A DNA stretch of 64,000 bases from Squalus acanthias (Eukaryota): contig CM059432.1 in NCBI GenBank assembly GCA_030390025.1, positions 10,912,001 through 10,976,000 on the forward strand, read 5' to 3'. Below, one piece after another: positions 1 to 64,000 of this stretch (position 1 is the stretch's first letter; each line of letters opens with the position of its first letter). The notes under the pieces are model-generated. The model searched no databases and was not told the origin of the DNA. It worked only from the letters and a program-made list of their open reading frames with translations. Both the position numbers and the translations under genes were made by a program.

Positions 1-401
1 GAAGCCACACACACACACACCCCTTAGATGTTCCGGCCCTCTTCTTTTCTTCTTTCCTCCCCCCACCTACAAAACAAAGTCTCTGGGAGAGTGCACCAGA
101 ATCACACCCACCTGTAGCTGTTGTTCTTTCCTTCCTTCCTCCTTCCAAACAGATGATGGTTGTTGGTGTTTTCTCCCCTCTCTCCCTCTCCTAAAATGGA
201 GGCCAATTGAGGAGGCAGTGTGGAAAGGCCTCTCCTCTGGTGTTAATGTCCTTGGCCTTCCTTTCTTTTCTTTCTCCTCTCCTGTCCTCTCTCTCCAGGC
301 ACCTCAGTTGTGGTTGTTGGTTGTGGGTTGGTGGTGGTCTGCTATCTGGTCTCCTTCTCCTTCTCCTCTTCCTGCTCACAGAGACCACCACTCTGCTGCT
401 G

Positions 402-526
402 CTGCTGCTCCTTCGTCAGCAGCTCCGAAAGCTTGTGATTTCAAATAAAGCTGTTGGACTATAACCTGGTGTTGTGCGACTTCTCACATTTGTCCACCCC
501 AGTCCAACACAGGCATCTCCACATCA
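402..526 (+). mobile_element. Penelope pLTR remnant (family 1)
   Basis: GCTCCGAAAGCTTGTGATTTCAAATAAA...GTTGTGCGACTTCTC...GTCCACCCCAGTCCAAC...CATCTCCACATCA, matching 58877-58981. Confidence 0.85.
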
Positions 527-1046
527 AGTGTATTCTGTGTGTGTGAGAGTCAGACACACTGCCTGTGTATTCTGTGTGCGTGAGAGTCAGACACACTGCC
601 AGTGTATTCTGTGTGTGTGAGAATCAGACACACTGCCAGTCTATTCTGTGTGTGTGAGAATCAGACACACTGCCAGTCTATTCTGTGTGTGTGAGATTCA
701 GACACATTGCCAGTCTATTCTGTGTGTGTGAGAATCAGACACACTGCCAGTACACACCGCCAGTGTATTCTGTGTGTGTGAGAGTCAGACACACTGCCAG
801 TGTATTCGGTGTGTGTGAGAATCAGACACACTGCCAGTGTATTCTGTGTGTGTGAGAGTCAGACACACTGCCAGTGTATTCGGTGTGTGTGAGAATCAGA
901 CACACTGCCCGTGTATTCTGTGTGTGGGAATCAGACACACTGCCCGTGTATTGTGTGTGTGTGAGAGTCAGACACACTGCCAGTCTACTGTGTGTGTGGG
1001 AGTCAGACACACTGCCAGTCTACTGTGTGTGTGTGTATGTGTGTAT
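527..1046. repeat. ~37-bp minisatellite with TG core
   Basis: GTGTATTCTGTGTGTGTGAGAGTCAGACACACTGCCA about 14 times; degenerate units continue at ~1355 and 1845-2000. Confidence 0.93.
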
Positions 1047-1377
1047 TTTGGCCAGAACACTGGGGATAGCTCCCCTGCTCTTCTTAGAAATAGTGCCATG
1101 AGATGTTTTACGTCCACCTGAGAGGGCAGACAGTGCCTCAGTTTAACGTCTCCTCCGAAAGACGGCACCTCCGACAGTGCAGCACTCCCTCAGTACTGCA
1201 TTGGAGTGTCAGCGTAGATTTTTGTGCTCAAGTCTCTGGAGTGGGCGTCTCCCACAACAGTGACTACACTTCAAAAAGTACTGAATTGGCTGTAAAGCGC
1301 TTCAGGACATCCTGTGGTTTTGAAAGGCGCTATAGAAATGCAAGTTTTTTTTTACTCTGTGAGACTCAGACACACTG

Positions 1378-1838
1378 CCAGCCGTGGCTCAGTGGGCAGC
1401 ACTCTCGCCTCTGAGTCAGAAGGTTGTGGGTTCAAGTCCCACTCTGGAGACTTGAGCACAAAAATCTAGGCTGGCACTCCAGTGCAGTACTGAGGGAGTG
1501 CTGCACTGTCGGAGGTGCCATCTTTCGGATGAGACGTTGAACCGAGACCCTGTCTGCGCTCTCAGGTGGATGTAATAGTTCCCATTGCACTATTTCGAAG
1601 AAGAGCAGGTGTTCTCCCTGGTGTCCTGGCCAATATTTATCCCTCAATCGACATCAATAAAACAGATTATCTGGTCATTATCACATTGCTGTTTGTGGGA
1701 TCTTGCTGTGCACAAATTGGCTGCCGCGTTTCCTGCATTACAACAGTGACTCCACTTCAAAAAGTAATTCATTGGCTGTAAAGCGCTTTGGCTCATCCTG
1801 AGGTCATGAAAGGCTCTATATAAATGCAAGTCTTTCTT
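1378..1838 (+). mobile_element. tRNA-derived SINE (Deu-SINE/SacSINE1-like), near full length
   Basis: A-box TGGCTCAGTGG, B-box GGTTCAAGTCC, conserved core, L2-like tail GGC(G)CTATATAAATGCAAG. Confidence 0.85.
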
Positions 1839-2467
1839 TTTTACTTTTGTGTGAGACTCAGACACACTGGTAGCCTGCTCTCTGTGAGAGACAGAAGCAG
1901 ACTCACTGGAAGTCTACTCCGTGTGAGACCTAGACTGGCTGCCAGACTACTTACTCCATGTGAGACTCAGACTCCTTGGTAACCTGCTCTGTGCGAGACT
2001 CTGATTCACGAGGGCACCTTGTGACTTTATACCAGATTGTGGAGTGTTGTAAAGCTCAGAGGGAGTCCACTTACATTGCTTTCATTAGGCTTTTCGCTTC
2101 ATTCCTCGTGATGCACTCTATTATACCCGACATAGAATGGCTAAACCTTTATAGATCAGAGGGTAGATGATGATGCTGCAACCCAGAAGAGGGTGCCCTT
2201 CCAACGCCGGCATCTCCACATCATTCACAAATTGTGGCATTACTCTAAAATCTCTCCCTCACACCACCACCCTCACCACCCCAGCCATGGGAATGGTGGT
2301 GGGTGCCATAGCCAGAGCAGGGGTGTTGCTATCGATAATGATCCTAAAATATGTTTATTGGGATTAATAATGGAGTTAAAAGTATTTATGCAGAATATCA
2401 GTATTCTGGTAGTGAAAGGTTCATTGTCTCGGCTCAGAACATAAGATATCCACCTACATATTCCCAC

Positions 2468-3030
2468 TACAACAAAATAACTTGCATTTATATAGCGCCT
2501 TTAACGTAGTAAAATGTCCCAAGGCGCTTCACACTAGCGTTAACAAACAGAATTTGACACCGAGCCACATAAGGAGATATTAGGACAGGTGAACAAAAGC
2601 TTCGTCAAAGAGGTAGGTTTTAAGGAGCGTCTTAAAGGAGAAGAGAGAGGTAGAGAGGCGGAGAGGTTCAGGGAGGGAATTCCAGAGCTCAGGGCCGAGG
2701 CAGCTGAAGGCACGGCCGCCAACGATGGGGCGAAGGGAGTCGGGGATGCTCAAGAGATCAGAATAGAAGGAGTGCAGAGATCTCGGGGGGGTTGTGGGGC
2801 TGGAGGAGGTTACAGAGACAGGGAGGAGGTGAGGCCATGGAGGGATTTGAAAACAAGCATGAGAATTTTAAAATCGAGGCGGTTGCCGGAGCGGGATCCC
2901 ATGTAGGTCAGCGAGCACAGGGGTTGATGGGTGAAAAGGACTTGGTGCAAGTGAGGAGGCGGCCAGCAGAGCTCAAGTTGACAGCAGGTGGAAGAATGGG
3001 AGGCCAGCCAGGAGAGGCGAGTACAGTCCC
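2468..3030 (-). mobile_element. L2 3' fragment
   Basis: RLDFKILMLVFKSLHGL and tail GGCGCTATATAAATGCAAG. Confidence 0.85.
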
Positions 3031-3681
3031 CAAGAATATAAATCTGAGGAGACTGTTGACCATTTGACATGCTGATGGGTTTCCACCCACGTCAGACACC
3101 TGGCTGACCAAAAATAAAGGCTCCACAATGGCTGAGGAAGTTTATCCAATGACTAGCTGAGCCATGCAGACCATAATCATCCTAGATTGGATTTCCGGTC
3201 TCGGGTTGGTTCAGCCGATCTCAGTAGAATCGGCAGTCGGAGCGCTGACATCGGCAAAAAAAAGAAAGGCTTTCAGTTCTACAGCATCTTTCACCACCTC
3301 AGGACGTCCCAAAGCGTTTTACAGCCAATGAAGTCCTTTTTGACGTGTCGTCACCTTTGTAGTGTAACGGAGCGAGCTTCTGCACAGAAAAGAGACTTCT
3401 TTGTTTAAATTTAGGATTGCAACAATTTCCTCGAAACTTTCAAGTCATTTCATAATTTTTTTCGAACTGTTTTTAAACCTAGAATTGTGTTTTATTTTAT
3501 TCGGGGGAAACTTCTGCATTCTTAAAAGTGAAATCGTTCAGCAGTTGATTCAAATAAGCTCCTCTGCCAAGAGTTGATAACTATGGGTGCTTTCTGAGAA
3601 GGATGATGTCGGCATGATACTTGTTGCAGTGCAGCTGTTCTATAAGGAAGCAGATGACCGTGTGATCACAATGCTTAAATG

Positions 3682-4122
3682 AAAAGAACTTGCATTTCGA
3701 CAGCGCCTTTCACCATCTCAGGGCATCCCAAGGCGCTTTACAGCCAATGAAGTACTTTGTGGAGTGTAGTCACTGTTGTAATGTAGGAAACGCGGCAGCC
3801 AATTTGCGCACAGCAAGGTCCCACAAACAGCAATGTGATAATGACCAGATAATCTGTTTTTAGTGATGTTGGTTGAGGGATAAATATCGGCCCAGGACAC
3901 CGGGGAGAACTCCCCTGCTCTTCTTCGAAAATAGTACCGCGGGATCTTTTACGTCCACCTGAGCGAGCAGACGGGGCCCTCGGTTTAACGTCTCATCCGA
4001 AAGACGGCCCCTCCGACAGTGGAGCGTCAGCCTAGATGTTTGTGCTCAAGTCTCTGGCGTGGGACTTGAACCCACGACCTGCTGACTCAGAGGCGAGGGT
4101 GCTGCCCACTGAGCCACGGCTG
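3682..4122 (-). mobile_element. Same SINE family
   Basis: Reverse complement of the 1378 copy with an internal deletion. Confidence 0.85.
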
Positions 4123-4174
4123 GTTGTTCTTTCCAACCTCCTCCTGCCTTCCCCCCTGCCCTCTCTGCTAATGC

Positions 4175-4402
4175 AAAAGGCAAAACACTGCGGATGCAGG
4201 AAATCTGAAATATAAGCAGAAAATGCTGGAAACACTCAGCAGGTCAGGCAGCACCTGTGGAGAGAGAGAAACAGAGTTAACGTTTCTGGTCTGTTTTTAG
4301 CAGTTCTGACGAAAGGTCACAGACCTGAAACATTAACCCTGTTTCTCTCTCCACAAATGCTGCCTTACCTGCTGAGTATTTCCAGTATTTTTTGTTTATA
4401 TT
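4175..4402. mobile_element. Palindromic Penelope pLTR remnant (family 2)
   Basis: Imperfect fold-back similar to 61980-62120, containing CTGACGAAAGGTCACAGACCTGAAA. Confidence 0.8.
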
Positions 4403-5063
4403 TGGCATGGGAGCCACCTCGGTCCGGTTTGGAGTCAATGAATTGTGCTCTCCTGTGGCCTGATTTGAATCAGACAATGCCTCTTTTCACAGTGAAACCC
4501 TTAAACATTCTCGTAAAGGCAGATTCAGAACTGCAAATTCCGGGAATTCAGTCAGTCAAGTTCGAAGCATTTCAAAGACTTTGATGAGGACTATTGCATT
4601 CAGTACTCTGCCAGCTCTTCAGGTATCTATGGAAACACCAGCTAAGCCTTCCTGCTGCCATTGATCAACCGCACAGAAAATCCTGGTGGTTCAGCATCTC
4701 GAAAGCAAGTTGAAAGTAGAACTAACAATTGTGGCATGAATGAGATAAAGGCCCAGAAGAAGCCGAAAGGGATAAAAACAAGTAAATCCCCAGGGTGCTG
4801 AGAGAGACAGGGGTGCGAGCTGTTAACAGCACCTGCCAGACTAATATGGTGCCTGTTTTAAAAAGGATGGCAAAACATACCCAGCCAACCACAGACCTAT
4901 CAATCCATCTCACATCAATATCAGGTAAAATAACGGAATTGATTATCAGGAGTATGCTGGAGGATCACCTGTAAGACAATAACCGAATAAATAGTAACCA
5001 ACACGGACTCGGAAGGGAAGGTCCTATCCATTGTTTTCTTGGTGCGCAGCCCATTCACAGTTT

Positions 5064-5360
5064 CATAGAAAAATAGGAGCAGGAGTCGGCCATTCGGCCC
5101 TCCGAGCCTGCTCCGCCATTCAACACGATCATGGCTGATCCTCTATCTCAATACCATATTCCCGCTCTCTCCCCATACCCCTTGATGCCTTTTGTGTCTA
5201 GAAATCTATCTATCTCCTTCTTAAATATATTTACTGACTTGGCCTCCACAGCCTCCTGTGGTAGAGAATTCCACAGGTTCACCACCCTCTGAGTGAAGAA
5301 ATTTCTCCTCCTTTCAGCCCTAAATGTCCTACCCCGTATCCTGAGACTGTGACCCCTCGT
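5064..5360 (-). mobile_element. CR1 3' fragment
   Basis: RGHSLRIRG...RNFFTQRVVNLWNSLP. Confidence 0.88.
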
Positions 5361-5462
5361 TTCGCGCATGGTTTAACATTGGTAAAGCCGGTCCCGGGCT
5401 GCACGGGACCGGCAGAGAGCTGTGTGGCTGCGTAGCTCACAGGGAAGGTTGGTCCTATCTGC

Positions 5463-5606
5463 CAGCGTTCCCTCTCATTTTAATTTTAGGTGGGCAGTCC
5501 CTTTAAATTTTCTGCGCCCTATCTTTTCCAGCGTCGCACCTGGTGAGTGGCCTGCGCGGGAGCTCCGGGTCGCTGCGTGGCCGCGCAGCTTAGCGGGGGA
5601 ACGTTG
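5463..5606. mobile_element. hAT-type MITE
   Basis: CAGCGTTCCC and GGGAACGTTG ends; 8-bp TSD CTATCTGC. Confidence 0.85.
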
Positions 5607-5827
5607 CTATCTGCCATTTTACGTGACATTTTAAGGCAGTGTGAGATATACCACTGTGTACGTAGACTTCCAAAAAGCCTTGAATAAAGTTCCACATGAA
5701 AGGCTGAAATTTAAGGTAGAAACTAATAATAGATAAAAATTGGCAATGGGTACTTGTTACTTGTTATGGGAGGAACGTCAGGGTGGGAGCAGTAAAATCT
5801 GAGGAGACACCAAGAGAACTTCAAAGG

Positions 5828-6195
5828 GAACTGGACGTCGGACAAGCAGTCTGACAATTTAGAGACTGCAGGGGCCGATTGAAGTGGTGGTGAGGTAGAG
5901 CTGGGTGTCATCGGCATACATGTGGAAACTGAGGCTGTGTTTTCGGATGATGTCGCCAAGGGGCAGCATGTAGATGAGAAATAGGAGGGGGCCAAGGATA
6001 GATCCTTGGGAGGACACCAGAGGTAACGATGCGGGAGCGGGAAGAGAAGCCGTTGCAGGTGATTCTCTGACTACGATTAGACAGATAAGAATGGAACCAG
6101 GGGAGTGCAGTCCCACCCAGCTGGACGACGGTGGAGAGGCGTTGGAGAAGGATGGAGTGGTCAACCGTGTCAAAGTCTGCAGACAAGTCAAGAGA
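5828..6195 (-). mobile_element. L2 RT fragment
   Basis: [25 protein letters not shown]. Confidence 0.9.
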
Positions 6196-6217
6196 AGTTC
6201 AAACTATAACTGAGCAA

Positions 6218-7412
6218 AACAACAACAACAACTTGTATTTATATAGCACCTTTAACGTAGTAAAAGGTCCCAAGGCGCTGCACAGGTGTGTTACAAGACA
6301 AAAAATCTGACACCGAGCCACATAAGGAGAAATTAGGGCAGGTGACCAAAAGCTTGGGTCAAAGAGGTAGGTTTTAAGAAGCATCTTAAAGGAGGAAAGA
6401 GAGGTGGAGAGGTTTAGGCAGGGAATTCCAGAGCTTAGGGTCAAGACAACAGAAGGCACAGCCACCAATGGCTGAGCGATTATAATCAGGGATGCTCAAG
6501 AGGGCAGAATTAGAGGAGTGCAGATATCGGGGAGGGAGGGTGGGGGGGCGGGGGGGGGGTTGTGGGGCTGGAGGAGATTACAGAGATAGAGAGGGGCAAG
6601 GCCATGGAGGGATTTGAAAACAAGGATGAGAATTTTGAAATCAAGGCGTTGCTTAACCGGGAGCCAATGTAGGTCAGCGAGCACAGGGGTGATGGGTGAA
6701 CGGGACTTGGTGCGAGTTAGGACACGGGCAGCCGAGTTTTGGATTACCTCAAGTTTACGTAGGGTACAATGTGGGAGGCTGACCAGGAGGGCGTTGGAAT
6801 AGTCAAGTCTAGAGGTAACAAAGGCATGGATGAGGGTTTCAGCAGCGGATGAGCTGAGGCAAGGACGGAGACGGGCGATGTTACGGAGATGGAAATAGGC
6901 AGTCTTAGTTATACCGCAGATGTGTGGTCGGAAGCTCATTTCAGGGTCAAATCTGACACGCAAACAGTGTGGTTCAGCCTCAGGGAGAGGGATGGAGTCA
7001 TTGGCCAGGGAATGGAGTTTGTGGTGGGGACCAAAAACAATGGCTTCGGTCTTCCCAATATTTAATTGGAGAAGATTTCTGCTCATCCAGAACTGGATGT
7101 CGGACAAGCAGTCTGACAATTTAGAGACTGGAGGGGTCGAGAGAAGTGGTGGTGAGGTAGAACTAGGAGGGGGCCAAGGATAGATCCTTGGGAGGACACC
7201 AGAGATAACGATGCAGGAGTGGGAAGAGAAGTCGTTGCAGGTGATTCTCTGGCTACGATTAGATAGATAAGAATGGAACCAGGCGAGTGCAGTCCCACCC
7301 AGCTGGACGATGGTGGAGAGGCGTTGGAGGAGGATGGAGTGGTCAACCGTGTCAAAGGCTGCAGACAAGTCAAGAAGGACGCGGAGGGATAGTTTATCTT
7401 TGTCACAGTCAC
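6218..7412 (-). mobile_element. L2-clade LINE 3' portion with internal deletion
   Basis: LLDLSAAFDTVDH, LHWLPVKQR, SRLDYSNALL; L2 3' tail with (GTT)n. Confidence 0.92.
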
Positions 7413-8584
7413 AAAGGATATCAAAACAGTGGCAGATTAAATTTATTATGCAGAAGTGAAAGGTACTGTACATTGAAATAAAATAGTCAATATACACGCT
7501 CATGAATGGAGAGGGGTCTAGCTAAGGGTAAAGTTGAAAGAGGTCTGGGGATATTAGTAGACGCGGTGTTCAATATCTCTAATCACTGAAAAACAGTAAT
7601 CAACAAAGCACACAGAATAAAATATATAGCCACAAGAGCAGAGTAAAAGTTGCAGGAAATTGTGCTTAAATCATACAGCACTCTGATCAGACCACATCTT
7701 GAGTACTGTGTCCGTTTCTGTTTGTTGAAACATTAAAGCTTTGGAAGCAGTACAGGGAAGGGTCAAGAGACTTACCACAAGCATCGGAGGACTGAAATGT
7801 GAAGAAAGACTGGAGAAAATTGGATATTCTGCTTTGGAAATAGGTAATATGGTCTCGCCCCTCCCTGTCTCTAATCTCCTCCAGCCCTACAACCCTCCGA
7901 GCTCTCTGCGCTCCTCCAATTCTGGCCTCTTGCCCATCCCCGATTTTAATTGCTCCACCATTGGTGGCCGTGCCTTCAGCTACCTGGGCCCTAGGCTCTG
8001 CAATTCCCTCTCGAAATGTCTCTGCCTCTCTACCTCACTCTCCTCCTTTAAGACGCTCCTTAAAACCTACCAAGCTCTTTGTCACATGTCAGCTGTGGCT
8101 CTATTGGTAACACGCTCGCCTCTGAGTCAAAAAGGAGTGGGTTCAAGTCCCACGTTGAACCGAGGCCCCGTCTGCTCTCTCAGGTGGATGTAAAAGATCC
8201 CAAGGCAATATTTCGAAGAAGAGCAGAGGAGTTATCCCTGGTGTCCTGCCCAATATTTATCCCTCAATCAACATCACAAAAACAGATTATCTGGTCATTA
8301 TCACACTGCTGTTTGTGGGACCTTGTTGTGTGCAAATTGTTCAATTTTTTTTCTCTTGTTCAAATTTTTTTGTTATTTTATTTTCTCCTGTCACTCCACA
8401 TACCCTTGATCAAGAGGGCTCTCAGTCAACCTCTACTAAGCTTCTGCCAATATTGCCTCTCCAAAGTGTGTAAGAACGGTACTTCTGCTTGGCAGCTGCA
8501 CTGACAGAACAAATATGCTTGGAGACTTGAAACATGGGTAATCGTGGGTGCAAAACTGCAAAAATTGCATAATCTTGCTGCTGA

Positions 8585-8982
8585 CATAGGAGCAGGGGTT
8601 TGCCATTCGGCACTTGGAGCCTGCCCCACCATTCAACAAGATCATGGCTGATCTTCTGCCTCAACTCCACCTTCCCGCACTATCCTTGATTCCCTTAATA
8701 TCAAAATATCTTATCGATCTCTGTCTTGAATATACTCAACGACTGAGCATCCACAGCCCTCTGGGGTAGAGAATTCCAAAGATTCACCACCCTCTGAGTG
8801 AAGAAATTCCTCCTCATCTCAGTCCTGAATGGCCGACCCCTTAGTCTGAGACTGTGACCCCCTGGTTCTAGACTCCCCAGCCAGGGGAAACACCCTCCCT
8901 GCATCTACCCTGTCAAGCCCTGTAAGAATTTTGTATGTTTCAATGAGATCACCTCTTCTAAACTCTAGAGAATATAGGCCTA
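8585..8982 (-). mobile_element. CR1 LINE 3' fragment (interrupted by a MITE)
   Basis: RRNFFTQRVVNLWNSLP motif on the minus strand. Confidence 0.88.
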
Positions 8983-9638
8983 GGGGGAAAAATTCGGTTG
9001 CTTTGTGCCTCCCGTTAGCACCCCAAGGGGTGCAAAACACCGAGCGCCCGGGCGCGGCACCGCTAACGCCTCCCGCGAAATTCAACGGGAGGTTAGCGGC
9101 GGCAAAAGCCGGTAGCGCCCCGCAGCGCTGCGCCTCCTATGATGTCATCGCTGTGCACAGCGCCCCGGCCGCAAATTTGGCCCGCGCCCCTGACCTACCG
9201 GCAGACGCTATATCTGACAGGGTCAGGGGGGTGTACGTGCGGCCGGGGCAGCGATAATTAAAGGGCAGGTGCCGGGCGGCCATTTTTTTTGGGCCGCCTG
9301 ACAGCACCTGTCCCCTCTCGCCTCCTGCTGTGGGGTGTCGGCCGCGATCGGGCAGCCCGGCACTCCTCGAGTGCCAGGCTCTTTTGCCAGCACCCCGCTC
9401 CCCAGTGGTCCAGCAGGGCCCCGGTGTGCGCTGCGCAAGGCTCCTCCCCTTTACGCGCTGCTGCACGTAGTGCTCTGATATTTAATAGGAGCGCCCCAAG
9501 AGGGAGGGGGAGTGCTTCCAGTAGCGCCCCGCCTCCTGCTTGGGGCGCTACCATTGACTTTCGGGCGCGGGAGCACTAAAAATAGCGCCCCGGCGAAGTT
9601 ATTGCCCCAAAGGGGGCGCAAGCCCATTTTCCCCCCCC
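8983..9638. mobile_element. GC-rich non-autonomous DNA transposon with TA target duplication
   Basis: TA-GGGGGAAAAAT...ATTTTCCCCCCCC-TA; splits the CR1 sequence GAATATAGGCC[TA]GTCTCTTCAATCTC. Confidence 0.8.
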
Positions 9639-9657
9639 TAGTCTCTTCAATCTCTCC

Positions 9658-10187
9658 ATGTCTGAGGAAGGATGTTCTTGCCATGGAAGGAGTTCAGTGA
9701 AGGTTCACAAGGCTGATACCTGGGATGGCAGGAATGACATATGAGGAGAGATTGGGTCGATTGGGCTTATACTCGCTGGAGTATCGAAGAATGAGAGGGG
9801 ATCTCATCGAAACATATAAAATTCTGACAGGTCTGGACAAACTAGATGCAGGAAGAATGTTCCCGATGGTCGGAGAGTCCAGAACCAGGGGTCATAGTCT
9901 AAGGATAAGGGGTAAGCCATTTAGGACAGAAATTAGAAGAATTTCTTCACCCAGAGAGTGGTGAACCTGTGGAATTCTCTACCACAGAAGGTAGTTGAGG
10001 CCAAGTCATTAAATATATTCAAGAATGAGTTAGATATATTTCTTAAAGCTAAAGGTATCGAGGGATATGGGGAGAAAGCAGGTACAGGGTACTGAGTTTG
10101 GATGATCAGCCATGATCTCATCGAATGGCGGAACAGGCTCGAGGGGCCGAATGGCCTACTCCTGCTCCTATCTTCTATGTTTCTATG
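9658..10187 (+). mobile_element. CR1 LINE 3' fragment
   Basis: LRKDVLAMEGVQ...ESRTRGHSLRI; TTCTATG tail. Confidence 0.9.
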
Positions 10188-10304
10188 TAGGACAATCCCC
10201 CCATCCCAGGAAAGTTGGTTTAATTAGTGACAACGATTAACAACGAAAGCATGAAGTGAAAAGAGGTTGTGCAGCAATATAAGCAATACCACTCACCTTA
10301 ATTA

Positions 10305-10482
10305 GTATGTTGGGCAGCATCTGTGGAAAGAATGTAGGAGGTAACATTGTCAAAAGGCCCAACCCATCATGTAAACTCCTTTATTCTCCCCACAGATGCT
10401 GCCTGACCTGCTGTGTGCTTGCAGCATTTCCTGTTTCTGTTTCAAATTTGGTTTGGCCTCTGCAGTTTTTTTGCTTTTTGTT
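10305..10482 (+). mobile_element. Degraded family-2 Penelope pLTR remnant
   Basis: CCACAGATGCTGCCTGACCTGCTG...CAGCATTTCCTGTTTC with inverted GGCAGCATCTGTGG. Confidence 0.6.
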
Positions 10483-10669
10483 AATTGGTATGTTTTCCAA
10501 TTTTAATACAGTTGAACACACACACCTACCAATCTGAAACGTTTATTCAAAGGCCTTCAGGAATTTTGAGGCCTAACCAATTCTTGGCCAGGACCGAAAA
10601 TTTTATATTGTGATTAATAATCGCATGACAACAAAAGTGTCAGATTACTTGGAAAAAAATAATCTACTT

Positions 10670-11945
10670 TCAAAAGGGAAATCATGCCTGACTAATCTAC
10701 CGGAATTTTTTTGAGGATGTAACTGGTAGAATAGATAAGGGAGAAACAGTGGATGTGGTGTATTTGGACTTTCAGAAGGCTTTCGGTAAGGTCCCGCAAA
10801 AGAGATTAGCGTGCAAAGTTAAAGCACATGGGATTGGGGGTGAGGTACTGATTTGGATAGAGAACTGGTTGGCAGACAGGAAGCAAAGAGTTGGAATAAA
10901 CAGGTCTTTTTCCGAGTGGCAGGCAGTGACTAGTGGGGTACCACAGGGATCGGTGCGAGGACCCCAGCTATTCACAATATATATTAATGATCTAGACGAG
11001 GGAACTAGATGTAATATCTCTAAGTTTGCAGACGACACAAAGCTGGGTGGGCGTGTGTGCTGTGAGGAGGATGCAGAGAAACTCCAGTATGATTTGGACA
11101 GGTTGGGTGATTGGGCAGATGCATGGCAGATGCAGTATAATGTGGATAAATGCGAGGTTATCCACTTTGGTGGCAAAAACAGGAAGACAGATTATTATCT
11201 GAATGGCAACAGATTGGGAAAAGGGGAAGTGCAACGAGATCTGGGAGTCCTTGAGCACCAGTCGCTGAAGGTAAGCATGCAGGTGCAGCAGGCGGTTAAG
11301 AAGGCAAATGGTATGTCGGCCTTCATAGCGAGAGGATTCGAGTACAGGAGCAAGGATGTCTTGCTGCAGTTGTACAAGGCCTTGGTGAGACCACACCTTG
11401 AGTATTGTGTGCAGTTTTGGTCGCCTTATCTGAGGAAGGATGTTCTTGCCATGGAGGGTGTGCAGCGAAGATTCACCAGACTGATACCTGGGATGGCAGG
11501 AATGACGTATGAAGAGAGATTGGGTCGATTGGGCTTATATTCGCTAGAGTTTAGAAGAATGAGAGGGGATCTCATTGAAACTTATAAAATTCTAACCGGA
11601 CTAGACAGACTAGATGCAGGAAGGATGTTCCCGATGGCGGGGGAGTCCAGAACCAGAGGTCTAAGGATAAGGGGTAAGCCATTTAGGACTGAGATGAGGA
11701 GGAATTTCTTCACCCAGAGAGTGGTGAACCTGTGGAATTCTCTACCACAGAAGGCAGTTGAGGCCAATTCATTAAATATATTCAAGAAGGAGATAGATAT
11801 ATTTCTTAATGCTAAAGGGATCAAGGGATATGGGGAGAAAGCAGGGACAGGGTACTGAATTTGGATGATCAGCCATGATCTCATTAAATGGCGGAGCAGG
11901 CTCGAGGGGCCGAATGGCCTACTCCTGCTCCTATCTTCTATGCTT
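10670..11945 (+). mobile_element. CR1 LINE 3' portion (young)
   Basis: 369-aa ORF with YLDFQKAF, SGVPQGS, SKFADD, VRPHLEYCVQFWSP; CR1 3'UTR. Confidence 0.95.
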
Positions 11946-12099
11946 CATTTTTCTGCATTAAATTATGCAATTAATAAGTACAGTAAACACTGGGGGAAAT
12001 TAATGATCTATTCAATTGAGCTCAATAGCTTGTGTATATCTCAGTGTCAACACTTGTAAAGTATTCTGCAAACTAAGGTAAGCCGTATGTCTATCATAA

Positions 12100-12415
12100 C
12101 AATAAGGCTGAGAAGGAGAAACAACCTCTCAGCATCTAGCAGGACTCGATATTTTCGCCAGACAGTGCCATAGGCTGCTGTTAGATCGAGGAAGACAACA
12201 CCTGTCTTTAGGCTATTCTGAAAGTCATTTTCAATGAAGGTGATTGGAGCAAGTACTTGATCACACGGTGGGAACCAGCTTGGCCTGGGCTCAGCACAGC
12301 ATCGACGACTGGAGATATACATTGGAGGAGCAGTCGCTCAAGCATGTTATGGCAAACACTCAGACGGGAGATTGGTCGGTAACTCGCTTCTAACTGTGGG
12401 TCCTTGCCTTGCTTA
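12100..12415 (-). mobile_element. Vingi/Ingi-like LINE RT fragment
   Basis: DQVLA..TFIENDFQNSLKTGVVFLDLTAAYGTVW. Confidence 0.6.
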
Positions 12416-12449
12416 AGTAGACTAGTGATCTTTGCACAGCCTCATACTA

Positions 12450-12775
12450 CAGGAAACTCTTTTTTATCCGGCACCGACGGGACCGGCGTGGTGCCGGTTG
12501 ATCAAAAAGTCCGGATTACAGAGAGTTATGCTTACCAAGGTACGAGAGCCCCGTACACGGCCACAGGTGCAGGAGCCCCGGTTACACGGCACTTGTGCAG
12601 GAGTCCCGGTTACACAGCCACAGATCCAGGAGTCCCTGTTGCACGGCCACAGGTGCAGGAACCCCGGTTACACGGCCACTAATATATAGTAAAACTTACC
12701 TGAACCTACTCCTGAAGTTTGACGGTTAAGAGAGATTTCCAGATATTTAGGTGCCGGTTAAAAGAGAGTTTCCTG
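12450..12775. mobile_element. Tc1/pogo(Tigger)-type MITE
   Basis: TA-CAGGAAACTCT...CCGGCACC and GGTGCCGG...AGAGTTTCCTG-TA terminal inverted repeats; internal ~30-bp repeats. Confidence 0.85.
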
Positions 12776-12819
12776 TACTGGGATTTGGCCTTAAAGGACA
12801 ACATGAATGAAGAAAAATG

Positions 12820-13770
12820 GGGTTCTACAGGGCTCAGTACGAGGTCCCTTGCTTTTTGTGCTATGTCAATGATTTAGACTTCAATGTAGGGGGCCTGATT
12901 AAGAAATTTGCAGATGATACAGAAATTGGCCGTGTGGTTGATAGTGAGGAAGAAAGCTGTAAACTGCAGGAAGATATCAATGGACTGGTCAGGTGGGCAG
13001 AAAAGTGGCAAATGGAATTCAAACTGGAGAAGTGTGAGGTAATGCATTTGGGGAGGGCTAACAAGGCAAGGGAATACACAATAAATGGTAGGACATTGAG
13101 AAGTGCAGAAGATCAGAGGGACCTTGGAGTGCATGTCCACAGATCCCTGAAGGTAGCAGGGCAGGTAGATAAGATGGTTAGGAGGGCATATGGGATACTT
13201 TCCTTTATTAACTGAGTCATAGAATATTATAGCGGGGAGGTTATGCTTGAACTGTATAAAACACTAGTTAGGCCACAGCTAGAGTACTGCGTACAGTTCT
13301 GGTCACCACATTACAGGAAAGATGTGATTGCACTAGAGAGGGTACAGAGGAGATTTATGAGGATGTTGCCAGGATTTTAGCTGTGAGGGAAGATTGGATC
13401 GGATGGAGTTGGTTTCTTTGGATCAGAGGAGGCTGAGGGAAGATTTAATTGAAGTGTATAAAATTATGAGAGGCCTAGATAGAGTGGCTAGGAAGGACCT
13501 GTTTTCCTTAGCAGAGAGGTCAAAGGGCATAGATTTAAAGTAATTGGTGGAAGGATTAGAGGGGAGTTGAGGAGAACTTTTTTCACTCAGAGGGTGGTGG
13601 GGGTCTGGAACTTACTGCCTGAAAGGGTGGTAGAGGCAGAAACCCACATCGCATTTAAAAAGTACTTGGATATGCGCTTGAAGTGCCGTAACCTACAGGG
13701 CTACGGACCAAGAGCTGGAAAGTGGGATTAGGCCGGATAGCTCTTTTTCGGCCGGCACAGACACACTAGT
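12820..13770 (+). mobile_element. CR1 LINE 3' portion (second subfamily)
   Basis: KFADD, CEVMHLG, VRPQLEYCVQFWSP. Confidence 0.9.
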
Positions 13771-13774
13771 GCTG

Positions 13775-14452
13775 TTGCTGTTGAGGGTTTAAACTAGCTT
13801 GGCTGGGGGAGGGGAACCTGAGACTAGATTCAGAAGGGAAGAGAAGCAAAGCTGAAATTGGAAAGCAAAAATGTAGAAAGTGAATTTGGAAGACAGAGGA
13901 AACAAGGGCTAGAAAATAGAAAACGAGAGTTTGGCAGTGCTAAATGGTATATACTTCAATGCAAGGAGTATAGGGAATCAGGCAGATGAGCTGAGGGCAC
14001 AGATAGACACTTGGGAGTATGATATTATAGCTTTTACTGAGACATGGCTGAAAGAAGGGCAGGTATGGCAGCTCAACTTTCCTGGTGACAGGGTTTTCAG
14101 ACGGGATAGAGAGGAGGGTAAAAAAGGAGGGGGCCTAGATAGAGTGGATAGGAAGGACCTATTTCCCTTAGCAGAGGGGTCAACAACCAGGGGGCATATA
14201 TTTAAAGTAATTGGTAGGAGGTTTGAGGGGAAATTCCTTCACCCAGAGGGTGGTGGGGGTCTGGAACTCACTGCCTGACAGGGTGGTAGAGGCAGAAACC
14301 CTCACTTGGATATGCACTTGAAGTGCCGTAACCTACAGGGCTACGGACCAAGGGCTGGAAAGTGGGATCAGGCTGGATAGCTCTTTGTCGGCCGGCGCGG
14401 ACACAATGGGCCGAAATGGCCTCCTTCCGTGCTGTAAATTTCTATGATTTCT
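13775..14452 (+). mobile_element. Internally deleted CR1 (APE N-terminus joined to the 3' end)
   Basis: YFNARSI...YDIIAFTETWL...FRRDR..KKGGG fused directly to LDRVDRKDLFPLAEG and the 3'UTR. Confidence 0.8.
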
Positions 14453-15249
14453 CTGAGCCACTTTTAGTAGGTGACTGGCAACGGCATTGGCTGGCACAGA
14501 TAGTCGGGCCTATGTTCGTGGATGTTGAGCAGCACCCAGGCGACAGATGAGGCTCCAGCTTTTCCAACACGAATGAGTAAAATCCACCCGTGGAGTTGGC
14601 TCTTCCCAACGGGCCCAATGAGGAGCATCAAGTGATTCAAGCAGGTGGTCTGCAGTATCTGGGTTGCCGGGTTCCTGGTACGGTTTCAATACCGCAGTGC
14701 ACTTTCTGTGCAACACATCAGAGTTCTCAGCGCACCCACTATGAATAATCGCTTTATCAGTGAAAGAAATGATGCAACCAGCAACTCAAGTCAAAGATCC
14801 TGGTCAATCGGCTAATAACGAAAGCTCTTCTATGACACACATAGTAATGTGAGCTTTAAGTGACGTGTTCTGCAACCTTTCAGTTTCCACATAAACTCTG
14901 GCTTTGTTTCAGTTCTTTGCATATGTGATTATGTCTGGATTTTTCAACTTCCTCTTTAATACTGTTCTTTCACTAAAATTATATTCATTCTCAACATTAC
15001 TGGTGGGTTTTGGGTTGGGTATTCTTATCCAAAAAGCTCTGCCAGAAAAATATTTCTTAGGTTGCAATGTGGCTGGTGTGGTTTACAATTCCTGCAAAGT
15101 TCTAACTTAAAAACGGAAAATGTACCGGAAATATCGAGCGTCCCCTGCCGCGTCCTGTGTCAGCAGTGGCTCAGTGGGTAGCACTTGAGTCAGAAGATCG
15201 TGGGTTCAGGTCCCACGCCAGGGATTTGAGCACAAAAAAAATCCATGCT

Positions 15250-15574
15250 GACACAGCGCTGCCTGCTGGTCACTGTGGGGAACAACAGGCGGACACAGCA
15301 CCGCCTGCCGGTCACTGTGGGGTACAACAGGCAGACACAGTGCCACCTGCCGGTCACTGTGGGGAACAACAGGCGGACACAGCGCCACCTGTCGGTCACT
15401 GTGGGGTACAACAGGTGGACACAGTGCCGCCTGCCGGTCACTGTGAGGTACAACAGTCTGACACAGCACCAACTGCCGGTCACTGTGGGGTACACCAGGC
15501 GGACACAGCGCCACCTGCAGGTCACTGTGGGGTACACCAGGCGAACACAGCGCCACCAGCTGGTCACTGTGGGG
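15250..15574. repeat. 42-bp tandem array, block 1 (~8 units, most diverged)
   Basis: Unit GTCACTGTGGGGTACAACAGGCGGACACAGCGCCACCTGCCG; 14-aa periodicity in the ORF track. Confidence 0.97.
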
Positions 15575-17238
15575 TTTGAATTGACAAACTTTTGAGGGCA
15601 GCCGAATTTGAGGAGGACACTCCATAATCCCTCACGGTTGATGGTGTCGAAGGCCTTTGTGAGGTCAAAGAAGGCCATGTACAGCGGTTGGTGCTGTTCC
15701 CTGCATTTCTCTTGTAGTTGACGCGCGGTGAAGATCATGTCCATTGTGCCCCTTAGTGGGCGGAATCCACATTGCGACTCTGGGAGGAGCTCTTCTGGGA
15801 GAAGGCGATTGAGGAGGATTCTTGCGATGACTTTACCTGTGGCAGACAGCAGGGAGACTCCTCTGTAATTACCGCAATCGGACTTGTCACCTTTCTTGAA
15901 GATGGTCATGATTACGGCGTCTCTGAGGTCCCCTTGCATGCTCTCCTACTTCCAAATAAGAGAAATTAGTTCATGTATGTCACCATCCTCCGCCTGCTTC
16001 ACAATGACATGCAAGCCGTGATCCTGACCAACGGATCCACCACAGACCCAATTCACGTACGGACCGTGGTCAAGCAAGGCTGTGTCATCGGACCAACGCT
16101 CTTCTCGATCTTCCTGGCTGCAATGCTCCATCTCACCCTCAGTAAGCTCCCCGCTGGAGTGGAGCTAATCTACAGAACAAACGGGAAACTGTTCAACCTC
16201 CGTCACCTCCAGTCCAGATCCAAGGTCGTCCCATCCTCTGTCATTGAATTACAGTATGCAGACGACGCTTGCATCTGCGCACACTCTGAGGCCGAACTCC
16301 AAACCATCGTCAACACCTTCACTGAAGCATACGAGAGCATAGGCCTTACACTAAACATCCGTAAGACAAAGGTCGTCTACCAACCTGCCCCCGCCACACA
16401 GTACTGCCCCCCGATTATCAAAATCCATGACGAGGCCTTGGAAAGCGTGGACCACTTTCCATACCTCGGGAGCCTACTGTCAACAAGGGCAGACGTCGAT
16501 GACAAAGTCCAACACCGCCTTCAGTGTGTCAGTGCAGCCTTCAGTCGCCTGAAGAAGAGAGTGTTTGAAGACCAGGACCTCAAACCCAGCACCAAGCTCA
16601 TGGTCTACAAAGCAGCAGTGATACCCGCCCTCCTGTATGCTTCAGAGACATGGACCATGTACAGCAGGCACCTCAAAGCACTGGAGAGGTACCGCCAATG
16701 TAGCCCCCGCAAGATCCTGCAAATCCATTGGCAGGATAGGCACACCAATGTCAGTGTTCTCGCTCAGGCCAACATCCCCAGTATCGAAGCTTTGACCACG
16801 CTCGATCAGCTCCAATGGACGGGCCACATCGTCCGCATGCCCGATACGAGACTCCCAAAACAAGCGCTCTACTCGAAGCTCCGACACGGCAAGAGAACCC
16901 CAGGTGGGCAGAGGAAACACTTCAAGGACACCCTCAAAGCCTCCTTGAAAAAGTGCAACATCCCCACCGACACCTGGGAATTCCTGGCCCAAGACCGCAC
17001 AAAGTGGTGGAGAAGCATCCGGGAAGGCACCGAACACCTCGAATCTCTTCGCCGGGAGCAAGCGGAAGCCAAGTGCAAACAGCGCAAGGAGCGCACGTCA
17101 AACCAAGCACCCCACCCACCGTCTGCCCCACCTGTGACAGAGACTGTAGGTCCCGCATTGGACTCATCAGTCACCTGAGAACTCATTTTTCGTGTGGAAG
17201 CAAGTCATCCTGGGTTCCGAGGGACTGCCTAAGAAGAA
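15575..17238 (+). mobile_element. RTE-clade LINE, 5'-truncated with 5' inversion (15575-15972 inverted)
   Basis: RT motifs LLPESQCGFR, FFDLTKAFDT (minus strand); VKQGC, LQYADD (plus strand); C-terminal CPTCDRDCRSRIGLISHLRTH; AAGAAGAA tail. Confidence 0.93.
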
Positions 17239-17675
17239 CTGTGGGGTACAACAATCTATCACAGCGCCGCCTGCCGGTCACTGTGGGGTACAACACGTGG
17301 ACACAGCACCACCTGCCAGTCACTGTGGGGTACAACAGGCGGACACAGCGCCACCTGCCAGTTACTGTGGGGTACAACAGGCGGACACAGCGCCACCTGC
17401 CAGTCACTGTGGGGTACAACAGGCGGACACAGCGCCACCTGCCAGTCACTGTGGGGTACAACACGTGGACACAGCACCACCTGCCAGTCACTGTGAGGTA
17501 CAACACGTGGACACAGCACCACCTGCCAGTCACTGTGGGGTACAACAGGCGGACACAGCGCCACCTGCCAGTCACTGTGGGGTACAACAGGCGGACACAG
17601 CGCCACCTGCCGGTCACTGTGGTGTACAACAGGCGGACACAGCGCCGCCTGCCGGTCACTGTGGGGTACAACAGG
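17239..17675. repeat. 42-bp tandem array, block 2 (~10 units)
   Basis: Same unit with CpG-to-CpA variants. Confidence 0.97.
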
Positions 17676-19146
17676 AGACTAAGATCTCCTCCCAGAGTCG
17701 CAATGCGGATTCCGCCCACTAAGGGGCACAATGGACATGATCTTCACCGCGTGTCAATTACAAGAGAAATGCAGGGAACAGCACCAACCACTGTTCATGG
17801 CCTTCTTTGATCTCACAAAGGCCTTCGACACTGTCAACCATGAGGGATTATGGAGTGTCCTCCTCAAATTTGGCTGCCCTCAAAAGTTTGTCACCATCCT
17901 CCGCCAGCTTCACGACGACATGCAAGCCATGATCCTGACCAACGGTTCCACCACAGACCCAATTCATGTACGGACCTTGGTCAAGCAAGGCTGTGTCATC
18001 GCACCAACGTTCTTCTCGATCTTCCTTGCTGCAATGCTCCATCTCACCTCAGTAAGTTCCCCGCTGGAGTGGAGCTAATTTACAGAACAAACGGGAAGCT
18101 GTTCAACCTCCATCGCCTCCAGTCCAGATCCAAGGTCGTCGCATCATCTGTCGTCGAATTACAGTATGTATAAGACGCTTGCGTCTGTGCTCACTCGGAG
18201 GTCGAATTCCAAACCATCGTCAACACCTTCACCGAAGCGTACGAGAGCATGGGCCTTACACTAAACATCCATAAGACAAAGGTCCTCTACCAACCTGCCC
18301 CCGCCGCAAAGTACTGCTCCCCGATTATCAAAATACATGACAAGGCCTTGGGCAACGTGGACCACTTTCCATACCTCCGGAGCCTACTGTCAACAAAGGC
18401 AGATGTCGATGACGAAGTCCAGCACCACCTTCAGTGCGCCAGTGCAGCCTTCGGTCGCCTGAGGAAGAGTGTTTGAAGACCAGGACCTCAAACCCAGCAC
18501 TAAGCTCATGGTCTACAGAGCAGCAGTGATTCCTGCCCTGCTGTATGCCTCAGAGACATGGACCATGTACAGCAGGCACCTCAAAGCACTGGAGAGGTCC
18601 CACCAACGCTGCCTCCGCAAGATCCTGCAAATCCATTGGCAGGATAGGCACACCAATGTCAGTGTTCTCGCTCAGGCCAACATCCCCAGCATCGAAGCTT
18701 TGACCACGCTCGATCAGCTCCAATGGACGGGTCACATCGTCCGCATGCCCAATACGAGACTCCCAAAACAAGCGCTCTACTCGGAGCTCCGACACGGCAA
18801 GAGAGCCCCAGGCGGGCAGAGGAAACACTTCAAGGACACCCTCAAAGCCTCCATGAAAAAGTGCAACATCCCCACTGACACCTGGGAATCCCTGGCCCAA
18901 GACCGCACAAAGTGGAAGGGAAGCATCCGGGAAGGCGCCGAACACCTCGAGTCTCTTCGCCGGTAGCAAGCGGAAGCCAAGCGCAAGGAGCGCACGTCAA
19001 CCCAAGCACCCAGCCCCCTTCAACCACCGTCTGCCCCACCTGTGACAGAGACTGTAGGTCCCGCATTGGACTCATCAGTCACCTGAGAACTCATTTTCAG
19101 TGTGGAAGCAAGTCATCCTCGGTTCCGAGGGACTGCCTAAGAAGAA
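17676..19146 (+). mobile_element. RTE-clade LINE, 5'-truncated, not inverted
   Basis: Same family as the 15575-17238 copy, with frameshifts and stops; same AAGAAGAA tail. Confidence 0.93.
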
Positions 19147-19605
19147 CTGTGGGGTACAACAATCAATCACAGCGCCGCCTGTCGGTCAGTGTGGGGTACA
19201 ACAGGCGGACACAGCGCCACCTGCCGGTCACTATGAGGTACACCAGGCGGACACAGCGCCACCTGCCGGTCACTGTGGGGTACAACAGGCGGACACAGCG
19301 CCACCTGCCGGTCACTGTGGGGTACAACAGGTGGACACAGCGCCGCCTGCCGGTCACTGTGGGGTACAACAGGCGGACACAGCGCCACCTGCCGGTCACT
19401 GTGGGGTACAACAGGCGGACACAGCGCCGCCTGCCGGTCACTGTGGGGTACAACAGGCGGACACAGCGCCGCCTGCCGGTCACTGTGGGGTACAACAGGC
19501 GGACACAGCGCCGCCTGCCGGTCACTGTGGGGTACAACAGGCGGACACAGCGCCGCCTGCCGGTCACTGTGGGGTACAACAGGCGGACACAGCGCCGCCT
19601 GCCGG
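19147..19605. repeat. 42-bp tandem array, block 3 (~11 units), ending ~120 bp before the SEH1L ATG
   Basis: Same unit; the last units are identical. Confidence 0.97.
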
Positions 19606-19727
19606 CTTCCTCCCGTTATTCCGGCCCGAGTGAGAGGCGCCAAAGTCTGGGGATCCACGAGTGCTGCCGGTGGTCGCCGCCCGGGACTGATTTTATTTAG
19701 TTTCCATCTTATCGAGGGCAGAGGGAG

Positions 19728-19838
19728 ATGTTCGTGGCCCGGAGCATCGCGGCCGATCACAAGGACCTCATCCACGATGTTTCCTTCGACTTCCACGGGC
19801 GAAGGATGGCGACCTGCTCCAGCGATCAGAGCGTCAAG
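19728..19838 (+). CDS. SEH1L: SEH1L (nucleoporin/GATOR2 subunit Seh1) coding exon 1
   Basis: [37 protein letters not shown] followed by GT donor at 19839; 111 bp; matches the vertebrate SEH1 N-terminus. Confidence 0.98.
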
Positions 19839-19863
19839 GTGCGGCCTCGGCCCAGGCCTCAGG

Positions 19864-21240
19864 CCCGAGTGTCCAGTCCAGGGCCTCGGGGGAGTGTCCA
19901 GTCCCAGACCCCGGGGGGAGTGTCCAGTCCCGGGCCCCGGGGGGAGTGTCCAGTCCCGGAGCCCGGGGAGAGTGTCCAGTCCCGGGGCCCGGGGAGAGTG
20001 TCCAGTCCCGGGGCCCGGGGGGAGTGTCCAGTCCCAGACCCCGGGGGGAGTGTCCAGTCCCAGACCCCGGGGGGAGTGTCCAGTCCCAGACCCCGGGGGG
20101 AGTGTCCAGTCCCAGACCCCGGGGGGAGTGTCCAGCCCCGGGGGGAGTGTCCAGTCCCAGACCCCGGGGAGAGTGTCCAGTCCCAGACCCCGGGGGGAGT
20201 GTCCAGTCCCGGACCCCGGGGGGAGTGTCCGGGCCCCGGGGGGAGTGTCCAGTCCCAGACCCGGGGGGGGAGTGTCCAGTCCCGGGGGGAGTGTCCAGTC
20301 CCAGACCCCGGGGGGAGTGTCCAGTCCCGGGGGGAGTGTCCAGTCCCGGACCCCGGGGGGAGTGTCCAGTCCCGGACCCCGGGGGGAGTGTCCAGTCCCG
20401 GGCCCCGGGGGGAGTGTCCCGTCCCGGAGCCCGGGGAGAGTGTCCAGTCCCAGACCCCGGGGAGAGTGTCCAGTCCCGGTGCCCGGGGAGAGTGTCCAGT
20501 CCCAGACCCCGGGGAGAGTGTCCAGTCCCAGACCCCGGGGGGAGTGTCCGGGCCCCGGTGGGGAGTGTCCAGTCCCAGACCCGGGGGGGAGTGTCCAGTC
20601 CCGGGCCCCGGGGGGAGTGTCCCGTCCCGGAGCCCGGGGAGAGTGTCCAGTCCCGGGGCCCGGGGAGAGTGTCCAGTCCCGGGGCCCGGGGGGAGTGTCC
20701 AGTCCCGGACCCCGGGGGGAGTGTCCAGTCCCGGACCCCGGGGGGAGTGTCCGGGCCCCGGGGGGAGTGTCCAGTCCCAGACCCGGGGGGGGAGTGTCCA
20801 GTCCCGGGGGGAGTGTCCAGTCCCAGACCCCGGGGGGAGTGTCCAGTCCCGGGGGGAGTGTCCAGTCCCGGACCCCGGGGGGAGTGTCCAGTCCCGGACC
20901 CCGGGGGGAGTGTCCAGTCCCGGGCCCCGGGGGGAGTGTCCCGTCCCGGAGCCCGGGGAGAGTGTCCAGTCCCGGGGCCCGGGGAGAGTGTCCAGTCCCG
21001 GGGCCCGGGGAGAGTGTCCAGTCCTAGACCCGGGGGGGAGTGTCCAGTCCCGGGGCCCGGGGGGAGTGTCCAGTCCCGGGGCCCGGGGGGAGTGTCCAGT
21101 CCCGGGGCCCGGGGGGAGTGTCCAGTCCCGGGGCCCGGGGGGAGTGTCCAGTCCCGGGCCCCGGGGGGAGTGTCCAGTCCCGGACCCCGGGGGGAGTGTC
21201 CAGTCCCAGACCCCGGGGGGAGTGTCCAGTCCCGGGCCTG
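19864..21240. repeat. GC-rich ~25-bp minisatellite at the start of SEH1L intron 1
   Basis: Units like GAGTGTCCAGTCCC(A/G)G(A/G)CCC(C)GGGGG, about 55 copies with higher-order repetition. Confidence 0.97.
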
Positions 21241-21399
21241 AGCCCCGGGCTGTGAGTTGGCCGACCGCTAGTCTCTCCTAGGCGGGCTCCCAATGTCTTT
21301 CAATCTGCCGCAGTCACGGTGGGCGGAGAGCCCGGGTGATTGTGGATGTTGATCACCCGGACATTGGCTCCAGAAATCGGCCCCTAGTCCCAGGAACAA

Positions 21400-21765
21400 G
21401 TGTGGGCCATTTTGCCCTTCGAGCCTGCTCCGCCATTCAGTGAGATTATGGCTGATCTGCGACCTAACTCCATATACCTGCCTTTGCCCCGTATCCCTTA
21501 ATGCCTTTGGTTAACAAAAATCTATGAATCTCAGATTTAAAATTAATAATTGATCTAGCATCAATTGCCATTTGCGGAAGAGAGTTCCAAACTTCTACCA
21601 CCCTTTGTGTGTAGAAGTGTTTCTAACTTCAATCCTGAAAGGTCTGGCTCTAATTTTAGACCATGCCCCCTACTCCTAGACTCCCCAACCAGCAGAAATA
21701 GTTTCTCTCTGTCGACCCTATCTGTTCCCCTTAATAGCTTGAAAGCTTCGATCAGAACACCCCCT
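21400..21765 (-). mobile_element. CR1 3' fragment
   Basis: Shares the 3'UTR GAGCCTGCTCCGCCATTCA with other copies. Confidence 0.75.
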
Positions 21766-21769
21766 TCAC

Positions 21770-22085
21770 TAGGTTCCTCTAGACTTGACTATTCCAACGC
21801 ATTCCTGGCCGGCCTCCCACGTTCTACCCTACGTAAACTTGAGGCTATCCAAAAATCTGCTGCCCGTGTCCGAAATCGCACCAAGTGTCATTCACCCCTG
21901 TGCTCATTTACCAACATTGGCTCCCGGTTAAGCAACACCTCGATTTTAAAATTCTCATCCATGTTTTCAAATTCCTCCATGGCCTCGCCCCCTCCCAATC
22001 TCTGTAATCTCCTCCAGCCCCACAACCGCCCCCACCGAGATATCTGTGCTCCTCTAATTCTGCCCTCTTGAGCATTCCTGATTAC
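21770..22085 (+). mobile_element. L2 fragment
   Basis: SRLDYSNAFLAGLP...AAR. Confidence 0.8.
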
Positions 22086-22211
22086 CAACCTTTTACTACC
22101 GATAAAGATACTACTGATATGGGAGGGGGGGGGGAACTATTGATGTATTAATCTCTGTTTGTGATAGCCGTTGAATATTTTTTTTAAACCAATGCTGCTT
22201 TGTTGTGACAG

Positions 22212-22262
22212 GTGTGGGACAAAGGTGAAACTGGGGAGTGGCACTGCACGGCGAGCTGGAAG
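22212..22262 (+). CDS. SEH1L: SEH1L exon 2
   Basis: [25 protein letters not shown]; 51 bp, phase consistent. Confidence 0.96.
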
Positions 22263-22356
22263 GTAAGGAGCGGCTGCCGGTCGCTTGTGAGTAGTGGAGG
22301 GATCAGGATAATGACAGTGCCTCTTACCTCAACTACACTGTGTACATGTGAACACC

Positions 22357-22491
22357 AATGTTCCCTTTAAGCTGCGCAGCGCCCCAGGGGTCCCGGGGCA
22401 GGCAGTGAGCCGGCTTTTGCGTTGAAAAAACCGTGCTTGTGCAGTTATTTTGAATGGGCCACCTGGCCCAAAATGAATTATAGGGAACATT
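22357..22491. mobile_element. hAT-type MITE (same family)
   Basis: CAATGTTCCCT and AGGGAACATTG terminal inverted repeats; TSD degenerate. Confidence 0.75.
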
Positions 22492-23529
22492 GGTTGACAG
22501 GTACACCAAATCGCAATGGTTTCTTTCTGTGTGCGCGTGTGTGTGCTTGCATTGTATCCGATCTCACGAGGACTCTGATCTTGGGAGAAAATCAGACTGC
22601 ATAATCTCTCCCTGCCAAATGACCATTGTTTCAGCTCAAAACGCCGAATGCTGACAACGTCGCTGGAGGGGTTACTGAGTGCACAGGTGGAAGCTGAAGC
22701 TAAACGCAGCTAAAGCACCGTGTGTTGGCGCTCATGTCGGCTAGTTTCAGTGCAGCTCCTTCACATTGTTCAAAGCAGCAAATCCTCCAAGTGACTGACT
22801 CTGTGCAATAACCTTGGAAAAACAGAAATTGGAAAAAAATCAAACTGTTCTTCAAGTTAATCATAGTTCTTTCGATGCTTTGACTCTGTAATAGTGAGGC
22901 TCCCTTATATGTTGAGTCAATGCCAAAGTGTCCATTGGTTCAAATATGTACCTTGTTTGGATAAAATGCTGTTTCCTGTCGAGAACAGGACTCTCCGTAT
23001 GACTGCTTAAAAGAGTTTAGCTTATTACATAACAATTATAAGTAAGTATTTACACGGTAGAGAATAGAGGTATGTATTGTCAAGTTATACAGATAAAAGA
23101 GGAAGGATATTCATCTGTTTCCGATGCTGTTCTGAAGCTTGGTGTCCGGGGGGGCGGGGGGTGGTGATGTGAGAGCAGTGATTCTCCCTCAAATCCATTT
23201 CCTACTTCCTCTTTTTGCTTGTGGGAAAGGCCCCCGAGCTCCACTTAGTAACTGCACACAATGGCGCTATTAACCTTCTGGATTGTTGGGGATAGCAAGT
23301 GAAAACCAGCATCTTACCACTCTGGTGCAGGGATGAGAGCTTCAGGGTGCTCTGCTACCTTGTCCTGGTAGGAAAGTCTCACATCTTTGGGGGCGGGGGG
23401 GGAAGGGAAGAAATAAACCTTTTACTGCAAGTAATGTGAAGTAGAAAGACTCCAGTTGGAATGGTCAAAAGAAAGATGATTAAGGGGAAGCTAGATAAAC
23501 ACATGAGGGAGAAAGGAATAGAAGGTTAT

Positions 23530-23940
23530 AAGAACATAAATAATAGGAGCAGGAGTAGGCCATACGGCCCCTCGAGCCTGCTCCGCCATTCAATAAGATC
23601 ATGGCTGATCTTCAGCCTCAACTCCACTTTCCCGCCCGATCTCCATATCCCTCGATTCCCCTAGAGTCCAAAAATCCATCGATCTCAGCCTTGAATATAC
23701 TCAACGACTGAGCATCCACAGCCCTCTGGGGGAGAGAATTCCAAAGATTCACAACCCTCTGAGTGCAGAAATTCCTCTTCACCTCAGTCTTAAATGGCTG
23801 ACCCCTTATCCTGAGACTATGACTGTCAAGGCCTCTTAAGAATTTTGTACGTTTCAATGAGATCACCTCTCATTCTTCTAAAATCCAGAGAATAGAGGCC
23901 CATTCTACTCAAATCTCTCCTCATAGGACAACCCCCTCAT
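23530..23940 (-). mobile_element. CR1 3' fragment
   Basis: RNFCTQRVVNLWNSLP. Confidence 0.85.
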
Positions 23941-24141
23941 GCTAATAGTTAGATGATGTCGGGGTGGGAAGAGGCTCGTGTGGAGCAGAAACACCGACCT
24001 GCATAGACCAGTTGGGCCGTATGGCCTGCTTCTATGGCTAAGTAATTCTATGGTTAGCAGTCTAACTGAGCAGCATACCGTTGGAGCCACTCTGCTCTCT
24101 CTATCCTAATGTACGGTGTTTTATACAACCTGTTTTTGTAG

Positions 24142-24288
24142 ACGCACAGTGGGTCAGTATGGCGAGTGACGTGGGCCCACCCTGAGTTTGGCCAAGTGCT
24201 CGCCTCCTGCTCCTTCGATCGGACCGCGGCAGTGTGGGAGGAGATAGTGGGAGAGTCGAATGACAAACTGCGGGGACAGAGTCACTGG
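24142..24288 (+). CDS. SEH1L: SEH1L exon 3
   Basis: [53 protein letters not shown] bounded; 147 bp. Confidence 0.98.
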
Positions 24289-24584
24289 GTGAGTTTGGAT
24301 CTTTTCACTGCTGGCGGCGCTGGGTTTGGTTGGTGCCGCTGTGTTTGCGGTGGATCGAGACGGATGACAGTCCCCCGATCAACGAATCCATCTGAGATTT
24401 TAAAAAAATTCAATTTATAAAGCTCATCATATCATCTTAAGACAATGCTCTATTAATTGGCAAAACAATGATTCGGGGTGAAATATTAATTTTTATGCAT
24501 GTAATAAAATGGTCAGAAATGTCTGAATTGCCAGTCAGCTCGATGTATTGTGAAATGAGGTAGATGTCAGCTAAAGAAAATGTA

Positions 24585-25018
24585 AGACTTGCATTTCTGT
24601 CGTGCCTTTCACAACCTCAGGATGTCCCGAAGTGTTTTACAGCCAATGAAGTACTTTTTTGAAGTGTAGTCACTGTTGTAATGTAGGAAACGCGGCTGCC
24701 AATTTGCACCACAGCAAGCTCCCACACACAGCAATGTGATAATGACCAGATAATCTGTTCCAGTGATGCTGGTTGAGGGATAAATATTGGTCAGGACACC
24801 AGGGAGAACTCCCCTGCTCTTCTTCGAAATAGTGGCCATGGGATCTTTTATGTCCGCCTGAGAGAGCAGACGGGGCCTCAGTTTGACGTCTCACCTGAAA
24901 GACAGCACCTCCGACAGTGCAGCACTCCCTCAGCACTGCACTGGAGTGTCAGCCTAGAATTTTGCGCTCAAGTCTCTGGAGTGGGACTTGAACCCACAAC
25001 CCTCTGACTCAGACGAGA
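24585..25018 (-). mobile_element. Same SINE family
   Basis: Sequence match to other copies. Confidence 0.85.
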
Positions 25019-25608
25019 GTGGTGTGCCTCTGGTTTTTCAGGATTTTTATTTATTAATACTCGCTTTAGCCGTTCTGTTACAAATTAGGCAAAGTCCTCT
25101 CCGTGGGTACATTGCTGTGAGACAAAATATTCCCTGCGTTCACTTCTTATTAAGCCAGCACTAGAAGGCTGTGGCTCTTTTAACGGAACATTGCTCTTAG
25201 CCTTCACAGTTGGGCTTACCTCCTGCATTAGGGAGAGAGAAGGCGGGGGTTGGGGGGGGTGCGGAATCAGTGAGGATTCCTGTATTTGTGCTCCTGATTG
25301 TTGTCCTTTGATCCGTACTGGAATGTGTACGTGCGTCATTGTCAGGTGAGAATAGGAATAGGTTCAGCTGCGATGCCCCTCGCAGTCCAACAGCCTACCA
25401 CTTGTATCGGCTGACATATGAGGAATGGCCGCAGGCGCGGTATTGGAGGGCAGCTGGATCCATTGAAATTGTACGCTCGGAAAAGTCGGCGTCTCCAGCA
25501 GAGGAGGGAATATGGGGAAGAATATCGGAATAAAACAGGAAAAAAAAAGACGTTGTGACTGGCTGCATGCACATTAACAGGCCTGTAAATGCCTCTACCT
25601 CCAAACAG

Positions 25609-25820
25609 GTGAAAAGGACTACCCTCGTGGACAGCAGAACCTCAGTGACGGATGTGAAATTTGCTCCGAAACACATGGGTTTGGTTCTAGCCACCTGCTC
25701 CGCAGACGGTGTCGTGCGGATATACGAGGCCCCAGACGTCATGAACCTCAGTCAGTGGTCGTTGCAGCATGAGATCTCGTGCAAGTTGAGCTGCAGTTGT
25801 ATCTCCTGGAACCCCTCCAG
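25609..25820 (+). CDS. SEH1L: SEH1L exon 4
   Basis: [25 protein letters not shown]...[15 protein letters not shown]; 212 bp. Confidence 0.98.
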
Positions 25821-25967
25821 GTGAGAAGGTGCACGAGACACATGGGTATTTTGGCACCGAACAGCACACTTGAGAACATATTCATTTAACCCAGTGCACC
25901 AATTGTGGATAAAATAGCAACCGCGTAAAGGTAACGCATAACTTTGGTTTTTACTTAGTTAAAAGAA

Positions 25968-26383
25968 AAAAGACTTGCATTTATATAGCGCCTTTCACAA
26001 CCACCGGCCGTCCCAAAGCGCAATCACTGTTGTAATGTAGGAAATGCGGCAGCAAGATCCCAGCAATGTGATAATGACCAGATAATCTGTTATTTAGTGA
26101 TGTTGATTGAGGGATAGATATTGGCCAGGACACCGGGGATAACTCGCCTTGCTCTTCTTCGAAATAGTGGCCGTGGGATCTTTTACATCCACCTGAGAGA
26201 GCAGACGGGGCCTCGATTTAACGTCTCATCCGAAAGACGGCACCTCCGACAGTGCAGCTCTCCCTCAGTGCGGCACTGGAGTGTCAGCCTAGATTTTTGT
26301 GCTCAAGTCTCTGGAGCGGGACTTGAACCCACAGCCTTCTAACTCAGAGGCGAGGGTGCTGCCCACTGAGCCACGGCTGACAC
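25968..26383 (-). mobile_element. Same SINE family
   Basis: Sequence match to other copies. Confidence 0.85.
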
Positions 26384-26704
26384 TGAATAATATGACTAAT
26401 TGAGGGTGCCTTTCAAAGTTCGGAATAAATTTATGTTGAACTACTGTAGAGGCTGTTATATGTAAATAAAATTGATGAGGTTTCTTCCTTCGCCGCTGCG
26501 ACCACATTGAGGTGAATAGCATAGCTGCATTTAAGGGTAAGCTAGATAAACACATGAGGGAGAAAGGAATAGAAAGTTTTTTAACTAATGGTCAGTGCAC
26601 CCTTTAAGCACAGTGAAGGTTGTTACGCTGAGAGTGAGGGCTACTTCTTGTGACGCCCAACAGATTTAATTGCAAGCTGCCATTATTTGTATATAGGGCT
26701 TAAG

Positions 26705-27135
26705 AATTAAAGAAATTTACAGCACAGAAGGAAGTCATTTGGCCCATCGTGTCTGTGCTGGCTGAAAAAGAGCTATCCAGCCTAATCCCATTTTCCAGCT
26801 CTTGGTCTGTAGCCCTGTAGGTTATGGCACTTCAAGTGCATATCCAAGTACTTTTTAAATGCATTGAGAGTTTCTGCCTCTACCACCCTTTCTGGCAGTG
26901 CGTTCCAGACCCCCCACCACCCTCTGGGTGAAAGAGGTTCTCCTCAACTCCCCTCTAATCCTGCTACCAGTTACTTTAAATCTATGCCCCCTGGTTATTG
27001 ACTTCTCTGCTGAGGGAAATAGGTCCTTCCTAGCCACTCTATCCAGGCCCCTCATATTTTTATACACCTCAATTAAATCTCCCTTCAGCCTCCTCTGTTC
27101 CAAAGCAAAACAATCCCAGCCTATCCAATCTTTCT
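26705..27135 (-). mobile_element. CR1 3' fragment, ending ~40 bp before SEH1L exon 5
   Basis: RRLKGDLIEVYK...TRGHRFK. Confidence 0.85.
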
Positions 27136-27176
27136 ATATGTTAAACTTTTTTCCCCAATGTTGTTTTTCTTCACAG

Positions 27177-27275
27177 TTCCCGTTCTCACCCCCCTATGAT
27201 AGCGGTGGGAAGTGACGACAGCAGCACAAACGTAGGTGGGAAAGTTCAAATTTACGAATACAATGAAAACACCAG
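27177..27275 (+). CDS. SEH1L: SEH1L exon 5
   Basis: [40 protein letters not shown]; 99 bp. Confidence 0.97.
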
Positions 27276-27744
27276 GTAAGCCACGAAGGAGTGCGTGGAA
27301 AATACACGTTTTTTTGTTGTTGCCGTTTTTCTCCCTGATGGTGCCCACGCGTGCTGGAATAAAGTTCCACGGACAGTTTCTGTCCGTCAAGGTGCAACCC
27401 AAGTGCCAGGTCTTCACGTGCCAACCCAGACAGTGAAACATCAGCAGGCTTTTCGAGTGTGGGAAACCCCCGTGACCAAGCCGGATCGTGAACCTGCCCT
27501 TAGCCACACAAGGCCTTTCGGCAAGTGTCAGTAGCTCGGGTTCAGAAGCAGGAACCCTGGTTGGGTTTTATCTCCTCCTTAACCCCTGGGGCTTCTGAAA
27601 CCAGCTGTAGCATTATCTCACTGCTGTCCCAACTGAGATCCCTTTAAAGCACAGGACATTGCTGAAACTTGGGACCCTGCTGGTCTCGGGTGCACAGCTC
27701 AAGGTGCATGTATTTACTGAACCATCACAGGTCTCTGCAATACT

Positions 27745-28472
27745 GGCCCGTATATTCCCATCCCTACGGGTGTGTATGAGCTGTGTACACACATGTAGGG
27801 ACATCGGAAATGCCAGTTTCAGGCATGCGGAGCGCATGCGCTGAAAACCGGCATTTCCGATCTGTCAACAGATCGGACGCCTGCCCTAGAGAAGGGCCTC
27901 TGCGGGGGGGAGAGTTCCGCTTTCTGGAGAACCTCCGCCCGCTGAAAACCCTTAGAAATCTTACGCCTGGTAAAAGCAGGCATAAGGCCAGCTTTTTCCA
28001 AAAAAAAATTTTTCACTCATTACAATTTAAAAATACTTTTTTAAAAAAGGTAAGTTTATTTTTAGCCCCGTAAAAAACTTTAAATTATTTTTTTCAAAAA
28101 ATAAAAGTTTTGTTTAAACTACGTATTTAATTTAATGTAATTTTAATTCATTTTAAAAAGTGATGGTTTTTAAAAATTTATTTCATGTTTTAGTGTATTT
28201 TTGGGGTGATCTCCATTCATATATTTGACAGGTCTATCTGTCAAAAGTATGAAGGGGGATTCCCTTCTCCTATTGGCTGGCCTGGCCCACGTGATCCCAG
28301 GGACGTTTGCGAACCGCCTGCGCCCCTGGGATACGTGGGCCCTGCGCATTTCGACTGGAGAGGCCCAGGAGCGAAAGTGTCCGAACCTCGGGAGCCCTCA
28401 GGTAAGAGCGTAGATTCTTTTCCGACAGGAGACCTCCGCACGCAGGAAGCCTCCTATCGGAAATTACGGGCC
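27745..28472. mobile_element. Non-autonomous DNA transposon with AT-rich core; second copy starts at ~63038 and is cut by CR1
   Basis: GGCCCGTATATTCC and GGAAATTACGGGCC termini; ~440 bp similarity to 63038-63476. Confidence 0.75.
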
Positions 28473-28784
28473 AATATTTTTAATAAGTTATCTCTGCCTG
28501 AATCTGTTGTCCGACTGAGCCCTGGCAGGATTGTAACAAAGGAAAAAGCCAATGAGAGGTAACGAACGATCTGAGATCTCTTCGTTAATACCTGACTTAA
28601 AATTTATCTTTTTGAAATAGGGTTAAAACTGTAACATTGTGGCAGGTATTTGACTTTAGTTTAAAGAACAAATTATTTTTCTCTAACAAAATCTCTTGAG
28701 CAAGGTGTCCTCACTTTTGTCGACAGAAAGTACATGTGGTGCTGCTGTGCAATGACACAATAAATATATATAAAACTAGCTGAG

Positions 28785-29238
28785 AAAGAAAGACTTGCAT
28801 TTATATAGCGCCTTTCACGACCTCAGGACGTCCCACCCAATATAGTACTTTACAGCCAATGAAGTACTTTTGAAGTGTAGTCACCAACATTCCCTTTAAG
28901 CTACGCAGCCGGTGAGCAGGCTTCCCAATGCAAAAAACCGCACATGCACGGAAGTTTGAATGGGCCGTGCAGCCCGTGAAAAAATTACGGTGAACATTGG
29001 TAGTCACTGTTGTAATGTAGGAAACACGGCAGCCAATTACGTGCAGCAAGCTCCCACAAACAGCAGTGTGATAATGACCAGATAATCTGTTTTTGTGATG
29101 TTGATTGAGGGATAAATATTGTCCAGGACACCGGGGAGAACTCCCCCTGCTCTACTTCGAAATAGTGCCGTGGGATCTTTTACGCCCACCTGAGAGAGCA
29201 GACGGGGGCCTCGGTTTAACATCTCATCCGAAAGACGA
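28785..29238 (-). mobile_element. Same SINE family, 5'-truncated, with nested hAT MITE
   Basis: Sequence match; interrupted at 28885-28999. Confidence 0.85.
28885..28999. mobile_element. hAT-type MITE
   Basis: CAACATTCCC and GTGAACATTG ends; 8-bp TSD GTAGTCAC. Confidence 0.85.
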
Positions 29239-29606
29239 AAAACAGTAGATAATTCCTTGATGGACTATAATTATAACTTTTAATGTGTGTGTGTATGACT
29301 GATATCACTTTCCTCGAGCAGCAATGTTAAATAACGAGCATGAAAATGAAAAGAGTAACTGCAGTTCCTCCCAGCTTTGTAATCTGCACGTCCACAGAAT
29401 GCTTTCGGTGTCTCTAAAGCAATTACTATCATCTGTTGGGGCACATTTTTGACACTGCCTTGCTCCCGTTGTCCTCCCACTCGTGAAGGAACTCTTACGA
29501 TAGGCAGCCGCATTTTCAGTTTTGAGGGTTGATGTCCGAAGAAAACGTGAGCGAAGATGGAATAAATTATATGAATCCTGATTTGATATTTGTGTTTTGT
29601 TTCTAG

Positions 29607-29747
29607 GAAGTACGCAAAAGCAGAAACCCTAATTACCGTTACCGATCCTGTGCACGATATTGCATTTGCACCAAACCTTGGAAGGTCTTTCCATATTCTT
29701 GCAGTAGCAAATAAAGATGTCCGAATTTTCACACTAAAACCCTTAAG
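29607..29747 (+). CDS. SEH1L: SEH1L exon 6
   Basis: [51 protein letters not shown]; 141 bp. Confidence 0.97.
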
Positions 29748-30169
29748 GTGGGAAGTCCTAATTTCTGGTTTACCTACTGTATTTAATATCCCCAAAGCCA
29801 TTTCGTATTTAAGCTATGAGATAGAAAGAATTTGCATTTATGTAGCATCTTATCATGGGTGTTCCAAAGTACCACCACACATACAATAATTTTGAATTGT
29901 AGTCACTGTTGTTTTGTAGGAGAATGCAGCAGGTATTTTGCAAATAGCAGTGATAACTAGTTGTTCTATATTTTTTGATGATGTTGTGGTGTTAGTTGAG
30001 ACAAGAATGTTGGCCAGAGCTGCTCTGCATATAGTGCCGTGGGATCTTTATCATCCGCCTGAATGGGCAAAGGATTGCATTTCCAACAGTGAGCACTCCC
30101 TCAAGAATAAGAAAGAATTTGAATTTATATAGCATCTTTCGTGACCTCAGTATGTCCAAAAGCACTTTG

Positions 30170-30900
30170 CAACTTGCATTTGTAAAGCGCCTTTAATGTA
30201 AAAAAAAAAAATGACCCAAGGCGCTTCACAGGTGTGTAATCAGACAAAAATTAACACCGAGCCAAAGAACGAGATATTCGGACATTTGGTAGGTTTCAAG
30301 GATGAGAGAGGCGGAGAGGTTTACGGAGGGACTTCCAGAGCTTAGAGCCGAGATGGCTGAAGGGTGGAGCGAAAGAAGTGCGGGATTCACCAGAGTTGGA
30401 GGAATGTAGAGTTCTCGTAGGGCTGGAGAAGGTTACAGAGATGGGGATTTTAACACCGGGATCAAAATTTTAAAATCGAGGCGTTGCCTGGCCAGGAGCC
30501 AATGTAGGTCAACAAGCACGGGTGAACGGGACTTGGTGCAAGTTAGATTACGGGTAGCGGAGTTTTGGGATGAGCTCAGGTTTATGGAGGGTGGAAAATT
30601 GGGAGGCCGTCCAGAAGAGCGTTGAAATAGTCAAGTCTGGAGGTAACAAAAGCATGGATGGGGGGGGTTTTAGCAGCAGGTGGCTGAGGCAGGGACAGAG
30701 ATGGGCGATATTACGGAGGTGGAAGTAGACGGACTTAGTGATGGATAGGATATGGAGTCGGAAGCTCAGCTCGGGGTCAGATAGGACTCCGAGGTTGCGA
30801 ACAGTCTGGTTCAACCCAAGACGGTGGCCAGGGAGGGGGATCAAATAACTGACGAGGGACCGGACTTTGACAAAGACAATGGCTTTGGTCTTCCAAATGT
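30170..30900 (-). mobile_element. L2 3' portion (degraded)
   Basis: VRNLGVLSDPELSF...YFHLRNIA. Confidence 0.82.
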
Positions 30901-31544
30901 TTACAGCCAATGAAGTACTTTAGAAATGTAGTCACTGTTGTAATGTAGGAAACGCGGCAATAAATTTGCGCACAGCAAGGTCCCACAAACAGCAAGAAGA
31001 TAATGACCAGATAATCTGTTTTAGTGATGTTGATTGAGGGATAGATATTGGCCGACGTGTCAGCCTGGATTAAGTGCTCAAGTCTCTGGAGTGCAGCTTG
31101 AAACCACGACCTTCTGACTTGGTAGCGAAGGATGCCACCCACTGAGTCACGGCTGATGCTTAACTCAGTGCTCAGTGGGGTTTGAAATCGCACCATTTGA
31201 CTGATTAGCACTTTATACGTTTTTAAAAACATTCTCCCAAAAGTAAAATATTCTGTGAATGTAAAAGTGTGTTTATAAATTTTTCAATTCTGTCTGTTAA
31301 TTTAATACATGTCTTAACTTGATCATTATTTTACGATACCAGTTGGGTTGTACCTCTCCCCATCACAACTGTTCATAATTGTAAGACAGCGATTCTACCA
31401 ATTAGGACAGGAAGCCATAACAATTTTTTTTTTAAATTATAAATATTTTTGTTAGTTTTAATAACAGAAGAATGAAGGGAGAGGTTAAGAGAAACTTCAG
31501 TTGTTCAGACATGGAATGCCTGATTGGAAACCGCAGTAGACACA

Positions 31545-31865
31545 ACAACAAGTTGCATTAATATAGCCACATAAGGAGAAATTAGGGCAGATTGGTCAAA
31601 GAGGTAGGTTTTAAGGAGCGTCTTAAAGGAGGAAAGAGAGGCAGAGAGGTTTAGGGAGGGAATTCCAGAGCTAAGGGCCGAGGCAACTGAAGGCACGGCC
31701 GCCAATGGTGGAGCGATTAAAATCAGGGATGCTCAAGAGGCCAGAATTGGAAGAGCGCAGAGATCTCTGAGGGTTGTGGGGCTGGAGGAGATTACGGAGA
31801 TAGGGAGGGGTGAGGCCATGGAGGGATTTGAAAACCAGGATGAGAATTTTAAAATCAGGGCGTTA
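31545..31865 (-). mobile_element. L2 3' fragment
   Basis: SSFKTLLKTYLF. Confidence 0.8.
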
Positions 31866-32173
31866 TAAAGCTTTTAAAAGGGAAGTGGATAAACAAAAAC
31901 AATATGGGGAAAGGACAGGGGAATGGGACGAAGTGTTTAGCTCTTTCACAGGGCAGTTGAGCTTAAGGGCCTCCTGTGCTGTAAGATTCGATGATTTAAC
32001 AATACTACTGAAAAGATCCTTTTGATGAATAACTCCCGGCCCAAGACCGCTGCATTTTGTTTCACCCTGATCCTTCAGTAGTAATCTGATGACTTCTAAA
32101 CTGTTGCGCAGCCAATAAAAATAAGCATTAAACCTTTATCATCATCTTTTTCCCCCCCACCCCCACCCCCCAG

Positions 32174-32331
32174 AAAAGATTTGAGCTGTTCGGGAGGGCC
32201 AACCAAATTTGAAATTCAGACAGTGGCACAGTTCGATAACCACAACTCGCAGGTATGGCGTGTGAGCTGGAACATCACTGGTACGGTCTTGGCGTCCTCT
32301 GGAGATGATGGATGTGTCAGATTATGGAAAG
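32174..32331 (+). CDS. SEH1L: SEH1L exon 7
   Basis: [57 protein letters not shown]; 158 bp. Confidence 0.97.
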
Positions 32332-33559
32332 GTGATCTTGAATTTCTAAGCATAATTCGGGTAACATCAAACAATTACTTGGATTGTATAGTATTGTAAT
32401 TATTGAGAGGTGTAGTTGAAGATTGGTAATTTGCCGATCTCAGTACAGGTGAGTGACTATCACTGAGGTGGTTTTATTTCACTTTATTTGACTTCCCATT
32501 GTGCTGTTGGCATTATTACCCTGTTAGACAGGGATATTGTCACATGGACATTTAACATCGTGATCTACCCACTACAAGTTTTGTAGCAATGTGACATTTT
32601 CAGCTGTTTAAATAAGGATAAAAAAATATTATTCCAACCTTCGGTTTCATCTGCAATATGAATGCTAGTGTAAACCGAAAGCTGGTTATGCAACTTCGAG
32701 GATGGTTGGTTATTAATTAATGGCCCTACAAGATGGTCATTGTTGTTCAGAGACCAAAGAGCTGAAAGGAGAGATGTACCACCTTGTGTAGCTGATTACT
32801 TTGGTGTGAAACTGAGTTTTGAAACACCACTGGCTGCTACTTTTCTTGTACCTCATTTTATAGTTGTGCCCTGGATCTGTAATCTAATTTCAGCCACGCA
32901 ACTTGATTCCCTGATTCATAGAATAAGTCTCTCTATTTTTGCAGAGCAGTTTTATGAATCGGGAGTGGGTGGGGGGGCATACACAAAAACACCTTTCTGA
33001 CAGTGGGCTCCCTCAATTGTTCATCAAATGCATCCAATGAGTAACCCGGCCGTACAGATCAGGGTTTGCAGAAGGAGCACTACGCTTGACCTCAGTCACC
33101 CCCCCCCCCAGGTGACGGAGGGGAAAAGTGGCCGGGGTTCCAGCTCCTGACTGATATCCAGTGAGCATTATTGGAAGTGAACCTTGATGAATGGCTGTGA
33201 AGAACTACAGCACTAGAAAAGCCAGCCTACACTCAGCATCTTACTGCCACCAGCGCTGTGTGTCTGTACACCAGCAAGGACCCAGCACCTTCAGGGGGGG
33301 GGCGGGGTGGAATTGGTGAGAAGTAAAAAGAAAGCTGTTCTCGAACATCATTAAGAGGCGGAGGTTGAAGGTAAGGGGAAAACCACTGGATGGGAGAACA
33401 AACTGATGCTTGGAAACTTCGACCAATGGAAATTATCCAGGTGAGTCTACCAGTTTTTAGTTCATCTTGATAACTAATTATCATTAGGACAAGACCCAAC
33501 CGATTTAATAGACCCAGATGGAAATTAAGTACACTGGAGAAAGAATGAAGCTGGATTCC

Positions 33560-34112
33560 TTTGTCTGCCTCAGCCTATTTACTGCTGAAACCTTCATCCA
33601 TGCTTTTGTTGCCTCCAGACTCGACTATTCCACTGCTCTCTTGGCCGACTTCCCATCTTCTACCCTCCTGTAAACTTCAGCTCAAGGCTCAAGTCCCGTT
33701 CACCCATCACCCCCGTGCTCGCTGACCTACATTGGCTGCCGGTCCGGCGACGCCTCGAACTTAAAATTCTCGTCCTTGTGTTCAAATCCTTCCATGGCCT
33801 CGCCCCCCCCCCCCCCCTCCCAATCTCTGGAACCTCCTCCAGCCCTACCTTCCTCCGAGAACTCTGCGTTCTTCAATTCTGGAATCCCCAATTTCCCTTG
33901 GCCCTCCATTGGTGGCTGTGCATTCAGTTGTCTAGGCCCTAACCTCTGGAATTCCCTCCCCTAAATCTCTCTGGCTCTCTTTCCTCCTTTGAGACGCTCC
34001 TTTAAAAACTACCTCTTTGACCAAGCTTTTGTCCTAATATCTCCTTGTGTGGTTCGGTGTCAAATTTTGTCTTAACGCTCCTGTGAAACGCTACATTAAA
34101 GGCACTATTTAT
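33560..34112 (+). mobile_element. L2 3' portion
   Basis: LADLHWLPVRRRLELKILVLVFK and L2 tail. Confidence 0.85.
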
Positions 34113-34259
34113 AACTGTGGCATAGGTCGCGGGTTGAAAGCACATTGATCCATCCCGTAAAATGCATGAAATGTTAATTTGTGTTCACTGGGGTTCTTTA
34201 ATGCTTAAAATGCATACCACTGTTGACTGAAGTTCCGATGATTTATTTTTATTTTTCAG

Positions 34260-34422
34260 CTAATTATATGGACAATTGGAAATGCACTGGCATATTGAAA
34301 GGGGATGGAAGTCCTGTAAATAGTGCCTTAAACCAACAGTCATTGGGAATTCTTAATTCTTCCTCAGCATTAAGCAATACATCCTTACAGAGTACACTTA
34401 ATGGATCATCTGCTGGAGGAAG
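34260..34422 (+). CDS. SEH1L: SEH1L exon 8
   Basis: [22 protein letters not shown]...LNGSSAGG(R); CAG acceptor, AG|GTAGG donor. Confidence 0.96.
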
Positions 34423-34781
34423 GTAGGTTGATACTGCCTTCAGTTCAGAGGCACCAATGCAGATTTGGAGAACTTTAGCCAGCTGGGGGCTAATAAGTTT
34501 CATTTGACTCTTGATTTTTCAAGTGTTAGCCAAGTTGGCATTACACTGCGGCATTTGAACACTGGGTCCCGTGGACACTAGGGCCATGTGTCAAATCCTG
34601 TAGCAAATGCTGATTGGCTTCACTGAAACTTTCCTCTTTTTAAGCTGGAGGCTAGAAGTCATCTGTTGTGAAGAATGTGTAAGGGGTGATGTGAGTGAGA
34701 CCCCACTGCGAAGGTGGGTAGGTAACCTGCATTTGGGCATCTGCCAGTACTGTTCTGTAACAGCTGCTGGGAGGTGTAGAT

Positions 34782-35348
34782 CAGTGTTTCTCAAACTGGG
34801 GTCCGCGGACCTCCCGCAGAGACTATCCAGGGGGTCCGCGGCCAGAGGTAATTTCAAGCCTGCTCCTCTTTATAAAACCAACACTGATTCAGTTCTTGCG
34901 AATTATTCTCAACGGCTGGGCCTGCTTCCTTACAGAGGCCCACAGCTCTCACTCACTTTGCAACAACGAGCGCTCCCTGCCGGTCGTGCCGCTCCCTCTC
35001 CCTGGCACCGCGAACCTGTGCCACCCTCCCGACACGTGATCAGAGCACCTGCGGGGGGGGCCTTCAAACACGCGCCTGAGCGCGTTCACGCAAACACGTG
35101 CAATCCTACAGTACAGCCGTTGCAAACCATGCCAGTGGGACAGTACGGCGGTGAGTCATGCTTCCAGCAGCATCCCAGCTTGTGCACGGGAGAGCGTGCC
35201 CTCACTCACCTTGGCCAGCCTGCTGACGGCTTTAAAAATTGTCCAGCACTAAGTGACTAACAGTGGCCATCTGTTGCTGTGGAGTACCCAGAATTGGTGT
35301 GAGAAGCAGGCACGCCCATCTCTCTGCAATAAAGTTTGAGAACCGCTG
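34782..35348. mobile_element. hAT/Charlie-like non-autonomous element
   Basis: CAGTGTTTCTCAAACT and AGTTTGAGAACCGCTG termini; no clear TSD. Confidence 0.6.
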
Positions 35349-35898
35349 ATCACCCGCGAGCTTCGAATGGGCATCTTCCCCCAACATGGAGTTTAAGTCA
35401 GGAACTTGCCATTTGGGGAGTTGAGTACTGGGGGAAGCTGTGTCCAAAGATCAAACTGCTGTGTAATCATGCTGCTCACTGCTGCTTTTATTTTAAATTA
35501 TTACTCCTTTTTGATTCTACATTAGCTTTTACTTTTGAAGATTTTTGAGTGACGGTGGCACATTATTTCATTTATTACATATTTATAAAGAGGAATCTTT
35601 CTGACCCCTGGCATAAATTCCAAAAATGAACAGGACCTGCTCTTAAATTCTTCATTTACTTCTACAGATTAATGTTTTAAAAAAACAGGGGTATAGTCAT
35701 AGCCGCACACTAGATTCCATAACAATAAACTTCTCAAGATGTGGAAATAACAATAAAAACTGTGTCCGCTGCATGGTGTCCATAACTCTGAAGTGGATGT
35801 TACCTTGAAGTATTGATGTATGTAACACTGAAGTAATGAAGCACATTTGAAATAATGAATGTCCAAACTTAAAAAAGAAAATAAAACATTATAACAAG

Positions 35899-36039
35899 CA
35901 ATGTTTCCTGTACGCTGCACTCTTTAGTGCATAGTCCCTTTAAATTTCCGTGCATGCGTTGTATTTGCAATGGTGAAGCCGGTGAGCAGCCCGCACGGGA
36001 CCTTTCCCATTGCAGCCACACAGCTTAGAGGGAACATTG
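35899..36039. mobile_element. hAT-type MITE
   Basis: CAATGTTTCC and GGGAACATTG ends; 8-bp TSD ATAACAAG. Confidence 0.85.
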
Positions 36040-36540
36040 ATAACAAGCACTAAATACAGTTCTGTATATTATTGCAAATGCTTCGAACTTGAAACCAACC
36101 TCATGGCGCACAGTAGTGTCTGCTGCACTGAAATGTACACAACTCTGTGCTTGTACTTAATAGGTTAAAATAATTTATAATTTAATTTGCCTGATTGTAA
36201 ACCAAACCCCCCCCCAAACATGTATGAGACAGCAGTACTCTGGGAGTTGACAGTGAAGTGTACACAGGTTTTTTTGTATCTAGGTCATACATTAAGAGTG
36301 CATGTGGGTTTTTTAGCTCCCCATCAGAGATGGGTTGCTTGGGAACTCTGTCCGCTTTCCCCTCACTAACCCAGGGAGGCCAGCGCTGACCAGATATCAA
36401 AACTGGGACCATCATGATTTGCGTAACTCCGCGACTCACTGGATGAGCTTGCTAAGGGGAGCTCTGGGACTACATGTTCTTTGACCAACACTCGCTCACC
36501 ATTTTCACACGTTCGTAGCCACGTGGTCTCTTTTTTTAAA

Positions 36541-36846
36541 ATCACAGAATCACAGAATCCCCACAGTGCAGATAGAGGCCATTTCGGCCCATCGAGCCTG
36601 CACCGACACACATCCCACCCTATCCCCGTAACCCCACGTATTTAATCCCCCCTAACACTAAGGGTCAATTTATCCTAGCCAAATCAACCTAACCCGCACA
36701 TCTTTGGACTGTGGGAGGAAACCGGAGCACCCGGAGGAAACCCACGCAGACACGGGGAGAATGTGCAAACTCCACACAGACAGTCGCCCGAGGCCGGATT
36801 CGAACCCGGGTCCCTGGCGCTCTGAGGCAACAGTGCTAGCCACTAT
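36541..36846 (-). mobile_element. V-SINE (HE1-like)
   Basis: V-domain GTGTGGAGTTTGCACATTCTCCCCGTGTCTGCGTGGGTTTCCTCCGGGTGCTCCGGTTTCCTCCCACAGTCCAAAGA, tRNA head, CR1-like tail. Confidence 0.88.
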
Positions 36847-37945
36847 GCAAGAGCATTTCTTCCACTGCAATTGGGCGCCTGAAATTGGGATGTGAAGACC
36901 AGTAAAATTTATTGTTACTGTCTGAAAGGAACATTTTCAATGTAAAGAAAACCCAGATATCAAGTAATGTAATTAAAAGGAAAAACCGGAGGGGAATGTT
37001 TCCTACTTAGCTGGAGGTGTTTTTAATTTAATTACTGATTCTGAGGCCAGTGGAGATGACCATTTCAACTCTTCTGTCAAATAATGGAGGCACTTCATTC
37101 ACCCCAGTTATTGGAGTAGCTTCATAGTAAATCCTGTAAAATGCCAATCAGGACCTGTTTGTTATTTCTGAGCCAGGAAAAGATGCTGCTGGATGAGCAC
37201 TGCTCTGTATTCATCGGGTAGAAAATAACGAGGGTGTTTTCTTTGGCCAGAAATACTCGCTTTTCTCTGGCCCCATTAGTTGCTGGTGGTGGTGGGGGCG
37301 GAGGGGGGAGACAACACAATCTTGAGGCTTTTGTCAGTGCTGGTCTCCCCCAACTTACTGCAGATTCAGTCTCTGATTTCTACCCCCCCCCCCCCCCGTC
37401 CCTTTCTGGGGAGGCAGTGTTCCCTGATGATTTTGTTAAGCTCAGGAGCTTTGCAGTGTGGAAAATTGCAGGGGCAAACAATATTTAACTTGGTGGCACA
37501 GAGCATTGGTCCTAAAGCAGTGTGCCATCTGGAGGTACCTCTTTCCTTCCCCCCCCGCCCCCGCCCCTCCCCTTCCCTTCTAGAAATACTCCATTTTAAA
37601 ATTTGAGTTTATATATATACTGTGGTGCTGAACAGTGGTTGTGGACATTGCTTGCACATCCCTTCTGGATACAAGATTTGTATTGACTTATCAAAGAAAC
37701 AGACCTTGGGAGCTATCGGCAGAGCATTTGGATTTCTCTGTTTAACTGTCGAAGTGAAAGTTGCATTTGAAATGTTCTCTTTTTTTTCTCCCCCCACCCA
37801 AAAATATATAATCGAATAGAAAGGATTACAAACATTTGCAAATTTGAAATGTGGTTAAGCAGAGGTATATGTTCATTTTTTTTCCTTTTAGGAAACCTTG
37901 ATACATCTTGCCTTCTACACACATTATGCCCTTTTCAACAGAAAG

Positions 37946-37958
37946 AAAACACAGCTGA
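37946..37958 (+). CDS. SEH1L: SEH1L short terminal exon (RKHS* C-terminus; upstream acceptor at 37942 gives RKKTQLISS*, stop at 37969)
   Basis: cttttcaacAG-aaAG-aaaacacagctga; phase-2 join gives R-K-H-S-stop, the recalled end of the mammalian short isoform. Confidence 0.75.
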
Positions 37959-38749
37959 TCTCAAGCTAACTGGAATAACTTTGCTGTTTTTGCTGCTTGT
38001 TGCATGCACACAGGAATGAAAAGTGAACTCCCTTTTCCCCTCCCCAGCGTCATCTGATATCTCCCGAGACCAACCAGCAACCTGCTTACTAATAAACCTT
38101 GGATGGAAGGCTTTATAAAATTACATTTTTTTCCCCCCCCTGTTTGCTAGTGTTTTTTTCCCCCTGAATAAGTTTGACATTGTTCTGAAACAGTCGGTAT
38201 CAATGTGCAGGACACTCAGAGGAGAGGCGCATGTTGCTTTTACATTATAGAAGCAGGCTTGGAATAAATCTATTTTGCATCTTCTGTAGCCATGTGTATA
38301 TATAACATTTAAGATGACAATAAAAATCACTTCCTTTATTAAAAAAAAAATTTAAGGAAAACACTGCAAAAGTATTAAGGCTGAAAGGTGAATAGAGTTT
38401 AACTAAATTGATTTAGAGATGCATAAACAGCAACTGCACACATAATGACGCCACGCATGCTGTGAGCACTCCAATGTTTGTATTCATAAATATTGTGTTC
38501 ACATAATGATGCAGGAACTGTTTGAAAATACAGGTGAAAGATAGTTAAAGGGCATTGAACTGTTGCATGGGATTGCCTTACTGTGGTCAGTTTCCTGAAC
38601 CAAGAACCCGGTGTTTCAGTTTGTTTATTTTTTTTTTAGGCATGTGTACCTTTCATTTTCTTATATTCACCACTTTTTCTCTTTGTCTTCTGTTCTTTTT
38701 TCTCCCATTTTTATCTCTCACCTGTGTGTTCCCGTCTACATCGTTTCAG

Positions 38750-38957
38750 GTATTTCTTTCCCCCTTCGGACCATGCTCGGGCTGGATCAAGATGGTCCAG
38801 TTATGCCCAGCCTCTTCCTCTTCCTCCTCCTCCTCCTCCTTCTATGGCAGAACAGTCTTGTGATGCTGATACAACCCACCTTCAGTATCGTAACCCTCAC
38901 AGTCGATACTCCTCCAGAACTCTTAATTCCTTGCCAGAGAATGAGGGGGTGCAATAA
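38750..38957 (+). CDS. SEH1L: SEH1L long terminal exon (proline-rich C-terminus)
   Basis: CAG acceptor after a pyrimidine tract; RYFFPPSDHARAGSRWSSYAQPLPLPPPPPPSMAEQSCDADT...LPENEGVQ*, resembling the human long isoform. Confidence 0.93.
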
Positions 38958-39610
38958 AAAAAAAAGGCCTACTTATGCAGAGCTGGTAATTGTGTATGTT
39001 TCTGCTAACTTATTTTCACCTTTCCTCACTTCTACTGTACAGAGTAAGTTTCTCAATAGATGGTTTGTTGGATTAGTTCTGTCATTCGTGTATATGAATT
39101 GTGTAGATAATCTGATGTTGAAAAATCTCTCTTAAATCAAACCAGCAGCTCCAAAATACTCAAGATTGGAAAGCTGCAATTGACAACTGTATACGATGAC
39201 AGCTAGTAGACCAAGTTAAATGGAAAGAGTTGTGGTGTGCCTTAGAAATGCCTACTGTTAATTGATTTTTAATGGAGATTAATCTGTATCCTAAGCGAAT
39301 TTTGAAAGAAATACACATTTTTGAAATTATTTGACCATATCAATTTTTGTTAAATATAATTTCTTGTGTTATGTTTGAGAGAAAATTCTGTATGTTTTAA
39401 ATGTTACCGACCTCAAATGGAGTGGTGCATGCAGTGTGCCTGTTGGCAAGATGATCATGGAAGCTGTGCTGGTATTTGCCATTCCAGTGTTTGAGCTGAA
39501 GTACACCACCATGCAGTCAGCGTTTTGCTAAATATTTGTACAGGCAGCGGTACAGAATTAAACTGAATAATGGATTGAGTGTAAAATTAGTTACACGTTT
39601 TCGTTAAAAC

Positions 39611-39616
39611 AATAAA
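39611..39616 (+). terminator. Candidate distal SEH1L polyadenylation signal
   Basis: AATAAA at the end of ~650 bp of repeat-free AT-rich 3'UTR, followed by a GT-rich tract. Confidence 0.5.
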
Positions 39617-39764
39617 GACATATGCAAACAACTGACTTGATTATAATTTGTGTGTGCACGCACGCATGTGGGGGGGGCATGTCAGTAATCAAGTCACTGA
39701 GTATTGATCCCTCATTCAATAGATTTTACTTAATATTATTTGTCTTTTAAGTAGCATAACTTTT

Positions 39765-40390
39765 TTTTATTCGTTCATGGGATGTGGGCAGCACTGGCAA
39801 GGCGAGCCTTTATTGCCCATCCTTAATTGCCCTTGAGAAGGTGGTGGTGAGCCGCCTTCTTGAACCGCTGCTGTCCATGTGGTGAAGGTACTCCCACAGT
39901 GCTGTTAGGGAGGGAGTTCCAGGATTTTGATCCAGCGACGATGAAGGAACGGCGATATATTGCCAATTCAGGATGATGTGTAACTTGGAGGAGAACTTGC
40001 AGGTGATGGTGTTCCCATGCGCCTGCTGCCCTTGGCCATTATAGGTGGTAAAGATCGCGGGTTTGGGAGGTGCTGCCGAAGAAGCCTTGGCAAGTTGCTG
40101 CAGTGCATCTTGTAGATGGTACACACTGGAGCCACGGTGCGCCGGTGGTGGAGGGAGTGAATGTTTAAGGTGGTGGATGGGGTGCCAATCAAGCGGGCTG
40201 CTTTGTCCTGGATGGTGTCGAGTTTCTTGAGTGTTGTTGGAGCTGCACTCATCCAGGCATGTAGAGAGTATTCCATTACTCTCCTGACTTGTGCCTTGTA
40301 GATAGTAGAAAGGCTTTGGGGAATCAGGAGATGAGACACTCGCTGCAGAATACCCAGCCTCTGACCTCTCTATTTAATGTGGCTGGTCCC
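39765..40390 (-). mobile_element. Non-LTR retrotransposon 3' end (clade uncertain); related tails at ~49730-49920 and ~53740-53925
   Basis: STIYKAQVRRVMEYS..AWMSAAPTTLKKLDTIQDKAARLIG plus a 3'UTR shared among copies. Confidence 0.75.
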
Positions 40391-40607
40391 CAAAACTGCT
40401 GGTAGACCCATCCTACAATACCAGCAGCTGCAGCCAGAGAGAAAAATGGGAGCTGTGGTCAAGGGCTGAAGGCTGCAAGGTTACTTTAGGTTTTGGGATT
40501 AAAGTTTAGAGATAGATTTTAAATTTAGAGTTGGGGTTAGGATAAACATATGGGGTTATGGTTAGGAATTAATAGTTGAGGTTATGGTTAGGGGTGATTA
40601 AAAAAAA

Positions 40608-41035
40608 ACACTTGCATTTATATAGCGCCTTTCACGACCACGGGATGCCCCAAAGTGTTTTACAGCCAATGGAGTACTTTTTGACATGTAGTCACTGCTG
40701 TAATTTGCGCACAGCAAGCTCCCACAAACAACAATGTGATAATGGCCAGATAATCTGTTTCAGTGATGTTGATTGAGGGATAAATATTGGCCAGGACACC
40801 AGGGATAACTCCACTGCTCTTCTTCGAAATAGTGCCGTGGGATTTTTACACCCACCTGAGAGCAGACGGGGCCTTGGTTTAACGTCTCATTGAAAGACAG
40901 CGCCTGCGACAGTGCAGCACTCCCTCAGTACTGCACTGGAGTGTCCTAGATTTTTGTGCTCAAGTCTCTGGAGTGGGACTTGAATCCACAACCTTCTAAC
41001 TCAGGCGAGAGTGCTACCCACTGAGCCACAGCTGA
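40608..41035 (-). mobile_element. Same SINE family
   Basis: Sequence match to other copies. Confidence 0.85.
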
Positions 41036-41458
41036 ATGAATTAGAGGTTTGGGTTTCGGAGAAATGGGGATTTACAACGTTGTGTATTGTACGTTTTCAG
41101 TGCCTTGGGACGTTTTACTAGGTTAAATGCGCTATTTAAATAAGTTGTTGGTGTACGAGATCTGAGCTGGAATCTACTCCGTCACCTCCGCGTTGCCTAC
41201 AGAAACCGCCATTGAAAGCGCACTGTCACTAAACGCCTCCATTATTCTCATGACCCAGCCCACCTGGCCTCTCCATCCCCGGAAGCTTTTTAAAAATGTT
41301 ATTTTATATATATATATTGTCAGTTTTTGGGGAGCGGAGTGGAGATTTTATGAACATGAACATGAACTTGTGTGTACTCGAGACAAACAACTGGCTTGTC
41401 CTGGGACAATTCGATGCGTATAAAATATAAGAAACTATAAATTGTTTTAATGAAAACA

Positions 41459-41675
41459 TGATGCCGATGTTGGACTGGGGTGGACAAAAGTGAGAAGTCG
41501 CACAACACCAGGTTATAGTCCCAACAGTTTTATTTGAAATCACAAGCTTTCGGAGCTGCTGCTCCTTCGTCAGGTGAAGTGCACTTTACCTGAGGAAGGA
41601 GCGGCGCTCCGAAAGCTTGTGATTTCAAATAAAACTGTTGGGACTATAACCTGGTGTTGTGCGACTTCTCACTTT
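41459..41675. mobile_element. Palindromic Penelope pLTR remnant (family 1)
   Basis: Near-perfect palindrome 41487-41675 matching the pLTR end of the 56854 element; flanks AATGAAAACA and AGTGAAAACA. Confidence 0.9.
41540..41577 (-). ncRNA. Minimal hammerhead ribozyme motif (partner on plus strand, 41586-41622)
   Basis: UCAC-CUGACGA-A-GGAGC(AGCA)GCUCC-GAAA-GCUU-GUGA. Confidence 0.75.
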
Positions 41676-41749
41676 AGTGAAAACAAATCACGGAGAAGGG
41701 GACGATAGCGAGAAAGTGGTTCTGATGCCTTATTATGAAGAGTGGTGCA

Positions 41750-42600
41750 GCTGCGGATGGAAAGCCAAGTTCAGAGTGGTTTTATTGGCGGTTTGCTCGG
41801 GTTCCGCCTTCGAATGAGCGTGCGCTGCGCTGCGCTAATAACGGACAAACGTTCTACGTTCTAATCCCGCGCTCAAACGCTAATAACGGACAAACGTTCT
41901 ACGTTCTAATCCCGCGCTCAAACGCTAATAACGGACAAGCGTTCTACGTTCTAATCCCGCGCTCAAACGCTAATAACGGACAAGCGTTCTACGTTCTAAT
42001 CCCGCGCTCAAACGCTAATAACGGACAAACGTTCTACGTTCTAATCCCGCGCTCAAACGCTAATAACGGACAAACGTTCTACGTTCTAATCCCGCGCTCA
42101 AACGCTAATAACGGACAAACGTTCTAATCCCGCGCTCAAACGCTAATAACGGACAAGCGTTCTAATCGCGCGTTCAAACGGACAAGCGTTCTAATCGCGC
42201 GCGCGCTCCGTCCTCTTTCCTCTGTCTCAACCGCCCTGACGACAACGGGGCGAAGCGGGGTAAGGCTCTCGCGACTCTGCCCGGTGAAGGGCCGGTTGTT
42301 TCTGTGGGGGTGGGGTGGGGTTTGAGTGGGGAAAGCTCGCGGCTTGTTGCTGAGGTGACGTGAGCGGGAGCGAGACAGAGCGCGCGGCAGACGCGCGCAC
42401 GACGATTGGAAACGCCCCCTCCCCCCGGCTCAGCGGCCGCAGCTCAGAGAGAGAGAGAGAGAGAGCGGCCTTCGAGTGTTGCTGGAGATTTCCTACCTTT
42501 GGGAAGTAGTGGGTGGTGAGGGGGGCCTACTTGTCCAGGCGTCTCTTCGGGCAAAAAAAATAAAATCCGAGTAAGCCGTCTGTATGTAGAATGGTAAGTA
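41750..42600 (+). promoter_or_regulatory. CEP192: CpG-island promoter and non-coding first exon(s) of CEP192
   Basis: CpG-dense; TGACGT (~42357), ATTGG reverse CCAAT box (~42405), candidate donors GG|GTAAGG (42260) and ATG|GTAAGT (42594). Confidence 0.7.
41834..42205. repeat. 45-bp tandem repeat in the CEP192 promoter
   Basis: GCTAATAACGGACAA(A/G)CGTTCTACGTTCTAATCCCGCGCTCAAAC x6 plus shortened units. Confidence 0.96.
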
Positions 42601-43732
42601 TTCCCCGAGCTTTTAAAAAAAAAGTTTTGAAGAATGATCTGCCATTGGATTTCTGCTTTATTTTTGTGTGTGTTCCACAATAATGTTTCCCCCCCCCCCC
42701 CCCTGTAACTCTGCTGAAATGTGTTTTTTTGTGTTATAATCCTGTAACTCTCGGCAAAACACAAAACCCTGCGGTTTAGTTTGCAGCACTAACGATAATG
42801 CACTTTATCTGAACTTTTTTTTAAGGCAGCGAGTGGGTAGGATCTGGAATGCACTGCCTGATAGGGTGGTGGAGGCAGACTCAATAGTAGCCTTCAAAAG
42901 GGGAATTGGATAAATACTTGGAAGGAGAAAGAATTGCAGGAATATGGGGAAAGAGCCTGGGGGGGGGGGGGGAGTGCGACGAACTGGATTGCTTACTTCG
43001 AAAGAGCCGGCGCGGACTTGATGGGCTGAGTGGCCTCCTTTCATGCTGTGCTATTCTATGATTTGAAGGAGGATGATCAAAAGCTTGGTCAAAGAAGTGG
43101 TGTTAAGGGAGAGAATTAACAGCATTAGGCCTCAGCCCAGGTGAGGTAGCCAGTGGCGAGGTGAATGGAGGGGTGTGCACAAGAGAGCAGAGTCAGAGTT
43201 TGGGAGGAGTGGGGTAGTTGTGGAGATGGGGCGGCGCAAAGACATGAAGATGACAGCTAGTTACTTGGAGCACACCTATAAAAGCTGTATCTCCCCCCAC
43301 CCCCCCCCCCCCCCCCCAAAAAAATACTGGAGGCAGCAAAATCAATGTTATTAAAAATGTAATAAATAAATCAAGCCATGATGTCTTTTGCAGAAGCCAC
43401 TTGTTACGAGCTGTCATAATTCATTTTGTGCAGGTACAAAATGAATGGTTGACCCTTTTTTCTTTCTTTTTGGGTAAGTTACTGTGGCCCAAACAATTGT
43501 ATTTGACGTAGCAGCTTTCTTGTGACAGAGTATCTTGCAAAGTGCAAACAGTAACTTTACAAATTTTGGGGGGAAAAAAAGAAAAATTATTCTTGCAATC
43601 AACTTTTTTGAAACTTGGATGGGAAAACTGCATAATGTGAAGTTTATTCTACTTGTTACCTAGTCCCTTGAGTTCTGAATGTGATAGACCAGGGATCCAA
43701 CTTGCTTAATTTCATTTTTTTCTAAATTTAAG

Positions 43733-44070
43733 TACATAAGAATTAGGAGCCGAAGTAGACCATATGGCCCCTCGGGCCTGCTCCGCCATTCATTAAGATC
43801 ATGGCTGATCATCTACCTCAACTCCACTTTCCCGCCCGATCCCCATATCTCTTGATTCCCTTAGTGTCCAAAAATCTATCGAGCTCCGTCTTGAATATAC
43901 TCAACGACTGAGCATCCACAGACGTCTATGGCAGAGAATTCCAAATATTCACAACCCTCTGAGTGAAGAAATTTCTCCTCATCTCAGTCCGAAATGGCCT
44001 GAGTCTATGACCCCTAGTTCTAGACTCTCCAGCCAGGGGAAATCGCCTCTCAGCATTTACCCTGTCAAGG
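43733..44070 (-). mobile_element. CR1 3' fragment
   Basis: Same 3'UTR and ORF end as other copies. Confidence 0.82.
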
Positions 44071-44894
44071 CCTTTAAGGTTTCTGATATTTCTTGGGAAT
44101 TCAGAGCTGGGTCTGTTTTGTGGGCACTTTTGTGCATACTGGGAGAGAATTTCTTAGCTGTCTATCTCTCTCGCTTAATTTCTATGTGCTGGAGAGGACA
44201 TGAATTGCTGGCTGGTGTGTCAATTGTCATTCAGAGATGGATAAATCCCCTTTGTTTAGATGGATCACTTAACGTGTTAGTTCACACAGGTAACAAACAT
44301 TTAATATTGTTTACCATGCTGCAAAAAGGAGATAGACCATATCATTTATGATTGTTTAATGCGCGGGGGTGGGGGGCGGTCTTCAAAGCAAAGAAGAGGG
44401 TATAGCTGTTGCCCAAGAGCTAGGCTCGGGAAGTGACCCAGTGTTTGCCAGGCAGTTGCATGAGCTGTAGCTGGTATAATTGTTCTGGGAATTTGGATTC
44501 ACATCTAATCTTTACTTCACAATACCGTGTTCCAAGTTACAAGAGATTACTGAAGTTTCAAGATGTTTTGTTATGTTGAAATAGGTTTTGTACATTTCTG
44601 CTGCTGTTTTACTATCGCTTTGTGTTATTTCTATATTCATAAACCTGATTTCTAGTTTGTAGCCTGGGATGCACGGTTTGAGTCATTTGTCCATGAATCA
44701 AAGAGAATCGGAGTGTGCCAGGTGGCTCGTGTTTTATGCAATGAGTCTAAAAGGAATACCAGGGGATTATTGTTCGTGTGTAAGTCACATTTCGGTTCAT
44801 AAGCATGTGTTTACTTGTGGCAACGGTCCTTCACGCTCAGCACGAGAAAGTGTATCTGGAGAGTGCCTGAATTATAACAAGAGGTCTTCAATTT

Positions 44895-45297
44895 ATAAGG
44901 TGTCTTATCACGTCCTCAGAAAAGCCAAAAGTGCTTCACAACCAATAAATTACTTTCACGCACAGTCACTGTTGTGTAGGCAAACGTGGCAGCCATTTTG
45001 AGCTTGTCAAGGTCCCATAAACAGTACATGAATGAATGACTAGGTAATCTATTTTTTTAAGGTGTTGATTGAGGGAAGGATGTTAACTAAGAACACTGGG
45101 AGCAGTTCCTGATCTTCAGCTGGTGGTATGGGACCTGTTTAACATCTCATCTGAAAGATGGCACCTCTAACAGTGCTGCATTTCCTCAGTACTGCACTGG
45201 AGTATTATCCTAGATTATGTGTACAAGTCCCTCGTGGGGTTTGAACCCATGACCTTCTGACTCTGGCAAGAGTGCTGCAACTGAGCCAAGCTGACAC
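44895..45297 (-). mobile_element. Older diverged copy of the same SINE family
   Basis: Degenerate match with A and B boxes. Confidence 0.7.
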
Positions 45298-45409
45298 AAG
45301 TAGTAGTAATGAAATCTTGAGGTTTCTATGTTTTCCATCATGTATTTTGTATATCTATTTATTTATTATTTCAATCTTTTGCAGGTGAAGATCAGATGCC
45401 TATAACATA

Positions 45410-45576
45410 ATGGAAAGTGTCAGGAATCTGGAGGATGAGACATTTCCAAGCTTTCTGTTGCAGTCTGTGAGGAGCAGTAGCAGTGAAATGCTGGAAAATG
45501 TCACTGTTTCTTCAAATTTTGGGCTCCCTATGGCTGCGTCAACAGTTGCTAAAAATAAAGCTGATTCGGGCAACAG
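45410..45576 (+). CDS. CEP192: CEP192 first coding exon (acceptor at 45385)
   Basis: MESVRNLEDETFPSFLLQSVRSSSSEMLENVTVSSNFGLPMAASTVAK; resembles recalled human MEDFRGIAEESFPSFL...LENVTLSSNLGLPVAVSTLA; AG|GTGAG donor; syntenic with SEH1L. Confidence 0.93.
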
Positions 45577-46261
45577 GTGAGGTCTTTGTATAACCATGCA
45601 CATTTGTTTGTCTTTGATTCTAACTGGCTTGATTGAAATTCCCTTTAAAATAAAAAATAAAAATCTGTTGAGTGGAAATGCTGATGCCATTACTGAAGGA
45701 CCTGATTTTGAGAACTTTGAGTGAGGCCTGGCCATACGAGTTATTATATTCATGATATTAGTGACTGTCATTCCAGCTGGCTCACATAGTGGAGCTTTAA
45801 CTCTTACAAATCTCAGACATCTACTTGAATTTGCTCAAATTGAAAATTGACTTTGTCTTGCGAGGTTTAGAGAGTGACACTCTGTTTTAAACTAATCAGT
45901 ACTTAATATTCTATATTGGCACAATAGGATCTTAGTCTTTGAGTCAACACTGCATGATACCATTTACAGTAAAGCAGCGCCTTTTGTGAACCATTAACAT
46001 TAAATGCTGCAAGTGTAATTTAATCTGAGGGTTGTGTGATTAGCTTTGCCCTCTTTTTCTGAGACGTTGAAATAACAGCATTATTGCCTCTCACCAAATG
46101 GCTATCCATTTTTATATAATTTTATTCGTCACTAATTGATAGGGTTAGATGAACGGGGGCGGGGGCAGAGGTTCATGTGGAGCAGAAACACCGGCGTAGA
46201 CCTGTTGGGCCGAATGAGCTGTACATTCGATATAATGTGAATTCATATATTTTTCTTGTAG

Positions 46262-46384
46262 AATTCCAGATACTCAAACTTCATACTTGGAAGAAGGAAG
46301 GTTTTCCATCGTGGACACATATCTGCCTAATGTTTCGAATTCGGAAACCTGCAAAAAATTTGCCCTTAGTTTTAAAGATGAACT
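46262..46384 (+). CDS. CEP192: CEP192 coding exon 2
   Basis: IPDTQTSYLEEGRFSIV...FALSFKDE, similar to human YPDIQASYLVEGRFSV; TAG/GTAAG; phase consistent. Confidence 0.9.
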
Positions 46385-47761
46385 GTAAGTATCTGATCAT
46401 TCCCATGTTTTGACAACTTTAATTGCAGCATGTTGATAGGTGCTTATGCAGACAAACATGACAAGAATTCAAACTTATGGTGTCCGGAATATGTATTCTG
46501 GATACAAATGCTAACCTATAAAGCTAAGAAAATCTAACTGCCTCTAAAAAGCTGACAGCTCAAAATGTTGTAAATATAAGTCTATGACTTGTAGTTACAC
46601 TGAAAGTGCAGTGGGACACGGGCTTCACTCTTCTCTGCATTAAATTTCATCTGCCATGTGTCTGCCCATTTCACCAGTCTGTCTGTCCTCCTGAAGTCTG
46701 CTTCTATCCTCCTCCCTGTTTACTACATTTCGAAGTTTTGTGTTATCTGCAAACTTTTAAATTAGGTACCCTATAACCAAGTCCAGGTCATAATATATAT
46801 CAAAAAGAGCAGTGATCCTAATACCGAACCCAGGGGAACACCACTGTATACTTCCCTCCAGTCTGAAAAACAGCCGTTCACCGCTACTCTCTGCTGTCTG
46901 TCTCTTAGCATATTTCAGATCCACGCTGCCATTGCCCCTTTAATCCCATGGGCATCAATTTTGCTAACAAGTCGATTATGTGGCAGACCCTTATGTTTTG
47001 ACTTGTGTAAAGAGGATTTTACCAACCTGTTTGAAGATCCTGTGAAGCTGTATCAGCACAAAAGACCTCAACAAATTAATTTCTTGAACTGTGTAAATTG
47101 GATGCTATTTTGCAACATTTAAAGACAATGTTTGTGGAACAAGAGTGGAAACCCCTTCTGGTTCAGAAGCTTCAAAATAAAATTCCTTGGTCATGTAAAC
47201 AATTAACTTATTAAATTCTATTATTTGACCATAATCAAAACTCTGATGCACATTAATTAACTTAGCTGCCAGATTGAAATGTGTATTCCTGTACCTTGTC
47301 TAAATAGCTAAGAGAAACCAGTGCACTGTAGCTACAAAAAAAGAAGCCATTCAATAAAGTAGTCAGAGTTCTTTGCAGTCTACCAAATATATAATCTCTT
47401 AATGCTGTCGATAATCTCTAATGCTATCTTCGGTGTCTTTGTTACTTAATCACAATCAAAAGGAATGCATTTCACCATGGGATGTACCAGTCCTCCAAAT
47501 ACATCTAGTAGTCCTAGCTGAAGAGTACCATAGACATTCTGCATGCTAGGTGTTTTGCCTGACGAATTTTGGAATAGTAAGGTGAGGGGGAAACTTTGGG
47601 GGAAGAGTTTAAAATTTTGATCAGAGGTAAACCATTATTGAACCTATGATGGTCGATAGCTTGTTAATTTTACAATATAAATGAAGCACTTTTTAAAATA
47701 TACTGAGCTGATGTGAGTACATTTTCTACCATTACAATTCTTCCTGTTTTTTTTTTTACAG

Positions 47762-47934
47762 TGAAAATATTGATGACTTCATTTATGCTCACCGTATTTC
47801 TGATTTGAGGAAAAAGCAATCGGATGAATTTGGTTCTTCCCCCTCAGAAGTAAATCCACAACATGGCTTACCAGGGCAATACAACAATAGACAAGATGCC
47901 AAATTTGGATTATTGTCTACTGAAAATCTGGACG
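47762..47934 (+). CDS. CEP192: CEP192 coding exon 3
   Basis: Open frame ENIDDFIYAHRISDL...STENLD; poly-T CAG acceptor, GTATGT donor; phase 2 to 1. Confidence 0.82.
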
Positions 47935-49307
47935 GTATGTATGTGCAGCCATTCTGAATAGTTCAATGTAGTCACTCTTCAAATTTGGTTTGATAAAAGA
48001 CTGGTTCAAGTGTAAAAGGTAAGCTTTCTTGAAAATAAGTAGTGGATTGAACCATTACGTTCATTCAGTGAAATTAACAAACTGACCAGACCACTGTAAC
48101 CAAATTTGGATCTGAATTAAAAGGAAGAAATTAATTACTACAGTTCAAATTCACTTTTATAAGACATTTTATTACATTTTTTAAAAGCACACTTGCAAGT
48201 GGACGAAAATATGTATAACTAGTTTTTGGTTACACATAGATCATTTATCATGTCAGTTTGCAAACAAGGAGTAGTAAATCATCTATCACTGGTATTGTAA
48301 GTAAAATGATTTGATTGAGCCATTACATTATTTTTGTGTTTAAAAGTGTCTAGTACAGAAATTTTTTTTTCAAATACGTGTTGATCGACTTAGAATTTGA
48401 TATTGCACTGATCTACATTACTTAAATATCCATCTAGTACGCCTTTTACCATCCTGGTTGTTGTTTTATGCTGCATCGACAATGGAGTTGTTGATTAATC
48501 ATGGCAATCAGTCAGTCTACAACAGGCGCCGATATGAGGTGAGGAAAACCCCCAGTGGTGGAAAGCTTTGGGCACCATAGGATCAAAGTCACTTGTTCCT
48601 CCCAAGCATGCTACACTTGCCATGGTGGGATTTGAACTCCTGTCTCCGAATAATTAGTCCAGGCCTCTTGCTTACTAGTCCAGTATCATAACCACTATGC
48701 TACTGTTGCTCATGTACTGTATCCCAAAGTATTATTTGCATGTGCAGCAGTAACGAGACACCAGCTATTTAAAATGTGGCTTTTGTATTTGTTTTAACAT
48801 TCAATCATTGATAAAAATCTGTATAATATATGAAAAATTTTGCATCTGCGTCCACGTCTTGTCCACACTGAGACCCATTGTACTGTTCTTGCTGCTGTCT
48901 AGCTAAAAGCAGCTAACCCCGTGCAGACCAAGGGTTCAACCTGAACCATTCTAGTCTAATAAAGCTTGGTGCTACATCATCCAGTGCATTTACCACCAAA
49001 CTGCTAGCAGAGCTGCTGAACCTTTAAAAATTCATGGTAACTCGGGTACAGTAGCGCAGTGGTTATGTTAGTGGACTACTAATCCAGAGGCCGAGACTAA
49101 TAATCCAAAAAACGCAAGTTAAAATCCCTCCATGACAGTTTGAGAATTTGATTTCAGTTTTAAAAAATAAATAAATAAATCCGGAAATGAAAACATATTT
49201 TTAAAAAAAAAACTGGTTTACTAGTGTCATTTAGGGAAGGAAATGTCTACCTTGCACGTTGTAGCTCCAGTCCCACACCAACATGGTTGGCTCGTAACTG
49301 CCCTCTG

Positions 49308-49731
49308 AAAGACTTGCATTTATATAGCGCCTTTTACAACCAGTGAAGTGCTTTTGAAGTGGAGTCACTGTTGTAATGTGGGAAACTCGGCAGCCAATTT
49401 GCGCACAGCAAGCTCCCACAAACAGCAATGTAATAATGACCAGATAATCTGATTTTGTTATGTTGGTTGAGGGATAAATATTGGCCAGGACACCGGGGAT
49501 AACTCCCCCGATCTTCTTCGAAATAGTGCCATGGGATCTTTTACGTCCACCTGAGAGAGCTCGGTTTAACGTCTCATCCGAAAGACGGCATCTCCGACAG
49601 TGCAGCACTCCCTCAGCACTGCACTGGTGTGTCAGCCTAGCTTTATGTGCTCAAGTCCCTGTAGTGGGACTTGAACCCACAACCTTCTGACTCAGAGGCA
49701 AGTGTGCTACCCACTGAGCCACAGCTGACAC
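49308..49731 (-). mobile_element. Same SINE family
   Basis: Sequence match to other copies. Confidence 0.85.
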
Positions 49732-49985
49732 ATTAAGTGGCCTGCCAAGCCCCTCAGTTGTAGCAAACTGCTTCCATACCTAATAGCATTGTGGAGCACC
49801 TTCCCCACGCGGGCTGCAGTGGTTGAAGAAGGAGGTCCTGCACCTCCACCTCAGCGCAAGTAGAGATGGCCAGTAAAGATCGTCCTTGCCACCAACGGCC
49901 ACATCCTGAGAATGAATGAAGAAATACTTGTAATTTTGTTAAAATATGATCTTGTTTGCTTAGAATGCACTGCTTGCTTTTACAG

Positions 49986-50041
49986 AGATTTCTTCTGGGT
50001 TGGATAGTTTGACTGACCAAACCAAGAATAAAAGAAATAAG
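49986..50041 (+). CDS. CEP192: CEP192 small coding exon 4
   Basis: 56 bp, EISSGLDSLTDQTKNKRNK; supplies the phase 1 to 0 change needed between the flanking exons; CAG/GT. Confidence 0.65.
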
Positions 50042-50142
50042 GTATTTGCTGCCAAAAAGTATAATTGTTTTTCTACATGTAGTATTATTTATTGAAATAT
50101 AGTCTACTTTAAACCAAAGTTTGTTAATTCAAATTATCTGAT

Positions 50143-50244
50143 CATGATGCGGAGATGCTTTACCTGACGAAGGGGCGATAGCTCCGAAAGCTTGTAATTT
50201 TAAATAAATCTGTTGGACTATAACCTGGTGTTGTGCGACTTCTC
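50143..50244 (+). mobile_element. Minimal Penelope pLTR remnant (family 1)
   Basis: Inverted tail fragment, hammerhead and pLTR end; direct repeat TCAAATTATCTGAT at 50129-50142 and 50243-50256. Confidence 0.88.
50160..50197 (+). ncRNA. Minimal hammerhead ribozyme motif
   Basis: UUAC-CUGACGA-A-GGGGC(GAUA)GCUCC-GAAA-GCUU-GUAA. Confidence 0.75.
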
Positions 50245-50429
50245 AAATTATCTGATGCATTGAATGTTTCTGATCGCTAAATGCCCACTTTGATGCATTA
50301 TTGGATAATTCAAATATTTTAGCAAAAACTTAATTATCAGGAGTAGACTAATGAATATCTTTTTGTAATTATTCAATCTGCTCATAGTTTTTAACGCACC
50401 TGTGACAAACATTTGAAATATTGTAATCT

Positions 50430-50970
50430 GTATCCACCACCCTATCAGGCAGTGCATTCCAAATCCTAACCACTCGTTGCGTAAAAAAACAACAATTTGT
50501 ATTTATATAGCACCTTTAACGTAGTAAAATGTCCCAAGGCACTTCACAGGAGTGTCATAAGACAAAAAATTTGACAAGGAGTTTTTCCTCATGTCGCCTC
50601 TGGTTCTTTTGCCAAGTACCTTAAATCTGTGCCCTCTCGTTATCGACCCTTCGGCCATTGGAAACAGTTTCTCTTTACTTACTCTCTTTAACTCCTTCAT
50701 GATTTTGAACACCTCTATCGAATCTCCTCTGAGCCTACTCTGCTCCAAGGAGAACAACCCCAGCTTCTCTAGTCTATCCACGTAACTGTAATCCCTCATC
50801 CCTGGAATCATTCTAGTAAATCTCTTCTGTATCCTCTCCAAAGCCTTCACATCCTTCCTAAAGTGTGGTGCCCAGAATTGGACACAATGCTCCAGCTGGG
50901 GCCAAACTAGTGTTTTATACAGGTTTAGCATAACTTCCTGTCTTGTACTCTATGCCTCTATTTATAAAGT
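50430..50970 (-). mobile_element. CR1 fragment with an inserted L2 tail (~50488-50577)
   Basis: LYKTLVWPQLEHCVQFWAP...TRGHRFK. Confidence 0.82.
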
Positions 50971-51142
50971 CTTTAACAATTTGTATAAAAGTTGGTTTGT
51001 CACAAACGTGGAAAGTTACAATTGAAAATGGTATATCATTGCAGGAAAATGGCTATACATTAGAACACATTTCACAACCTTTCACTCTGCATTTATTGGA
51101 ACTAATCCTGAATTTGTAATCGTTTGCTTGTAAACCCACCAG

Positions 51143-51290
51143 GTTGACGCCACAAGGGAATCTGGGAACTGCCCTGCCACAAAACTAACAGATGAGGATT
51201 TGGGCACGAGACGATACAGTGACAGCCTAGCTAGTTTGTTAGAAGATGAAAAACTTTTGTCACTGGCAAGTTTGGAAGACCAGTCTACAG
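51143..51290 (+). CDS. CEP192: CEP192 coding exon 5
   Basis: VDATRESGNCP...YSDSLASLLEDEKLLSLASLEDQST; CAG/GT. Confidence 0.85.
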
Positions 51291-51574
51291 GTACAATGCA
51301 CAGTGATGTTATCCTGTTTCCCCAGTGAGTAACAATACTGTAGTTAAGCATAAAATGAACTTTGTGAAATACATTAGAATATGCATGAACCATTTAAAAA
51401 AAAAAGGCAGATGACCTTTGTGGGTTTAATATTGCCTTTTTTAAAGTTTGCAGTGTCTGAAGCAGTTTTTGTTCAGTGCAGCAGGATTTTTTTAACATGG
51501 CATGAACATTTCATAATTCAAAGGGAAAAAAGGGAATTATTACTCCTTTTGTACTTAATGCTGGAATATCTGAA

Positions 51575-51915
51575 TCTTAAAGCACAGAAGGAGGCCATTT
51601 GGCCCATCGTGTCTGTGCCCGCTCTTTGAAAGAGCTATCCAATTAGTCCCACTCCACTGCTCTTTCCTCACAGCCCTGGAATTTTCTCCCCTTCGGGTAT
51701 TTATCCAATTCCCTTTTGAAAGTTATTATTGAATCTGCTTCCACCACCCTTTCAGGCAGTGCATTCCAAATCATAACTCGCTAGGTAAAAAAATGTTCTC
51801 CTCATCTCACCTCTGGCTCTTCTGCCAATTGGCTTAAAACTGTGTCCCCTAGTTACCGACCCTTCTGCCAGTGGAAACAGTTTCACCTTAATTACTCTAT
51901 CAAAACGCTTCATGT
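51575..51915 (-). mobile_element. CR1 3' fragment
   Basis: 3'UTR GCACAGAAGGAGGCCATTTGGCCCATCG. Confidence 0.75.
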
Positions 51916-51992
51916 TATCGTTCAAGATGTTGACTGAAGGTTCAGATTTTTTTCACTTGCTCAAAAAATTAATAATGCTTCAATTTTAATAG

Positions 51993-52156
51993 ACGATGAG
52001 TTTGATGCTGAGGCATTTCGGGATGATAGACTGGAAGCTTATTTCAAACAGTTGGTACTGCCAGGAATGCAGAGGGGTCACATTGAAGGACAGGAACTCC
52101 CTGAAGTCCATGCTGCACTTCAAGTAACCAGTAGTACTTCAGCCAGATGGCACCAG
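51993..52156 (+). CDS. CEP192: CEP192 coding exon 6 (PLK4-binding acidic helix)
   Basis: DDEFDAEAFRDDRLEAYFKQLVLPGM, similar to human DDIDDEMFYDDHLEAYFEQLAIPGM; TAG/GTAAAG. Confidence 0.92.
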
Positions 52157-52574
52157 GTAAAGCTCAACAGTCATGCCAATACACCACACATCAATGCCTA
52201 CTGTTTCATCAAGTATAGCAGTACAAATAATATTTTAATTTGCTTGTCATGTACTCCAGATGCAACATTATAGCTCCCTTCTTTATTTGTGCTTGTGCGA
52301 ATCATCAGGAGCACCTCTCTCAGAAGAACGCGAGTTTTTCTGATTGTCATCATTTTCACTGGATGTTTTCTTCACCTTGGCTAAAGGTTTATATGGTGTA
52401 TGGGCCTAGAATTTCCTGAATTACATTTACGCAGTAATTCACGCCGGTTTCTGTGCCGATCTTGCCAACAAGAACTTGTGCCTAAATTTCCCGCGGTGCT
52501 CATTTGCCTACACCGGAATCTAAAAACTGGCATAATAAAAGTTCAAATTCACCAGTATTGTCTTGCATTCTAAT

Positions 52575-53350
52575 TTCTATGTTTGATAGGAATAGAAAAA
52601 CAGAATATTTTTTAAATGGTGAGAAACTTTCAAATGTTGGTGTTCAGAGAGATTTGGGTGTCCTCGTGCAAGAAACACAGAAAGCTAGCATGCAGATACA
52701 GCAAACAATAAGGCACATGGCATGCTGGCCTTTATTGCAAGGGGCTTGGAGTATAAGAGTAAGGAAGTCTTGCTACAATTGTACAGGGCCTTGGTGAGAC
52801 CACACCTGGAGTACTGTGCACAGTTCTGGTCTCCTTATCTAAGGAAGGATATACTTGCCTTGGAGGCAGTGCAACGAAGGTTCACTAGATTGATTCCTGG
52901 GATGAGAAGGCGGTCCTATGATGAGAGATTGTGTAGAGTGAGCCGATACTCTCTGGAGTTTAGAAGAATGAGAGGTGATCTCATTGAAACATACAAAATT
53001 CTGAAGGGGATTGACAGGGTAGATGCTGAGAGGTTGTTTCCCCTGGCTGGAGTGTCTAGAACTAGGGAGCATAGTCTCAGGATAAGGGGTCGGCCATTTA
53101 AGACTGTGATGAGGAGGAATTTCTTCACTCAGAGGGTTGTAAATCTTTGGAATTCTCTACCCCAGAGGGCTGTGAATGCTGAGTCTTTGAGTATATTCAA
53201 AACTGAGATAGATAGATTGTTGGACTCTAGGAGAATCAAGGGATATGGAGATCGGGCGGGAAAGTTGTGTTGAGGTCGATGATCAGCCATGATCTTACTG
53301 AATGGCGGAGCAGGCTCAAGGGGCCGTATGGCCTACTCCTGCTCTTATGG
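52575..53350 (+). mobile_element. CR1 3' portion
   Basis: 183-aa ORF with LVRPHLEYCAQFWSP...NLWNSLP. Confidence 0.92.
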
Positions 53351-54279
53351 CTGGACAGAGACTTAAATTAATGGTTGTTTAGTCATGTCCAATCAAAGTT
53401 GACGCACCTGTATGCTAACATTTTTACGTCATTGTATCTTTCTTTAAATAATCGAACTTGCTAATAAATTAAATTTTCTTCTTCACTGTTGGTCCTTGTT
53501 AAGTGTAACTAATTCAGAAAGTCCAAAATGTGAATTTTAAGAAAAACCAATTTGAAGTGAACTGTAGAGTGAATCGAATTGACTGAAGTCTGGCACCTGT
53601 GTTGCGAGGGACCTCAGGACGAGGCCGAGGAGGATCATCCACTCGGCACTTCTGGCTGAAGATGGTTGCGAACACTTTAGCTTTGTCTTTTGCTTAACCT
53701 CTGAATCCCGAGTATAAGTTGGCTGTCTATAGTAATAGACTCTTAACTGCCCTCTGAAATGGCCTAGCAAGCCACTCAGTTGTACCAAGCCGCTACGAAA
53801 AAAGACCTTCACCACACGGACTGCAGCGGTTTAAGGCGGCGGCTCACCACCACCTTCTCGAGGGCAATTAGGGATGGGCAATAAATGCTGGCCTTGCCAG
53901 TGACGCCCACATCATGTGAATGAATTTTTTTTTAAAGTTGCCATGTAACATCTAGCTGTCAAACCTAACTTCAGTTAGGCAGGTGGGACCCCTACTAACA
54001 TTGGGAGCTTGGTAAAGCCAGGATACACCCTTTTACATGGCATATTCTGGAATTTGTAGTAATTATTTCTGACCCGGTGCGTGAATCTCAGTTGACCCTT
54101 GTGCCGTAATTCTCCAGTTTGCATTTCTATAGTGTCGTTCACATCCCAGAGCACTTCACAGACAAGGAATTACTTTTGAAGTGTGGTCACAATTGTAATG
54201 TAAGCAAACACCTAGGGGTTAAGTGGCAGTAGTAGGTAACCATGTGTTGTACCTGATGTTTTGAATTTTAGAAATCAGA

Positions 54280-54850
54280 GAATCATAGAAATTTATGGCA
54301 CAGAATGAGGCCATTCGACCCATTGTGTCTGTGCCAGCTGGAAAAGAGCTACCCAACTGAATCCCACTTTCCAGCTCTTGGTCTGTAGCCTGGTAGGTTA
54401 CGGCATTCAAGTGCATATCCAAGTACTACTTCAATGTGATGAGGGTTTCTGCCTCTACCACACTTTCAGGCAGAGTTTTCCAGACCCCCACCACCCTCTG
54501 AGTGAAAAAAGTTCTCCTCAACTCCCCTCTGATCCTTCGACCAATGACTTTAAATCTATGCCCCCTGGTTATTGACCTCTCTGCTAAGGGAAATAGGTCC
54601 TTCCTATCCACTCTCTCTCGGCCCCTCATAATTTTATTCACCTCAATCAAGTCTCCCCTCAGCCTCCTCTGTGCTCAAGAAACCAACCCCAGCCTATCCA
54701 ATCTTTCCTCACAACTAAAATTCTTCAGTCCTGGCAACATCCTCGTAAATCTCCTCTGCACCCTCTCTAGTGAAATCACATCTTTTCTGTAATGTGGTGA
54801 TCAGAACTGTAGGCAGTACTCTCGCTGTGGACTAACTAGTGTTTTATATG
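54280..54850 (-). mobile_element. CR1 3' portion
   Basis: DRKDLFPLAERSITRGHRFK. Confidence 0.88.
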
Positions 54851-55447
54851 TCAGCTAAGTTGTCCTTGATTTGCAACTCATTAATCCTTGCACATTTTAC
54901 GTGCAAAACCAATTGATTTTAAGGAGCTGAGATCAACATAGTTACACAATCCCTGCCCATTTTGCATGAAGTTTGCAAGGTTGCAATGCATAAAGATTCA
55001 CAAATTGCACTTCAATGGAATTAGAAGATAACAATTAGACTTTATAGTCTTAAAAGGAGACACACCTGCACTTTACATGGTGTTATGTTCCTGATCTTAT
55101 TAAAAGCACATCCTCTGATATGGGAGATTTGTAATAGATTACATAGATATTTATTCTGGCATGCTTTGGTACTGCATTCCTTTTGACAAGGTGTTCTTCA
55201 AATCAGTCCACTCCATTGTGCGGTGATCCTGTAAACTTTTAGAAGTGTGTTATGTATTGGTTCCGTTGCTAATTATTTTGTGTGTGTGTGTGTGAGGATT
55301 CTTTAGAATCCAGACCTGTGACATAAATTGCTTCCATCTTGCTTGTGAAAGGATCTGTGATTTAAAAAAAAAGCATTTTCTTTGCACATAAAGGAAATTA
55401 GAAAAGATTTCAAAAGAAGAATTCTAGATCTATCTTTACTGTTTTAG

Positions 55448-55525
55448 GGAGTCACTGAACATGAATTGGATTCCAATTTGGAGAAATTAGACAAAGTTCC
55501 TTTGCAGCCACTGGATTATGATGAG
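55448..55525 (+). CDS. CEP192: CEP192 coding exon 7
   Basis: GVTEHELDSNLEKLDKVPLQPLDYDE; TAG/GTAGG; 78 bp, symmetric phase 0. Confidence 0.72.
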
Positions 55526-56180
55526 GTAGGAAATGTCTCTGTTCAGCCAGGTGTTTAAATCTCTCTGTCTGTCCATGCTGCTAATTTTGAAATTAACTTT
55601 TTACCTAGTAAACTAAAACTGTTGATATTTCAAAGTAATTATTTAATATCTTATCACGGGTAAGATTAATATACAGACATGTGGCCCAGAACAGCATTAG
55701 CAAGTGGAATAAATTCTGTGTTCCACAAGTGAGAGCAGCTTAAATAGAAATCCCACATACAGTTTTTAACTATATTGTCATTTTCACTGCAGTGGTTGCA
55801 CCTAGCACTCTGTTCTGCTGTAAGTATTCTGGGGTATCGTTGGTGCAAATTTGAAAAAAAAACCTTACTGGCGATGTGCAGTTAACTAACAAATTCTTGT
55901 ACTTCACAATTAAATTAAAACCTCTTGGGGTCTGTTCTTAATGAACACCTTTGTGTTTTGCATCTTGGACCACTTGGTTTTCTTCCCAAAATGTATTACC
56001 TCGCCCTTGGCCACAGTACATTGCATCTTCCAATTATCTACTCATTCCAGTAACTTGTCTGCCTTCCTAAAGTCTCTTAATTCTCTTGTTTGTATGTGAA
56101 AAGGAACAATATTATGACATATAAAAATAATTTAAAAAAAAATTATTTGGCAATTTGAAAGGTTGTTTGCAATGTTGTAG

Positions 56181-56333
56181 GATAACTTTCAGATGCCTCC
56201 TGTTCGACAAGCAGCCACTGGAATGGATTCTGCACCATCAAGTGGTGAGGATTCAGAAGATGAATTGGAGGCTGTCCAGCAGCAGAGTGCTTTGCAAAGA
56301 CAGTTGCTGTTGTCTAGTGCAACAAGGCAGTTG
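56181..56333 (+). CDS. CEP192: CEP192 coding exon 8
   Basis: DNFQMPPVRQAATGMDSAPSSGEDSEDELE...ATRQL; TAG/GTATGT; 153 bp. Confidence 0.8.
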
Positions 56334-57173
56334 GTATGTATGTTCTGTTAGACTTCTAATAAAACTTGATTTCTAGATTTGTTATAGTGTGGAAAAATGA
56401 AACTATTTGAAGATGTTTTTGCGCACATCTCTGTAGCTACTTCATGTTTGAAGTTGCAAAAATTGAACTGGTCATGATTAATCATTATTGCATTGGCTTC
56501 TGTGCGTCAGCAGTGAGCATACTTATTTGTCAGCAGCCGTTGAATTCTGTGATTTTACGCAAGACTGGGAGTGACCCTGTCAATCTATAGCTTTAGGGCT
56601 TTTGATTGGCTGGCTGAAAAAAATAACTTTTGGGGCCAGCGACGATGAAGGATCCCATTTTAATAAGTTGCCAATTCCAAAATGTTAGGCGCAGGAAGTC
56701 AGAATCAATTAGATATGAAAGAGTGCAATAATGAGAATATAGGGGAAATAAAGACGAGGCAGCCAGAACTATATTTGAAAAAATTATTTCTGTTTGAATT
56801 TATTTAAGTGTAGGGTTGGTACAATTAATAAAACCCCTTCTGACATTTGAGTAAAAAATGAGAAGTCGCACAACACCAGGTTATAGTCCAACAGATTTAT
56901 TTAAAATTACAAGCTTTCGGAGCTGTCGCCCCTTCCTCAGGTAGAGTAGCTGTGAGAGAATCTCCCAGAATTCACAATATAAACACAGAAAAAATGTATT
57001 CAAATCTTTCCCTACATCAAAGACACACTAAGAGCACAGCCAAGACAATGAGATGTGTCCCAGGGGGTCCAACGTGTCAAAACACCTGCTGGCTGCATAT
57101 CCTCTGCAGTTGAGTTTGGTTCTTGTGTTAGTTTTTTTTTTAAAAAGCTGGAAAGACCGGCCATGATGTCAAG

Positions 57174-58745
57174 TCACGTTCTGTATCGTGACATGAACCC
57201 GATATCGCGATTGAGGCCATCCTCATGAGTGTGGAACTTGGCTATCAGTTTCTGCTCTATGATTTTGCGCTGTCGTGTATCCCGAAGGCCGCCTTGGAGA
57301 ACGCTTACCCGCAGATCCGAGGCTGAATGCCCCTGACTGCTGAAGTGTTCCCCGACTGGGAGGCAACCCTCCTGCCTGGCGATTGTTGCGCGGTGTCCGT
57401 TCATACGTTGTCTCAGTGTCTGCATGGTCTCGCCGATGTACCATGCTCTGGGGCATCCTTTACTGCAACGTATCAGGTAGACAACGTTGGCCGAGTCACA
57501 TGAGTATGTACCATGTACCTGGTGGGTAGTGTCCTCACGTGTGATGATGGTATCTGTGTCCATGATCTGGCATGTCTTGCAGAGGTTGCCGTGGCAGGGT
57601 TGTCTGGTGTCGTGGTTGCTGTTCTCCTGAAAGATGGGTAATCTGCTGCGAACGATGGTACTTTTGAGGTTAGGCGGCTGCTTGAAGGCGAGTAGTGGAG
57701 GCGTGGGGATGGCCTTAGCAAGGTGTTCGTCGTCATCGATGACATGTTGAAGGCTGCGAAGAACATGGCGTAGTTTTTCAGCTCCGGGGAAGTACTGGAC
57801 GACGTAGGGTACTCTGTTGGTTGTGTCCCGTGTTCGTCTTCTGAGGAGGTCTATGCGGTTTTTCGCTGTGGCCCGTCGGAACTGTCGATCGACGAGTCGA
57901 GCGTCATATCCCGTTCTTACGAGGGCGTCTTTCAGTGTCCGTAGGTGTCCATCGCGTTCCTCCTCTGAGCAGATCCTGTGTATTCGCAGGGCTTGTCCAT
58001 AGGGGATGGCTTCTTTAACGTGGTTAGGGTGGAAGCTGGAGAAGTGGAGCATCGTGAGGTTGTCCGTGGGCTTGCGGTAGAGTGAAGTGCTGAGGCGTCC
58101 GTCTTTGATGGAGATTCGTGTGTCCAAGAATGAAACCGATTCTGAGGAGTAGTCCATGGTGAGTTTGATGGTGGGATGGAACCTGTTGATGCTATCGTGT
58201 AGTCCTTTCAGTGATCCTTCGCCGTGGGTCCAAAGGAAGAAGATGTCGTCGATGTATCTGGTGTACAGCGTTGGTTGGAGGTCCTGTGCAGCGAAGAAGT
58301 CTTGCTCGAACTTGTGCATGAAGATGTTGGCGTATTGGGGTGCGAATTTGGTCCCCATGGCTGTTCCGTGTGTTTGGGTAAAAAAATGGTTGTCGAAGGT
58401 GAAGACATTGTGGTCAAGGATGAAGCGGATGAGTTGTAGGATGGCGTCCGGAGATTGGCTGTTGTTGGTGTTGAGTACTGAGGCTGTCGCAGCGATGCCG
58501 TCATTGTGGGGGATATTGGTGTAGAGTGCCGATACGTCCATCGTGACGAGGAGTGTTCCTGGTTCAACTGGTCCATGGGTGCTGAGTTTCTGCAAGAAGT
58601 CTGTAGTGTCGCGACAGAAGCTGGGGGTTCCCTGTACGATGGGTTTCAGGATGCCCTCGACGTACCCAGAGAGGTTCTCACACAGGGTTCCGTTGCCGGA
58701 TATGCAGCCAGCAGGTGTTTTGACACGTTGGACCCCCTGGGACAC
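57174..58745 (-). CDS. Penelope-like RT plus GIY-YIG endonuclease ORF (N-terminally truncated, otherwise uninterrupted)
   Basis: 523-aa open frame; about the first 15 residues come from the inverted pLTR. Confidence 0.85.
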   Translation of the reverse strand: MSQGVQRVKTPAGCISGNGTLCENLSGYVEGILKPIVQGTPSFCRDTTDFLQKLSTHGPVEPGTLLVTMDVSALYTNIPHNDGIAATASVLNTNNSQSPDAILQLIRFILDHNVFTFDNHFFTQTHGTAMGTKFAPQYANIFMHKFEQDFFAAQDLQPTLYTRYIDDIFFLWTHGEGSLKGLHDSINRFHPTIKLTMDYSSESVSFLDTRISIKDGRLSTSLYRKPTDNLTMLHFSSFHPNHVKEAIPYGQALRIHRICSEEERDGHLRTLKDALVRTGYDARLVDRQFRRATAKNRIDLLRRRTRDTTNRVPYVVQYFPGAEKLRHVLRSLQHVIDDDEHLAKAIPTPPLLAFKQPPNLKSTIVRSRLPIFQENSNHDTRQPCHGNLCKTCQIMDTDTIITREDTTHQVHGTYSCDSANVVYLIRCSKGCPRAWYIGETMQTLRQRMNGHRATIARQEGCLPVGEHFSSQGHSASDLRVSVLQGGLRDTRQRKIIEQKLIAKFHTHEDGLNRDIGFMSRYRT

Positions 58746-58856
58746 ATCTCATTGTCTTGGCTGTGCTCTTAGTGTGTCTTTGATGTAGGGAAAGATTTGA
58801 ATACATTTTTTCTGTGTTTATATTGTGAATTCTGGGAGATTCTCTCACAGCTACTC

Positions 58857-58893
58857 TACCTGAGGAAGGGGCGACAGCTCCGAAAGCTTGTAA
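58857..58893 (+). ncRNA. Minimal type I hammerhead ribozyme motif (mirror copy on minus strand, 56907-56943)
   Basis: UAC-CUGAGGA-A-GGGGC(GACA)GCUCC-GAAA-GCUU-GUA. Confidence 0.75.
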
Positions 58894-59949
58894 TTTTAAA
58901 TAAATCTGTTGGACTATAACCTGGTGTTGTGCGACTTCTCATTTTTGTCCACCCCAGTCCAACGCCGGCATCTCCACATCATGACATTTGAGTAGACTGC
59001 CTTCAAATAAAAAGTGACAATGGGAAGATGGTCTTTGCCTTGAGTCTGCCTGCAGTCTTAAGAATTAAATTCAACGTAGTGAGTCACGTGCCAATTGGTT
59101 TTAGTGTTGTCTTAAATTTCCATTGGACAAATTAATGCTGCCAATGGTTTATTAAGCTTACCCAGTAAATAGCAAAGCATACAGCTCAGGAAGGACCCAG
59201 TTTTGATCTCTAGTCTTTGCTGTGTTAGCTCAGCAGTGGTATCGTGCTACAATTGGCACCACGTCCCCTGAGTTAAGGATGTGGAAAATTGGCCGGGTTT
59301 CCGAATTGAAATTGCTATCCAGAGGTCTCTGCTGCAATTGGGCATATTTGGGCATCAAGTGAAAACCGTCTTGGATCTGGCTGTTTAGCAACAGCCTGCT
59401 TTTGTTCACTGTCAAGAATTGTCTGCGTCACCCCACTCCCCTTTCAGAAGAGAAAAATGAACATAAAAACAAGTCTGAATCTTGCATACCAATCCCAGTA
59501 CTGTATATTGTGTAAAATTAAATGAGGCGTAGTTCAATATTAATTCAGATTAATCTTGCACAATACATTTTCTCTGTCATAATTGATGTATCTTAACATG
59601 GGAGGATTTCTCCACCTTCTCTTGAAGGTGACGATTCATGTTAAGGTACAGTTTAACAAGTGCTGCCAGCCTGGTTATCTTCTTGTGTGAGCCTAGATGG
59701 TAAGTACTGATGGGTTATTTAACTGGAAGATGTCATAGATGAGCATAATCCTGTCCTTACCTGGTGTCTATACAGATGTATTGCTGCCCTGGCTGAGGTA
59801 AGTTACCTTAACATAAAATGAGGATTGAATATGAATGTTTTCATTTACATATTCCAATAATACAGCAAGCAGTGCATTTGCTTCCGAAACAATCTAGGAA
59901 TTTTCAAAATACTAATTGTCAACTTACTATCTGTTGATTTGCAATGCAG

Positions 59950-60097
59950 CTTGGGGAGAGTAATCATCCCAGCTTTAGGCCAGGATTGGAAGGTGGTAGC
60001 TCTGATGAGTCCATTGGACCACTTGATGAACTGAATGACACTGGATTTGAATTCAGAAGATCAGCAGAGGGTCAGGTCATAAGCTCACCAGTTGTAG
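59950..60097 (+). CDS. CEP192: CEP192 coding exon 9
   Basis: LGESNHPSFRPGLEGGSSDE...SSPVV; CAG/GTAAG; 148 bp. Confidence 0.8.
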
Positions 60098-60631
60098 GTA
60101 AGCACATTATTTATTATTGCAAATAACATTGCTGTTGACAGCATTTTTTAACCATACTCAATTTTCATACAATGATGGTGCTTAGTTATAGCTGAGGGAG
60201 CCTTATTTTGAGCATGTTTTGATTCTTTATCCCTCCTTTCTGTTGAAAGCTGGTCTCCAGTTGTCATTCTTGTTTTAACACATGTTTCTATAACAATTTT
60301 ATAGGGGGGTTTTTGCAGTTAATTTCTGCTTCACTGTTTTTGGAGAGTTTCCGCTTTAATTTGAAGAATTTTAGGTTTTTTTTTGCAGTACACACCTTAA
60401 TCTTGTGACTAGCTGGCTAGTCAGAGATTTTTATTTTTCAGATGAATTCTAACATTTTTGAGATTTCTTTGAAAAAAACTTGATGCAAGGCTCAATGTCA
60501 TAGGCTGGATCATTGGCGAGTTAGTTTGTTTCGTTGAACTAAGCGATGTTTGGAAATCTTGGGCTCCAGCTACACACAGGATTTTTCTATTCTATTCCGA
60601 GGTCAAATTGGGAAGCAAGTGTTTATTAGTA

Positions 60632-62121
60632 GAAATAACAGAAAACGCTGGAAAAACTCAGCAGGCGAGGCAGCATCCGTGGAGAGAGAAACAGAGTTAA
60701 CGTTTCAGGTCGAAGACCTTTCATCAGAACTGGAGACAGCAGCAAATCAAATAGATTTAAAGCAAGGATAGAGCTGGGAAAAGGGGGAGGGGATAAAAGA
60801 ACAAAAGGAGAGATTAAGAGACATTCAAGGCAAGAGGTGGTGTTGATGTGACAGGTTAAGGCTGAAAGAAGTGTGAAATGCACTGGCAGAATGAAGGACA
60901 GCTGCCAGCTTCTAGGAGGAAAAAAAAAAGGTGGGGGTGGGGGGGGAAATAAAAGGGTGGATGAGAAAATAAAATATAAATGTGATGGGGCTAAGGTTAT
61001 GATCTAAAATTGTTGAACTCGATATTGAGTCCAGAGGGCTGTAGCGTGCCTAAACGAAAGATGAGGTGCTGTTCCTCGAGCTTACGCTGCGCTTCCGTGG
61101 AACAGTGTAATAGGCCGAGGACGGTGAGGTCAGAGTGGGAGTGGAGCGGAGAATTAAAGTGACAGGCGACCGGGAGCTCGGGGTCCCCCTTACGGACTGA
61201 ACGGAGGTGTTCCGCAAAGCGGTCACCCAATCTGCGTTTGGTCTCCCCAATGGAGAGGAGACCACATCGTGAGCAGCGAATACAGTATACTAAATTGCAG
61301 GAAGTACAAGTAAATTGCTGTTTCACCTTATACCCTTATACCTCCCCTCTTCCCACTGTCCAGGGCCCCAAACACCCCTTCCAGGTGAAACAGCGATTTA
61401 CTTGTACTTCCTGCAATTTAGTATACTGTATTCGCTGCTCACGATGTGGTCTCCTCTACATTGGGGAGACCAAACGCAGATTGGGTGACCGCTTTGCGGA
61501 ACACCTCCGTTCAGTCCGTAAGGGGGACCCCGAGCTCCCGGTCGCCTGTCACTTTAATTCTCCGCTCCACTCCCACTCTGACCTCACCGTCCTCGGCCTA
61601 TTACACTGTTCCACGGAAGTGCAGCGTAAGCTCGAGGAACAGCACCTCATCTTTCGTTTAGGCACGCTACAGCCCTCTGGACTCAATATCGAGTTCAACA
61701 ATTTTAGATCATAACCTTAGCCCCATCACATTTATATTTTATTTTCTCATCCACCCTTTTATTTCCCCCCTCCCACCTTTTTTTTTTCCTCCTAGAAGCT
61801 GGCAGCTGTCCTTCATTCTGCCAGTGCATTTCACACTTCTTTCAGCCTTAACCTGTCACATCAACACCACCTCTTGCCTTGAATATCTCTTAATGTCTCT
61901 TAATCTCTCCTTTTGTTCTTTTATCCCCTCCCACTTTTCCCAGCTCTATCCTTGCTTTAAATCTATTTGATTTCCTGCTGTCTCCAGTTCTGATGAAAGG
62001 TCTTCGACCTGAAACGTTAACTCTGTTTCTCTCTCCACGGATGCTGCCTCGCCTGCTGAGTTTTTCCAGCGTTTTCTGTTATTTCGGATTTCCAGCATCT
62101 GCAGTATTTTGCTATCGTATT
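60632..62121. mobile_element. Second-family Penelope-like fold-back element (inverted GIY-YIG 3' ends)
   Basis: Arms 60632-61328 and 61383-62085 both encode NLVYCIRCSRCGLL(Y/S)IGETKRRLGDRFAEH; 36-bp unpaired tail; flanking direct repeat AGTGTTTATTAGTA(G). Confidence 0.93.
61986..62022 (+). ncRNA. Minimal hammerhead ribozyme motif, family 2 (mirror copy ~60694-60730, minus strand)
   Basis: AGUU-CUGAUGA-A-AGGU(CUUCG)ACCU-GAAA-CGUU-AACU. Confidence 0.75.
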
Positions 62122-62412
62122 AGTGTTTATTAGTAGCATTTCCTTGGGCATTCAAGATGTCCTGGCAATTGTGTTTTTTATCGTCCTCTATGGAGAGCAA
62201 AAATCAAGAGTTCTTTTGGTTCAAACTGCTCCAGAATCACTCATTGATCTGTCCCACATTTGAGTTTCGCTACCAGCTCTGGTTAACTGTGCCTGGGTGA
62301 TTTAATCTCTTTAGGTTTAAGCAGATGAAGTCATACTGATCTCTCTCTGGGTATTGATCTTGACACCAGTGCTTCTGTTTAAGTGTGTTTGCCTCCAGAT
62401 ACTGACCTACTA

Positions 62413-62812
62413 CAGGAAACTTTTGTTTATCCGGCACCCAAATATCCGGAATTCTCGCTTAACCGGCAAAAATCATCCTCCGAAAACTCCTCTCAAATAA
62501 CCGGCAATGTTGCCGAGTCGCAGTCGAGTCTCCGCGAACGCCGAGTACTCCGAAAACTCCTCTCAAATAACCGGCAATGTTGCCGATCCCGAGTCCGAGT
62601 CCGCGAACGCCGATTTAGTCAGTAGGGGTACTTTTCAAAAGTGCCACTACTCGGCCTCCTGGCGCTGTCGGAAGTATACTGCACATTTCTTGATTTATTT
62701 ATTTTTCTTTGTTAAAAATAGCCTCGGTAGATATAACTCTCCGTTATTCGGTACTTTCGATAAACCGGCACCACGCCGGTCCCGTCGGTGCCGGTTAATA
62801 AAGAGTTTCCTG
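62413..62812. mobile_element. Same Tc1/pogo-type MITE family, opposite orientation
   Basis: TA-CAGGAAACT...AGTTTCCTG-TA; internal direct duplication. Confidence 0.85.
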
Positions 62813-63476
62813 TAGTTGCAGTTGTAGAGTTTGCTGGGCACCTGCAGAGGGCTCAGGTCAGAGGTTCTCAAACTTTTTTTGCTGAGCCATCCTTCAGAGA
62901 TTGATGTCCCACGCGCATACCTTCTCAGAAATGAACATCAGAAAAATATTTGAACAGTGACCGTTCTGTTTTCTCTCTTCTTTTCTCTCATCCTCTCTCC
63001 GCTTTCGCCCCTCTCCTCTCACTTACTCTCCTCTGTTGGCCCAGATATTCCGATCCCTACGGGTGGGTACTCGCTGTGTACCCACCTGTAGGGACATCAG
63101 AAATGCCGGTTTCAGGCATGCACTGAAAACCGGCATTTCCGATCTGTCAAGAATGGTCTTGACAGATCCTCTGGCTGCACTGGAGAAGGGCCTCTGCGGG
63201 TGGATAGTTCCGCTTTTTGGAGACCCTCCGCCTGCAGAAAACCCTTACAATTCTTACGCCTGGTAAAAGCAGGCATAAGGCCTGCTTTTACCAGGATAAG
63301 AGTTCAAAAAAGTTTTTTTTTTAATTTCACTGATTTATCATTTAAAAGTTTATTTTTAGCCGCGTAAAAAAACTTTAACTTTTTTTCAAAAAATAAATTT
63401 TTGTTTAAAATACTTAATTTATTGTAATTTCAAGTCATTTTGAAAATGTGATTTTTTAAAATTTATTTAAAGTTTT

Positions 63477-64000
63477 AGAAACATAGAAGATAGGAGTAGG
63501 CCATTCGGCCCATCGAACCTGCTCCACCATTTAATGAGATCATGGCTGATCATCCAAATTCAGTACCCTGTCCCTGCTTTCTTCCCATATCCCTTGATCC
63601 CTTTAGCCTTAAGAAATATATCGAACTCCTTCTTGAATATATTTAATGAATTGGCCTCAACTGCCTTGTGTGGTAGAGAATTCCACAAGTTCACCACTCT
63701 CTGGGTGAAGAAATTCCTCCTCATCTCTGTCCTAAATGGCTTACCCCTTATCCTTAGACTGTGACCCCTGGTTCTGGACTCCCCCGCCATCGGGAACATC
63801 CTTCCTGCATCTAGTCTGTCTAGTCCTGTTAGAATTTTATAAGTTTCAATGAGATCCCCTCTCATTCTTCTAAACTCCAGCGAATATAAGCCCAATCGAC
63901 CCAATCTCTCCTCATATGTCATTCCTGCCATCCCAGGTATCAGTCTGGTGAATCGTCGCTGCACTCCCTCCATGGCAAGAACATCCTTCCTCATATAAGG
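63477..64000 (-). mobile_element. CR1 3' portion (young, nearly identical to 11430-11945), running off the window end
   Basis: 144-aa ORF almost identical to the C-terminus of ORF 10749..11858. Confidence 0.94.

Follow-up and report, generated by a model that had tools for sequence, protein, structure and literature searches.

CTCF sites are spread by transposons, and the mammalian X chromosome has supplied most known examples of tandem repeats that bear them. The closest described relative of the locus considered here is DXPas34 at the mouse Tsix promoter, which, like the shark array with its predicted sites, is promoter-proximal and CpG-rich, comes in several blocks and carries one CTCF site per monomer; its monomers measure 30-70 bp in rodents, and the repeat is restricted to one lineage and varies in copy number between species (PMC3149622). 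DXZ4, FIRRE and ICCE are also tandem CTCF-site arrays; their occupancy follows CpG methylation, and on the inactive X they make up megadomain borders and superloops, with a unit of 3 kb in the case of DXZ4 (PMC6985041). Extended CTCF sites, for example those of the IL3 and HOXA9 insulators, likewise join a core through a 6-bp spacer to an upstream module (M2) (PMC12885311; PMC10484683). Lamprey, chicken and human use this two-part motif (PMC5504073), 11 fingers are present in shark CTCF (PMC7471279), and oriented CTCF motifs lie at TAD borders in skate (PMC10115646). FIMO-style CTCF prediction by itself proved unreliable even for human Hox clusters (PMC5504073).

The window, a 64-kb stretch of shark DNA, contains at 15250-19605 a 42-bp repeat of about 29 copies (7.8 + 10.4 + 11.0), all on one strand and with the CTCF motifs on the minus strand. 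Period, count and strand are as an earlier, sequence-only reading had given them, but its single array breaks up into three blocks of 8, 10 and 11 units with two dead LINE fragments between them, at 15576-17237 and 17676-19145, which that reading had left unmentioned. Of the 4,356 bp, 1,224 are repeat DNA, and the remainder belongs to the two reverse-transcriptase-bearing fragments. Block 1 (15250-15575, minus strand; 7.8 copies) is the most diverged, with a mean of 3.0 differences per unit, block 2 (17238-17675, minus strand) holds 10.4 copies, and the promoter-proximal block 3 (19146-19605, minus strand) holds 11 copies with a mean of 1.3 differences per unit. Judged from the window, the locus does not belong to the satellite DNA class, which would form one continuous array or occupy many loci, since the repeat lies in three blocks of 326-460 bp and blastn found no further copy of the unit outside them in the window. 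Long open reading frames run across the repeats and are read as by-products of stop-free units, and a coding role for them was set aside on that ground.

LINE fragment 1 (15576-17237, plus strand) extends from the reverse transcriptase to the 3' tail and was delimited with Pfam RVT_1 on both strands and with blastn. The 5' part (about 15580-15974) lies in reverse orientation, and a few bases are duplicated where the orientation switches, a layout which we take to be that of a twin-priming insertion. LINE fragment 2 (17676-19145, plus strand) is 5'-truncated without inversion and has stops in all three frames; it differs from fragment 1 by 83 substitutions in 1,249 aligned bases, and its 3' junction is the same. 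The RVT_1 matches in the inserts have E-values of 2.4e-13, 1.5e-18 and 6.8e-19, while Pfam at a loose threshold gave sub-threshold matches only for three more LINE open reading frames; judged by a short trinucleotide tail and a zinc-finger-like C-terminal end, the inserts are presumably RTE-like. The first unit after fragment 1 bears a 6-bp substitution scar (17254-17259, plus strand) that is repeated with one difference at 19162-19167 after fragment 2 and is also seen in contigs from four organisms (A, B, C and E). On the far side, the 5' head of a tRNA-type SINE (15161-15254, plus strand), recognised by aligning it with five further copies from the window, ends where the array begins, whereas those five run on into the SINE body. 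The last 5 bases of the head are common to the first unit, and at this microhomology junction we infer a probable deletion. Derivation of the 42-bp unit itself from a neighbouring SINE or LINE was rejected, the alignments to three SINE copies and to LINE fragment 2 being matched by 66 to 181 of 300 shuffles; for SINE, LINE, promoter and upstream flank alike, no alignment rose above shuffles.

On its other side, the array ends 122 bp before the ATG of SEH1L at 19728, in agreement with the distance of about 120 bp given earlier. The 122 bp between them (19606-19727, plus strand) are a unique, putative promoter or 5' UTR segment inside a CpG-island-like stretch at 19251-20000 (GC 0.66-0.67, CpG o/e 0.78-0.81). 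The first coding exon (19728-19838, plus strand) was assigned by tblastn with a named shark SEH1, which also gave eight further exon matches from 22209 to 38954, and an internal exon has a PDB match with an E-value of 1.6e-49. At the start of intron 1 lies an unrelated 26-bp minisatellite of about 55 copies (19867-21238, no strand assigned), whose best CTCF score of -0.6 bits serves as a local control. Pfam on two upstream open reading frames, four short motifs and a reading of 8700-10300 revealed no upstream neighbour gene, one of the two frames being another reverse transcriptase by Pfam, and Rfam returned 0 matches over 14500-21500.

The sequence-only reading had proposed that the minus strand of each unit matches the CTCF core plus the upstream module at a spacing of 6 bp, and matrix score, module consensus and shuffles all bear this out. 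The bit scores rest on a core matrix set up for this analysis and not on one from a database. On this matrix, the best unit core reaches 20.1 bits, a score attained by 9 of 50,000 dinucleotide shuffles, and a 15.3-bit core variant is attained by 125 of 50,000; none of the shuffles reaching either score also had the upstream module. The unit thus scores better than GC-matched shuffles, a comparison that could have overturned the motif match. Five further tandem arrays from the window all stay below 0, at -0.6 to -11.9 bits, and at p < 1e-4 the matrix finds 26 of the 29 units, compared with 15 matches in the rest of the window where 12.8 are expected. One full extended site lies at 19254-19288 on the minus strand, with the module at 19288-19279, the spacer at 19278-19273 and the core of 19 positions at 19272-19254 (20.1 bits, p about 9e-8 on this matrix). 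Against the composite consensus in the S3-S6 material of PMC12885311, the module carries the preferred base at 7 of 10 positions and an allowed one at 9 of 10, a match equalled in 64 of 20,000 shuffles. It is present at full length in 27 of the 29 units, the exceptions being a unit at 15548 that is cut by the LINE and the terminal half unit at 19590. The T and C named as base-specific in the ZF3-11 structure report (PMC10484683) are invariant in all 27 complete modules, in a register mapped in this analysis.

The copies are nevertheless not the equivalent full sites they had been taken for. The core reaches at least 14.8 bits in 17 of the 29 units and at least 19.5 bits in 7; if a good site is defined as a core of at least 14.8 bits plus an upstream module with 9 of 10 allowed bases, 13 of 29 units qualify as predicted good sites, clustered and all on the minus strand, with 8 of them in block 3. 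Cores of at least 14.8 bits occur in 5 of 8 units of block 1, 3 of 10 of block 2 and 9 of 11 of block 3, where 8 of the 11 have the upstream module as well. Unit types at 20, 15, 11 and 8 bits occur naturally within the locus. Matrix positions 6 and 7 of the unit are G instead of the A and C favoured by strong sites (PMC11828424), and 12 of the 29 units, both terminal ones included, have a disfavoured C at core position 12, which may be ancestral.

The distal blocks 1 and 2 are decaying, while the motifs of the promoter block are intact. Of their CpGs, block 1 retains 13 of 23 and block 2 16 of 29, together 29 of 52, as against 31 of 32 in block 3 (Fisher p = 3.5e-5, an overstatement because the units are not independent). 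Recent homogenisation of block 3 would yield an identical CpG picture. A CpG occupies core positions 2-3 of every intact unit, and methylation at core position 2 blocks CTCF binding (PMC10484683). This methylation-sensitive cytosine has been lost in 7 of the 10 units of block 2 through a C-to-T change that costs 8.6 bits and leaves these units at 8-11 bits. Outside CpGs, variants occur at 9 of 29 motif positions and at 6 of 13 spacer or linker positions, numbers too small to show constraint; no depletion of variants at motif positions is visible across the 29 units.

The 42-bp unit was found in all four sequencing runs examined (organisms A, B, C and E), and tandem unit joints are listed in two of the four; both the unit and the LINE junction occur in runs of three organisms other than that of the window. 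None of the contigs covers 19607-19728, a gap that carries no weight because records are dropped by a filter. In organism E, 62-bp pieces that show 0 and 1 differences against the promoter end stand beside pieces with 4/41, 5/59 and 10/61 differences, and some units are altered at core position 1 and in the module. A metagenome scan with a 23-letter pattern taken from the unit gave 0 matches, a result that says nothing about a shark locus.

The reading we favour, at a probability of about 0.55, is that this extended-CTCF minisatellite arose by neutral amplification of a real site and that block 3 is likely bound and would form a barrier that faces upstream. The seed would have been a working CTCF site where the CpG island of SEH1L ends on its upstream side, multiplied by slippage or unequal exchange, much as the non-CTCF unit in intron 1 would have been. 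LINE insertions would then have moved blocks 1 and 2 off the island, where germline methylation and deamination may have eroded them, which would explain why about 8 of the 13 good sites lie in block 3. Given the CpG at core positions 2-3, occupancy would track methylation state, and since the motifs are minus-strand, bound CTCF would turn its N-terminal side upstream and halt cohesin and enhancers coming from there. Selection for the amplification need not be assumed; the whole effect may come from one or a few sites. Weighing against this reading are the bases at matrix positions 6, 7 and 12, the possible recent homogenisation of block 3 and the poor record of FIMO-style prediction used by itself. 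The earlier proposal that a promoter CTCF site was tandemly amplified into a multi-site insulator or loop anchor therefore survives in part: tandem amplification is the likely origin, and binding of block 3 as a boundary is likely as well, but an insulator of 29 sites is an overstatement, because most copies, chiefly those of blocks 1 and 2, are weakened, because two LINE insertions were tolerated, because no depletion of motif-position variants is visible, and because the same CpG island also spawned the unrelated 55-copy minisatellite.

That selection keeps both copy number and motif quality, with more oriented sites making a stronger boundary, appears doubtful. Insulation does grow with the number of strong CTCF sites (PMC11828424), two to four tandem copies were needed in one screen as cited in PMC12885311, and 42 bp correspond to four helical turns and about one 11-finger footprint, as extrapolated from the 35-bp ZF3-11 oligonucleotide of PMC10484683. 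The array is moreover common to four organism labels, and organism E combines near-identical with diverged pieces. Against this stand the altered units of organism E, the tolerated LINE insertions, the spread of the costly C-to-T change through block 2 and the scarcity of informative variants. We would likewise give little credence to the broader idea that clustered CTCF boundaries of cartilaginous fishes come about without transposons, through footprint-sized minisatellites that multiply a promoter site into a phased, co-oriented battery, of which selection keeps an intact, unmethylated run beside housekeeping promoters while distal copies decay; if true, tunable insulators would arise repeatedly by this route, which would also offer a natural copy-number series for CTCF dosage. 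It also seems unlikely that the array, real as its founding site may be, is an inert VNTR, methylated or unoccupied in most tissues and without boundary effect. Such a fate would suit the blocking CpG in every intact unit and the past methylation that the CpG decay of blocks 1 and 2 shows, and there are tandem repeats with CTCF sites that can be methylated on one allele and unbound there, while X inactivation is little affected by deleting Dxz4 or Firre (PMC6985041); block 3, however, keeps nearly all its CpGs in the CpG-island-like stretch of a housekeeping gene.

Less probable still is a docking role, in which bound promoter CTCF brings upstream enhancers to SEH1L or positions nucleosomes without insulating, since such an upstream module characterises insulator-type sites (PMC12885311). 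Neither a gene nor an enhancer came to light in the 15 kb upstream, which also speaks against docking. Classical hypervariable minisatellites have a G-rich core, and a generic GC-rich minisatellite of this type might merely resemble a CTCF site. Sharks are rich in simple tandem repeats (10.1101/2022.10.17.512540) and the window alone holds six unrelated arrays, so that many repeat units are on trial genome-wide, and if the 15.3-bit variant is ancestral, the core by itself is a 1-in-400 event. With the shared G-rich 9-mer held fixed, however, the core score is attained in only 4-6 shuffles out of 100,000, the module in about 460 and both in none, which rules out the classical core as the entire explanation and makes chance resemblance very improbable; a chance origin would not, in any case, keep CTCF from binding such a sequence.

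The locus belongs to a kind already known, the CTCF-site minisatellite of the DXPas34 type, with which it shares short tandem monomers, each with a (here predicted) CTCF motif, beside a promoter. At present the locus is a strong motif prediction, whereas for DXPas34 there are binding and deletion data, a role in X inactivation and possible derivation from a mobile element (PMC3149622). IL3- and HOXA9-type sites are single, conserved and experimentally bound (PMC12885311; PMC10484683). The A at module position 8 of the shark unit recurs in the HOXA9 boundary site (PMC12885311), its CpG at core positions 2-3 is as in H19 sites, and two of its module bases are non-preferred. The locus further offers an allele series (20, 15, 11 and 8 bits) and a gradient of decay away from the CpG island, and is suited to testing how boundary strength depends on site number at minimal spacing and whether such arrays reflect selection or are a by-product of minisatellite turnover. 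In contrast to DXPas34, the shark array adjoins a housekeeping nucleoporin gene, has no source element that was found, is split by two LINEs and has a unit that fits the core plus the ZF9-11 module. Compared with DXZ4, its unit is about one footprint and its repeats total 1.2 kb, which makes it a compact, non-mammalian case in which the extended predicted CTCF site is the whole repeat unit.

The 42-bp repeat upstream of SEH1L is a strong motif prediction for an array of putative CTCF sites. The sequence-only reading had taken it for a single satellite of about 29 copies over 15250-19605; Tandem Repeats Finder instead resolves three separate minus-strand blocks, numbered here toward the gene, at 15250-15575 (7.8 copies), 17238-17675 (10.4 copies) and 19146-19605 (11.0 copies), the repeat occupying 1,224 of these 4,356 bp. 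That all copies point the same way was borne out, one strand being used throughout the three blocks, as was the claim that the array ends about 120 bp before the ATG, since 122 unique bases lead from it to the SEH1L start codon at 19728. SEH1L itself was identified by nine exon matches and a PDB match, and the best three of 117 matches to a variable exon are the sharks Heptranchias (81%), Cetorhinus (74%) and Rhincodon (68%). The unit was not found elsewhere in the 64-kb window. On the left, the array abuts the head of a tRNA-type SINE lacking the SINE body, with five bases common to both.

The window was scored with a 19-column matrix taken to be JASPAR MA0139.1, the check on it being of its column sums (913 to 908). 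It finds a core match at p < 1e-4 in 26 of the 29 units, each time on the minus strand. The rest of the window has 15 such matches where 12.8 are expected, the best of them at 14.2 bits. In its most frequent form the unit core scores 20.1 out of 26.1 bits, a value that 9 of 50,000 circular dinucleotide shuffles reach (9 of 20,000 in a first run); a 15.3-bit variant is reached by 125 of 50,000, and no shuffle reaching either score carries the upstream module too. The proposed module is likewise present. Compared with the composite consensus CTGCAGTTCC-N5/6-core of the PMC12885311 S1 File, whose allowed-base columns follow the PDF layout and may be misaligned, it lies at a 6-bp spacer and shows the preferred base at 7 of its 10 positions and an allowed base at 9. 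This module match is equalled by 64 of 20,000 shuffles. The remaining base is an A at position 8, which the HOXA9 boundary site also has (PMC12885311). Two module bases, a T and a C, are listed as base-specific in the ZF3-11 structure (PMC10484683), and in the register mapped here both are invariant in all 27 complete modules.

Five other tandem arrays in the window score between -0.6 and -11.9 bits. The G-rich 9-mer of the unit may be a classical minisatellite core, and such a core alone was considered as the source of the match and rejected: among 100,000 shuffles with the 9-mer held fixed, only 4-6 reach the CTCF core, about 460 reach the module and none reaches both. Scoring with a mammalian matrix is reasonable here because the two-part motif is in use in lamprey, chicken and human (PMC5504073), shark CTCF has eleven zinc fingers (PMC7471279) and oriented CTCF motifs occur at skate TAD borders (PMC10115646); the lamprey study also describes motif scanning alone as a poor predictor of binding (PMC5504073). 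The 42-bp period corresponds to four helical turns and roughly one 11-finger CTCF footprint, and CTCF proteins bound at this period would sit in phase; the agreement may be coincidence.

Both gaps between the blocks (15576-17237 and 17676-19145) are occupied by 3'-terminal fragments of a single LINE family, in which three ORF segments match Pfam RVT_1, and both contain stop codons. The fragments are 91.7% identical (83 substitutions in 1,249 bases). Their 5' ends differ, one showing a twin-priming-type inversion with about 180 extra bases and the other a plain truncation, which points to two separate insertions. Yet the phase of the 3' junction is identical in the two (15576-17259 and 17676-19167), and the same 6-bp substitution scar, with one difference between its copies, follows 16 bases beyond it (17254-17259 and 19162-19167); the 3' parts are about twofold closer (20 of 490 substituted) than the 5' parts (63 of 759; p 0.003). 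Gene conversion between direct repeats is our best guess for this 3' likeness; duplication followed by changes, or 3' transduction, may account for it instead. A weak CTCF-like motif (12.2 bits) also lies inside the LINE, at 15744-15762 and 17713-17731, on opposite strands because part of the first fragment is inverted.

The copies are unequal. Cores of at least 14.8 bits are found in 5 of 8, 3 of 10 and 9 of 11 units of blocks 1, 2 and 3, and 3, 2 and 8 of these, 13 of 29 units in total, also have a good module. Core positions 2-3 form a CpG in every intact unit, and methylation there prevents CTCF binding (PMC10484683); in block 2 the cytosine of this CpG has become T in 7 of 10 units, at a loss of 8.6 bits. 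Intact CpGs number 13 of 23, 16 of 29 and 31 of 32 in blocks 1 to 3 (Fisher's p = 3.5e-5, counting units of common ancestry as independent). We infer that the distal blocks may be methylated in the germline and block 3 protected within the CpG-island-like stretch 19251-20000, while recent homogenisation of block 3 would be expected to give the same picture. Constraint on the motif is not clear from the variant counts: counted by hand, with broken ends and the pair of positions 12-13 excluded, non-CpG variants affect 9 of the 29 positions in the motif and 6 of the 13 in spacer or linker. At matrix position 12 a C stands in both terminal units and in both post-LINE units, so this weaker variant may be ancestral, the stronger T perhaps being itself a CpG transition.

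A query of block 3, promoter and exon 1 matched 24 sequencing runs carrying six organism codes and one blank, and contigs were compared over 19544-19728 in one large run each for four organisms: A (X1), possibly the window's own species, B (X5) and C (X7), both from one study, and E (X17). The unit is matched in all four (29, 21, 29 and 5 contigs for A, B, C and E), with tandem joints in A and E and loose contig ends continuing into more unit sequence in B and C. The scarred post-LINE unit occurs in all four runs, and loose letters extend into the LINE tail in A, B and E, which argues that array and insertion are older than the splits of these organisms and rules out an assembly artefact. E holds a mixture of intact and decayed units like that of the window: 62-bp pieces differ from the promoter end of the array at 0 and 1 positions, further pieces at 4 of 41, 5 of 59 and 10 of 61, and some carry changes in the module or at the first core position. 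Contigs cover the promoter in none of the four runs, so the array's place beside SEH1L is established for the window alone; a single-copy ancestral unit was not seen among them.

The most probable origin is a working extended CTCF site, at the edge of a CpG island, that slippage or unequal exchange multiplied. The right array end (19586-19608) coincides exactly with core position 1, which leaves a core of 12.3 bits that lacks the module; a pair of cores spaced 42 bp apart could have started the initial misalignment. Tandem Repeats Finder reports six unrelated tandem arrays in the window, and shark genomes have plentiful simple repeats in GC-rich parts (10.1101/2022.10.17.512540, 10.1101/2025.06.08.657570); as a rough inference, a few arrays per shark genome would catch a CTCF site without selection. 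A 26-bp minisatellite in intron 1 (19867-21238, about 55 copies, about 76% GC), also a product of the island, has no CTCF match; it begins 28 bp past the exon-1 donor, so exon 1 is flanked on both sides by tandem repeats. A 45-bp array (41833-42164, 7.5 copies, 94% matches) lies where CpGs are very dense (o/e 1.41 over 42001-42500), downstream of the final exon match to SEH1L. A 37-bp array is noted for 527-1035 and 1355-1560, with letters like its unit passing straight into a SINE copy at that copy's 5' end, near 1380. Located 10 kb 5' of SEH1L, a CpG-island-like segment of 650 bp (8990-9640; GC 0.66, o/e 0.88) yielded no gene and is possibly a repeat or regulatory element.

Block 3 would be bound by CTCF if unmethylated. 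Because its motifs are on the minus strand, bound CTCF would point its N-terminal side upstream. Enhancers are blocked more strongly on that side (PMC12885311), and for this reason block 3 would close an upstream loop and shield the SEH1L promoter. Insulation is predicted to grow with the number of strong sites, in a model with 180-bp spacing (PMC11828424), against 42 bp here.

No description of the SEH1L array or of such arrays in sharks was found in the literature covered, mostly papers outside the subscription journals and the main text of preprints. Shark CTCF ChIP-seq is reported to be in Hara et al. (2018), as cited in PMC7471279. As a kind, CTCF-site minisatellites are already known from DXPas34 at the Tsix promoter, a CpG-rich, multi-block minisatellite with one CTCF site per 34-bp monomer (PMC3149622). 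DXZ4 and FIRRE are CTCF-bearing repeats too, but larger, and their deletion is mostly tolerated (PMC6985041). By analogy with DXPas34, the SEH1L array adds a predicted case to this kind.
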